DNA of 64,000 bases from Klebsormidium nitens (GCA_000708835.1 DF236955.1:124001-188000), one strand, 5' to 3'; positions 1 through 64,000 are shown, counted from the first letter of the stretch. Notes: generated by a model not told the origin, from the sequence alone. Made by a program: numbers and translations.

Positions 1-550
1 GTCGATCATGGTCCTATATGATGGTGTATGTGGAACACGCGCCATGTCGGGCCCCATGGCCTGGCCGCTATGCATACTGTTCATTGTGGTCATGCAGACT
101 TGCAATGTCGCTGATTGTCAGGCTTGAGCGTGCATGCTAGCATTTAGCTGACCGCTTGATAATACAAACAGCCAATATCTATCATACTTCATCAAAAGAC
201 TGTGGCGCACTCAATTTCAATCACAATGATATTAATCGGAAGGCGTTCAAGCACGGCATGGCTGCAGTAACCTAATGTTGAAAGTGGAATTTTCTCTATG
301 AGCTAGACGCCCTTGATTATTCAGCGGCATGGACTTCAACATGTCCAATTTCTGATTCCTCTCCGAGTAAGTCTTTCACGACAATTCTCCCAAGTGAAGC
401 TGTCAGGTGCGTTTGCCGTCAGATGCTGCTTCAAATGTTTCATGATGGAAACTAGAGTAAGTCGGCGGAAGGTAGAACCATTCAGCCAGCAGTCGGGCTA
501 AACTCACTCACTGCTACTTGTTAGATGCCAAGACCGACTCTCTTATTGAC

Positions 551-2215
551 TCATACAGAAGGAGGAGAGGGGTCGCTCGTATCCAACCCGGATGAGGTGG
601 AACCGGGTTTGGCAGGATTCTCGGTTATAGCAGCCGTGACTGAAATGCGTGATGGAGGAGGTTCGTACGTCTTGTTTCCGCTCGTTTCGCTCGTGCTGCT
701 CGTTGACGACCTCGTTGGGGGCTCCCAGACAACGGACTTGGCTGCTCTGGAAAGCTCAGCCTCGGCCCGATTTTGCACCTCCTCCTACAGCAGGATCGCA
801 AAGCACATCAACATCCAGGAACCAACTTTTCCTAGGAGAAAGAAGAGCTCCAGTTGAACCAAAACAATCCTTTAACAATACATAGTGAAAACGGGTAGCA
901 AGATGCAGAGGTTCTAGCATAGGCAGCTATTTCACCACAAGCAAGGAGCTCGACTTCACAACTGCTTCCAACAAGGTCCCTTCCACAGTGCTGTTAGAAG
1001 TAGCGAGTTTATTCTTGCAAGCCCAAGGACATCTTTGAAAAGGACCTGTTGCAGATAATAGCAGAACCATCAGGAAAGGGGGGCTAAATAAGATACCCAC
1101 CTGGAACTCCCGGATGAACTCCCGCTGTTCCGCTTGGACACGGCTCACTTCACTGATCAGCTCGCCAAGCGCTGTTCCCAACCGTTCGTTGATTGTCTCT
1201 GCCAGGGCACGACCAAGGAAGAAAGCGTCGAGCACCTGCTTGCTGGTCTGGTCACCTGTGGGATCGCAAGAGATGGGGGCTTACATTCTAAGAGTCCAGA
1301 GAGTGACAGTGATGGGTGACGAATACACAAACATTATTGTGGCACCTTGATTGCAATAACTTCGTGTGAAGACTCCGAACCTCTTGTTGCACATCTCAAA
1401 CGACCCTGTGTCGTAAATAGAATCTGCACACACCAGATAGCCGCTGAGAATCCGCAGACTACAATCAGACACTACAAGATGGACGGTAGGAAAAGCAACC
1501 ACTCCTGAGGTATGACGAGCTCTAACATGGAACGAGCTCTAACATGGATGGGTTCCTTAGTCCCAAGATACTTTTCAAAGCGAACGCCTTGCAACTATTG
1601 GCAATGAAAAAGATCAGTAGAAACCAAAGCGATTGAAAGGCAATCCTGATACTGAGTAAGATTGGGCAAATGAGGACCGCTTGCTTTGGGAAGTAAAGCG
1701 CACCACCTTGAATCGGCTCTAAATCAACTTCTAGCTACTCTAACTGTTTGCGCTTCTCTCATCGCAAGCTGTTGGCATATGATAGCGAAACAAGTCTTCA
1801 CCAACCAAAAAAGCAACTTCCAAGAGGGCCTTTCCTTGAACTGGGCAACCATCTTTTAGCATGAAATTCGCAAAACAAGGCCGTCTCATATGAACAGCTT
1901 CAGAGCATCTTAGAATTGTCCTAAAGCAACAGAGTGACTGCCTCAAAGGACATTCTACTCACCGTCTCTCCGGCCGCCTCCACTTGAAGTCGCAACAACC
2001 GGACGGGCCACCGCATGTGCTTGCTGCTTGTGATTCCTTGAGTGCACGCTCTTCAGAGGCGCAAGGTTGCCGACAAACGTCGACTGTGCACATCGGTTTG
2101 CTGCTCTGACATTCCTCAGATCGTTCCGGTCCAGGCTGCCGCTGCACGAGGCAGAGGCAGAACTAAAAACTCGTGAGCTGACGCTGGAAGCAGCCATATG
2201 CACTGCAGACGCCAT
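551..2215 (-). CDS. Plastid-targeted protein of the At4g13200-like family (3 exons: 2215-1963, 1255-1101, 784-551; 213 aa)
   Basis: GT-AG exons in consistent phase (642 nt). Ser/Ala-rich transit-peptide-like exon 1. The core VLDAFFLGRALAETINERLGTALGELISEVSRVQAEQREFIREFQEEV matches the conserved plant/cyanobacterial LDAFFLGKALAE motif as I recall it. Confidence 0.8.
1515..1548 (+). repeat. Perfect 17-bp tandem duplication (intronic)
   Basis: acgagctctaacatgga x2. Confidence 0.9.
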
Positions 2216-3232
2216 CGTCTCGTTCAACTAGATTGACGACAAACAGATGCCCAGCTCTCCCCTAACGCCAAGAAGCTGTTTCAAGCGCTTTGAAAGAACC
2301 GAAGTGATCCAGACAAATCCAACTCAACCTCCTGATCGACTTTCAAACGGTGAGAATGAAAGCGCCAGCCTACCTGGCTAGCTCGTCTGCTCCAGCCTCA
2401 GGCTCAGGCTCAAGTGGGCTCAAGACAGGTGGAGTTGCTCTTGCATTGACCAATCTGAGACTGGCTTGCCCACCTCCCCGAAAAGCCTCGGTTCCGAACC
2501 CCAAGACGCCATCGTGACAGATATAAAGCCGTTCGATGCATAGCACTGACAAGATGGACGGCTCGATGAACGAGTCAAACTGCGAAGCTTTGCCAGGGGG
2601 GGTAGACCTTGAGTTGACGGGGCCCCCTTCAGGCTTCATCATGCAACCCAATGGCAAGGGCCATGACTCTGACTCTGAGCCCAAGGCAAAAGCAAGCCAA
2701 TGCGCATTGCCATTGAGCTGCTAATTTCTGCATGGTTGGAAGTGCAAATTGCAATGCTGTGACGAGGTTTGCACATTAGTTCGCAGGCTGTGGCAGGTTA
2801 ACGCTCTTCATCGAGGAGGAAGCTTCGTCCTTGATTTGAGGGGCTTTGATGAGGGTGGTGGAGTTTTGACGATTGCTGGGGCTGATCAAGCTGGGAGGAG
2901 GCACTCGAGTTTTGACATTGCATTGGGTTACCAATGCTAGTGTCAGGAATCATTGATGTTTCGATGCCCTTAATCCACCTTCCTCAATCATAATACATTC
3001 ATTAGCTCCCACACTAGAAGCAATGGTGTATGCAGCAGGCGATGCAGCAGAGAGGTAAATGGGGAATAGTGAAACAAAGTCCATCCTGACTAGCCGGACC
3101 AAAGAATGCTGGAAGAGTAGCGGTTGCAATTGTTTCTGCGAAATTCAGAAGAAGTAGGTCCTTTTATGTGAGCCGACTCCTTGGATGGTGGTAATAAGTC
3201 CATAAACTACTGCAGAAAACAACCCTGAAACG

Positions 3233-6200
3233 ATGGCAGTCGTCTCTGAAATTGTCAGCAGGCAGACGCTCACAGACGCGCTCCCCACTTCTGAAGAAAT
3301 GCTGTCTGCACCATCTGAAACTCCGCAGCTTGCCAGCCTGTGCCAAACCCCCAGCCACGACATGGAGTCCAAGTTGGAGCAACTCCAACAGGAAAAGCTG
3401 GAGCTAGAGGCACAGCTGAGATCCCACCAGGACACCATTGCACATCTCAGCGACACGATTGCGCAGCTCAGAGCCATCTTAAAGAAGCAGGAGGGGGCCT
3501 TGCGGGAACAGTGGGGGCAGTTTGTCGCTGTGAACACTCCAGGATCTTTGCAAGCGGTGGACAGGGAGGAGGTCCGGACGCTGGTGCATGAGGCAAAGGA
3601 GAGGGAGAGAGAGGAGTGCACGGAGAGGCTGGAGAGGAAAAGGCAGGAGTGTACAGCGCAAATGAAGGAGGAGACGCGGGAGATGTGCGCAAGGGCGGTG
3701 ACCAGGGCGTGGGAGGAGTGCAGTGCAACAAAGGATGCAGAGATCAGCAGGTGAGTTGACCGCTAAAAGAGCAGTTCCTCATGCAATCTTTGTGCATGCT
3801 GGTAAAGTTTGCAGAAAGTCGTGGAATATTTAGAAGAAGCTGCCTATCTGTATTGAAAAGTGCTGAAGGCTCATTGCTGTGGTTGACATCGAAAACCAAT
3901 TGAAGCACCTGAAGCACATATCGAGATTACTGCGCAGAGAACCTCTCTCAGTAGTTCTCAGCATTTCTCCAAAACCATGGCTCACAAGTATACGTATTTC
4001 TGACCTGATACTTTAGTGCGGCTACGGGTTATTGTTGCGCCTTGGATACCGTCAAAGAGGTGCACTACTAGACGGCAGAAACCCGCCTGTCGAGATTATG
4101 CTGACAACGAAAGTGAACCTTACCCTCGAAATGAAAAGGAGAAGTGGTTTGAGGAGATGAACTGCCTGATGGAAAATTTCCAACAAGTACCGATTCATGA
4201 TTGCAAGGTAGCTCTTGTAAAGCAATTAGATTCATCGACGCGGGACAACTCGCCTCCTATAGCTCTACTTTTCGGGCTCATTCGCGTGTGTGACTCTTAC
4301 ATGAGCTTATCTTTCTTGCTATCCTTGTTCAGTTCAAGTTGATAATCAAGCTGTCTTCTCGTCAGGCTCAAGGAGCAGCACAAGATTGAGATGTTCAATC
4401 AGAAGATGGCGGTCAAGCGGGAATGCCTGCGCATCGTGCCCGAGATGGCAGGCAGCCTCAACCGCTGGCACTTGGCGCTTGTCAACAAGATCCACAAGAT
4501 GCTCCCCACCGACTTTCCAGGTGAGAGCCAGACTAGACTTTCGAGACTTTCCAGGTAAGAGTCAGTCTGGAGCTTCAGATCCCTGTAGAAATCCGTGGCA
4601 CACAAAATAGATCACCCGAGACCCTCATGTTGAGCATCCGTTTAGCTCTGTAGTGTCCAAACAGACGCAGCGACGGGCGCAATTGTCAGAAACGAAAACG
4701 AGTGTGGTTTTATCAAGCTCTCAAAGAGCTTTCGGTCAAGAGAGACAGCTCTCCAGCAGCCAAGGTCCTGGACACATCTCTTACAAGCTCTGCTGGCTTC
4801 CTTCATTTACATCAGTTGTTGTAATCTTGAAAGAAGCACCAACTCGGATTATCCTGACGATCTGACTGACAGGAGAAGGGCGGTCCTTAGGGACAGAGCG
4901 CTTTGGCAACGGCTCCCCAAGCACAGGCAACGAAGAGGGGGGTGCAGCGCCTGGGCGTTCTAGCCCCCCGGACGAGGAGCAGCCCTCCCTGCCCCGTCTC
5001 GCCGCTGAGGGCAACGAAACCCGTACACTAGGTGAAAGAGCGGCAGGTCATATGGAAGAGGGGTCGTTTCAGCAGGCGGCGAGTCGGAAAGCAGGTTCGG
5101 AGGTCGAGAAGCGGAAGAGGCGGAAGAAAGGTGGCAATGTGGGAGCTCTGGAGGGGGCGGCTGGCGGAGGTAAGAAAAAGCAATTTGGCGTGACAGGGTC
5201 ATGGACATTGCTGACATGAAGTCATTCGATGCGTGCATGAGAGTCGCTTGTCTTGGCGAATTTCGATTTATGCTTCCCGAGCTCTCTTAAAACCAACTGT
5301 CAACAGCTAAGAAGACCCAAGAAACGTGCAATGGACCTCAATGACAGGATGTCAACCATTGAGGAATTTATTCCGGATGTAGCTCGCTGACCCGAGAGAG
5401 GATCACCCTTGTCGAATCTGGTTTCGAGAAGTTTGCGAACCTCTGCACACCTTCATGACGTTCCGATTCCAGCTTTCTTTCTCTTTCGAGCTTTTGAATT
5501 TTCAACGTGCAGACACTTCACAAGCTGCGCGCAAAGCAAAGAAGCGGCCGGCACCAGCGGACGAGCCCTCACCGCCGCCACAACGGCCCCAAAGCGCGCC
5601 CCTCTCCTCACGCGCGCAGACCCGGACAACAGCCGTCCAAGCATCCGGCAGCCGAGGTGCGAGATCCGGCGAGGAGAAGCACTCCCCATCGAAAGTCCCG
5701 AAGGGACATACGGTCAAAGCGACTGGCTCGAAAGCCAAGAAGCCCCCCAAAAAGGGGGCTAAGACGTCCGCCGATAAGAGGCCGCGAATCGAGACCCTCG
5801 ATCTGGAGGAGGGAAGCCCATCGGACGGTCGAGATGTGGCAAGGGATGGCGGGATGCGTGCCACGTGGGGGACGGAGCTGCTGATGAGCCCGAGCTTTGT
5901 TCCCGAGTGCGACTCGGAACGGTTCGAATTGGTACGAAACGGCGGCTGGGGGGCGCAGATTGGACTGGAGGGAGGGGGAGAACTGGGAGCAGCGGACGGG
6001 GGGGGAACGGGAGTAGAATGGAGGGGCGGCATGGAAGCGGAGAATACGGAGAGGGGGGAGGCAGCGAGCCGGGGGGAGCAGCACGGGGAGGAAAATTGGG
6101 GAGGGGACTGGGGCGATTTGTCCGGGGGTGAATGGGACGCTGCGATGGCCAGGGCTGAAGCAGCGCAGGCGCGGGAGAATGAAGGTGCGATCAGAGACGG

Positions 6201-7648
6201 GGGGCCGATGCACGAGGGAAGCAAAGAGAAGAGTGTACGAGCGGAGGCGAGACAGCAAGGATCTCCTGAAGAAAAGCTCAGTGAAGAGAACGCCCGGGAG
6301 GAAGTTCACAGTCTCGGGGCAACTGATTCAAGCGCCTGGGACGGGGGGATCCCTCAGGAGCTGACGGTGCTCCAGAAGCTGAAGTCACTGGACTCGTTGG
6401 CGGATGTAGAGGGTGCCCCGGAGGACTCCCCCGGGCAGGGAGGCTCCGCTCAGGCGCATGCGCACATTCCCCCGACCCGAATCCGCTTGAAGCGGCCGAG
6501 GCATACGTCATCGCTGGGTGACTTGCGCGGCCAGAACAAAGAAGCCATGCTTTCGGAGTCGGCTCGGGGCGGTGAGTCACGGCCAGAGGAGACTGCCCGG
6601 GAGAATGAACCGCCTGCTCAGGAGCCAAGCGAAGGGTACAAACCGCCCGCCCAGAAGCGGTACGAACCACCCGTGCAGGAGTCTGCCGAGATAGACGGAG
6701 CGTCCGATGCACCGGAGAGTGAACCGCAGTCACAGGGGGCGGCTCTGGAGGAAGAACCGCCTGGTCTTGCCCGGTTCGACGAGGCGCACCGGCGGCGGGT
6801 GAGGTGTCGGCGGAGTGGCCCGGGCAAGGACGATACGTATGGGACGCTGGCGTACGAGGAGACCGGGGGAGGGGCCGGGGTGTGCTGGGTTTGGTGTGAA
6901 TGCGCTGCCTGCATGGCCGGTGGAGGTGAGAAGGGAGTCCTGTATGAGATTCTTGGGCTGGAAGTGCCCTCTAGAGGTCGAAGAGTGGGCTGTTCGTTAC
7001 TGTGTCTTTCCGTTTTGGCAGCAAGTCCGTCGACCGGAAATGCAGTCTCCTCTGTGCACTATTCTCGGTTCCCTGTGTTTGCGTGTGCCTCAAGAGAATT
7101 TTGAAAGCCTTTTGATGGTAAAAGTGCAAAGACTATCGACGGTTCAGCGAGCGGCAATGATAGTTCCTCTCATGCTGGTCTCAGCAGTCTCAGGTGATGC
7201 TTTCGTTGGATAGAACAAGCGGGAACTCGTTCTGTACACGCTTTAAAAGCACTTCCTTGCTGGAAGCTGTTCTGAAAGGTCGTGTTGATTTCTTTGTTCT
7301 TTGTCGTCCGCTACGTCTCCTTACTGCCTGCCTCATCAACCCTTTCTGTCCTTTCTAAGCCTGCGTACGTAAGCAAACCGTACCCAGTAGTAAGCCGTTT
7401 CGCTGTAATCCTCAGACTCCGATCTCGTACGCACCCTTCGTGTCTCCACACGAAGACGTGGTAGAAAAGCGAAAGCTATTCGTACAGGGAGCGCACGGCA
7501 GCCATTCACGCCGCCCGAGTTCGAGCGGCACGCGGGCAGCGCGCGCAAGAATTGGCGGACGTCCATCGTCTGCTGCGGCAGCGAGCGGACGTTGCGAGAG
7601 GAGCTGGGGGAGTTGCCGCTGCAGCGCGGGCACATGCAGAGGCCGTGA
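3233..7648 (+). CDS. Coiled-coil, low-complexity protein with C-terminal SAND-like domain (exons 3233-3750, 4366-4520, 4873-5169, 5513-6925, 7488-7648; about 847 aa)
   Basis: Phase-consistent GT-AG splicing (2544 nt). N-terminal E/K/R-rich coiled coil and basic NLS-like runs (KRKRRKK). The spliced C-terminus reads VRCRRSGPGKDDTYGTLAYEE..VWCECAACMAGGGSARQPFTPPEFERHAGSARKNWRTSI, which resembles SAND/ULT1-type domains. Further 5' exons are possible (acceptor-like ctgcag near 3214). Confidence 0.75.
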
Positions 7649-9011
7649 TAAGAAACGAAACTGTCTATGGAGCAATTGGGCCGGCCATTAAGAATAGTAT
7701 CCGTTCGGTGACTGAATGGATGGAAAAAAAAGGGTGGAGCAGGGGTCGATCCTTGAGTAGCACCTTGGGGAGAATGCTAGCTCAGGGTAGGAGGCAGGGG
7801 CACTAGGATTGTACATCTGGTCGGGACTATGAGTGAGATCATGTACATTGTACGGTCAGTGTAAAAAGGAAGAGATGGGTTTGAAAGCAGTTAAGGCTAG
7901 AATCGGATGGATGGATCATGAGCATTCTCATTTGACGGTGTGAAGAACTATTCTGGCTAGCCGCACGATCCAGTGTCGAAGGGTCTGATGGTCATTGCTT
8001 CAGCGCAGACACAACCGTCTTACATATACCTAAATTCGGTACGGCAAAAGTCTTGCAAGCTTCCCTGGAGCGTGAGTTTGACGCGCCGGGTACAGTGAAA
8101 CCTCTTAAGAAGACCTATGAAAAGTCTCGTCACCCCCGCCACGAAAGCGATATCCCTGCAGTCAGCCTTTTTCGACGGGCTCGGTCTTCACCTGTGGTAC
8201 GTCAAGAACTTACACTACGAACACGGGGAGCTTCTCGAAGCATAGACATTCAACTCTTGTGACTTATTCTGAACGCGCTAGCGTCGTTCGAGTCCAACCG
8301 TTCTTAGCGCTTGGCTGCCGATAGATCTACTTTTCCGGCTGCCTCCGCGGTCCGAAGTTAACAGGTACTAACTGCGCGGCCGCGCTGCGCATGGGTCGTA
8401 GCATAGGTATATTCAAAGTAACGAGCGCGTGAAGAAAAATGAGATTCGTCATTAAAATTTTAGAACATCATGCTCGAATCAGAAGTGGACATGTGCACAA
8501 ACAGCGATCGAAGGCTTCATGGTGCAGCGCCCAAGCCTTTTAAAGCATACAACAGTAGCTGCAGTTATAAGGCGTCTTAGGCAGGCAAATCCTATATATT
8601 GACATTGCAAGCGTGCACATATAAATTCATGGTTTGCGTAATCAAACCAGCTGAGCTCGACGGATATGTCTTTCTAGCACTTATCAATCGTGACCAAGCA
8701 TTGTGGTTGTCCATACACTCGCACGACAACAGTTGACCAGATGTTTTCATTCGATGAAACCGGCAAAGTGAGCTATGGCCCCTGGTTCATAATCAGAGTA
8801 AAAGTTTTAAATTTACAGCCCAGTGAAAGTCTGCATGATCCTGTACAGCTCATCGGTCCTGATCCCTTTGGCTTACGATATTGTTGAACCGACTGAAGTG
8901 CTCCTATAATTCCAAGCGTACTATCTGGTCTCAGGTACAGGCCGCGAGACCGGAGAACTCGAGACTGTTTCCCTATCTTCACTTTGACTGTAGGCTTTTC
9001 CTTACAATCAT

Positions 9012-11962
9012 CTAGCATCCTCTCTCGTGGACCGTCACCTCCAGAATGGGCAGCTCGTACTCGACTTCGCGCATGGTCACCACGTTGCCGCGCTTCGCTT
9101 CAAACCCTGGGGGCAGCTTCAGGACCAAGAAAACCAGAAGCTTGACTGCCCAATCACGTCTACGCGTCACGACACTGAGCTCGTTTCCACAAAAGCCGAT
9201 AGAGACAGCCGCGTTGGTGGAGAAGTAGTCCGCCCCAGACGTCCTCAGACTCGGGTTCATGCCGTGCTTCATGATGCTCGCGCGGTTGTCCGGAGGCGTT
9301 CCGTGGAAGACGTGCTCGATGACAGAATGAGGGTTGCTCGGAGAGACGCCGCCATTCTCAAGCAGCCCTGCATTGCAGAAACTGATGTGAGCATGGAGGT
9401 AAGGAGCAGAGAGAGTGGGCTCACGTCAACCGAGAGACTGGGATGGTTTGCGGATCTCTGGGATGCTTCGGCTGTATAACAACACACACAACATGTTGAC
9501 CATATTGATTCCCTCAATACCATTGAACCGCTCACACACCACATCTAAAGAATCCGTGACTTATCGATTCCGCAACTTGCCAACGCGGCGACGCGTATCG
9601 CGATTCTCACCTCTCAGGTCCGGCATGTGACGCGCCAGGGTCGCCACGAAGCGCTCGTACAGCGGGTTGCCGCGGCTCAGAAAAGAGTTCGCGCGCACGC
9701 TCGTGACGTCCAAGGTGACGCCCGGCAAGTAGCTCTGAGAACGGACACGGCTCTGTAACACGGGCTCCGCTTTCTCGGGGGCGCGCAGCGACTCCACCAT
9801 CTCGTACAGACGCTGCCAGTCAGTGGATACATCAAAGAGATTCAGTTACTGGCCCTTAAAAGACTTGGTGTTTGTTGAACTGCAAAGTCAGCCACATTTT
9901 GTGAAACGAGCAGAACAGGATCTCGAAGCGGTAAGCGGAAGACACGGAGGCTTTTGTGCCGAGAACGAGCGCGAAAATCGTGCGGGAAGTTTCTGAGTTT
10001 GCTGCGCTCGCTGGTGAGCACAGCCGTGGGGGTCGAAGGTCCTCACGAAGTGTATGACGCGAAGCTTCCGGTTGTGGGCAGAGACACGGAGAATGAGGTA
10101 TAGGGAATTTTACCGCAGATTGAAATGTAGGCAGTTTTACCGAGATTTGCTCTGCTTTACATGTGTCAAAGCTTTGTTGGAGCCACACAAGTCATCTTTC
10201 AACTGCAAGATTGTTTCTGCTCATCTCCATGATTGCAAGGGTTTTACGCGCTAATTGGTTGCTGTCATGGGCACATTCAAAGCAGAGTCCCAGCAAACTC
10301 ACATACCTTTTGCGGCTGCCAAGATTCGGCAATCTTGGCCCGCAAGAAGTGCTGCTCATCAATTTTCGAGGGCTTTCAACACAGCTGGGGAAAAGCGTTT
10401 ACAAGTATCGTTGTGACCCAAAAGAGAGGCGCCCACCTCTTTCCTCTGTGCCATCTCCGCCGCCGCGACTGCGGACGCAACCTCCTGCCCGTCCAGGGGG
10501 CACGCGATGCGGACGTCCGTCTTGACACCGGTGGCGGTGTCGGTCATGGTCATCGAAGCGAAGTCGATTACAGAAGACGTCCACGGACTTTTGAAGTGGC
10601 TGGAAATGACAAAACGAGGATCAGCCTGGACTTATGTAACGCCTTGTTCGAAAGGGACAGAGAAATTGTATCGCTGACGCTTCACTGGATCGTCAGCAGA
10701 TCAAAGCCTTGTAGACCAGCATCCGACAAAGACGAGCCGTTCAATCATCTAGCTTATGCCATTCCAGAAGCTTTGGCCAAGTCAATCTATCGTAGTATTG
10801 CCTGAAGACCAGTGGAGCCTCACTTAAACAATGCGTGCGGACTATAGAAGGAAATTAGTACCGCTTCATCGACAACCACCCGTTGCTGCAAACAGTTGAG
10901 ATCATTACTGTAATACGCGCAGTTGAGGTGGTCAGATTGACTTGCCTTCCGTCACTTTCGAGCAGAACGCAGCTGGTCGATCCCGACCGGGCGGCGTCGA
11001 GGAGGAAGCGCGAGTCGCTCGCGGAGAACTGGTTCCACCCCCCGGTAGACGGGTCCCGGTGCCACACCTGGAGCGGGGGGCGCGGGCCAGAGCTCGAGCT
11101 CGGCGGCAGAGCGAGTGTCTGTCCGTTCTGTAAAGAAACGAGATTGGGATGAGAACGAAATTGAGCTGAGAACGAATCTATGTGAGACCTTCCGAAGCTG
11201 TGCTGAGCTTTAACATATTGTCGGAGTCGTGGGTTTCGTACGGGAAGTCTCGCAGCGCAAAACTGTGTCCCTTTGCGTGCGCTCTTGCGCGTGTTAGCGG
11301 AGAATGGAAGTAGACGCGAGGAGAAAAAGTGAGGCTCGTCACTCAAAGGAGTCAACGCTGATTCATGTTTTGTGTATACCGTCGCGGAGGCACCTTTCAG
11401 CGCTTCCGAAGCGCATTTACACAAACCCGGAGCAACAGCTCACACCCTTCTCGACCTTCGACCATCATGTGACTTAGCTTAGGTTGTTTTCAGCACTCTG
11501 CTCATCAAGCTGATCAAGAAACATATTGGTTCACCGCAGGCCTACAGCCTCGGCCCGCCTCTTCAATCCCCTCTTGTCTGAAAGCCTCGAGAATCACCAT
11601 ACATCTTCAAGTAATTGTTTCGAACGAAGTTAGAAGTCACAGCTTGAAACAACCTCCGCTCCGCCTACCTGGATTGTCGCCGGGGGCCCTCCCGCGGCCG
11701 CGGCCGCCCCAACGATCAGCACCGTCCGCAGGAAGCCACGTGGGCTCCTTTGCTGCATGCCCCTCAGATTGACGGTGTATGTCTCTCCATGCACCGGCTG
11801 GACGCAATTCTGGACCCCATACAGGGTCACTGACGCCAGCCCATTCTGGATGCCCTGCTTGATGACGTCAGCGTGGGCGTTCTGGTAGAGCCGCCACACG
11901 GTGTCGTCCCGCCACCAGACGCCGGGCGTGGTGGGGTCGGGTATCTGCCCGGTGATGCACAT
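9012..11962 (-). CDS. WWE-WWE-PARP-like ADP-ribosyltransferase, paralog A (exons 11962-11669, 11127-10946, 10599-10437, 9812-9611, 9367-9012; 398 aa)
   Basis: 1197 nt in phase. WWE-like GVWWRDDTVWRLY...YTVNLRGMQQRSPRGFLRTV; second WWE-like VWHRDPSTGGWNQF...VIDFASMTMTDTATG; ART core IEHVFHGT...DYFST...LLVFLVL...VEYELP. Intron 2 has a GC donor (aag|gcaagt). An in-frame upstream ATG lies at 12061. Confidence 0.85.
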
Positions 11963-13766
11963 TTTGGGCGACCGGAAATCTGTTGCGCTCTTGCGAAAAT
12001 TGTAACGGGGGCGGGAGAACCAGAAACCGGGAAAGCGTGAGCGCCGTTTGAAGGGGGGCATCGCTGGGAGAAACTGCAAGCTCTAGATCTTTCAGGCAAG
12101 TCCTGCGGCTTAGAGCATGAAGACCTCGTAAGTCGGACGTTTGCCTAGAAGAACCCTGATGCAGGCTCGCATATGAGCATAGTTTCTCTCCGTCAAGTCT
12201 CTCTTCAGCGCGCTTCAGAAGGGACCCCGTAAAGTCCGGCAGCCTGCGTGCCAAGCTTCATCGACCTTTATTCCTTTTGTTGTTTCTTCCAACTCGAAAA
12301 TGCATATTTGGCGCTCGAGTCTATCAGTCTTGATGTACTCTCTAAGTTACATGCCGACACTGCACTGGAAACTTTGTGGGCGATCTCGTCAGCCCACCTT
12401 CACTCTTCTTGTGCATGGCGCTACTTTCACGCCCAGGGGCGATTCGCAGCCACAACAGGCCGGGCTAAAATTCTTCGTCGATCTTGATCCGACCCCGTCA
12501 GAACAAGATCACACTTGCTCACCAGCATGAAATGCGTAACACCAAGCTTGAAACAGAGGGTAAGTCCGTACGAGCGGCTTGTCCAGGAGTTTGACTTCAC
12601 GGACAGCCCGCTGTCTGCACGCTTTTTGCGCCAATGTCGTAACGCCTGAGAATTCGGACGACTTCGCAGGTCCCAAGGCAGCCCGTTCATCATGTTAGTT
12701 TTTCTTTTATACAGCCCGGTTGATGAAATCTGCCCCCTGATAAGAAGCACCTCACATAAGCCGCATCCTCTGCCATCCTGAGGCTGCACCAGAGTTTCAC
12801 ACCGAAAGTCTAACGATTGGACTGAGACTGCGTCATTTTTGCAATGAGCCCTCGAAACAGCCGGGCTTTCTGATTATTCCAGGATGCGAGACAATATATG
12901 TCTCTAGACCGAGCGTCGCGTCCTCATCATTAGTGTACGAGCGACGCTGAAGAAGAAGTAAGCTACTACTTTTTGTACGAAGCACAAGGATGCCTTTGCT
13001 CTGTTTGCCAAAATAAATAATGAGCCACCGTTGAAATGCATGCCAATCGGACTATCGATGCCAGCGAAGGCAAACGCATCGCCTTTTCACCCTGATGATC
13101 AGCTATTCCATCTTACGCCCCTACTTGTACGCAGACGTCGATTGTGCGGAGTTCCGTGCGGAGATTCCGTTGCTTCCGGCGGGCTTCAGACCCGAGTGGC
13201 GGCAACAACATTTCTCAGTTTAAAACATCTTTCTTTGAAGCATGCTTCGGCGGGTGAATCAGTGCGGCATCCATGTCTATCCGATCAGAATTGCAGGCGC
13301 ACGGCCGGTTGTGTCGATCTATTTTAATGCATCCAGAGTTTTGCTCAAGACGACTTGAAAATGCTAGCGAATGCGCAACTTCATGCCAATACCAAGACCA
13401 GTTCTTGCAACGTGCGGTTTATATGTCTGGGCATAGCAGCTTCAAAGTGCGAGAAGTACTGCACGGTTTCTTGCTTCTTAGCGAGGACAAGTGATCAGAC
13501 AATTTTACGCACGACTTCCATCCATCCACTCCGGAGATAAAAGTGGAATCTTTACCCTGAAACGTTCTTTCAAAGATGCAATCACTTCAAAACAATAGAA
13601 GTAGCACCCTGAGCTACAGTATGTCGTCTGATACGTAATAGAAGTTCTGTCTATCAAGGGCCATCAACGTTCGCTCTAAGTGAATTTGATGAAACCATCT
13701 GCTGTTCAGAAGTATCTTTAAAAACATTCCGAACGAGCTCTACCAGATTTCCTTATCCACAAACAC

Positions 13767-16637
13767 CTAATTCTCGTCTCGTTCGCCAGCACTAGGCTTG
13801 CGCACAGTTGCAACGGCTATTGGGAGCTCGTACTCCACCTTTTCCATCAGTACCATCGTTCCGTTCTTTCTGAGGGTCCGCTCAGAGAACCCCGGAGGAA
13901 GCGTAAGCACGAGGAAAACGAGAAGGTTTCCTTCGACATCCATCCCATCCAAAACTTCATCTTCATCCGTGTATCCCAAAGAGAGTTCGGCGTCATAGGC
14001 AAAGAAGTCGTAGCCATATATACGCTTCTTGGGATCCATACCCTCCTTGAGGATGCTTTCCAAGTTCTTGTTGCACGTTCCATGGAAAACGTATTCAATG
14101 GGCGACTCTTTCAACCGCTTCCTCTTGCCAGTACTAGTGCTCTTTCCCAATATCAGCCCTGCGAGGAGAAACGCGCAGTTGCGTTAACGCTGTTGTTTTT
14201 TATTCCGCTGTGACGTCACGTCAAAAGGCCTTACGAATGCAGGCGGCTGTTGTCCGTACCATAGTGTTTTGTCTTCAAAAATTGGTTTCAAAAGGGCTTG
14301 CCATCCTTCATGATCTGTGGCCGCCAGCAGAGTCAACCATTACCGTCTGTTGACTATGTCCAGCTACGGACAGGATTGCCGCGAGTTTTTTACACAATGA
14401 TGCTGCAGCTATCCAGGCAAAAATTTCTTCGAGAGGCCGGAAGACTTGCTCGCGCGTCAAGACTTCTAAAGAATATGCATATCAATCGGCGCAAAGCGTG
14501 AAATACTGGGATCGGCGGGTGAAATCCGGCGAGTCATCAACATACAGCAACATACAGCAACATACAGCCCCGTTTCCAGGATGCAATCTTGTCAGATTAC
14601 ACTCTTACTAAGATCTTTACCTGTGAGATCGTGCATGTGGTGTGCCAGGGAGTCCAAGAAGCGCTGGTAGAGACGGCTCTCGTAGCTCAGGTACGGGTTC
14701 GGCCGCTGCGCGACGAGCTTCCACTCCGAATCACCCCCGATCTCGTTAACGAAGCCCTCTACCTTGTCCGGTTCGCGCAGGGACTTGACGAGTTCGTGAA
14801 GCACCTGCACCGAGGGATCATGAGATCAAATACTCACGGTGCTTGTTACTCCCTTTCAATCTCTACACTTGCTCCCTTTTCCTTTTTCATCTCTATTACT
14901 GTGCTCGCTAACTCCTTTCGCGGTTCTGAATCTCATCAATAAGTTGGTTAGCCCGGCCGAATCTATTTGAGTGACGTCTTCATATCGCTTGCGCTGAGGA
15001 TCAGAATCGGAAGGAACCTTTGAATGCAACGGCTGATGGGTTCTCGAGCACATTCTTTCATCCTGATCAAAGAACGGCTTTTCCTGAAACATCTTTCCGA
15101 GGTAACAGAAACTCCGACGTCCCTGGCTTTGGCTCTCAGTTTCAGTATATTCCCAGGTTTCCGGTTGAAGTACGTACACTCCACGCTTTGATTGGCGCTC
15201 ACCAGCTTCTTTTGCGCGTGGTCTGCTGCCGCGATCGCGGCCGCGATGCCGTCTCCGTCCAGGGGGCAAGCGACTCGGAGCTCGGCCGTTCTTCCAGTGA
15301 CGGTGTCGGTCTTGGTCATGGACTGGAAATCGACCATGGCGAAGCTGCAGTGACGTGTGTCTGACGTCAGCAGGGCTAAATACATACAGCCAAAAGAGCA
15401 GTTTGATATAGATCAGTCAAGACTTCAACCGACGTTCGAGAGCGACTCTTGAGGGCTTTTAAAATGTTGGCATGTCATCGTCCAAAATTCCACCCGGCAA
15501 ATCCGTCCGAATCTTACTTGGCCAGTCTTCCAAAGTCTCAAAAACGTAGTTCAGAGGAGGTGAAAGTGAGGCCATCTCAAGTCTGATTTTGAAATGATCA
15601 TCAATCCGGGGAGATCATCGACAGAAAATCATTATCTGTCCTAGTGAGAGGATTCGGGAGTAAATCCAGTTGCAGAACAACAATCCTCTGAAAGAGAGGT
15701 GCTGCTGACCTTGCAATAAACAGCTGTAATTTTGGTATAAACTTCTGCCAAAGAACCAGATCTCGACTTACCTGCCGTCGCCCTCGTCCAGCAGACACGT
15801 GGGCGCTCCGGTTTTGGCCGCACGCAGGAGAAAGCGGGCCACCAAGTCAGAGACGCGCGTCCACTTGTCGGAGCTCGATCCCCGCTGCCAGATCCGGAGG
15901 AGGGGCGAAAGCACGTTTGCAGAAAGAGCCTGTCCGCCCTGCACAAGAGCGAATACTGCGGGCGTTAAGCGACCTCCGTTCCCGTCTTTGCAAAAGAGTA
16001 TTTCTGAGAAGTGCGGCGAAAGATAGGGCAAGGAAGGCTCTCATAGGGATCAAAAGAAGTGCAGCTTGCGCAAGGAAGGCAGCGCAATCCGAGAGGGTCA
16101 ATTATGCAGCAGCAACACCCACGTTTTCAAACAGAGAACCTTACTGCACTCAAAGAATCATTGAGTTGCCCCAACCAAAGGGAGAAAAGAGAAAACCAGA
16201 AGATGCAATGTGTGCGATCAGTCAGCGGCAACTTCGGAAATCATCCTGACAAACAGACCCGTTCACGGTCTTCGGCCAGATGTTCATGCTCACTTCTAAG
16301 CGGGGATACCAATGAGAGAGGAGGCTGAAATTCCAGCGACTTGGACCTTTGCTACCCTCGGCCACCCTGTCGCCCCCGCCCCGTCCACAACCAGCACCGG
16401 GCGCATGAACCCTCGTGGGCTCTTCTGCTGCATGATTCGCAGATCGACGGTGTACGTTTCTCCAAGCTCCTCTCCATCGACGTCTGACAGGCCCTCCAGA
16501 GTGACCCACGTCAACCCGTTCCGGACGCCCTCCTTGATGACGTCAGCATGCGTGCTCCCGTAGCGGCGCCACTCGTCGTCTTCCCGCCACCAGACACCGG
16601 GCGTCGCGGGGTCGTCGATCTGCCCGGTGATGCACAT
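13767..16637 (-). CDS. WWE-WWE-PARP-like ADP-ribosyltransferase, paralog B (exons 16637-~16341, 15938-15772, 15344-15203, 14804-14621, 14158-13767; about 393 aa)
   Basis: Same 5-exon structure and intron phases as paralog A. MCITGQIDDPATPGVWWREDDEWRRY; ART core IEYVFHGT...YDFFA...LLVFLVLTLPPGF...VEYELP. The exon-1 donor is ambiguous (phase-0 GT options after 16356, 16347 or 16341). Confidence 0.85.
14538..14567 (+). repeat. 10-bp tandem repeat x3 (paralog B intron 4)
   Basis: caacatacag x3. Confidence 0.9.
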
Positions 16638-17792
16638 TTTGGGCACCTGGAATTGCGGCTACGCTGTTCCGGAGGTGTACCGGGGGCGGGAGCAGCGGCC
16701 GGGGAAGCAACGTGGGCGCTCCTCCTTCGAGGGCATTCTTCGAAGAAGATTGCGGGCTTTGATCTGCGGACCAAGCGTACTTTTGAGGAGCGTGAAAGCG
16801 TCGCGATCTGGTAGTTCTTGAGAACCCAAGCTGGCTTCTCTCCTCTTTTCAAAACGAGGCTGTGTTTGAGTGGCTCATCCTGTTCAGCGTGCGAGCTAAG
16901 GTGCCCCGGGTAAGTCTTAGTTCGCGTTTGTCTTCGTTAGCGCCACTAAACGCTGTCTCGCATGGGGGCACCCCTTAGGGCGTGTCCTGCCTCCTCTCTA
17001 GCTGCGCACTGAAGTCAAGCTGAAGATTTTGATAAAAGCAGTCGGAGGTGAAGCTGAATGTTATGTCAGCGGATCTTGTGGGCCCACTTAAATCCTTCAG
17101 CTTGTGCGCGTGCATGGCGTATCCATGAACGGTCACAAAGCACGCCACGTCCTGGGGACTCGATTCTCCTCGTCTTTTGTTAGGCTTAGCTTGACTTGAA
17201 GTGTTTCGATTGGTCATGATTGATTGACAAAGCCAAGCCGAGTTGTCACGAGAAGTTTGAATCAATCGAGCGGCCGGGCTCTCAACTGGAATTGATGACC
17301 CTGACGATCCGCTATACGCGGGGATGCGCTGGTGTTACTTTGCATGAAGCCTCTGACAATGCTGGAGGCCCAGAGGCAGCCTGTTCAAAATGTCTGCAAA
17401 TTACACTCGCCGCCCCAGGGTAGCCCCTTGGAAGAGACGTCAAATCAAACGAAAGAGCCTCACGTAGCCTGAACTACCTTTATCTCACGCAGCGGTGGGA
17501 CGGGAGGGAGATTACCGTAGTGTTGTAATTTATCAGCCACGAGGACTGAGCTGTATCTGAGCATCAGAATAGGAAAAAAGGACCTGCGACGTGACAAAGT
17601 TGTATCTTACAACTTCTAATGCATCAGGATCGATCGAGAAACCCGCCACTTATAGCGGCCCGAACAAAATCATTTCATTTCGGCAGCTTTTTCCGTTCCA
17701 AAGCGAACAGTCCGTTCACCATCAGAGATACTTCCTTGAATACAGAAGGCGCTCTCAAAAGCAAGGAGCGCATTCCGTCCCCGGCTGCCCCG

Positions 17793-20700
17793 ATGTGCAT
17801 CACCGGGCAGATCCCCGACCCCACCACGCCCGGGGTCTGGTGGCGGGACGACCGCAAATGGCGCCGGTACGAAAGCACGGAGACTGACGTCATCAAAGAG
17901 GGCCTCCGTAACTCCCAGAAATGGGTGACTCTCGAAGGGGTGAATAACCTCCTCTTTGGCTCCCGTGTAACGTACACCGTCGATCTGCGGATCATGCAGC
18001 AGAAGAGCCCAGGTGGCTTCATGCGCCCGGTTCTGATCGTGGACGGGGCGGGGGCCGAAGGGGGTCCGGGAGAAGTTCAGGTACGTGCGCTGTGAAAGGA
18101 TCGATCAAGCTCCTTCTCGGAAGCGGATTCTGGTGACCGAAAGAAAGCCTAAGTCGTGAAAATCTCCATACGCAAGGAACTATAATGGAAGGCATCTTGC
18201 TGTGATTATCGTTGCTTATGAATGTTCTGGAAAAGGTTCAATGCGTGGTCAAGTGACGTAAGTTTGGAACGAATCTAGTGGAGCCCTTGAACGCAGTTGC
18301 GCCCATCTGAAAAAGAGAGTTCCTGTAAAGGGTTTCGCTCGAAGTGCCAAGGGGGCTGAAAAATGTAGCAAAGGCGGCCGCCCACAGCGTCTTCCAGAAT
18401 AATTGTGTTGTATCCAGTTGGTCACCCCAAAAAATCTGTACGTGGCTTTTATTGTGCTGTTTGACTTGCCCAAAAGTGGAAGACTCCTTGAATTATCTGT
18501 TCCCACAGCAAAGCGGCAAGCATTCTCTGAGAAGAAAAACAATCTCCAATCCGGTTGTCGTGTTTCGTATGCGTGTGCTCGTTTCTCTGAGCGCTAATTT
18601 GACAGAATTCTAAACCCAAACTTAGTTTAATTAACCAGTTCGCGACCCCTTCCATGTACGGAGTTTTCTGAAAATAGTGACGAGATTTCATCACGACTTT
18701 CTGCAGAATGGGCAAGCGCTGGCTGCAAACGAGTGCCCGCCGTTCCTCCGCATCTGGCAGCGAGAGTCCGGATCGAGCCGATGGAACCTGATCCCCAACA
18801 TTGCGGCGCGCTTTCTGCTGCGCGTTACAAAGACTGGAGCGTCCAGATGCCTTCTGGATGAGGGGAACGGCAGGCAAGTATATATGATGCACAGGGCAGC
18901 ACCTTCTGCCTTTCCGGTGGAAAAATAATGTTTTGAGAACCATCCAGTTGGGCAGTGTGTGGTACGTGAGCTGGCAGAAACTCTATGCTAAACGAAAGCG
19001 ACGATGCACCTGCAACTTCATCAATTTGTCAAATAGGCAGGCGCTGAGAGGACTGGCTGTCACAAAAACTTCTCCGGCAGTATCACGCTAAGGCCTTCCT
19101 CAAACACTTTGCCTTTCAGAGCTTTTGCCTATTCACTCCAACAAGTTAATTTCTTCGAATGTGCTCTCACGCCAGGCTGACGTCATTGCATCTTCTGCAT
19201 GGTCGAGTTGCCCTCCATGACCAAGACCGACACCGTCACCGGCAGGACGTCCGAGATCCGCATCGCGTGCCCGCTGGACGCGGCCGGCATCGCGGCCGCG
19301 ATCGCGAAAGCAGAGCATGCCCAGAAGAAATTGGTGAGGGAAAAGGCGACCTTGCACTTGTAGCGGCAATTTTTGCGTTTGCCTATTTGTGCGCGCGCCT
19401 GAAGGAGTTGTCTGGGGTTGAGCTTTTCTAGTGTCTGCTCTAATTTCAAGGTTGTGAAATCGCTGTCAGCAATTGACTAGCCCTTGAAATACACGCGAGT
19501 ATGTTACTCGCTGACTCAGAAACGTTATGGGTTTTATGATCAGCAGTCTTCTTATGAGCAGTCTTCTTTGAAGAGTCTCCTTATGAGCAGTCTCCTGCGT
19601 TTCGAGTATGGCAAACCCGTTGAGGTACAACCAGGGTTTCGGTTAAGATATCAACACATCAAGCAATATTAGATCCACCCACTCACTCAGCTGAAATAGA
19701 CAAACCGGAGCATAGAAACTTATGGGGATTCCTCGATGTACTACCCATGTTTTTCAATCGTAATTTAGGATTACGAGCTTTCCAAGACCTCGAAAACCAG
19801 TTCCGCTCGATGGGGTTTCAACGGTAGATCCGCCTTCGCTCAATCAGGTGCTTCACGATCTGGTGGAGTCTCTGCGCGCTCCTGAGCATATCGAGGACCT
19901 CGTGAAAGGAGATGGAGGAAACGGTTTGGAGCTGGTGGGTCAGCGTCCTAATCCGTACCTGGACCGCGAGAGCGACCAGTACCAGCGCTTTCTGGACACG
20001 CTGGCGCAGCACATGCACGATCTCAAAGGTATGTATGTAGCAAGTTTACAAGTTTCTGCGGGTTTTATTTGCGAAGCCGATCAGTATTGGATTCAGCCTT
20101 TGATTCCTATATGCGGAGGGCACTGATGCAATTCCAAGTGGGCCCAACTCAACGCATATCAACTCATGGTGAAGATTGAGCTCGTGATCAGATGCTGGGC
20201 ACTTCGCTCAAAGAGAAGCGACAATCTGTGCTATCCATCCGGATAGAATGTCAATTCTACGAAGGTGCATCAAACCAATTCAATGGCATCGACCTCATCT
20301 CCATCTTGTTCTGAGGTAGTCGCACAACCTTTGCTTTACACGGGCTTACCAGTTCGTCAATGCTGACCCTTAGCGAAGGCCTTGAGCGACAGTTATGAGA
20401 ACTCAAATTTCACCACGAAAGCCCGCGAGATGTGAATGGGCGCTTGGAGACGTACACAGCTTCCCATGCATCTCAAAAGCTCGAATTGACCCGTAGCGCC
20501 GGGGCCGCAAGTTCTTCCAAATGCGGAGACGACTTCGTCTTTGTAATGGTACTTCCGTTGCCTGCAGAGATGCTGGTCAACGAGAGTGGGCAGAAAAGGA
20601 GGCGGGCGGAACCGCCCATCGAGCACGTCTTCCACGGGACCCGCCCCGAGAACCTCGACAGCATCGTGCGGGACGGAATGGACCCCCGCCTCCGCAGAGC

Positions 20701-20938
20701 AAAGCGCGACTACTTTGCCACAAAACCGGCCTACTCTCTGGACTTCACCAATCCTTACCTCGGCTCCTATTTCGCCCGCCACTTCCCCGGTCCCGACGGC
20801 CCCCAGAAGCTCCTCGTGTTTCTGGTGCTCACGCTCCCCGTGGGGTTCCTTCGCAAGGAGGGCAACGACGCCGTCGTGGTCATGGACAAGGTCGAGTACG
20901 AGCTGCCCATCTTCGAAGTGACGGTGCGCTACAAGTGA
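17793..20938 (+). CDS. WWE-WWE-PARP-like ADP-ribosyltransferase, paralog C (exons 17793-18080, 18707-18873, 19192-19333, 19848-20028, 20568-20938; 382 aa), possibly splice-defective
   Basis: Exons 2 and 3 have the same lengths as in paralog B (167 and 142 nt). ART core IEHVFHGT...DYFAT...VEYELP is intact. Intron 2 has a GC donor and its homologous acceptor reads AT, not AG (ttgcat|c at 19190-19191). Confidence 0.75.
19534..19596 (+). repeat. Degenerate ~15-bp tandem repeat x4 (paralog C intron 3)
   Basis: ttatga(tca)gcagtcttc / ttatgagcagtcttc / tttgaagagtctcc / ttatgagcagtctcc. Confidence 0.75.
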
Positions 20939-22245
20939 TGTAAATGGATAGAAGGCTATAATAGGGTGTCGTAAGTGAAAATAGTGGCTTTAAGTAAAAT
21001 GGGGACGGAGAGGGGCCGTATCTGTTCCTCCAGCCAACTGGGTCTTTGAAACCGTGAGCTTCCAGAACCAAACTTGTGAGCTTGAGCTGATTGACGTACA
21101 ACTTGAATACAGTGACATCGGCTGGGGAACATTGGTTTATAGATAGAATATTCAGGGGTTCCAAGCGACCGTGTAAATACCAGACATTTCGTTCACCGAA
21201 AGCCGACTCAGTGGGTGAGCGTGACCAGTTCATGAGCGGTAGGCTTGCGGCTCTGCGAGTGCCAGATTAGTTAAGATAGTCAAAGACTGTCCAACTAGAA
21301 ACCTTAGAATAGCGTACATAGATGTCGATACGCCTTTTCTTCGCGCTTCGCCGAACTGTAGCTCCCCTTTTATACGGAGAAAATTGTGAGACATCTGCGG
21401 AAGTGCAATCGTACTGTATCCTCTTATTGGCTTAGGATTCGACACGTCTTCACTGTTTAATGAACCGGAAGAGAATCGTTTGCATATCTCAGAAAGCCTG
21501 CTTTTTAGGACCGCTGCATGCCCACTAAATGGATGCTCAATCCTTTCCAAAAGAATGACGCGTCAATAGCTAGATGCATGAATGCTCCTCGGCACATGCA
21601 TACGAACCCGGTTGCGGTTCAAAATTCTGGCATGCTTTCGACAAACACCTCATGCAGATCTCGAAATATGTCCGAGGGTTGTGCGGCCTGTCCAAATCAA
21701 CCATTTACATGACTACTCGATCCAACTATTTGGCCTCCCAGGAAGGAGTCAAGAATTTGGGTCTTGATATGGCGCATCGCGGTAAGCTAGTTGGCAAACA
21801 CGCCACACTTCACATATCATGCTCCGAGTCTGGCAGTGGCCGCGGCCCCGCGCTCAGTTACGTGAGGCAGGTGATTACCTTATATCGCATCGTTAATTGT
21901 TTACCGTTCATGATTCGGCATACACGCTAGATTCGACTAAAGCTTACGTACATGCATGCAACAACCTGGCTGTGGCGAGCCTTATGACCCGCACGGTGGT
22001 GCGAAGTACTGACGAAAGTTTCACGCGCATCGAACACTGAACTCAACCTCCACCGGATTACGGGCGTCACAACACCTGGTCGGAAATGATGATCAGTGAG
22101 AAATGTACCCAATTGTGCGAGCATGGGTACCATACAACTATGGGTTTCGCTTGAGTCGGATTCTCATACGTTTAAAACTATGTTGCGGGCTCAAGTAATT
22201 GCTCAGCTTCCTCAGGGGGATCTCGCATAGATGGTCTGATGAACT

Positions 22246-25200
22246 TTACGTAGCTTTGAAGTTTCTGTATGCAACAACAGCATAGAACGGGTCTGATCCA
22301 GCGCGCCGGAAGAGTTTCAAGAACTTCTGCAGCAAGTTAGAATTCTGACTGCTTTTGGACTCTGCTTTGGGCAGCTCCGTGATCGTCTCCGGTTGCGTGA
22401 AGCCACGTATACACGAGAAGTACTGCTTCACCAGTTGCACCCGACTGTACCCGGTCCCCTCTCTCCAACTCGCAATGGCCTGCGCGCACAATAAAGAGCG
22501 CTCACAAATCAAGCGAAGCGGGATTCCACATGAAAGGAAGGGTGCTCAATCACTGACTTCTGAACCTACGTTGGCGGAATGCGGGCCCAGGCATCAGCAA
22601 TTGTCGATCCGTCTCCTCTGGTGGGAACCACTCGGCCGATAGGAACGGCAGAGTCCAAATAGGGAAACTTCCGAGGAAAGGTTTGGATGTTGACAAAGTA
22701 ACCTCACCTTTTGGCAGTCAGAATCTTTCTCAAACTAAAAGACCGTCGGCGTCGTAAAGCAAAGGGGCAGGCCGTAAAGCAAAGGGGCAGGCCGGTTCGA
22801 AGCGCTGATTTGAATCCGGTCAGCTGAAAACCTTTGCCGGAAGTCTTGGACAGATGGCGGAACCGCCTCGCAGTACTTATCCGCCTTTGAATCTTCTTGA
22901 CTGAGTCACCCGTCTGCGAGATCATTCAGAACACGTACTACAGTCCGCTTCAAGATGGTCATCTGATGGTAATCATTGACCTCCAAACCGAACGTCCTTA
23001 TACTTGAAATCTTTACGTAGTCGTGGGCTCCAAACCATGTGAAACTGGCAGAACGTGCATTTGGCGACAGATACGCAGACGCTCCCTATGACCGATTGCA
23101 CAACTGTTATTGACTACACCTTCCAGTGCCCAAAAAGTGCGACCCCAACATCCTTCGCTTATCGGCCCTGAATTCCAAGTGCCTTTCTGCCCACTCCCTT
23201 TTCCGATACAACCGCAGCATCCGCCTTGTTCCTGTACACACGCGGTTGCTGATACAAAATATGCTTGGCTCAGACGGCGCACCAGGGAGGTCCGACAACA
23301 CCCAAGAAACCTTCAGCAAGCCCCGTTTAAGTTGCTTCCAACAGATAACACCCTCAACGTTGTACGTCCCCCAACAAGCGAAGCTCAGATCCGAAACTTC
23401 GCAAACCTCGACTAGAAGGCCTAGGTTCTGTTAAATGGAACCCATCGAAACCAACTAATCCTCACCTTGTCGTAGAACATCCGGTTGCTGAAGCTGACTA
23501 TGCACACCCCGCCCGGTCGAAGCACGCGGAAGATCTCGGCAAAGACCTTCTCAGGCTGCTGCAGGTACTGTACGCTTACGCAGATCAAGACTGCATCGAA
23601 GCTGCAGTCGGCGGCCTCCAACTGCGGCTCTGCAGAGAGGGCGGTTTAAAATGTTTACAAGGAGAAAAAGGTAGTAATGAAGAGGTAGACGGTTTAGTGA
23701 GACTTGTTGTAAACAGGAAAGCTGCGAAGGACTGCGACTGGGCCCTAGCTAGATCACATGAAGCACTGAGGCTGTCATTCAAACCTAGCTTTCGGGAATC
23801 AGGAAATATACTCCAAGTCTGCAAGAAAACATAGTGAACGGCTGGGTTGAGATCGGAGTATCAAAAACCCTACGCCAAATACTCATGCCTTTCTATTTTT
23901 GGGCGAGTTCCATGTCAATCGTGGAATTGGCATGATATCGATAAAGCTTGCCCTCCTCATTAAGGCCGAGCCCTTCAGAGCGCTGACGAATTGCCACAGA
24001 CTTTCGACTAAAGATGACCTGGTCAACTCAAGTAAAGAATCGGTAGAATTGGTGTAAGAAGCCGAACATTACCAATCAACAATGGCGAAAAGCCTGACAA
24101 GTATTTGTGGCGGGATAGCCACGAAGTCCACCACCCCTTCCCCCTCTTCTTCCTCATCTTGATGAAAACGACAATTCGCCACACCTTTGTTCCTCGCGAG
24201 CACTACCCAAACACAGAATCAAGCTCCTACCTTCGTTCAGGTTCTTGACAAAGAAAGCGTCCAGCCGGGGGTTCCTCGCCAGCTCAGCGGCGTTCATCCC
24301 AAGGCCCACAACGCGTTTGTAGCTCACTTCGGGGGGCAGGTGGCTAACCCAGCTGCTCATCAGATCCAAGACCTCCGCCCCAGCAGGAATTCGTTGCCGA
24401 TACACCTCCGTTAACGTATTTAGAAACTGGTCGTCGACGTGCGTGACCTGCATCGGAGGGAGGAGTGTCAGCCAACAGGAAAATTGAAGCGCATATCATC
24501 TGGCAGGGCACAAGGTACATGGAGCAATTTACCCTGCATCGCACAACAGAGGGCGGAGCCACGAGGAGCGAAGAAGCGCCAAAGATACCGACACTAATGA
24601 GAAGAACTGTGGAGCGACTCTTTCTAAGCGAAATGTTCGTGGAGTGTCCTCACACAAGGGGGCACGGGGCATATTAAGCGAAGCACAAAACGTAGTAAAC
24701 CAAGAAAGAAAAGAGCCTTTCTCAGGTAGTGAGGACGTCGCTTTCAGGTCCTAGGGCCAGAAGGTACAGCGGGAGCACTGGCCTGGCTTGTAGCGAGCTG
24801 CCATTCGGAACTTTAGTCAGAGTTATGCAATGGATCTTGAAATCATCGGGTCCGTGGTGAATTTTTTTGGAAAGCATATCCGTGCTTCTCGATTTTCCTG
24901 CACCACCCTCTGCCAACAAGGCTGGCAATGCAAAAATGATGAAAATCAACAAAGGTGCACAGAATGCTGAGTGCTCTCTTTCTAACAAGCCTCCGGATCA
25001 GAACTAACAGTTGTTCTTCCTAAACAACTATGACAACCTACCAAGCGTGGAAAGCTGTAGAAAGCCCGGTCGTCTTTCAAGTCCAGCTTGCCTCTCCCCT
25101 CCCTGGTCAGCACCTCCCTAAGGATGGCCCCTCCCTGATCCCTCATGTCGCCCCCAGCAATTGCACGGGGGCTGTCAACGCAGGGAGACCACCTTATGGG

Positions 25201-25479
25201 AGCACCAATCCTACTTTTTCTATCTGTGCATGTATGCCCAAACTGCAGAGAATGATCTAACGACAGCGGTCGATGGCTCCCAGCTGAGGTCCGTGCTGCA
25301 GAAAGCTTCCCCGATTTGCAAAAGGAAGTGGTTGCTTCTCGTTGAAGAGCGAATGGACTGGCTAACATACTCATGTGCAACGTCCCCGGTCTTACATGCT
25401 TTTCACATTGGTCAAACGCAGCAGCTTGGGGGCCAAAGCTGCGGGCAATCGGGCGAGTTGTTGAAGCGGCTTGCTCCAT
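22246..25479 (-). CDS. Plastid class I SAM-dependent methyltransferase (Methyltransf_11 type, At4g29590-like); exons 25479-25042, 24447-24231, 23629-23466, 22479-22246; 350 aa
   Basis: 1053 nt in phase. Motifs DDRAFYSFPRLVTHVDD, VLDLMSSWVSHLP, GLGMNAAELARNPRL, FDAVLICVSVQYLQQPEKVFAEIFRVLRPGG, SFSNRMF, DPFYAVVA. Long transit-peptide-like N-terminus; the start codon is less certain. Confidence 0.9.
22753..22794 (+). repeat. Perfect 20-bp tandem duplication (methyltransferase intron 3)
   Basis: cgtaaagcaaaggggcaggc x2. Confidence 0.9.
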
Positions 25480-26566
25480 GACGCCTGTCTCAGGAGTCGG
25501 TGGCTGCAGCGCGGAGTCAATCTGAGTCGGTGATTCAGACTTCAGCCGCCAGCAACGAAAATGGCGTCCTTCTCGGGGTCCAATTCTCTCGCTCGCGATC
25601 GATCGTCAGCAATGCACGTTGACATCAAATTACAAATGTATTCATTGGGGTGATGAGAGGGGAAATTCAGCCCCCTGCAAAAGGGCGACAATGAAGTGAG
25701 AGTTTGTATAAGAAGATTCCGAATGACACATCGGATGATCACGTGGAAAAAATCCGAACCGTCGATGATACTGTGCATCTATCAATGACGTCATGTGTGC
25801 TACATGTCAGCTCCTGATTCGCTGAAGCTCGTTTTCTGAGCCCGTGCATACTGGTGACACCCGCGCAACCGTCGCCTAGGCAGGCGGGATTCACGCTGTG
25901 GCCAGAGGATGCAGGAAGTCAGCAGCTCGGCGACGCCCCTGGCATGAGCTTACCAAGGTATACCTACTTGAACGAACGGCATTCGCAATGGACGCAATGG
26001 ACGCTTGGCTAAACGACATCTAGCCAAACAGTCCTGAAGACGTCAGGAGGGAGGAAACCTGGCGCCCTAGGATTTGGAACTTTTGTGGTTCACGTGTTTG
26101 GGGCCGGCAGCGAGTGCATCTGCTAAAGCGGGAATGTGCTAAGCGAATGGCACATTGAGGGGCGCTTGGGAACAAACAAGCTGGTATGTTCCAACCCCCA
26201 AAGTGTCCCCTTTTTTCTGCGTGTTCTACCCTTTTCAATGTGTTGCAGAAAGGTGCTCAAAATTCTGGGTGTAAATGGAATGCATAGCTCTGAAGTGCGG
26301 GGACGCTGGTTTGCAATCAATTATAGGGGTTTATCTAGCTTTTCGTTTGCTCTTCGCGCTCTTCTTTTTAGAAAGCCTCCCCATTTGTAGCCAGCTTGAC
26401 GTCCTTCAAGCTCTTCCGCTCGGAACGTCAAAGCTTTGTCAGACCATGGCTGCTTGAGGGTCCATTCCAACTTGAGGACGCCCCTCTGGAACAAACATTG
26501 AACTCATAAACACTCAGACTTTTCAGGAAGAACCACCCGACCTGGTGCATCTTTGAGCACAGTCCC

Positions 26567-28879
26567 ATGACGTCCATTTTGGAGGCGCACAATGTGAAGG
26601 TGTACGGGACAGGCGAGAAAGTGGCCTTCTTATCGCATGGCTTTGGGACAGGTGGGCAGTTCTAGGTCTTTGACGTCAAGCAGATTCTGAACCGCCTGGG
26701 GTTTGAGCTTTTGTTCAAATGTAGGCTGTGGATGCGCACATTGGCGTCACAGCTTCTAATCGGGCTCAAAGCATAGGGTCGGAGCTTGTTGTGTACTGTT
26801 GATCAGAGCGTACATCGTAGCATTGTCTGAAGCCACTCTGGTTTGCCAGTGGACCACAGCTGTAAAGACTGCGGAAAGGATACAGTTTGCTTGATTCGAA
26901 GGGCAATCGTGCCACACTCGTGTCAGGGACAGCGCTCCATTAAGTCGACTACCCTGCCATTGATGACGGAAAAGTGGCTGGTTTGTGGTATTCCCCGGCT
27001 TTGGTTGTGCTGCACTCCCCAGTGTTGGTGTCTATTGTTTGTTTGTAAGCTGCATAATCCCACCAAACGCCTGTGTGCTCGTGCAGACCAGACAGCTTGG
27101 AAACATGTAGCGTCCGATCTGGTCAGAGACCACCGAGTTGTGGTGTACGACATGATGGGGGCCGGGACAACAAATGCGGACAACTTTCCCTTCTCGCGGT
27201 ACAGCAGGTACCACCGCCGACCCTGCCCTGCCTTCCTGATTTGCTAGGTTCGCTTAATGATTATCTTGTCTTATATCCTTTGAGGTCACAGGGGCCAGCG
27301 TAGATGTGTTGGCTCCACATATGGGAAATCAATTTCATTGCTTGTCAACGTGGGCATCTAGCATCTGGGCGCACTCTACAGTCGAAGTCCAGATGCTCCA
27401 GTCTAGTTAACTGCAATGTGCCCTCAATCTGTGCAGTTGTCTGCCCTAAACGTTCATGAAGGGATTCCTTGTTATATGGGTGGCCCGAGCCTTGACATAC
27501 TTGGAACCAATCTTTTAGCCGAGACTGGTTGTTTTGACCCTCGTCAGCCTCTAACTTGCAGCTTGTGCTTGTGCGCTGCCATGATGGGCGCTCCGTGATT
27601 TGTAAGAATTGGTGCAAGAGCTATCTATACATGCTGCACGTTGCCCCTGCACATTAACTCCATCTTTTATTTCTGCACCCGTTTTCCAGTTTGCACGCAT
27701 ATGCGGACGATGTGCTGGCGATCCTGGACGAGCTCGGCGTCGAACGGTGCGTCTATGTGGGCCACTCTGTCTCGAGCATGATTGGTTTCCTGGCGTCAAT
27801 TGAGCGGCCACAGGTCTTCGAGAAGATCGTCTGCTTCTCTGCTTCGCCAAGGTAAGAATATGCGGTTTGTTCGAGTTAGCATGTGAAAGTGGCTGCACGT
27901 GATAAACCTGCTGGAGCTCTGGTCTCTGGCAAAGATGAACATATGAACATGCTCACTGCTTTGCAAGTTACAAAACTCAACTGAATGCAAGTGTGAATCG
28001 GACTCGGATTAAATGGTGTATTGGGCGTTGCTCAACAGAGAGATTTGCACGTAAAGCTTAGTAGTTTGTCGCGGGCAGTAGCAACCATGGAAACAAACCC
28101 AGCTGCCACCATGTAGACCCATTTGTTCGAGGGGACTACCATAACTTCGTCTTTCGAAAAGTCTGCGTATGCGATTATTTGCCATCAGCTACCAGATGCG
28201 AGTATTCCGCGCCATCGTTGCAGGTATCTCAATGACGAGAACTACTTTGGTGGGAACGAGGTGGCTGATCTGGAGGCCCTGTTCGAAGCCATGTCGTCCA
28301 ACTACAAGACGTGGGTTGCTGGCTTTGCGCCCCTGGCCGTGTTGGGGCCTGCGGACAGCCCGGGAGTGCAAGAGTTCTCCCGGACGCTTTTCAGCTTGCG
28401 GCCGGACATCGCGCTGAGCGTTAGCCGGACAATATACTTCTCGGATTACAGGGCCATCCTTCCTCAGGTGAGCACGGACTTATCGAGAAGGTCTAGCGGA
28501 AGCTGCACCTCATAAGCTGAGTTCGTTTCGAGAGGTTATCCATATCGGTTTGATTCATTGCGTTTGTGAATGATAACTGATCGTATGTGCGGCTCTTAAT
28601 GAAATGCGAAAGAGAAAGTTTTGGGGTGACTTACATCTCAGTTCTGCAAGTCCTTCCAAGGCCAACCATCCCTGTATTCTCTTCCAGGTTTCGGTACCAG
28701 TTCACCTGCTTCAAAGTCGAAACGACTTGGCTGTGCCGGAGTTTGTTACAAATTATGTTGCTTCTCACCTCCACAACTGCGTGGTCGAGTATCTCCCTAT
28801 CGAAGGGCATCTCCCGCATCTTGCTCAACCAGAGCTTATGACCGAAGCCATACGACGGCACATCGAGCAGCCGCCATAG
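26567..28879 (+). CDS. KAI2: KARRIKIN INSENSITIVE 2 / D14-like alpha/beta hydrolase (exons 26567-26651, 27087-27207, 27690-27851, 28224-28467, 28688-28879; 267 aa)
   Basis: 804 nt in phase. [31 protein letters not shown], nucleophile motif [41 protein letters not shown] (Asp) and GHLPHL (His). Colinear with Arabidopsis KAI2. Confidence 0.95.
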
Positions 28880-29762
28880 ACAACCTTTTCCTTGCGGGGT
28901 AAACTAACATTAAGCTTAAGCTTCGGGAATTGGCCTAGTCTTTACTAATATGAAAGACTGCTGGATCACACGATGATAAGCAATAAGTACAAAGAAGAAA
29001 GACACGACGGTTGGCTTTTGTCAGCTGCGGTTGTAAATTAAGAATGGCGCATGCATTTCGAGTGTTGATCATGCTATATTAGTTCATTGAGGACAATGGA
29101 GAGCCAACACAAATGTCGGCCGGCACAGTGCTAGGTGGCCCATACGTGGATGGTGTCAGCACATGTAGGATTATTGATTCAAAAGATTACCACGTAACAT
29201 GCTGCGTGCATGACCACCAGTAGATATGTACGTGCTCAGCCGTCCTGTTTGTACAACTTCAAGAATTATTCAAGTTCAGCGCAACCTCTACATCAGCTCT
29301 TGCCGCGCAGTCGGCCTGCGATACTGAATGTTACAGTACTAGCTTTTGGATAAGGGCACCATTGACATTGACACCTACCCCACCCAAATCCAAGCAAAAG
29401 GGAAGGGAAAGGGGATCGAACTTTGTGTTCATCTGAAGCTCGGGTCACATGTTATGTGGCGAACACAACTCACAAGCTCCTGCTCAGGGCATGCAACAGA
29501 AATTTCAGATGATTCATGGTCCATTTAGCTGGGGATGACAGGAACAGAGACGTTACCATGTGGAACACTTTGCTTCATCCGAGCCGTCCGATTCTTGACT
29601 GTACGGCTCGATCAGAGTCAAGGGCCTGTTTCTAGAAGCTTGGCAACAGAGGGAGTGGACTGAATCGTCCTGTGAGAAATGCTGGCACCAGCAAAGCAGC
29701 TTTGAAAGCTTGCACGAGCCGCGTCGCGTTCACAGAGCCTTCAGAACCACCACCTCATCAAA

Positions 29763-32700
29763 ATGGCTCTCTCGACAGCTTGTCAGGCAGTCTCCAGGGG
29801 CTCCCTGACTGGTCTCCTTGTCCCCACACAATTCAAAGCAGCTCGAACGCAAGCCCTCCCTTCGTCTCCATGTCAAAGGTTTGCTAGCAAGGAAGTTTCG
29901 CGCCTGACTAGCCTTCCTTTATTAAGAGGGACCGCAAAAGTAGCATTTGGTTGGGGCAAGGGTCAGGCAAAAGCACCCCGGGAATTGAAGGTCTTGGCAG
30001 TTTCCGAGGAGACAGAGGAGGCAAAGGTAAGTCGCTTCTCCGCTTCCTATAGTGTGAAGAATGAAGACGTGGCCTTGTTTCTCAGCATTACTATATTGTC
30101 TCTCCACTCATTCTGATCGTGAAAGCACGAAGCAACTGTCATTTAGAGGCCCGACGGTGATTTGTCATGGTTTCGGGCTTGATTCTAGAATGCTGTGTGG
30201 ATTTGGCACTTGGGATATTCCTTGATAGTCGGCCCGGTGCTCAAGTGGCACTGCCTTGTCGCATGATCTTCCGTGTCGGCTGCATGGTAAAGGTTTTTGT
30301 CAGTTCTGACATGCACATTTTCGGTTGCAAGTCGAAAACAGAGGGTTCAAAAGTTCAACATGCGGTGCAGCATTATATGTGGCATACTGCAGTCGCCAAT
30401 CTCTGTGACCTCTATGTCATTTCGTGTGCAACTTACAACTGTCGGTTCGACAGAGATCTTTTGACGCTTCTCTTCAGCTGACGCTTTTAGGTTTGACCTT
30501 TTGAACTTGGTGGTACTTGCTTGGCGTGGTCTCGGCCAGTCAGGCTCCGATTGTATGTGATCATCGTCTTGGTCTGAGGGACTTGGCGCCGGGAAGCAGC
30601 CGCTTTCTGTCGCGCAAAGGCCACCTCTAGATTTCATCCATGTTAGCTTCAAGGAGGTTGATGTGCTAGTGGCCGTCATGTTGGGGACAGAAATTTAATT
30701 CTCGTCATTGCTAACGTCCAGAGTGCGCTTGGATCGCTGAGGTTGGGCCGATTACTTTGGCAAGCTTTTGCAGGAGGACAAATCCTCTTTGCAGATCATT
30801 GGTCTCTTTCTGTTAGCATCAACGTTGGCAGTCAAAATCTGGTTAATCGCGCTTATGACGAGCTCATCAAAGTAGCGGAACGTGGCTTCTTGGGCGTTGC
30901 GACTTCAGAAAAAGGGGGATCTAGGCTTTCAGTTTCATCAGTCAAGACATCTTGCCCCATCAGACAGGTCAACACTCCAGCTTTTGTTTGTTTCTGGCCA
31001 TCAAGTATCTTGCCCGCAACACTTCCTTGGGCAGCTTGCCGTCTGATCTTTGAAGGTTGTGGTTTCAGTTGCCTGAAAGGTTTGGAGGAAGTCAGATTTA
31101 TCCAAGTCCTTGCAAAAGAGTTTGAAAAAGTAGGCGCAGGTTAGAGAAACTCAGATAGACCTTGTGGTGCAGGCAGTGGAAGCTGAGGAGGAAGCAGAGG
31201 CGCCGGAGGAGGAGACTGCTGAGGTGCAAGATGAGCCTGGGAAGATGACGCAGCTGCTGAGGGCGTACAGGGACGCAGTGGTGGCAGGTGGGGGAAATTT
31301 AACATCATACTTTGTACGCATGTCTCTTTGGCGGTTATATTGTGCTTCCACCCATCGATTGATGGCCAAGGGTGCTATTGGTGGTAGGAAGTCGGGTTGT
31401 TAGCCGTCCATTCTCGGTAGCTGGTCGACTTCAGAAGGCTCGAAGGCTCAACCAAGTGGACTCCAAATACTGGCGGAGAGCTATCTGAAAGAGGACCAAA
31501 GGCGCGGCACACCTTGTTTTGAACTTGAGTGGAATCAATCAGTGGCGCTACTTATAGAAAGCCAGGTTGATAGGTTCATGATCGCTGGTAGTGGCGTCAC
31601 CTCAGAAGCTTGCTGGTCTGAGTGGGTTTTAGATGCTCGTGAAATGCTGTGTGAAAGTGGAGCACAAGCGATTTGTCAATCCACCCTTATTTGTTCCTGA
31701 GCGATATTTTCCTTATTTCGGCCAGATGACGAGGATGTAGCGGAAGCGCTGGAGGAGCAGCTGCGGGCGCTGGAGGGGAGCAGCAGCAGCAGCCGGGCGG
31801 AAGAGCTCACAAAAGAAATGGAAGTCCTTAAGGATAGGTGAGCTGCAGACCTGTGCTGCTTCGGGACTGGCTAGCATTATGGGAGCAGCGTATATCGGGC
31901 TTATGTCAATGTCCTCCGTCACTTGTACACCAGGGTTTTCAACGAAGTCGAGGTGACTTGTTCCTCTCGCCAATCAGAGGTGATTACCTGATTAGGACTA
32001 TGTCTGGCGGGATTGGCTATCTACAATGCTGCAAAGGAATCTATTCTACGATTTTGTATAAAGGGATTGGCCCCTGCGCTTCTTTGAATCTAAGACTCAT
32101 GCGGCGCAAAAATGTCTGCAACATTATCTTTTTCCTTTCTTGGTTGATAATGTTGCTGGATTGGATCTCGGTAGCAGGATTGAGCAACATACTTTCCTCA
32201 TTTGAAGAGCACTGAAAGATTGGGCGGCTGAGGCGACGGGTATCATTTCTCCTTCACATCTACTTATTGCATCAATAGAGGCACATAATGGTTGAGGTGA
32301 ACTCTACATACGACGTTGCCAGCATGCTTCCTGCTCTTCGTTGAGGACGCTGCATGACCCTTAACCCTTTCCGATAAGCATATAAGCGCTCGGTTTTCTT
32401 CTGTCGTGTGCCTCCGGTTCAAAACCTTCATTGCCTAAAGCAGCTTTCATCGACAGCCAGGGCTTCTCTTCTTCTTTCTCGGTTTTTTGTCGCTGAGGGC
32501 TGCGGAACACCCTCGGTCCTTTTCTCCCGAATGTGTTGACATTGTCGACGTTCTTGAACCCCGCGCGAGCAATTCTATCCCGCTGAACGCCGACTTAGAC
32601 AGATTCGGCCGCCCTCCTCGTGCTCACTGCCCAATCACGCAATCACATGGGCGCCTTCAATCCCAGACGGTTTTGTAAACCCCCCCGCTCAGGTACCTCC

Positions 32701-34291
32701 GGCTGAACGCCGACTTCGACAACTTCCGGAAGCGCTCAGACCGCGAGAAGGCGTCGCTCGCGAGCAGCGTGCGGGGCGACGTCATCGAGGAGCTGCTGCC
32801 GATGATCGACAACTTCGAGCGCGCGCGGGACGCCGTGAAAGCGTCCACGGAGGGGGAGCAGAAGATCGACGCGAGCTACCAGGGCATCTACAAGCAGTTC
32901 GTCGACATCCTGAAAAAGCTGGGCATCGTGCCAGTGCCCGGCGCCGGCACGCCCTTCGACCCCGCGGTGAGCGTTGCTACGCAAAGCTCCTGCCTCCGAT
33001 CGATCTTTCAATGTGAAACTTAATTGAGTGGTTTGCATGGACGGCCGTTTCTGTTTTCGCCCGTACGGCCGTTTCCTTTGCCATCGTGCCACCGAGGCTT
33101 GTGTCTGGTTCTCCTCCTTTATGTGCGGTCGAACTGAACGTTTGCGAGGATCTCTTCGTCTCCCTACCTGCTCGACCTGCATTCTCTGTCTAGGCCCCAG
33201 TTTGTTTGAAACGTCGGTTGGGCGGCATAGTGATCATTCTCGACCTCTGCCTGTTTCCGTAAAGACGGTTCACATCTCCCTTTTGATACTTCAAAACCTT
33301 TTTGGGCTCCCTGTGCTCCCTAGCGGCCCCCTTCAACGTTCTTTTCCGACGAAGTTGTCACCATGATATATTTTGAAGCAGTAAGAAGCGGTAAGAAGCA
33401 CGCCTGACCACTCTAGCCTAGGTCTGTCGCGGACAAACGCGGCAGCTTGTCCTATTTTTCGGTCACCTCTCGAAACGTTTCTCGCTATCCAGATGATTAG
33501 AGTCCTAATTTTTGGGTCACATCTCGGAACGTTCCTCGCTATCCAGATGAAAAGAGCCCGATGGGAACGAGCTGCATAGCGCTCCGTTTCTGGAGGCTGA
33601 TTCCCACTTTTCTTCTGGCAAGATCTCGCGTGATTGGACCTTTCAAGTCAAAATGCAAGAAGCATAGGACTAATCAGTCGGAGAGTTCTCCCTTGATGTC
33701 AGGGACTCGGGCGAAACTTCTGGAGGTCGCCCGCCTGCCATCAGAATTTGAGTCACTGCCAACGTCACCGTTTAGCTTTCTTCAGTTAGACTGCTACGTC
33801 GACAGAGCGTTGCTCAAACCAGAATTAAGATTTGACAGCAGCTGATCAGCAGTTCGTAACGGAGATTGAAATTGCGGGAGATCAGCCGACCCCAACAAGT
33901 CGACAGCGCCTCTTCTTCGGTTATGTACTCCCAAGTGAATCAAGCTCAATGTTCAAGTCGTTTGCTTGGTTGTTTCTACTTCAGACCGCAAGCCACTCGC
34001 TGCAGATGACCAAGGGCGCGCTGCACACGGGAGAATGGTTGCACATCTTTGTTTTCAGAACAAAGTCTGTATCAAAACCTGCCTTGCAACAACCGACTTG
34101 CTGACTCCAGCTTTTGACCCTGTCAGGTTCATGAAGCCATCATGCAAGAGGAGTCAAACGAGTATGCCGAGGGCATCGTTACCCAAGAGTTCCGGAAAGG
34201 TTTTCAAATCGGTGAAAAACTGCTTCGGCCAGCTATGGTGAAGGTATCATCTGGGCCGGGGCCGGCTTCGAAAAAGAACGGTTCGGATTAA
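29763..34291 (+). CDS. grpE: Chloroplast GrpE nucleotide-exchange factor (CGE-type); exons 29763-30026, 31173-31287, 31726-31837, 32693-32966, 34127-34291; 309 aa
   Basis: 930 nt in phase. Transit peptide; RYLRLNADFDNFRKR, ELLPMIDNFERA, SYQGIYKQF, FDPAVHEAIM, EFRKGFQIGEKLLRPAMVKVS. Confidence 0.95.
33451..33558 (+). repeat. Imperfect 53-bp tandem duplication in GrpE intron 4
   Basis: cctatttttcggtcacctctcgaaacgtttctcgctatccagatga... is repeated from 33504 as cctaatttttgggtcacatctcggaacgttcctcgctatccagatga... Confidence 0.85.
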
Positions 34292-37241
34292 GAGGATGCG
34301 TTCGGAAGCTCATTTGAGTCTCATGAGTTAACAGTATTCTTGTGTGGCACGAAGATAAGGTTCGGCGCTCAGCATGATACACCTTGTCCTCGTAGTCTGG
34401 CTCTAGGAGGCGACGATTTTTTGTGAGTGTAGTTTATGGCGATTGCAAGACTAGGACACTGATCATTGGAAACGACAAGTCCCTTCGCAGATATTACTAT
34501 AAAAAAGCGAACAGTATTTGTGCATGCTATATCCGTCTTTCCAACTGGCAAAACGTCAAGATCGGTCTCATGCATTTGTCATTGCAGTTGTAGGTAAGTG
34601 TTGTTCAACAACGTAGTGACTGACTCAGGCTTACGTTGTCATACAGCTGGCCGGGGCGCCCTTGTGCTCAAATGCATATGCCATGCCAGCATGTGGCAGC
34701 AGTGACTGCCATTTGTCCTGCATGCAACGGTCATTACACAAGCTCGCCAATAGTGTTTTGCAATTGGTCGGGAAGTTCAAGCTGATCGAAGGGGCCCCGC
34801 CGTAAGTGAACGTCAGCTTGATCGAATCTTCTTTTTCCATCAGATTGGCGATCCGCAAGCTATTGACTCAGGATCGCGCGACACATGGTCCATGCAGCGC
34901 TGTAGCTACTAATATATGTTGCCCACATGAGGACCGGGCCCAACATGGTCACTCTGTGTCCTGCAGTCACTGCAACGGCATGACATGCCTTTACACGATT
35001 AGTATGCACTGAAGGATCTTGAGCTGATCATGTATAGATACTTGACCAAGCGACCGGTCTCGCTATAGATTTAGATTTAGTTGATTTAATATGGGTTCGG
35101 AGCCGTGGTCGGCTAAGACGACAATTGTCTCTTTGTGTATTTCTACACTAAACTCGCTCTTAATGCAAAGCTTAAGTGTAGATACTTTCTTATAACAGGC
35201 CACCACGCCGTGCATCAAGAAACGGTCACGATCCGTGCTTCATTCCCGTGATTCTTTTACACACGTGGAAAACGGTATGGTTTACATTTACTTTCCCACA
35301 AGTAGCCTGCCGAGCCGGAATATATGCATGACAGTGACAGTAAGTTTGTCGCATGCAAGATATCCCATATTCGATCCCAGTGCAAGGGACGGTTGCTACA
35401 ACGTCCAATCAATGTATGCCAGGATGACCAGGCTTCAATATGATGTGGAACTAAGTCAAGGACTACGCCTGGGTAGACACCACCTGCGAGCAAACTCAAT
35501 AAGGCCCATCCAACACATTGATACTCTTTTGATAGAGGACAAAGTGCAATCACAAGGTCAGAATCAGCGGTTCGCGACATTTGTGCACCCTGCATGACTG
35601 GATTGAGGTAGAAAGGGTAAACTACGCATGGAATTCGAAGTCTCAATTGTAAACAGAATTTCAAGCACATGTACAGAAGTTCCCTATACGACCTTGCCTT
35701 CCGAGCAAAAGTGGAGACTCTGAGTATAAGAACTGAGTTTGTGGTCAAAACAATGGACCAAAAGTATGCCAGGATAAAGCCAATGTTGCGATTGACGCGC
35801 AGAACGATATGAAAAGCAGGGCTCTTATATATTCAGGGCTAAAGGACTCGTCATCATTGCGGAAGGCCCGCGCAACCTGTAGATGAGCAAAACGAATATG
35901 CTTCCAGTTGTGCAAATGAACAGCCTGCTGAACCTTATCAACAGAGACATTGGCAATTGTTTGACACTAGTGCTGAGCAGAACGCAGCTTTCCCAGACAA
36001 TTAGAGAAACTCGTAAAGATTCATGGCTTCCTGCCCTCAATCGCCACGCAGGACAAACCGTGCTGCTTCAAAGCAATTTGTTGGATCTTTGAGCCATCAA
36101 TCACTTTGAGAAGAATCTCATCTGCTTGTGCAAGACTCGGTTGGCTATGCTCACACGTTTAGTGCTTCTTACTTACCACTGCCCTTCTGTTCCTCGCATC
36201 TAACGACCGGCCCTTTGGCCTCCTCATGTGCCCTGTACAGCGAGACCAATTGGAAATTGATGCAAAACAGCCAATGTTTGGATTGTCACAACGCAACAGA
36301 ATTGTCTACAGCAAACTTCAAAGTAATCGAGTAATACAGAGCATGTTGCCTGCTTCCAAAGTCCACAACAGGTTTCGTTACAATCTCAAAACCCAGAAGG
36401 TGGTATGTTTTCCAAGGCAAAAAGACGCATTTTAACAGAAACAGTACTCCGGCAAGAGACACAAGGAGACTACAGTAACCTTTTCAGCAGAAACTCTGTG
36501 TGTCAAAAGAGCTTCACTTGGGGCAATAGCTCATTTTGACTCTGCTAAGTAAAAGTGAAGGCTTTCACAGTCAGTGTTCCGACACATCGCTGTTCAAAAC
36601 AGGGTAAAAAAGCTCTTGCCGTGAAAGCTGTACATGAACACCGTTTACTTTTCGAACAAAAGTTGCCTCCATTCACATCAATGCAAAATTCACCTGGCGT
36701 CCAAGTGGGCATGGCCTGGAAGAACGACGACGAAACACCATCGTTACTGAAGCCTGACAGGGGGCCCCTGTGCATGTTTCTTCTACATATTGTCCCTCCC
36801 GGGGGCAACACCGCAACGATGGCTTGCCTGCTGCTAGTTGAGTGGGTCGTCGATGGATGAAATTTTGAAAAAAGCGAGGCAGGCTTTAGCGCTACAAGCT
36901 GGGCCATCATGCGTTTGCAATGTCAGCACTTTGGTATCAGAAGGACCAATGGTGAGGAAGTCTCATACAAGTTACCAGGCAGGTCTAGTGGAAGAGCGCC
37001 TTCAGCTATTGCCAATTGACTTCTCAGAGTCACCTTGAACTTTGAAGTTTTCCCCTTCCTCTGGTGGCGAGACTATCGTAATCATTGCGCGTGGCGCGCG
37101 CGTGCACATCCGGTTTAACTTCAAAATTAGTACAGCGCGGCCCGGCCGTTGTCGCGCGACATATGAGGGTTTCGGGGTTTAGGGGCGGCCGCGCGACCTA
37201 CAATGGCCACAGCCAGAACGCCCTGAGCCTGCCCAATCCTG

Positions 37242-38761
37242 ATGCAGTTCGCAAGCCAGACAGGAGACAGAAAGTTTTCGATCCTGCAGGAAAAGCGGCA
37301 GGTGATCCCCGGCAGCCTGATCGAGGCCTTCGGAGTAGGCAGATTGGCAGAAGTGCGATTGGGGTGCGGTTGATGATGATGACGTCAAAAGTGGTTTGTT
37401 CTCACGGACCAACTTTCAAGTCGGGAGCCTGTCACATGCACTATCTCAAAGAGATCGTCAAACGCATGTAGTGCGGGTCAAGCTGCCGGACATCCCAAAC
37501 ACCCCGGTAACAAGGAGAGCATTGGAAAAAGCGAGAAGGATTGAGAAGCTGGAGAAGACGTCATAGGACTGGAAGGGTCCTGCGACAACATCCAGACCTG
37601 CTGTGCAACCACCGGGGAAGCAGGTGAGGACGCACACTTTGTTTCGAATGATTCTATAATCTTTGCTACTAGTTCGTCATCCGGGATCAGCTCTCGTCAG
37701 ACATGCTTGGTTTTCTTAGAGGTTTTGCCTTGATTCCACCTGGACTTCGTAAGGCAGCCAGGGTTGCTGCCCGGCAAAAGACTTTGCACATGCTACATGG
37801 AATCAAATTTATGTGCCTGCTGCTCAATTCTTGAATTGCAACTCCTGCAGAAGACTCTGCTTGATTTTGCATATGAGACTGTACTGGAGCATCGCCCGAT
37901 GGCAGCTCAACCTCACAGTAGCTGCTTGAAGGACAGAAAAAGCCTCAACTTGGGATCGGCACAATTGTTTTCTGCTTGCCCTATGCTCTTTACTGATAAA
38001 GACCTGCAATATAAGCCTACGAAGCAAGTGCTTAGCATCGGCCTCGGGAAGTCTGAGAGAACGTCTACCACCTTCCCCGTACTAACCTGAAGCTGCCACC
38101 ATTCTACAGGGGGATAAGCAAAAATCCTTGGATAAGCAGGTGGAAGAGCGGCTGGCGGCCGCGAAGGTGAGTGATGAACCTTAACTCTGTCAGAATTAGC
38201 TGGTTAGATTCGTATCAGAGCAGACGTGGCCACAAAACCAAGTCGTGTGATGCCCCTGCTATTGTGTCGCAGCAAGTGAGGGCCATGGCACAGCTCAGGC
38301 TCTGGAGTAGTTGCCAAGAGAGCACACATGACAGTTGCTTCGCAGGGACAAAATGGAACCATACGTGACGACCTCATCCTGGCATGTCAGTGTTCAATCT
38401 TCGTTCAGGGTTGCGACCTCATGGAAGGCCCCCGAGGTTTTCTGTACCGTTGGGCCAACATAGCCTCGAGTATCCATTTCAATTTCGTTCCTGTGTGCAG
38501 AAAATTAAAAAGCACGAAAAAGAGTACGACGAGGCCGGGGCTTATTTGCTAAGCTTCACGGTGTCGACGTTGATTGTGCTATCGGTAATGGGGGTGATAG
38601 TCAGCGCGACGGCGGTCGGGGGCCCAGTATCAAATGAGCTTACCACCGGCCTCACCAAGTGGTTTGTAGCTACCGTGGTCGTGGCAAACGGTGTCGTGTT
38701 GGTAACGAACGCCGTTAAATATTACATCGCGTCAAAGGACCTTACACGGTTGCTTAGGTAG
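37242..38761 (+). CDS. Orphan spliced gene or pseudogene encoding a small protein with two C-terminal hydrophobic helices (supported exons ...-37623, 38110-38166, 38501-38761; 5' structure uncertain)
   Basis: Good phase-0 donors (cag|gtgagg at 37623, aag|gtgagt at 38166) and acceptors (ctacag 38109, gtgcag 38500). The last exon encodes two TM-like segments. The upstream frame contains a TAG at 37564-37566, which is either a stop or a weak acceptor. Confidence 0.4.
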
Positions 38762-39905
38762 GCTCCATGTAAGACCTTTCTTCTGGACACAGGGCAGGAA
38801 GGAGGTCCTGATCTGGCGCGAATTTGTCTGGTCGATCATCCCGTTGTGTCGTCGACTTCCGAATCAGTCCATATGTGTTGATATAATCAGGCCTTGTTAT
38901 TTTGCGAGTTATTTCATTAATTAAGTCGACAATCTGCAGGGATTGATACAATATGCATGGCGGAGTCATGCACCATCGTCGATCAATTCGAATAGGATGG
39001 CACGCCTTGCAACTCATGCAGGACGAAGTCAGGTTGTACGAGATGACTCCTTTCACGTGGACGATTAGCTGACTCATGAAGCCTGAGCCTAGTTGATCGC
39101 GCAGCTCCTTTACGAGGCATCATGCAGAATAGCTAGGTTCTCGATTCAATCATTTCACGATCTGGGATTCCCGTCGACACGTACGGTCATCGCATCAATC
39201 AATTGAAGCACTAGCTTTCAACATGCATGACCGGGGAAGGCACTGCCAATCCCATGCTACTTTATTGCGGCTGGCTGTCGGCTTACTTGAACACTCATGC
39301 AAGTGCAATCAACACCGAACAAGCATTGTACTAGGCTCAGCCTTTGAAGGTAAACAAAATTTGCCAGTCGTCACAGTGTTCGAAGCTGGTTGCAGCGGCT
39401 AGCGTGTCCGGCCAACCACTTTGATTCATGTACGGTAAACGAGCCGTGGCCAATTGCCAGCTCCGGCCCCTAGCTGGCTGCACTAGCTTCGTAGGAGAGT
39501 GATCCGATCAAGAATCATGACATCCGCAACGATGAATGATTGTGAACGGCGCGCGTATACCGTGCCGCGCGGCTGCACACGGTTCTGATTTCGACGGCCC
39601 GATTCTCTTCGTATGCAACTGTCCATAAACAGTTACTGAGCTAACGCAAGACAACCTTTCCTGTCTATCTTCGTACAATTTGCGATTCATTACGATTGCC
39701 TCGCTTGTTTGCTACCTACTCGAGTATCAGCAAAGCCTCCTCTTTGACTTTCTGGGTCTACAAGCAAGCGCAAGCATCGATCATAGATATAACGATAAGT
39801 GGGCTCACATCGCTTTGTCTTGAGCTGCTCTAAGGCAACAACCTCGATGCTCAGCCTCGGACTTTCCATGCAGCTTTGCAAACGTAAGGCAAAAGTACTT
39901 ACTTG

Positions 39906-41546
39906 TCACTGGGCCTCTCTAGCCTCAGTTCTCATCTTGTCTGCCTCAATCACCTCTAAAAACCAGATAGCTTCCCGGTTTGGCGCCTTGGTCAGGTCCA
40001 CCAGTTTATGGACCTGATCAAACACAAGGCACAGTCTTGCCAACTTTCAGGTATAGACAAAGTTGAGAGTGGTTGGTTAGATCACCATCCTTATGAAAAT
40101 TGATTGATCCAACCAACTGTTCATGTGCTTGCTGACTCAAATAGGCATGTGAACACCGTTAAGCAACCAAGACAGAGACAGCGCCTTGCTGTCTGCCAAG
40201 GGGCCTTGTATCTGATTTTAAGCGCTCTGGTGTCACAACTTCCAATTGTGGTATCATGATTGACAACGAGGCACTAGTTAACTAGGCTGGCCTCTTCAGA
40301 GTGAGGGCACACGGCCATGTCCCGCCTCAAAAGTGCCGTGAAACATGCTTCGTCGAAGTATATTGAGCAGATTGACGAAGTACCATTACCTTCAGAACCA
40401 CTCTTTATCCTCACTCACCTTTACATAGTGACCCCCATCGTCCTTGTCGGTGGTCAAGGGCCCAATTACCAGGATGTATGCCCCTACAGGCATCAAAGCG
40501 AAAGGCATACTGACTGTTAATTCGCTTCATCTGAGACAGACTTGACTTGAAAGGAGTCCAACCACCGAGCTTCTGCTATTCAGTCCCTCCATGCTCAAAG
40601 AAGGAAGTCTTGCGGTTGTTCTATTGGCACTACAGCTTGCCTCACATAATGCTAGCAACATTTGAAGGTGAGGGTGCGGGCTGGACTGCAATCTTTCGTC
40701 TTCTCCCAAGAGTATACAAGAAGCATAACACTGCAAAACATCCAAGCAAGTCAGCTTGCATCCAAGCCACTCATATTGTCATGAGGCATTTCTGGATCTG
40801 GCTTGCAAAAGCAGTAATACGGATGACAAATAGAGGTCTTTGTCATGAAGCATTTCAGTTTGGCTTGCGAAAGCTGTATCACGGTTGACAACTAGAGGAG
40901 GCCCCACCTGCCCGCAGTGTGTGCACGTTCCCCATCTTGGACATGTCCAGCTCGATGACCCCGGTGCCATCGTCAAGCGCCCCGATCTTTTCCCCCAGGT
41001 CTTCGTCAGAGGCCAAGAGAACACCCTGCGCTCAAGCATATGAAGCAGATTCAGGGTGCAGAATATGAAAAAAGCTGCAAGTGGTGTGGGAAATCCATAA
41101 GGTAAAGTAAGTAAAAGTAAAAGTATAGTAAAGTAAAACATGGCGATCAAATGCAAAGCTTTCTGATCGCCTTTGAGGATCTAAAACAGGCAGGTGGTGG
41201 TTGAACTTCTCTGAACACCTTGCTGGATGCTCTTTCGCAGGGCATGACATGTACACAAAGCTGAAGATCAGAATCGTGGCAAGACATTGAGAGGCCAATC
41301 CACTTGATTCCAAGCGGTTCAAAATGTCGAAGCGCCCTTGCCCCAGAGGGGTCTTGCCGATCATCATCACAAAGCATGACGCGTTCGAAGTACCTGTAGC
41401 CAGACTCTCTGGAAAGTGACTCCCCTGGCCCTGTATCGCTTCCACTTGGGTCCACCGTCATCGGTGTCCTCTGCCGCTTGCGGCACCACCTCTGTCTCTG
41501 CCAACTGGTCGACGAAGAACTTGGGCGCTGGCAGCGTGTAATCCAT
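39906..41546 (-). CDS. RMI2: RecQ-mediated genome instability protein 2 (OB fold); exons 41546-41394, 41025-40908, 40483-40419, 40013-39906; 147 aa
   Basis: 444 nt in phase. MDYTLPAPKFFVDQL...GVTFQRVWLQGVL...LDDGTGVIEL...GAYILVIG...YVKVHKLVDLTKAPNREAIWFLEVIEA matches plant RMI2 (FQRAWLQGVL, LDDGTG, VHKMVDLS..PDREAMWYLEV) as I recall it. Confidence 0.9.
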
Positions 41547-43048
41547 TGTAACCCTCGTGAATCAAATGTTTCAGCATCTCTACTGTGCAGGACTTTCTTT
41601 CAGCTTCTTGTGGGGCTTGTCCTTCCTGCTCTTGCTTTGAATAAACGTGGTCATTGATAAGCGCTTATTCAATTCAGCTCTATAACCATGACAGCTGAGA
41701 GTCGCGCCTTTTACTCAGCCAAGAGCCTTGAGCATTGCCGCGTGCAGATGGAGGATTAGGGCTCAATGGGTTTACAACTCTATGTGCAGCAGATGCGCTG
41801 CTATAGCATTGGTGCTAATGCGCTTCCCAACTCGCTCTTGCAGTCACGAGAAACCTGCTTCATTTTCAGCTGCACCACCATACAGGCCTGCTTTATCAGA
41901 AGCGAGGGCCCGTCCAGATTTGGAAACTGGAGCACTCAATCCTTCCTGTCCTGCCGCCGTCCTTTGCAGATAGTGAAATTGAAGAAAGTCACAGAAGAAG
42001 TGCATGCATTTGAGGAGACCTTAGGCTTTGGCAGGCCTTGTGCACGAGACGTTCAAGTCGAATTGGGCTTCCTATAGCGGGTGTGAAGAATGCATAATGC
42101 ACCGCCAAGCCAATGCTGCACAGTGCACAATGCACATGTATGCCGCTGTGAGGGTTTCAAATTCTAGGGAACGGTTGCGACTCGCGAGTCTGACACAGGG
42201 CTGAGGCCCAGGGCAGAGTCGACGTGTTCACACTGCTTCACAGCTGAAACAACAATCATGCTTAACATTGAAATACGGTCTTCGGTTACCGAGTCTCAAC
42301 CTCTACAGCTGTTATCTTTTTCTGCTCTTTAATCTTTACGTAAAACCTGACCCTCAATTTCAAATCGACAAATTTGATGCTTGCGCGCTCGTGTATTTTC
42401 TCTCGCAGGACACGGAGGCACGCACGGGACTTCAACACGGTTCTACACTGAAGCACACTGGAGTACCTTTTCCCCTCCACAAAAGGCGGGCCCAAGTTAA
42501 AAGCCAAGGGACCTCGGAGGGGTTTTTAACGGCTCCAGTGTAGTCATATAGACATTCTTCAATGTAGAATCGTGGTAGAAGTTGCCGTAGCGTTGCCTAT
42601 AAAGAACCTGAAATTTTAACGTACGGTAGTATAAGTGGCCTGATTAGTCATAGAATCGGCGTATACGCCTCTAGCTGCTTGCGGTAGTCCTATGCTCTTT
42701 TTGGGTCTGTAGGAGCATAGGATGTGAACCATTGACACAGACCCTCTCCGTACCGGTAAAACGGTCGGATTGTAAATACCTAACACCATCATGCAAACGT
42801 TAACTTGGTGACAGTGCTGTCCAACTTTGGCGGCCCCTCCGAGTTCTCTTGAAATTGAGCAGAACCTCGTGAGAAGTTTTATGGGCGCCTGTGAGCAGAG
42901 GGAGGAGCAAATTTATCAGTGCATCTGGAGTCAGGGAGGAACGAAGGAGGAGGGGAGTGCACGAAGTGGCACAAAGATCTGAATGGCCAAAGGAGCCTCC
43001 TGAAGTTTGAACTCAGTTGGTTGACGGCGGCGAGCTGCACTCCCCATC

Positions 43049-46000
43049 ATGGCTCAGATCAGGATGCACCTACAAGATCAACTCCGCTGCACAGGTGTCA
43101 GCGCTTGGTGGGATGCAACATGTGGGCCTGGTGCTGTGCCCAGCCAGAACCTGGCACGTCAACGTTGTCCCACTCTATTCACGCGAAAGCCTTTGTTGAA
43201 AGCTCAGGTGTCACACAATGGCATGCGCACACCTGCGCCGTCCTGTCCAAAATACAGGTCAAGTGGTCGCTTCCTGAAAGGATTGCCCCTCTCTGGGCGG
43301 TGCTTGGGGAACCTTCCTAGAAAGAAAAGTGCTAAAAGGACGAACACAACAGTCAGAGCAGCTCTTGCGGAGAGGCCGCCGAAACTTGAACGCAAGAGCG
43401 CAGAAGATGGGAAGGTGCCTTACAACTGGCAGACTGAATGGTATCCCGTGTACATTACGGAGCAGATGCCGAAGGATCGGCCGATGGCGTTCACCCTGTT
43501 TGACACCCCCCTGGTCCTCTTCTATGATGGCACAGGAAAGCTGAGCTGTGTGGAAGATAGGTGCCCCCACAGAGCAGCGAAGCTGTCAGAAGGGCAGGTG
43601 AGAGAATCAATTGCCGCAGGCTTGGAGTCCGTTCGTATGTTGCCCTGTCACCCATATTCTGTTATGCGGGAGAGGGATTGATCGCCGCGGGCTTTAGGTC
43701 CTTTTGATTGTTACCTTGTTTCTCTTATGCTCTTGTGATCATTAAAGAAAGCGTTCGGGGGTCTCAAGGAAGCTTTTGTAGCAAATCAGATACCTCAGAC
43801 GGCATTTGTACGGATTGCTTATCTTTGCACCGTGCCTTTCATAGGCCTAACTGCTTGAACGTTTCTTACCCTGATCTCACTCGAACGTGACAAACCAAGG
43901 AGAACTTCCTGCTTTATCATGGGTGCCCGACCCTCTAGTTTAGCAGAAGAAAGGTTCACTTCTGAAGCTCACATTGGAGGACGTTGACAATTTGTGCTTT
44001 TTGAAGAACCAGGTTGGATAACTCTTCCCCCTCATTGATCCAGATCATTGACGGGAAACTGGAGTGCCTCTACCATGGGTGGCAATTTGAGGGGGATGGC
44101 AGTTGTTCAAAGATCCCTCAGCTCACAGACGGGGCTGCCATCCCTCGGGCTGCCTGCGTGAGGACTTACACAGTCAGAGACCGGCAAGGTGATCAATCAA
44201 CTCAGGATTCAATTGTACTGCTTCGAATGCCTCTGTACTTATGTCAGAAGTAAAGGTGCTGCCCCTGGTGTCCAGGGGTCATGTGAAAAGTCAAGGGGAG
44301 GGGCGCTTGCAACTCAAATATGTCTGCTTCCAATCAGCAAGAAGCTGCTTCGTTAATTTATTGCCCGCTTGTCTTTTGTCGTCTGTCTATGCTTACTGTT
44401 TGTCTTGATCCAACTTGTGGGGATCTCCACTAACTGTAGTCAATTGTTATCTGCTTTAACGTGCTATGGCTTTTCAAGCTATACTTATATGACATGAACA
44501 CTTTTCATCTGGAGTCTTGTTGCTCTCGAAGTTGGGTACTGCTTGTTCTTTCAAAACCAAAAACTAATAATGTTCGTTCTTTCTCTAAAGCCCAACCAAT
44601 TGTCTCGCTAACGCCTGTGTTTCATCCTCCAACCAGGGGTGGTCTGGGTTTGGATGGGAAAGGAGTCAGAGGCGGACGAGTCAAAGCTGCCCTACTGGAA
44701 CGATCTCGACATGGAGGGCTTCAGAGTTGACTCGCACATCCATGACCTACCCTACGACAGCGGGATTCTGCTTGAAAACCTCATGGACCCCGCACACATC
44801 CCCATCTCTCACGACAAGTTAGCGCACCCCCAACCATATCCTCTCGTTTTCAATTCAAGCTTGGTGTGATAGTTTGCCGCAGCGTGTTTGCAAAAACGGC
44901 AAAAATGCAAGCACTTTAGGCATGTGTTTCTGCAGCTTAACAGCCGCGATACGGATTGTGATGTTTGTCTTTGTGTTGCAAACGCAACGCTTTTGTCTAA
45001 CATAATACATTTCGTAGCTGCAAAAGTTGCCAACACGACAGAAGCAATACATACTTTCAGGGATTTTATCATGAGTTGAGAGCCTTGTGTTTTCGCAATT
45101 AGAAACGACCCTGTTTCAAGGGATTGCTCTGCCTTGTGCGTTGTACTCACTCGGATTCCATTCTTGCAGGACGGACCCCAATGGCCGCCGAGAGGACGCG
45201 CAAGCGCTTTGGTTCGACGTGACAGAGCGGACCGATCGTGGATTTGCCGGCGGGTGGGTTTCACGGTTTCTTGTTGCTTAAGCGCCGAGTTTGGACGTCT
45301 TTTCAATTCATGCTCTTCCGCTGGGTCTTACACCACCGAGCCTTGACAAAAGACGAACTCGCCTTATTCCAGAAGGTACCCTGCTTAGAGTGGGCCACGA
45401 TGGTTGACACTGTCCAAGAGCGAGATTTTTCCAGTCTGCTTGACACTGGCGACTTACGTTTCGAGATACAAGCCGGATGCTTTGACTAGTTCACTCTTAT
45501 GTCTGCGGCGGATTCACGGACAGACCGGCGCTTCTTGAGGCCTTGCCCAGTCAAGCACGAATGCAGGTAGCATCAGCTCAAGGACTTCAGTGAACAGGCG
45601 TCTTTCAATTTCTGCTCGGAATGGGACCTGGAAGGCGGGGGTTCGTATCTCCAACGTCGCCTTGCGAATCTCCAGCGTGTTCGGGTCTTCCTTACCTCGT
45701 TGGCGCTTTTGGTACGAAATGGATTTGCGCCGAAGCGCCAAAGCATCGAGAGCCACACTGCAGCATTCCATCATTCGCGCGGACGATCGTTCAAGCTTAT
45801 TGCTCTGCGGCGAACCTTCCGGAGTCCATAACAATCCGTTCCGTTCCGTTTCGCTTTGCAGATTTGGGATGACCAAGCCCCGGGCGGACGGCACGGTGCC
45901 CGGGTTTACGGGCCGCTTCGTGGCCCCCTGCGTGTTCAACAGCCGGCGCGAGTGGGTGGATAAGAAAGGCAACAAGGTCGTCTCGCTCGCGCTCATTCTG

Positions 46001-49000
46001 TGCCCCCCGACCGGGCAGGGAAAGTCGCGCTTGATCATCCGGTGAGACAAAGAATTCTAATACGTTGGGATCGTTGGAAGTCACCTGAAAGGCTGCCCAC
46101 GTCATACTCTCAACAATTACGGTAATCTATCTGCACTTTGATGCGGGACGTTTACGCCATGCTATTTGATTTGAACATGCATGTTCACTGTAAGTACAGT
46201 CAGCCAATTCAAGTTCGCAGTGCGAAGTGAGTTAAATTCAAGGTGTTCAAATGCGGCCATCACGATAGTATTCAGCGGCCTCGACGTATGTCACCGAGGG
46301 TCGCAATTGTTGAAATCTTATAGACAGGTTTGCTGATGGATCCTGCATATGGCAGTACACCACAGGACTCTCGGGTTTCTTCGATCTCTTTGGTTTGGGA
46401 GAGGTTGTCGTAGTCGCGGGGTTGTATCAACTTCTTTAAGATGGAAGAAGCCCGTTGTTAGATGTGAACGCATAGGGTCGAGGATAGTCATCCCTGCAGC
46501 GAACTAAGTTTCAAAAGAAGGGCGATTTCGTGTTGGCAGAATCTGTGCTGATTGTGCCTTGTTCAGTGGCAATACTAACTATTGAGCAGTCCGGCACATC
46601 TTTGCGATCCGGCTTCTGCCATTCTCGTCTTCCGAAGAGGGTGACTTCTCCTGCTTGCTTGCCCAACCGTTGCTTAAAAGCCATCGCCTGACTCGCAAGG
46701 TAGAGCGCGCAAGAGCTATGCCCTCATTCTCAGATCTCTAGTTGCTGCTTCTTGGGCCATTCCTTGTTCTTTGCTACCTTAACTCATTTTTTCCGCCCCT
46801 GGTTTGCTCCCTTGACCCCTTTCCTGGCTCGCTTGGTTAATTCGGTTTCTCCGCCCCTGGCTTGCTTGCTTTGTCTCTTGTTGCGGCCGGACAACTTCAG
46901 GGAAGTTTGCCTTAGAATTCCCCTTCCATTTTCATCATCAATTGTGCATTATAGTTATTCCCCCCTGCTGTTTGCAGGTTTGGCAGCACGTTGAAAATGC
47001 CCCCCATCCCGAAGTTCTTCATCCACAGCATCGGGTGCAAGGTGTTCGAGCAGGACATGGGCCTGCTGTCGTCCCAGAACGAGCTTCTGGTCAAGGCTAA
47101 CCAGGGGGTCAAGGACTTGTACCTGCCGCTTAAGTCGTCGGACGGCTGGGTCATCGAGTACCGCAAGTGGCTCGACAAGGTGCGCGCAACTCCGGACACG
47201 TCACCGTTTCTAGACAGTTTAGCAGCTGAGCACATTTTTTTCAAACGTTTCAGAGAAAAGTCTGCAACCGATTATGGACAGGAGGTGCTGGTTCTGAGGA
47301 ACTCCTGTGAGCGTTGAATATCACGGGCTGGAAGGAAGCGTGTTATGTGCGCCGGTCCAGACGTCACGGGTCATTGCTCTTGTCGACCGGCGAGGACAAA
47401 GTCGACTGATGCCAATTTGGTGTGCTAGCGCGTCTGCTTCTCGGACTTGCACCGCTCGTTCGAGCTTGTTATCACGTTCTCCCTTCGCCCCACACGCAGC
47501 AACTCAACCGATTTAGGCTCACTACATCCGACGGTGGAAATCCGTGTTTTTAGGACGTTCTGTTATCTTTTCTCGTTGGTGGTTTATAGATCCTTAATTG
47601 TAGACATTCCGGGTTAATAAATCAATGGTTGTCAATCAGTAATTGATGATGTTTTGCTCTTGGGGGTAGACAGAGACCGTCTTGGCCGTTTTGATCAAAC
47701 GTGGTCGATCTCGTCTTACCTCACGTTTACGGCTTCCGCTCATCCCTTCTTCACTCGCCTCGAACTGGTGACGCGGACAGGGCCCAGTACACTGGCTTCG
47801 CTTTTTTCTCTCCGTGCAGCCCCGGTCATTTCCGCTCCCGTTTACCCTTTCGTTTAATGTTCTCACCGCCCCTTACCCGGCCGTGGTGGACCAAGCCCCA
47901 ATTGGTTTGCTCACTTTAACCTTCTCGTTTGCGCTAACCCTCCCCAGCCTACAGGTGGGTCACGGAGTGCCGTACTACACGGGCTACTCCACCTTCTCCC
48001 CGCCTCACTCCCCGGTCATAGAGGTCAAAGCGCCGGTCATTTCCGCTAATATTGAACTACTTTTCGTGGCCTAACCCTCTCTAACCCGCAGGTGGGTCAC
48101 GGGATGCCATACTACACGGGCTACTCCACCTTCTCCCCGCCCCAAGCCCCGGCTGTGGTGGACCAAGCCCCGGTTGTTAAATGCTCATCATTATCTATCT
48201 TCCNNNNNNNNNNNNNNNNNNNNNNNNNNNNNNNNNNNNNNNNNNNNNNNNNNNNNNNNNNNNNNNNNNNNNNNNNNNNNNNNNNNNNNNNNNNNNNNNN
48301 NNNNNNNNNNNNNNNNNNNNNNNNNNNNNNNNNNNNNNNNNNNNNNNNNNNNNNNNNNNNNNNNNNNNNNNNNNNNNNNNNNNNNNNNNNNNNNNNNNNN
48401 NNNNNNNNNNNNNNNNNNNNNNNNNNNNNNNNNNNNNNNNNNNNNNNNNNNNNNNNNNNNNNNNNNNNNNNNNNNNNNNNNNNNNNNNNNNNNNNNNNNN
48501 NNNNNNNNNNNNNNNNNNNNNNNNNNNNNNNNNNNNNNNNNNNNNNNNNNNNNNNNNNNNNNNNNNNNNNNNNNNNNNNNNNNNNNNNNNNNNNNNNNNN
48601 NNNNNNNNNNNNNNNNNNNNNNNNNNNNNNNNNNNNNNNNNNNNNNNNNNNNNNNNNNNNNNNNNNNNNNNNNNNNNNNNNNNNNTGTTAAATGCTCATC
48701 ATTATCTATCTTCCGTGACGCTAACCCTCCCTAACCCGCAGGTGGGTCACGGGATGCCGTACTACACGGGCTACTCCACCTTCTCCCCGCCTCGCGCCCC
48801 GGCCGTGGTGGACCAAGCCCCGGTTGGTTCGGTCGCCGCGATCGCCGCAAACAACCCCGCGTTCGGGTCGCTCGGCGCCCAGTACGCGCTCGACCCGACC
48901 AACCGGTACATCCGCCACGTGGTCCACTGCAAGGACTGTCGGAAGTCGCTGAAAACCGCGCAGACTCTGCGGAGCGCCGCGTTGGTGCTCGCGGCGATCT

Positions 49001-49149
49001 CGGGGTTAGCGGGGATCGCGGCCGCGCAGAAGAGCGCGCGCATTTGGGGCGCGGCGGGGGCGGGGGCGTGTTTGCTGGTTGCGTGGGGGGCCGCCAAGGT
49101 GGCGGAATTGCTGACGACTAACTTCGTGCGGGATCACCGCAAGCTTTGA
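43049..49149 (+). CDS. TIC55: TIC55 Rieske-type oxygenase (PAO family), chloroplast; exons 43049-43597, 44044-44188, 44637-44817, 45170-45253, 45862-46041, 46978-47179, 48742-49149; about 582 aa
   Basis: 1749 nt in phase. Rieske DRCPHR...CLYHGWQF; mononuclear-Fe ENLMDPAHIPISH; PTGQGKS; KVFEQDMG; VGHGMPY; C-terminal CKDC and TM helices ending NFVRDHRKL. Start codon uncertain. Confidence 0.93.
47860..48825 (+). repeat. Tandem repeat (about 137-139 bp unit) of intron end, 3' splice site and first ~84 nt of the last TIC55 exon
   Basis: Copies of cag|gtgggtcacgg(g/a)(a/g)tgcc(g/a)tactacacgggctactccaccttctccccgcc start at 47955, 48092 and 48742. A partial copy (ccggccgtggtggaccaagcccc) lies near 47876-47898. 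Confidence 0.9.
48204..48685. other. Assembly gap (482 N)
   Basis: Run of N. The same 29-mer tgttaaatgctcatcattatctatcttcc lies on both sides (48175-48203 and 48686-48714). Confidence 1.
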
Positions 49150-50275
49150 CTTGTGAGGGAGCGAGTTGGCGCGGCCGCAATTGGTGGGTTGGGTTCGTCC
49201 CGCGACTGGCGAGAGATCGGGATTGGCTTGACGGATTCTTTGTCGCCTAGACTGTGTATACTACTTACGGGATCACGGGTTTTGAGTGCTCTGTTTGTTA
49301 GCAGTATTCGCTTCATCATGTAGTGAATGTATCAAAGGGACGGCACGTCTGCTACATTCCTAGCATGATTCCGCAGCTGGTTGTGCTTCGGGTTTGCCGG
49401 GGGGCATACTACACCGCGACACTTTGGAAGAGCTTCATTGACTCTGGATACAGATTCTGGGCCCCTTTCGCGGTTTGAGTGCTACTGTGTGATAGTTAAC
49501 ATTTGTGTACAGTAGCCAGTAGAAAATCCAGCTGCTGATTGGTGGGATTGATATGAGCCTTGAGGACACGCACTGCACGCTATTGATTGGACGGGGAACG
49601 ATCATCTCCGAGAGGCTCTAGAGTGACTTACCTGTAGAAAGTCTGGTTGTGAAATCATTCCGGCAAAGATCGCATACCTTATTAGATTTTCTAGATGTAC
49701 AGGAATTGATAGGAACAGTTGGACAGTCCGCTTTTCAAAGCACTTTGCACAACTCATTCTGGCAAATTCATTGCTTGTCAATTGCTTGTACTTGCAAGTG
49801 AGTCGGCCGTCGAATGAGTGTTTGTGAGATTTCGTGACATGCCAGTCAAAAAATTATGATCTGCAATTTGCAACGGCCCTATACCTACGGTAACTCGCAT
49901 GTGTCAAGGCGCTAAAGAGGGTTTAGATATGTAGCTGCTCGTTATAGCACAATCGCTCTCGATTGTCCACTCAGTGCACGGGTGATCATACAGCATCCAC
50001 AGTAAGCACGCAGACCGCGGTACAGACTATAGCTAGGACCTTCACCTTTGGCATTCGAATGAGCTGTACAGGTAGAGCCGAGCTGATATACGGTTCTGCC
50101 ACGCTGCTGTGTTGAATGTGCACACATGATGGGCGACGCGACGCGCCATTTCGCCATTGAACATGCTCCCATGCTTGAATCCGGTGAATCTACATTTCGA
50201 TACTAGACCGCAGGTCAGGGCCAGAGGGTGGCCTCTGGACCGTCTTAAGCTGATGCATGATCGTCCTTTTGATAT

Positions 50276-53200
50276 CTAGGCTAAGCGGATTCCTTGCGGC
50301 GCTCCCGCGGCTGCCGCCGCCTTGTTGATTGCCTTTTGCGCCTCCGCTTTGTACAGAGCCTTCATGTCTCGCTTCACCACCCGCGACTCACGCCGCTGCT
50401 CCTTAACGGCAGCCTGCACGGCAACCGACCAAAGATTATCAATATGTATGGCTCTGATAAACATGATGTCCGCGCTTCAAGCGACTAGATCAACTGATGC
50501 TTTTCAAGGCTTGTGTAGTGCTGGACCTCGTCAACAGAAAGGTTAATGATATTGGCAACTAGTCGACGAGAAGCTGACAATCAGCAGATTCCCAATGGCT
50601 GAGAGAAAAGATCGTCAACCAAAGTCTCTCGTAGGCCTGCTGGTCGTTGTGAGACAAACATCAGGAATCAATTCAGAGGTGTTGGCATCATTTCGTCTCG
50701 GTAAGAAACTAGTTCCAGTGACCATGGTCGAAGCGATCGAGCGAAAAGAGTTTCAGTGACCAGGGTCGAAGCGATGATGACTTCAAACCATTAACTACTG
50801 ACGAACTACTCCTGAAAAAAAGCGGAACGGTTACCAAGGCGAAACCGGGGTTAAGAAAGCCTGTGCGGCTCACCTTGCGCGCCTTCTTCTCCTCCTTCCC
50901 TTCTCCCGCTCTCGGCCCCGCCACCTTCTGACTCGGCCCCCTCTTCTCATCTTCTTCATTCTCCTTCCCGGAGGGCCTTTCCGGCAGCCCCTCCAGCCCC
51001 CCCCGGCGCGGCAGATACTCGATCGGCAGGCCCTCCTTCCCGCCCAACCTAATCAGCCCGGGAAGATTCTCCTCTCTCTGACTACCCCGTTCCGAGCCCA
51101 GACTTTTGAACTTGTTCGGGGGGGCCCCGATGCGTGCGGGGTGGTTGTCGAGGTTCGAGTATGTCGACACGATGGTATCACAGTCCCAGTGCTCCCGCTC
51201 GTCTTCTTCCTCGACCCAGATCACCTCTTTCTCTTCGCGCAGCTCCCCCAGGACGTCCGCTTCTTCGTCCGCACCCCCGTCCGAAACCTCGTCCAAACCC
51301 CTGCCCTTTCCAGAGGTTTTATTAGTCCTGGCTTCGACAACCTCCGCTTCCCTTCCGCTCGTGCTAGCGGCCTCAAGCAAACCGGCCTCCGCTGACGGAG
51401 AGCCGTCTGCCCTCCGGTCGCTCGACATCGTCTCCTTCTCGAGTCCAACTGCCCCGTTCTTGACATCCCCAGACAGCACATTGCTTTTTCTGGACAGCCC
51501 ACCGGTTTCTTCGGTCGGCGCGGTCTCCGTTCGCTGCTTGCCCCCCTTTTCGACTTCCGCAAGCGTGTGGTACTCGTCGGGATGCACATCGTGGTCTTCC
51601 AGGAAGCTGTCGAGCACCGAGTCGAACTGGGAGATGTCCGCATGGCCGCGTGCGTCCACGTCCTCTTCGTCGGAGTCGTCGTCCAGATCGTACTCCCGCA
51701 CTGCTAACTGCAGTTGCATTCGTGAGCGATCAGAAGCTACTCGGGAGAAATTCGAACTTGAGTGGACTCAAAGAAAGATCCGATTGATTTGGTACCTTCC
51801 AAATCTAGGATATGGTGCGCCCTTTCTATCTGGCAGGCAATGGAGAAACGAGATGGGACAGGAAAGAAGGATCGAAGGGTCTCTGGCTCGATCAGACTGA
51901 CAAACCCGTGTCTCCTCTACCCCGCAGAAGCCTGCCACTTCTGATTTGATGATGAGAAAACGGCATTTAGAAGGGTGATCCTTTCAGCGGACCATTTTTG
52001 CCAGAATGCTTTTGTCTTGGGTGCTTCACTACAACGTTCGGTAAGAGGCACCAGATTGAATGTTCCCAGAAACCTGCTCTGAGAAAGGCCTATCCTTACT
52101 GTAGATACCAGTGGGCAGGCAAGAATCCGAAGGAGGTGGGCAAAATCACAGGGGTGAAAGTCAGGCCACAGGGGGTGAGTCATGCTTTGCAATGAGCAAG
52201 GTGTGCAAGTCACTTGAGATCGCAACAGGTTTTCAAGCCGACTTAGTTCTACAGTACAACACAAAAACCTCCCCCAAGTGTCCATTCTGGGAGGCGCAAC
52301 ACGCAATTTCAGGCATGGCCAGAAAGCTGAGCAAGCAGCCAAACTAGAGGGAGCAAAGAAGAGTCATGATTCGGAGAGGTCATCAAAAGCAAGCTGTACT
52401 ACGTGCACATATGGTTCGTAAGGGAGGTCCATAACTGACATCGTTGCTCTGGTACCACAATAAAAGGGGCATCATGTGCCATGAAACTCCAGCATTACGC
52501 AATAAAGCCAGGCCAGAATCAAAGGCGCACCACCCACTCACGTTTTCAAACTGCTCGTCCAGCAGCCGCACCGGACGGTCCCGGTTCCTTACGTCCGACG
52601 CAATGCTGGACGCCGCGAAACCCCTCCCCTTCATCGCCGCTGCATCATCTTCTTCTCCCTCCTCCTCCTCACTCCACTCCTCATACTCCTCGATTTCTGC
52701 CACCTCGAAACCTTTCCCTCCCGTGCTCGACCCGAGCCACTTTTGAACCGCACCACCATTGCCAAGAGCCCCCCTTGGCGCGATTCTGAATCCCTCAGCC
52801 GCGCCGTTTTCTTCCTCCGCCCCCCTGTTTGCCTCTATCACGAAATCATCCTCAAGCTCCAGCTCTTCGTCCCCCCCGTCCTCAGACCCCGACTCCTCCA
52901 GAAGCTTCAGAATGTCCGGGTCCAGAACACTCGCGCCTACTTTCTGAATCTCTTTCGCACCCCCGGCGGCCTCCGCCTCCGCCAGGATCTCGTCTTCTTC
53001 CGCGGGCTTCACGCGCACCGTCTTTGCATTATACGCACGCACGTCCGCTCGCAGGTTCCTCTCTGGAGCGACCGCGATCGCACCGACGCCCCCGCCACGA
53101 AGCTCCCGCAGATGCTTCGTGTAATCATACCCGTCGTCCGGAAAGCCCATCTCGAGGACCTCTCTTCTCACGTGCTCTGGTAACGGCTCCCGAGGGCCAG

Positions 53201-53450
53201 CCCACAAAGGGTGTGCAGGACCAAAGCCCCGGAAGTCTTTGAGCCCGTCTTCCAAGGCGAATTCGCTCCCCCCCTCGAACTGGGACTCGGTGCCATCAAA
53301 GCCCGGGGCCGCCTCATCCCGCCCATCGGAGCGGACGAAGATGCGCTCAGGAGCGGAATCGTCTCCGGCTGCCGCATCGGAGCTGTCACGAAAGACTAGG
53401 CTGAAGGTGGCAGCTTTCTTCTTGTCGATGAAGCTCTTCTTCTTCCCCAT
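50276..53450 (-). CDS. LTV1: LTV1 40S ribosome biogenesis factor (exons 53450-52542, 51707-50874, 50413-50276; 626 aa)
   Basis: 1881 nt in phase. MGKKKSFIDKKKAATFSLVFRD, FPDDGYDYTKHLR, LLDEQFE, WDCDTIVSTYSNLDNHP, and a C-terminal KEEKKARKAAVKEQRRESRVVKRDMK. Confidence 0.92.
50713..50775 (+). repeat. Short direct repeat, period 38 (LTV1 intron 2)
   Basis: cagtgacca(t/g)ggtcgaagcgat x2. Confidence 0.8.
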
Positions 53451-53964
53451 TGTTTCTGGCGGCAACTTGTAGGCAACGCTAACACCAGAATGAAAAGTTA
53501 CAATGTTGAAGCTACCACACTCGCTGTGCGCCCACAAGAGCTAACTTCGTCTTGCACCACCCGATTTCGGCCAAGCTCCCTATCCAGGACTAGGTAGTAG
53601 AAATTCTGGTGGTATGTATCCAGATTGAATTTGTGGAGGAAGGCTGCGTGTTGAGGTGAAAGCGGCAGCAGGCAGCTTGAAGTTTGGTAAGCAAGTCGTC
53701 GAACCGAATCGGCAGAACTACGGTTTGTTTCCAACTTCCCGAGTTCGATCTCGAAGCCGATAACGTGTGCGGAGCTGTTCAACACCTCCCCTCCCCTCCT
53801 GCTTCGTCCTCTTTCCAACTCTTTGAAGAAGACGACACGGGTTAAAGAGGTAGCGCCCCCCGCTACCCACCTTGCACCGCTAGACGTGTGCTTGGGCCCC
53901 GTCTTCGACCGTTTACAGACTTTTATCACACGTCAGCTTCTGTTTGGATTAGCAGTCTGCAGCC
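53451..53964. promoter_or_regulatory. Probable bidirectional promoter between LTV1 and RPLP0
   Basis: The two ATGs diverge only 514 bp apart. One site-II-like TGGGCC lies at 53893-53898. Confidence 0.5.
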
Positions 53965-56900
53965 ATGGGGTGGAAGGGCACGAAGCAGGAGAAGAAGGAG
54001 GCGTATGACAAGAAGCTGTGCGACCTGCTGGACGAGTACCAGCAGATCTTCATCTGCATTGTGAGCGGCAATCACGCTTCGTTTGTGGGCAGCTAATCGG
54101 GGGAGATGGCTGTTGTGTGTCCCCTTTAGAGACCCTTTCTCCAGGAGCGACTAGCAAAGTTGGGGGCTCTGCGAGGGGAAGTTCAAATGGAAATGACTTG
54201 CTCAAGAGGTTTGACAGGGATGAAACAAGTTGTGGATGGTGGTTGACTGGAGGGTTTTGCAACCATTGCCATCGGGTTTGGTTGTAACAAGGCAAGCAAG
54301 CAACTGGCGGTCATACGGTAATGGTACAGATGGTAACAGGAAACGACTTTGCTGTAGACTGGTGGTTCTTTTGTCATAAACAAGAGTGTTTACAAGTCCT
54401 TATTGGCATGATCATCGGCATTCTTCAGCTTGGGTGCTGCGACAGATTGCATCTCAAACAAGCTACAGCAGAATCTTCACTGAGTCTGCCTGCTCATGCG
54501 TGCCCAAAAGCCTATGTCAGGAACATTCATAAATCCAACCGTATAAGGCCCCATCGCGGAATGGGCGACTAAACACGACAAAGGTGTCAGGACTCATTAG
54601 TGAGGTTCTCAGCTGGTCTATCAAGGAGAATTCAGTTCTTTAATCTGTTCTACGGACAGTTTCCTTTACACAAGGAGCCGCAGGTTGCAAAGGCGCAGCC
54701 ACGCTCCGCTTGTACTGTTATAGACATACTGCGTCCCCACCCCTCTTGTAATACAGCAGAGAGCCAATCGGGTCTTCTCCAAGTCATCACCTATACTGAC
54801 TCACCCCTCCAGTGTCGCCAACTTCGTTCTGTGTATCGCTCTCATGCTTCCCACCCTTTCACGTGTGATATACACTCCCCCACTTTCTGGGCACACTCTG
54901 ACGACTCCCCCTTTCTTGCGCAGGCGGACAATGTCGGTTCCCAGCAGCTGCAGAACATCCGCCGGGGGCTGCGCCCTGACTCGACGGTGCTCATGGGCAA
55001 GAACACCATGATGAAGCGCTCAGTGCGCGCACACGCCGAGAAGACCGGCAACGACGCCTTCCTGGAGCTCGTGCCCCTCCTTGTGGTGCGTGAAGCTTGC
55101 TTTGTTCTTTCATCCTGGGAAGTCTGTTTTTTGTTGGAACAGCTTATCTGATAAGATTCATGGGTGCGAGTCGGACAGACTATCCCCGCAGTCATTGGAA
55201 TTGAACAGGCGCGTCTCAGCAGACCTGCTTGCAAGTACGCATGTTTGCTCTGCAAGCGAGGCAGATTAATAAAACAAGCCTCTGTGGGGTACAGTCAGGC
55301 ATCTTAGTGCTCACTGGTCATAGCCGCCTATCTCGTCAAACTTGCCTGTTACCGTTGCCCCTAATATCAGCCACTGTGTTTCTCCACTGTAAAACGGTAC
55401 AACACCGGCCAGGGGGAGGGTGTAAGAGAACAAGTGGGCGCAAAGACACCAAACATCACCAACGGCATCAGACGGTTGTAAGACTTCAAACAGTGTCAGA
55501 AACTTCAAACAACATGTATTAGTCGAACATCATCAAAGATACCAAACAACGTTATGTGCAGTGGCCCAGGTCCCTGATACTGAAGTGTCGTTTCTATCTC
55601 AGGGCAACGTGGGCCTGATCTTCACCAAGGGCGACCTGAAGGAGGTGCGCGACGAGATTGCCAAGTACAAGGTCGGGGCGCCCGCGCGTGTGGGGCTCGT
55701 GGCCCCCATTGACGTCGTCGTGCCCCCCGGCAACACCGGGCTGGACCCCTCGCAGACGTCCTTCTTCCAGGTGAGGGGCTGGCCTGGAAACGGGTGACGG
55801 GGAGTTGTTTCGCGGATGTTTTGTAAAGGGCTGAGTTTTGATTTTCTCTAGGTTCGGCAGTGAGGGGTCTTGGTAACGTTTAGTAGGTTTGCCAACGGTG
55901 TTGAGGGCAGGTACTTCTGCACGAATCTGACAGGTTGTTTCGAGCTTACCGGATGTATAGCGCTGTCAAACAGTTGCAGTAAGAGTTCCCAACCCCAACG
56001 GTCAACCCGTTTTCAAGCAGGGCGACTCTACAAGTTCTGAAAACTCCCCCTTGTTGTCGACTCCCTTGGGAGCGTGGATTGCAAAGTGGTCGGTCGATGA
56101 TTCTCCCCTGCAAGCCTGATCATGCATTCAGTGCTCATGACGTCGTCTCATCGAGTCTGACTAGGTCCATCATACTAATATTGCGATGATGCACGGAGCC
56201 AACTTCTGCCCTGACGTTCAACCTCCTCCCCCTCACAGGTGCTCAACATCCCCACCAAGATTAACAAGGGTACCGTCGAAATCGTGGCGCCCGTCGAGCT
56301 GGTCAAGGTGGGTGAGAAGGTGGGCTCCTCGGAGGCGGCGCTGCTGGCCAAGCTCAACATCAGGCCCTTCAGCTACGGTGCGTGCCCCCCACTTCCAGAT
56401 CTTCAGTTTAGCTCGGCCTTTGCCCGCTAATCTTTTCCCTGGTTCCATTGTTGAAAATTACCACTGTGGCCTGGCCGGTTATAGTTCTGATCTGTAAAAG
56501 AAGATCGTTGACGCGGTCCGGAGTTCGTGGCCTGCTGACTCCCCGCCCATCTGTGTCTGTAAATATTTCTGTAGAGGCCGCATGTGACACGTGGAGTAAG
56601 TATCTGCTTTCACACTGCTATCCACACCAATAGAAAGTCGGCTAGTTGAAGTTTAGAGTGCATAAAGAACCCGTTTGACTCAGCGGAAGAACTAGTGGAC
56701 CTGTGTGTACTCGGATCGAAGTGGGAGGCTGGATTCAAGCAGATCTCAGTTGAAGCCGGAATTACAGGAAATAGGCATTTGGGCATGTCGTCAACTGTAA
56801 GAGGTCAACAAACATAACACGAAGCTTCGGGTCTCCCTTACTCTTTAAGGTGTGATCGTCCACGAGGTGCAAGGCAATGCTGCTTCACGTTCACTACTGC

Positions 56901-57945
56901 CGACTCGACGTTCACCTGACCCAATTCCCAACCTCTTCGCCCCCTTTCTGAAACGAAGTTTAACCTTGATTTTTGCTTTCCTTCCCACTTCGCCGTCTTT
57001 CTGAAACGAGGTTTAACCCTTAATTTCTGCATTCCTTCCCAGGTCTGATTGTCCACAAGGTGTACGACGCCGGCAGCACGTTTGACCCCAAGGTGCTCGA
57101 CCTGGAGGACGACCAGCTCGTGTCCGCATTCCAGGCGGGCGTCGCCAACGTAGCGGCCCTGTCGCTTGCGGCCAACTACCCCACGCTGGCCTCGCTCCCG
57201 CACTCCATCGTCAACGCGTACAAGAACGTGCTCGCCATCGCCGTCGAGACCGAGTACTCGTTCCCGCTCGCCGAGCCTGTCAAGGAGTTCCTCAAGGTGG
57301 GTGCCGGCTGCGGTCTAAGTTTGATCGCGGAGCTGAGGCTGCGTGTTGGTTGGGGTTTCATTTCTGAGTCTGGGTTAGGTTGCGAAGCCGGGTTACATTG
57401 GTGTGGGGTTGGGTCTCTGGGGTTCCTCAAATTGGTCTCCGGCTTGAAATTGTTCGGGCATGCGGAGTGCGTTTGCACCTGACTGCGGAAGTGAAATTGG
57501 ATATCCGCTAAAGTCTGGTTACGAACCCAGGGTTAGGGTGTACGTTTGTCTTTTAGATCTGTGCGAGCTTGAGTAACTTGGTTTCCGCTCCCGTGTTGTT
57601 TGGATTGCCGACGGATCCCTGAGCAGTAAAACTAAGGGGTGCACATTTCGTAGGGCTTATAGAAGCCGCGTTTAGGGCAGGACGACTGAAGAAAACCGGG
57701 TGCAAAAACTCGGCGCATGCCACTTTTTCAGTGAGGGTGCGCTTTCCCCAGCTGATTACCCTTCTCCTCACCTCTGACCTGCTTGTGCCAACCCCCTCCA
57801 GGATCCTTCCAAGTTCCTGGCGGCCGCCGCCGCTTCTGCCCCTGCGGAGTCGGCGTCGGACAGCAAGGCCGAGGAGAAGAAGGAAGAGAAGGTGGAGGAA
57901 GAGGAGGAGGAGGATGAGGACATGGGCTTCAGCCTGTTCGATTAG
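53965..57945 (+). CDS. RPLP0: 60S acidic ribosomal protein P0 (uL10); exons 53965-54060, 54924-55085, 55603-55770, 56239-56377, 57043-57296, 57802-57945; 320 aa
   Basis: 963 nt in phase. [54 protein letters not shown], and the P-protein C-terminus [13 protein letters not shown]. Confidence 0.97.
56945..57042 (+). repeat. Direct duplication (about 45 bp) of the 3' end of RPLP0 intron 4
   Basis: tttctgaaacgaagtttaaccttgatttttgctttccttcccac (56945-56988) vs tttctgaaacgaggtttaacccttaatttctgcattccttcccag (56998-57042). Confidence 0.85.
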
Positions 57946-59269
57946 GCCCAGCAAACTAGAGAAGCGGGTTCGTGGGCGGATTGTCGGCTGGACTGGACAA
58001 AGTGTGGTTGGGAGAAGTGAAGGGGATTTTTGGGCGTTATGAGTGGGTGGTGGTTCGGTTGGAATGCCATGTCCGGTTCAACCTGTGTATTTGCCGTGCT
58101 GTGCATGTTTCGATCTGGTCTCCATGTGTACATGGAGGCGTGAAGGATGATCCGATCTGTGGTGCACTTGTCAAACGGTTGCATGCTACAGCTGCGGGCC
58201 AGATCGACACATGCAAAACTATGACCTGGAAAGCATGGACATTGTTAGACAACGTGCCAAGGCAGGAATTTGCAAACACCCCGTTTATGGTGGAGCAGGC
58301 AGAAGTCTCTCCACCTACTCGCATATCTGTTGGCCATGACGATGGTAGCGCCCTTGAGAATAGTGGTACTTTTACGTTTGCAAGTGATTGATGATGCTGT
58401 AGTAAACGAACGGTAATAACCTGCAGCGGATGATTGCAATTCTCTGCGTCACTGAGTCAAAAGGTTCCAAGTTTGACGTATGCCACCAGCACGCATATTC
58501 GGCTGAGGCACATCTGTATGAACGTCAGACAAATCGATGCCCATGGTCATGTGATGATTCTTTACATGTGGAAAGCAACCATCATGGACTTTCATAAGGT
58601 TAGCATTTGTCATGAGTCGGTGCAGTTGCGAGACCTTTGGCGTACATATGAGCAAAGGTAATGGACGGGTATCAGGACCTTGCACTGTTGTCAAAAAGTG
58701 ACGGCCAGGACGATCGCCCGCATATTATCACCGACGGCTTACGCCCATGTTTCATAGTAGCAAGTGACCATATCACCATCTTTTGGGGTTTGTACTACAG
58801 AAACCCACAAATGATGCGCGAGTGCCAAATGAAGAACGAGGCTCGAACTTAGCAAGGGTTCAACGACCCCGTTGAAGACAAAAATATTGACGACGTTTCC
58901 CTCAGGTCCATCAAAGAATCGCAATCTAGCAACAGACACGTGTCCGGGACTTTCCTCCCGTGCTCTCTCTCGACAGACATGCGGCGTGAGCTTCGAAAGC
59001 CCACCGCCCAAAACGTGGCCCGCCCGCCTGCAGCCAACCTTCGCCCCATCTCGACGGCATAGCATAAATTCATCAGTCCCGAACCCTCCTCGGCTGTGTG
59101 ATTGTACCCAACCCCTCCCAGTTCTGACCGCAAATTCAAACCTTAACCCCGCCCAAAAGTAAATCCCGTTCTGGCGTAGCATTTCCAGCGCAGCCTACCA
59201 GACTCCACTCAGATCTTACCCCCGCCCACAAGTACATTCCCAACTGCGTACGAGGTTTTCAAGCGCAGT

Positions 59270-62200
59270 CTACCAGACCCCCTGGTCGTTGTGGAGGAAA
59301 AGCGCCAGGCGGGGGCGCTCGGTGGCCTGCCCGCTGGGCTGGCCGCTCGTGCTGCCCCACCCCGCCTGCTCGGCCACCCGCTGCTTGGCCCTGCAGCATA
59401 CAAAGAGTGTCAAAACTGCAATTAGGTGACTGCGTCATACAAGCTGACACTGATTAGAGCATCGTCCGAAGATTCCGTTAGACAAGAACATAGAAGGTGA
59501 CGAGGCTAGACGACAATGATCAAGAATGTCCTCTGCACAGTCGCCTTCTGAGTGTGCCCACAAGCGGTCAACTGATTCTGAATGTGACATCGACTCCGAA
59601 GTCCTTCGAGCAAAAAGATGGTCAGGATAGCCCTCAGTATGCCATCTTAGTACCCATTCGTCGGCTTTTCCGTGTTCCAAAACGGCTGTTTCCAACTGCA
59701 ACAAAACCCATGCATCCAGGAATTTAATATAGAGAGCACTGACCCCCTCGTAAGACGCTCCCGATACTCGATGATTTGGCCGCGCAGGATGTGGTTGGGG
59801 CGGAGCGTTTTGTCGACCCCGGTGTTGTCCTGGCCGGGGGGCGGGGGCAGGACCTCGCCCGTCATGGGGCTGGTGTCATGGTGCCTGCAGAAAGCAACAG
59901 TGTAGGCAGATTGGCACAACACACGGTAAAAAAGCAAGCCGTACAATACCGAGACGCAACCAATGTCTAAAACCGCTGATCGCCAAAGCGGGCCCCCGAT
60001 AACGGTCAAAGTGCAGAACGTAAAGATTGGTCGGCAAAAGTAAGGCTTCGGGGACTTTGCAGAGGAAAAGCGATTGGATCGGTCAAAATCCAACAAATAT
60101 GGGGTTGTGCTAGTGTCGTAAGATCTCATGATCTGTGCTAAGGCGGTTTGAACCCTTTGAGCATCTTGCAAATGACAATTAGCAAAAACATCGGCTTTGC
60201 GACACCAGCTCGCTTTACCAGAGTAGCTTCTTCGCACCTGAGGATCTGCAGGGAGCGAAAAGGAGAAAGATCGACCAAGATTGTTGCAGCCCTCACCTCA
60301 GCCAGACCTCGATGGCCGACCGCTCGTACGAGTGCCCATCTGCAGTTATAACCGGGTCCACCATAACCTCCTGGGTTATGCAGTCCACAAACTCCGGCGG
60401 CACCATGATGTGCGCGCGATCCGCCTCCTCCCAGATGCTCCGCGCCGTCTCCAGCCTCGCCACGTGGTCGCCCCACGGCGCGCCACTTGGCAGTGCCGCG
60501 TGCGCGCGCGCGAGCGCCTCCGCCAGCTCCGTGCTCGAGTTGCTCATCGACTCGGGGATGAACGGCGGGGCCGACGCGGCCGACGCGGGCAGCGCCGATA
60601 GCACTTTCGCGGGCTTTAGCAACGTGGGCGACAGGGCTTGGTACATCTGCAGGGTTTCCGGCACGGCAGGCTCGGGGTTTAGGGTTTCGGGCAGGGCCGC
60701 GAACGAGGTCGGGAGGCTGCGGGTCGGGGAGAGCGACTGGGGGGAGAGGCTGCTGGCGAGCGGGGACAGGGTTTTGGGGAGGTTTAGGCTCGGAGACCCG
60801 GTCTGGGGGGAGCGCGGGGAAAGGGACGTCGGGAGCGAGATGCTCGACGAGGGCGTCATCTTGATCGGCGGGGGGGACGGCGACACTCCGGGGCTCCGCG
60901 AGAGCATCTCCAGGTGCTGCGCGAGTTTGAGAGCGGCGTCCGATTCTGGCGGGGGGGTGGCTTGGCTGCGCGCGCTTCCGGGGCGGTAGCTCCAGGACGA
61001 GGCGGAGGAGGCGACGGAGTCCGCCGACAGGGGGCGCGACGGCATGCCCGGGGGACCCCCCCGGGACGGCTGCGAGAGCTGCGCCGAGGTGTGAGAAATC
61101 TCCTCCAGGGCCGGGGTGTCCCACATGCGCCATTTGCCAGAAGACCCGCTGCTGCTGCCGCTCTCGTCCCAACCCGGGAAGCGCCCGTTCACTCCGTCCG
61201 ATTGGTAGCGCCCGTTCGCGCTGTGGCTGTTACCGTGCCCGTTCATACCGTCTTGGAAGCGGCTATTCACACCGGTTCCCCAGGGATCGTCTACCAGCCG
61301 CTGGATCGGGTCTGCCGTCCCGTTTCTTACCTTTGTGCCCACCGGGGCTGGCCGATGGGGCGCGGACATTTCAGACGACGTAAATTGGCCCCTTTCGGAT
61401 TGTGCGAACTGGCCCCTTTCGGTTTGTGTAAACTGGCCCAAGGAACTCGTTGAATTTCCCCACACCCCTTTTGCATGCCCGTACGCTAACCCATTCGTCC
61501 CGTAGGGGGGTTCGAATGTGGAGTCTTCGGGGAGGGGGGGTGAAGCTGGGGAGCGCCCAAATGGAGAGCCCAACGGAGACGACGCGTATGGCGACGGGGG
61601 GTTGCTTTGCAGGTGGAGGGGAGGGGGGGGGTCGTGCTGGCTCGGGGAGTGGCGGGTGAAGAGGCTGTGCCAGGAGCGACCGGGCTGGGGGGCTGAGGGC
61701 GACTTTGGCTGTGCACACCAAAACGGAAATCATTAGCACCGTCAAAGAAGAAGTTGACGTACGGGCAATCTCTGGGACTGTCAGGGAGGTGCTTCTGAGC
61801 GCTGGGAGCCGTCGGATTAACAGCAAATCAAAAGGCCTTTGCGCGTACTGACAGCTCCAAACCCAGTAACCATCGACTCCGCAAGCAAAGCAGATGTCGT
61901 ATGAGGAAAAAGCCTTAGCACGAGCCTATCGCCGCCCCAAATTACGGAAAAGCGCCCACCTTAATGGCCTTGACGAGGCCAGAAAAACACAACTTACTGC
62001 AGACGAAGGCCCCGGTCCCGCTGCTTCCGCCCCAGCCGCCGCCACCTTCGCCCAGGGGGTGGCCCATGCAGAGCCGAACCAGGCAGAGCTCGCCCCCCCC
62101 GGACCATTCTCCCCTGCGCCCCCTGCCCCCGCTGCTGACCCGACCCCAGACCCAGGAGGCATTATTGGCGGCGGCGTTGCAGGTTTCTGCGATGTCGCCG

Positions 62201-62695
62201 CCTTCCTGACAGCTGGCAGCGGCCCATTCGCCCACGCGTTGGTGGTGCTCGGCCCCACTGCAGGGGGCCTGACACCTGGCGCACTCTGATTGGTCTTGGC
62301 CGCTGCCACGGCCGCCGCAACCTTTGCCTGGACTGTCCGCACGTTAATCACGGGCCCATTCTTTACAATCCCCGCTCGCGTTTTCGCGTCGAGGTCCGAT
62401 TTCAGGTGCACGGGGGGCGAGCGCGTGTGGTTCTGGGTTGTGGTGCCGTTGAGCGGCCGAGAGACCGGTTTGACTTCCCGGTCGCTGCCTACTTTCTCTT
62501 TGGTGTCCCGCAGAGGGCCCGGTTGGTTTCCCCGGGCCGGCTTGTCCACCTCCCCCGAGGAGCTCCGTGCCGGCTTCTTCTCGTTCTCTTTCTCAGGCGC
62601 CTTTTGGCGGTCGCGCTGCTTGTCGGGCCGCCGCCGAGCCGTCTCTTGCTCGCGCCGCCGTTCACGCTCACGCTCCTTCTCCGCCTCCTTTTCCC
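59270..62695 (-). CDS. U-box domain protein (putative E3 ligase) with long Pro/Ser-rich disordered region; 5'-incomplete (exons 62695-61998, 61708-60297, 59884-59744, 59390-59270)
   Basis: Phase-consistent GT-AG splicing. The U-box VPPEFVDCITQEVMVDPVITADGHSYERSAIEVWLR|HHDTSPMTGEVL...TLRPNHILRGQIIEY is split by an intron. The most upstream exon found starts in phase 1, so further exons lie upstream and were not identified. Confidence 0.8.
61382..61439 (-). repeat. 24-nt coding tandem repeat (8 aa, about 2.5 copies) in the U-box gene
   Basis: Encodes GQFTQTER-GQFAQSER-GQFT. Confidence 0.8.
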
Positions 62696-63194
62696 CTGCA
62701 CCAGAAAGCAAATATCCTATTATCCTGTGACACCAAGAAAGGACTCTAGCAGCAGTGTGATCTGAAATCAAGCGTTGCTTTTGCCGCCCACCTTTGGCCT
62801 CCACAGAGTGGTCCTGTCAAGACCAAAACAGAAATGAAAGTCTTGAAATTCAAAGATAACAGGAGAAAGCAACCGCTTCCAATCCTTCTCCACAATGAGC
62901 TGCCCTGTGTGAGGGTTCAGCCCCCACACTGCAACTTGGATGGGGACAGCGAAGCCATGCCTTCACTATTCATAAGCTGCCACCCAACCAAGTGGCTTTA
63001 AACACTTTTGCGATGCGTATGTGACCCTGCATATGCTGAGCACATTCTGGCGAACCCAGCTCACAAGCAAGGGCTCCCGCATAACTCTTGTCAACCCTCG
63101 CCTCAGAAATCTCCCTATACTAACGAGAAGCGCAGCTCACACCTCTTTTGGTGCAAAAAAAGTTTTCACCTGAAACTTGCAAGTAACGAAAGAG

Positions 63195-63231
63195 GTATAT
63201 GCCCCTGCTCAGATGTATATGCCCCTGCTCA
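63195..63231 (+). repeat. 17-bp direct repeat, period 20
   Basis: gtatatgcccctgctca x2. Confidence 0.85.
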
Positions 63232-64000
63232 ACCCTAGACCTTGCCTGACAAAGCACGCGAGAGCAGCCCACGACTAACAAAAAGCTGACTTTGAAACCA
63301 CGGGACCACCCTGCTGAACATACGGTGAATGCTCGTCAAGAGCCAGGGCCATAAATTATATACAATTTTCAGATTGAAAGAGACGAACTACAACAGACGC
63401 CCTTTCAAAAGATGCTCAATGCTGGATCATCAAGCAAGGCAGCATAGATGCCACAACAAGGCAAGAGCGTGCTCTTTGCCATGCTGGGCTTGTGGACTGC
63501 TCTGAGCATTCTAGACAAAGACACCTGGAAAGCAGAGAAGACGACTGATATTGCGGCCGGAAACTAACAGAGTCACCTTATGGGTGTTTGTTATTAGGCT
63601 GACGTGCCAGTTGACAGGACTGGCATGCAACAGGGCGCGCGAAAACTGACCAAAGGACCACTACCGACTGCACAAACCTTGCATGATACGGCCTACTTTG
63701 GAAGCTTTAGGCCAACCTTATCCTGTGTACTTCACGCAATGCTGACCACACGCGGCTTTTGCAGCAACCTTTTCCAAGCCTGGCTTCAACTAGCATCCGG
63801 CAGGAACGATGCCAAGAGAGGTTGCGTTCAAGATCCATTACATCTGTGCTTCCTCACAAGACCCCAGTACCAAACCAGTAACGATTGCCAAGTCTCTATG
63901 AAAGCTCATCTAACATCCGAAAAGGGGCTCCATTGCCCAGCTGTTTAAAGCAGGAGGCCCTGCAGTAGTTCTGAGAGGCCTATCATCAACTCGCCTTGTG

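Follow-up and report, generated by a model that had tools for sequence, protein, structure and literature searches.

Surveys of PARPs describe the WWE-bearing mono-ADP-ribosylating members (PARP7, 11, 12, 13, and 14) as restricted to animals, and credit plants only with enzymes of the PARP1/2/3 type and with RCD1/SRO proteins that are largely inactive (PMC2964712). PARP11, PARP12, and PARP13/ZAP are WWE-bearing PARPs of the mono-ART type and belong to clade 3E of Citarelli et al. 2010; there are no plant members in clade 3 of that study (PMC2964712). We analyzed a window of 64,000 nucleotides from the streptophyte alga Klebsormidium nitens (GCA_000708835.1 DF236955.1:124001-188000), which contains three paralogous genes, named here A, B, and C. 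They belong to a streptophyte family that is a PARP11/PARP12 look-alike by layout, as compared by sequence and fold matches. We consider it probable (about 0.6) that the three genes are tandem paralogs within this family, and that their products join an ADP-ribose reader to a compact candidate mono-ADP-ribosyltransferase of PARP type.

Gene A (KFL_000060290) spans 9012-11962 (-), gene B (KFL_000060300) 13767-16637 (-), and gene C (KFL_000060310 and KFL_000060320) 17793-20938 (+). Each gene has 5 exons with common intron phases of 0,2,0,1, and the spliced reading contains 398 codons in A, 393 in B, and 382 in C, the last counted in the ancestral frame. The splice sites are GT-AG except for the GC-AG intron 2 (GCAAGT) of A and C. 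The first-pass annotation of this DNA had described three 5-exon paralogs in the orientation (-,-,+) with identical intron phases, and both the reading of the sequence and the building of spliced coding sequences confirmed this. All the motifs it listed are present in the spliced proteins (WW-R-D/E-D, Y-T-V-D/N-L-x-x-M-Q-Q, RPNPYL...YQRF, FHGT, D-Y/F-F, LLVFLVL, and VEYELP), and its proposal of a local tandem expansion is borne out by the tblastn count of exactly 3 copies in the window and by the tree of relatives. Pairwise amino-acid identity among the three is 49-63%. The pairs have dS of ~1 and whole-gene dN/dS of 0.29-0.42, and the genes are therefore old duplicates under purifying selection.

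Genes A and B appear intact. In gene A, exon 1 (11669..11962, -) encodes the Met-Cys start and the first WWE domain (WWE1; Pfam WWE E 5.7e-6, 27.1 bits vs. a cut-off of 21.1) and ends at the donor CAG/GTAGGC; an in-frame ATG 33 codons upstream of Met-Cys is used as the start by the public annotation (P0002). Exon 2 (10946..11127, -) encodes the first half of the second WWE domain (WWE2) and ends in phase 2 at a GC donor (GCAAGT). Its 14 codons that are absent from the public model are kept as coding in the syntenic ortholog L001. Exon 3 (10437..10599, -) contains the second half of WWE2 and the start of a helical linker, and residues 128-250 of P0002 match Pfam WWE at 19.8 bits (E 0.001). Exon 4 (9611..9812, -) encodes the linker helices and the first strand and helix of the PARP domain, and aligns to the N-terminal part of PARP catalytic domains. 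Exon 5 (9012..9367, -) encodes the PARP core (FHGT, DYF, LLVFLVL, VVTM, and ELP) and the stop; for lack of an upstream start codon, the ORF list is limited to its last 86 codons, and the frame is unbroken.

Gene B follows the same plan. Exon 1 (16341..16637, -) contains the Met-Cys start and WWE1 (Pfam WWE E 7.8e-7, 29.8 bits) and is 15 bases shorter in the public model (P0003), ending at 16356. A stop lies 7 codons 5′ of the ATG, and Met-Cys is therefore the first ATG. The two halves of WWE2 are encoded by exon 2 (15772..15938, -; donor AG/GTAAGT, phase 2) and exon 3 (15203..15344, -; acceptor CTGCAG), the latter also holding the start of the linker. Exon 4 (14621..14804, -) continues the linker into the first strand and helix of the PARP domain (RPNPYL...YQRF), and exon 5 (13767..14158, -) encodes the PARP core and the stop, with His284, Phe310 at the Tyr position, and Met360 at the Glu position. 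The sole RNA contig in gene B falls within an intron.

Gene C is transcribed, as seen in RNA contigs, and is broken at splicing. Exon 1 (17793..18080, +; part of KFL_000060310) encodes Met-Cys and WWE1 (Pfam WWE E 1.6e-6, 28.8 bits). An in-frame upstream ATG is found at 17619, and an RNA contig covers 17546-17791, just 5′ of this exon. Exon 2 (18707..18873, +) ends in a GC donor. Placing the B and C sequences side by side shows that the intron-2 acceptor of gene C is lost: the ancestral site (19189..19191, +) reads CAT (TTGCAT), where gene B has CAG. Three splice joints of gene C were observed in RNA contigs. One of them runs from 18871/18873 to 19206/19208, with an intron that reads GC..AG after the allowed 2-base shift, and exon 3 as spliced (19208..19333, +) begins at a cryptic acceptor 16 bases downstream of the ancestral site. 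The message then reads ...G-N-G-S-C-P-P-stop, the stop lying four codons past a frameshift that comes after WWE1 and half of WWE2. The change from CAG to CAT thus leads to the cryptic site, the frameshift, and the early stop. The other two joints, from 19333 to 19848 and from 20028 to 20568, flank exon 4 (19848..20028, +; part of KFL_000060320) and match the predicted exon borders exactly in two RNA runs. The frame of exon 5 (20568..20938, +), which encodes the PARP core and the stop, is still open and conserved. Because its spliced message is frameshifted, gene C is in this strain either a recent pseudogene or a truncated gene for a reader only. Of the three genes first proposed, A and B look intact and C is broken at splicing.

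The encoded proteins are arranged as an unstructured Met-Cys N-terminus, WWE1, WWE2, two long helices, and a PARP fold. WWE1 is above the Pfam WWE (PF02825) cut-off in A, B, and C (27.1-29.8 bits vs. 21.1), and its profile matches the WWE domains of Deltex, TRIP12, DTX1, and HUWE1 at E values between 5e-9 and 2e-4, in alignments that pair up the Tyr, Gln, and Arg residues. In solved WWE domains, ADP-ribose is contacted by Trp, Tyr, Gln, and Arg (PMC11269756). W17, Y62, Q71, and R79 of WWE1 are invariant in 8 aligned sequences and align to residues that include TRIP12 Tyr809, the conserved Gln, and Arg827. Judged by sequence, WWE1 retains the residues of the predicted ADP-ribose site. WWE2 is under the Pfam cut-off in B (15.7 bits) and A (19.8 bits), and that of a Mesotaenium relative passes it (25.1 bits). 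In K. nitens, the Tyr, Gln, and Arg of the ligand site are replaced in WWE2 by Ala, Lys, and Ala, and three of the four ligand residues are thus gone. The identity of WWE2 comes from its comparison with WWE1 (hhalign 96.9%, E 1.4e-10) and from the full-length model of the gene B product (pLDDT 84). Residues 103-181 of the model, covering WWE2, match TRIP12 (Z 11.6), HUWE1 (Z 11.0, rmsd 1.7 over 69/69 residues), and RNF146 (Z 10.3), and residues 11-177, covering the pair, match the tandem WWE of DTX1 (Z 10.5) and Deltex (Z 9.1). The two WWE domains of the first-pass annotation are therefore upheld, WWE1 by Pfam and WWE2 by hhalign and a predicted fold with Z of 11-11.6 to TRIP12/HUWE1.

Genes B and C score 13.8-13.9 bits against Pfam PARP (PF00644; cut-off 26.7), and the last 86 codons of gene A give no Pfam PARP match; relatives in the same HMM family are above the cut-off (Mesotaenium 27.3, P0041 48.3, and P0013 53.2 bits). 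Among solved chains, the family profile matches PARP13 (2e-8) and PARP12 (3.5e-8), with E values from 2e-8 to 6e-8 across PARP13/12/10. The AlphaFold model of the PARP domain (pLDDT 85.7) gives a Foldseek E of 1e-7, and its residues 4-177 match PARP10 (Z 14.4), PARP15 (Z 14.1), PARP13 (Z 14.0), and tankyrase (Z 13.8), the next unrelated fold class falling to Z <6. The nearest shapes to the whole-protein model are the PARP11 and PARP12 clusters. These profile, Foldseek, and structure-comparison matches support the PARP-type ADP-ribosyltransferase fold named at first pass, and the predicted model includes the N-terminal strand-helix unit of the PARP/diphtheria-toxin-type fold. The predicted fold is ~165 residues long, and the loop region from the LLVFLVL strand to the last hairpin is cut to ~16 residues. 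Such shortened acceptor-side loops could abolish or alter target binding.

The His-Tyr-Glu triad is not complete. His is found in all three genes, Tyr in A and C (Phe in B), and the Glu position is Val in A and C and Met in B, as mapped from alignment ranges and strand lengths and not by residue-level superposition. The Glu position corresponds to model residue 156, as placed from where the alignments to PARP1, PARP10, and tankyrase end, and is I/V/M in 86/102 relatives. The Glu of VEYELP, which had been proposed as a core motif, is thus not at the catalytic-Glu position, and polymerase activity is unlikely given the Met/Val found there. The predicted His-Tyr-aliphatic triad is the pattern of mono-ADP-ribosylating PARPs. 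The nicotinamide-pocket residues are kept in A-C (His-Gly, Tyr or Phe, Ser, and an aromatic); among 102 relatives, His-Gly-Thr is (nearly) invariant and Tyr/Phe-Phe, Ser, and Tyr are kept in >90%. We note that the PARP score below the Pfam cut-off and the Phe of gene B at the triad Tyr count against the predicted activity. We also note that this fold is often non-catalytic, with PARP13, RCD1, and TASOR scoring nearly as well (Z 12.9-14.0).

In the mechanism we propose, WWE1 would dock the protein on mono- or poly-ADP-ribosylated partners, and the PARP domain, in the manner of PARP10, PARP11, and PARP12, would use NAD+ to place single ADP-ribose units on itself or on targets close by. WWE2 may be a structural partner of WWE1, like one WWE of the ZAP/PARP13 pair. 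A rather unlikely alternative is that the PARP-like domain is a non-catalytic pseudo-enzyme as in RCD1/SRO, PARP13/ZAP, and TASOR, the proteins being ADP-ribose-binding adaptors or scaffolds. The absent catalytic Glu, the Phe of gene B, the truncated acceptor-side region, the sub-threshold Pfam score, and the matches to the pseudo-PARP folds of RCD1, TASOR, and PARP13 would all fit such a role. However, the NAD+ pocket pattern is kept across the relatives, and the closest solved chains by sequence include the active mono-transferases PARP10, PARP12, and PARP15. The NAD+ pocket is lost in known pseudo-PARPs, and RCD1 and PARP13 are without the His.

The acceptor might also be something other than protein. 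PARP10, PARP11, and PARP15 are reported to act on phosphorylated RNA or DNA ends, and the K. nitens domain is missing the loops with which PARPs shape the binding of a protein acceptor. It gives weak Pfam Tpt1/KptA matches around His-Gly-Thr (E 0.017-0.076) and profile matches to RNA 2′-phosphotransferase chains (E 5e-7 over 40 residues). Modification of nucleic-acid ends or another non-protein acceptor in a Tpt1/KptA-like manner is nevertheless very improbable, as the Tpt1 matches span only ~35-40 residues, Tpt1 is matched by fold at Z 5.8 vs. Z 14 for PARPs, and the N-terminal strand-helix unit (RPNPYL...YQRF) is PARP-specific. As for biological role, the tandem duplication with one copy decaying, together with the overall shape nearest PARP11 and PARP12, would suit a fast-turnover antiviral defence array parallel to animal PARP12 and ZAP. 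We regard this as improbable, since Pfam detects no CCCH zinc fingers or other nucleic-acid sensor, dN/dS gives no whole-gene sign of positive selection, the duplicates are old and have separate orthologs in related algae, and the genes adjoining the cluster are housekeeping. We favor the reading of a reader joined to a mono-ADP-ribosyltransferase.

The N-terminus of these proteins suggests a possible link to oxygen sensing. All 8 aligned members, drawn from five genera, have Met-Cys, and the Met-Cys start is certain in 5/5 WWE-bearing relatives and 4/6 Klebsormidium-type genes examined. No other in-frame ATG precedes it in gene B and in three related loci, and genes A and C have in-frame upstream ATGs. 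Model residues 1-13 are coil, with a mean pLDDT of 66 over residues 1-10. Met-Cys may be an oxygen-sensing N-degron. The PCO of K. nitens has been proven to dioxygenate N-terminal cysteine in an oxygen-sensitive manner, in a study that describes its natural substrates as unknown (PMC9585510); the Met-Cys start offers a concrete candidate for these substrates of algal cysteine oxidases. It is a doubtful but specific idea that the WWE-PARP proteins are endogenous substrates of the plant cysteine oxidase/Arg N-degron pathway in streptophyte algae, with O2 or NO setting the stability of the reader-writer. If true, this would be an ancient link between hypoxia sensing and ADP-ribosylation, older than the ERF-VII transcription factors.

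WWE-bearing relatives are found in Chara, Mesotaenium, Closterium, and Netrium, and shorter ones in the conifers Cryptomeria and Taxus; no flowering-plant member occurs among the few matches for which the source was checked. In a representative library, 266 protein clusters, mostly protist and metagenomic, match the catalytic core. These relatives and core clusters rule out the lineage-specific family of the first-pass annotation, and the family spans algal relatives of land plants and conifers. With the NAD+ pocket kept, a PARP11/12-like streptophyte family would give the green lineage a candidate mono-ADP-ribosylation writer with a built-in reader. The very compact catalytic domain, with its predicted PARP fold, may serve structural and enzymological studies as a naturally minimal PARP.

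Several known systems resemble parts of this architecture. The compact protist PARP proteins, many of which are above the Pfam PARP cut-off, have the same core (NP...LY.RF / FHGT / GEYF / S..YC / MLVFAVL / VVV.K / (Q/E)LP), but they are without WWE, have N-terminal UBA, RanBP2-type zinc-finger-like, or acidic IDLT-like regions instead, and branch apart from the streptophyte group (support 96/85). The WWE part is most similar to the tandem WWE of Deltex/DTX1 and the single WWE of TRIP12, HUWE1, and RNF146, the top matches by sequence for WWE1 and by fold for WWE2 and the pair (Z 9-11.6); these are ubiquitin ligases, whereas the effector domain in K. nitens is a PARP fold. RCD1/SRO proteins (WWE-PARP-RST) also place a plant-lineage WWE before a PARP fold (RCD1 Z 13.2, wheat SRO1 Z 12.0), but have one WWE and an RST domain, whereas the K. 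nitens genes have two WWE and no Pfam match to RST, ending 10-20 residues past the last PARP strand. The His-Tyr positions are kept in K. nitens (Phe for Tyr in B), whereas the RCD1 triad is lost. RCD1 is not among the best 60 sequence matches of the family profile, and PARP10, PARP12, PARP13, and PARP15 are. In line with the initial claim of an architecture unlike canonical plant PARPs and SROs, these proteins are nearer by sequence to animal PARP10/11/12/13/15 than to RCD1/SRO, with RCD1 ~1 Z unit lower by fold.

The closest systems are animal PARP11, PARP12, and PARP13/ZAP, which give the best matches in sequence and fold among solved structures and come nearest in the shape of the whole protein, the K. 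nitens side being known from models. There are differences: the K. nitens catalytic domain is ~25-30 residues shorter, with a segment of ~16 residues before the last hairpin, and the streptophyte family has a conserved Met-Cys N-terminus unlike PARP11/12/13. Zinc fingers of the PARP12/13 CCCH type are also missing, as the proteins give no Pfam zinc-finger match and WWE1 starts ~14 residues after the start codon; Pfam thus agrees with the earlier statement that neither RST nor a zinc finger is present. The ligand site is reported to be degenerate in one of the two WWE domains of ZAP (PMC9720839), and it is likewise degenerate in one of the K. nitens pair. PARP11, PARP12, and PARP13/ZAP and the K. 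nitens proteins have in common a C-terminal PARP fold that is immediately preceded by WWE domains, one or two in number, and in which an aliphatic residue replaces the triad Glu.

Within positions 8950-21100 of the window, the ORF list together with the raw sequence reveals three sets of five conserved coding blocks; two of the sets are on the minus strand and the third is on the plus strand. With splice sites anchored by motif, the blocks assemble into gene A (11962 down to 9012, minus strand, 398 codons) and gene B (16637 down to 13767, minus strand, 393 codons). Gene C (17793-20938, plus strand), with splice sites anchored in the same way, contains 382 codons in its ancestral frame, the reading frame that applies if the original intron-2 acceptor is still used. 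The three genes share intron phases 0, 2, 0, 1, and their introns are 243-626 bases long. The intron-2 donor is GC in genes A and C (AG/GCAAGT, positions 10940-10953 and 18874-18879) and GT in gene B. A tblastn search with all three proteins finds these three copies and no others in the window. The cluster of three paralogs described in the first-pass annotation stands. The proteins are 49-63% identical, with dS of ~1 and dN/dS of 0.29-0.42; judged from their sequences, A, B, and C are old duplicates retained under purifying selection. Intron 4 of gene B contains a short tandem repeat (gctgtatgtt, three times, 14535-14570, minus strand), which is probably insignificant.

Each protein carries two WWE domains, as originally proposed, followed by a helical linker and a compact PARP core. 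The first domain (WWE1), encoded by exon 1, scores 27.1-29.8 bits in A, B, and C against the Pfam cut-off of 21.1, and when eight WWE1 sequences are combined into a profile, it matches Deltex, TRIP12, DTX1, and HUWE1 in their WWE domains with E values of 5e-9 to 2e-4. The invariant Tyr62, Gln71, and Arg79 (WWE1 alignment numbering) align with the Tyr, Gln, and Arg that bind phosphate and adenine in the TRIP12, HUWE1, and RNF146 complexes, and the Trp of WW-R-D-D aligns with the stacking Trp (PMC11269756). The second domain (WWE2) is split across exons 2 and 3. It falls below the Pfam cut-off in A (19.8 bits) and B (15.7 bits) and exceeds it in the Mesotaenium relative; a profile-profile comparison shows it to be homologous to WWE1 (96.9%, E 1.4e-10). 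The AlphaFold model of the whole gene B protein (pLDDT 84) matches solved WWE domains at residues 103-181, namely those of TRIP12 (Z 11.6), HUWE1 (Z 11.0; 69 of 69 residues, rmsd 1.7), and RNF146 (Z 10.3), and its residues 11-177 can be superposed on the tandem WWE pairs of DTX1 and Deltex. Since the Tyr, Gln, and Arg positions are occupied by Ala, Lys, and Ala in WWE2 of the K. nitens genes, this domain probably serves as a structural partner and not as another binding site. The Mesotaenium protein (P0019) keeps the ligand Tyr, Gln, and Arg in both WWE domains, whereas they are lost from WWE2 of A, B, and C, and this comparison suggests a change from two reading sites to one.

The Pfam PARP model gives only a weak match to the A, B, and C proteins, around FHGT (13.9 bits). 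When the three exon-5 peptides were used for an exhaustive HMM search, 266 protein clusters were recovered at E <=0.001, many of them above the PARP cut-off. A profile built from 102 of these clusters matches the solved chains of PARP13, PARP12, PARP10, and PARP15 with E values of 2e-8 to 5e-7; the matched region begins at the N-P-x-x...L-Y-x-R-F helix and ends at the MLVFAVL strand. The AlphaFold model of the catalytic part (residues 205-388 of gene B; pLDDT 85.7, pTM 0.83) supports the PARP-type ADP-ribosyltransferase fold that had been anticipated: over model residues 4-177, the best matches are PARP10 (Z 14.4), PARP15 (Z 14.1), PARP13 (Z 14.0), tankyrase (Z 13.8), RCD1 (Z 13.2), and the TASOR pseudo-PARP (Z 12.9), with Tpt1 and diphtheria toxin ranking next at Z <6. 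Foldseek agrees with these matches, and by whole-protein shape the nearest entries in the ESM Atlas are PARP11 and PARP12 clusters. The domain is compact because only ~16 residues separate the LLVFLVL strand from the final hairpin.

The catalytic His (model His80, numbered within the catalytic part) is invariant. At the triad Tyr position, A and C have Tyr and B has Phe; among the 102 relatives this position is Tyr in 92, Trp in six, Phe in three, and Ser in one. In the nicotinamide pocket, the S-x-x-Y-C motif retains its Ser and Tyr. The first-pass annotation had implied a His-Tyr-Glu core, a reading that does not hold for the third residue. The Glu of VEYELP was considered as the catalytic Glu and rejected, as the alignment ranges to PARP1, PARP10, and tankyrase place the Glu site eight residues upstream, at a Met or Val; the VEYELP Glu is located in a hairpin turn, where the invariant element is (Q/E)-L-P. 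The site corresponds to model residue 156, with which the penultimate strand begins and to which the alignment ends assign PARP1 E988, PARP10 I987, and tankyrase-1 E1291 alike. B has Met here, A and C have Val, and 86 of the 102 relatives have Ile, Val, or Met. We note that this mapping derives from alignment ranges and matching strand lengths rather than residue-by-residue superposition and could be off by one; A, B, and C contain no acidic residue or Gln within one position of the mapped site. A triad of His, Tyr, and an aliphatic residue is the pattern of the mono-ADP-ribosylating PARPs of clade 3 (PMC2964712), and, as far as the aligned residues indicate, this is also the pattern of the present family. 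The retained residues and folds suggest that a reader and a mono-ADP-ribosyl writer may be combined in one protein.

The family extends beyond Klebsormidium, so the earlier view that it is lineage-specific has to be given up. Beyond the K. nitens copies, word-indexed protein searches with the full protein or a six-sequence profile recovered just a few fragments, and it was the exhaustive HMM search that brought in the distant relatives. WWE domains joined to the same core were found in Mesotaenium endlicherianum (two WWE domains), Chara braunii (one by Pfam, with a diverged second WWE-like segment that aligns), Closterium sp. (one), and Netrium digitus (one), and shorter proteins consisting of the linker and core were found in Cryptomeria and Taxus. 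In a maximum-likelihood tree, which is rough because it uses only the core (107 columns) and the bootstrap had not settled, the streptophyte group lies apart from a protist group (96/85), A and B each pair with their own ortholog from other samples (100/97), C falls within the same subgroup, and the conifer sequences are sister to the Klebsormidium subgroup (98/88). A 9.6-kb contig of another sample (L002) carries a head-to-head pair of family genes in a B/C-like arrangement. By sequence, the cluster is best described as the product of an old streptophyte family having expanded in the Klebsormidium lineage. Another K. nitens locus (P0011, KFL_001610050) encodes 1042 residues with two compact PARP cores (His-Gly-Thr at 151 and 936) and, between them, a WWE-like/linker module that is repeated several times and goes unrecognised by Pfam. 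The compact core is also widespread in unnamed protist and metagenome proteins (P0013, P0041, P0073, P0080, P0101, and others), where it is joined to UBA domains, RanBP2-type zinc-finger-like motifs, and acidic (V/I)-(I/V)-D-L-T motifs that resemble SUMO-interaction motifs; these proteins, too, appear to be undescribed.

All WWE-bearing members start with Met-Cys-(Ile/Leu) in the alignment, and A and C also have in-frame upstream ATGs. The Met-Cys start codons are located at 11960-11962, 16635-16637, and 17793-17795 in the window and at 6023 and 4878 in L002, and the same start is found in the related proteins P0019, P0023, P0053, and P0083. In gene B and three related loci, a stop precedes the Met-Cys codon with no in-frame ATG between the two, or no Met lies upstream. 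The conserved part of the sequence starts precisely at this Met, and in the gene B model residues 1-13 are predicted to lack structure. Plant cysteine oxidases act on Met-Cys proteins. The K. nitens cysteine oxidase is an active, oxygen-sensitive enzyme whose natural substrates were stated to be unknown (PMC9585510). Purely as a hypothesis, the Met-Cys start of the family is a possible candidate for a Cys/Arg N-degron, and this observation may matter more than the WWE-PARP cluster itself.

A database search showed that the three genes are already deposited as Klebsormidium nitens hypothetical proteins: A as KFL_000060290, B as KFL_000060300, and C split by the public annotation into KFL_000060310 and KFL_000060320, one half each. 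The public model of gene A starts 33 codons further upstream and uses a GT donor instead of the GC donor, so that the last 14 codons of exon 2 are dropped. These codons are coding and conserved in L001, the syntenic ortholog from another Klebsormidium-like sample; together with the homologous GC donor of gene C seen in RNA, this leads us to prefer the GC-AG model. In the public model of gene B, exon 1 is shorter by five codons at its end, a difference that sits in a disordered linker (residues 88-105, pLDDT <50 in the AlphaFold model) and, on this prediction, does not matter for the domains.

Six public runs with the same species label contain parts of the gene C stretch, and four of them were placed on 15001-21000. 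RNA contigs skip 19334-19847 and 20029-20567, both GT..AG and exactly at the predicted exon borders of gene C. Therefore, spliced RNA is present in the runs, and gene C is transcribed. One contig joins 18873 to 19208 (GC..AG after an allowed 2-base shift), which confirms the GC donor of intron 2 and uses an acceptor different from the ancestral one. The ancestral site reads cactgcag followed by cttcgccatggtcga in gene B and cattgcat followed by cttctgcatggtcga in gene C; the AG has become AT, and splicing shifts to an AG 16 bases downstream. The resulting message is out of frame and reaches a stop after four codons, which explains the two-gene annotation. The downstream exons of gene C are still open. 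The break is recent, as gene C has evolved no faster than gene B (dN relative to A of 0.42 vs 0.46). A GT donor 4 bases downstream, combined with the same cryptic acceptor, would restore the frame at a net change of -4 codons, but in the sole junction contig the GC donor is used and the frame is lost. RNA contigs drop rare variants, and a minor in-frame isoform is possible beside the frameshifted message. Two further contigs are wholly intronic, one in intron 2 of gene C (18904-19170) and one in intron 1 of gene B (15991-16153), the latter being the only gene B contig in the RNA placed on 15001-21000. Possible sources are intron retention, an internal start site, antisense RNA, and DNA carry-over; an internal start site would fit the public 228-residue KFL_000060320 model.

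The flanking coding blocks at 43049-43681, 52383-53537, 54600-55151, and 60293-61573 match the Rieske [2Fe-2S], LTV1, ribosomal L10/P0(-like), and U-box families. They are ordinary housekeeping neighbours, and no functional link between them and the cluster was seen in the window. The suggested role of the cluster in defence is not supported.

Literature searches for WWE with PARP or ADP-ribosyltransferase in Klebsormidium or charophytes found no paper, and those for SRO/RCD1 in Klebsormidium returned unrelated papers only. A survey of eukaryotic PARPs from 2010 states that no plant proteins belong to the WWE-bearing clade 3 and that the plant WWE-PARP proteins are those of the RCD1/SRO clade (PMC2964712). 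Unlike RCD1/SRO, A, B, and C have no RST domain and keep the triad His and aromatic residue; they also have no zinc fingers, and both absences agree with what the first-pass annotation had described. Comparison of the family profile with solved chains places it nearer to PARP10, PARP12, PARP13, and PARP15 than to RCD1. Based on domains, triad residues, and sequence closeness, we file A, B, and C as a putative new form of WWE-PARP mono-transferase.
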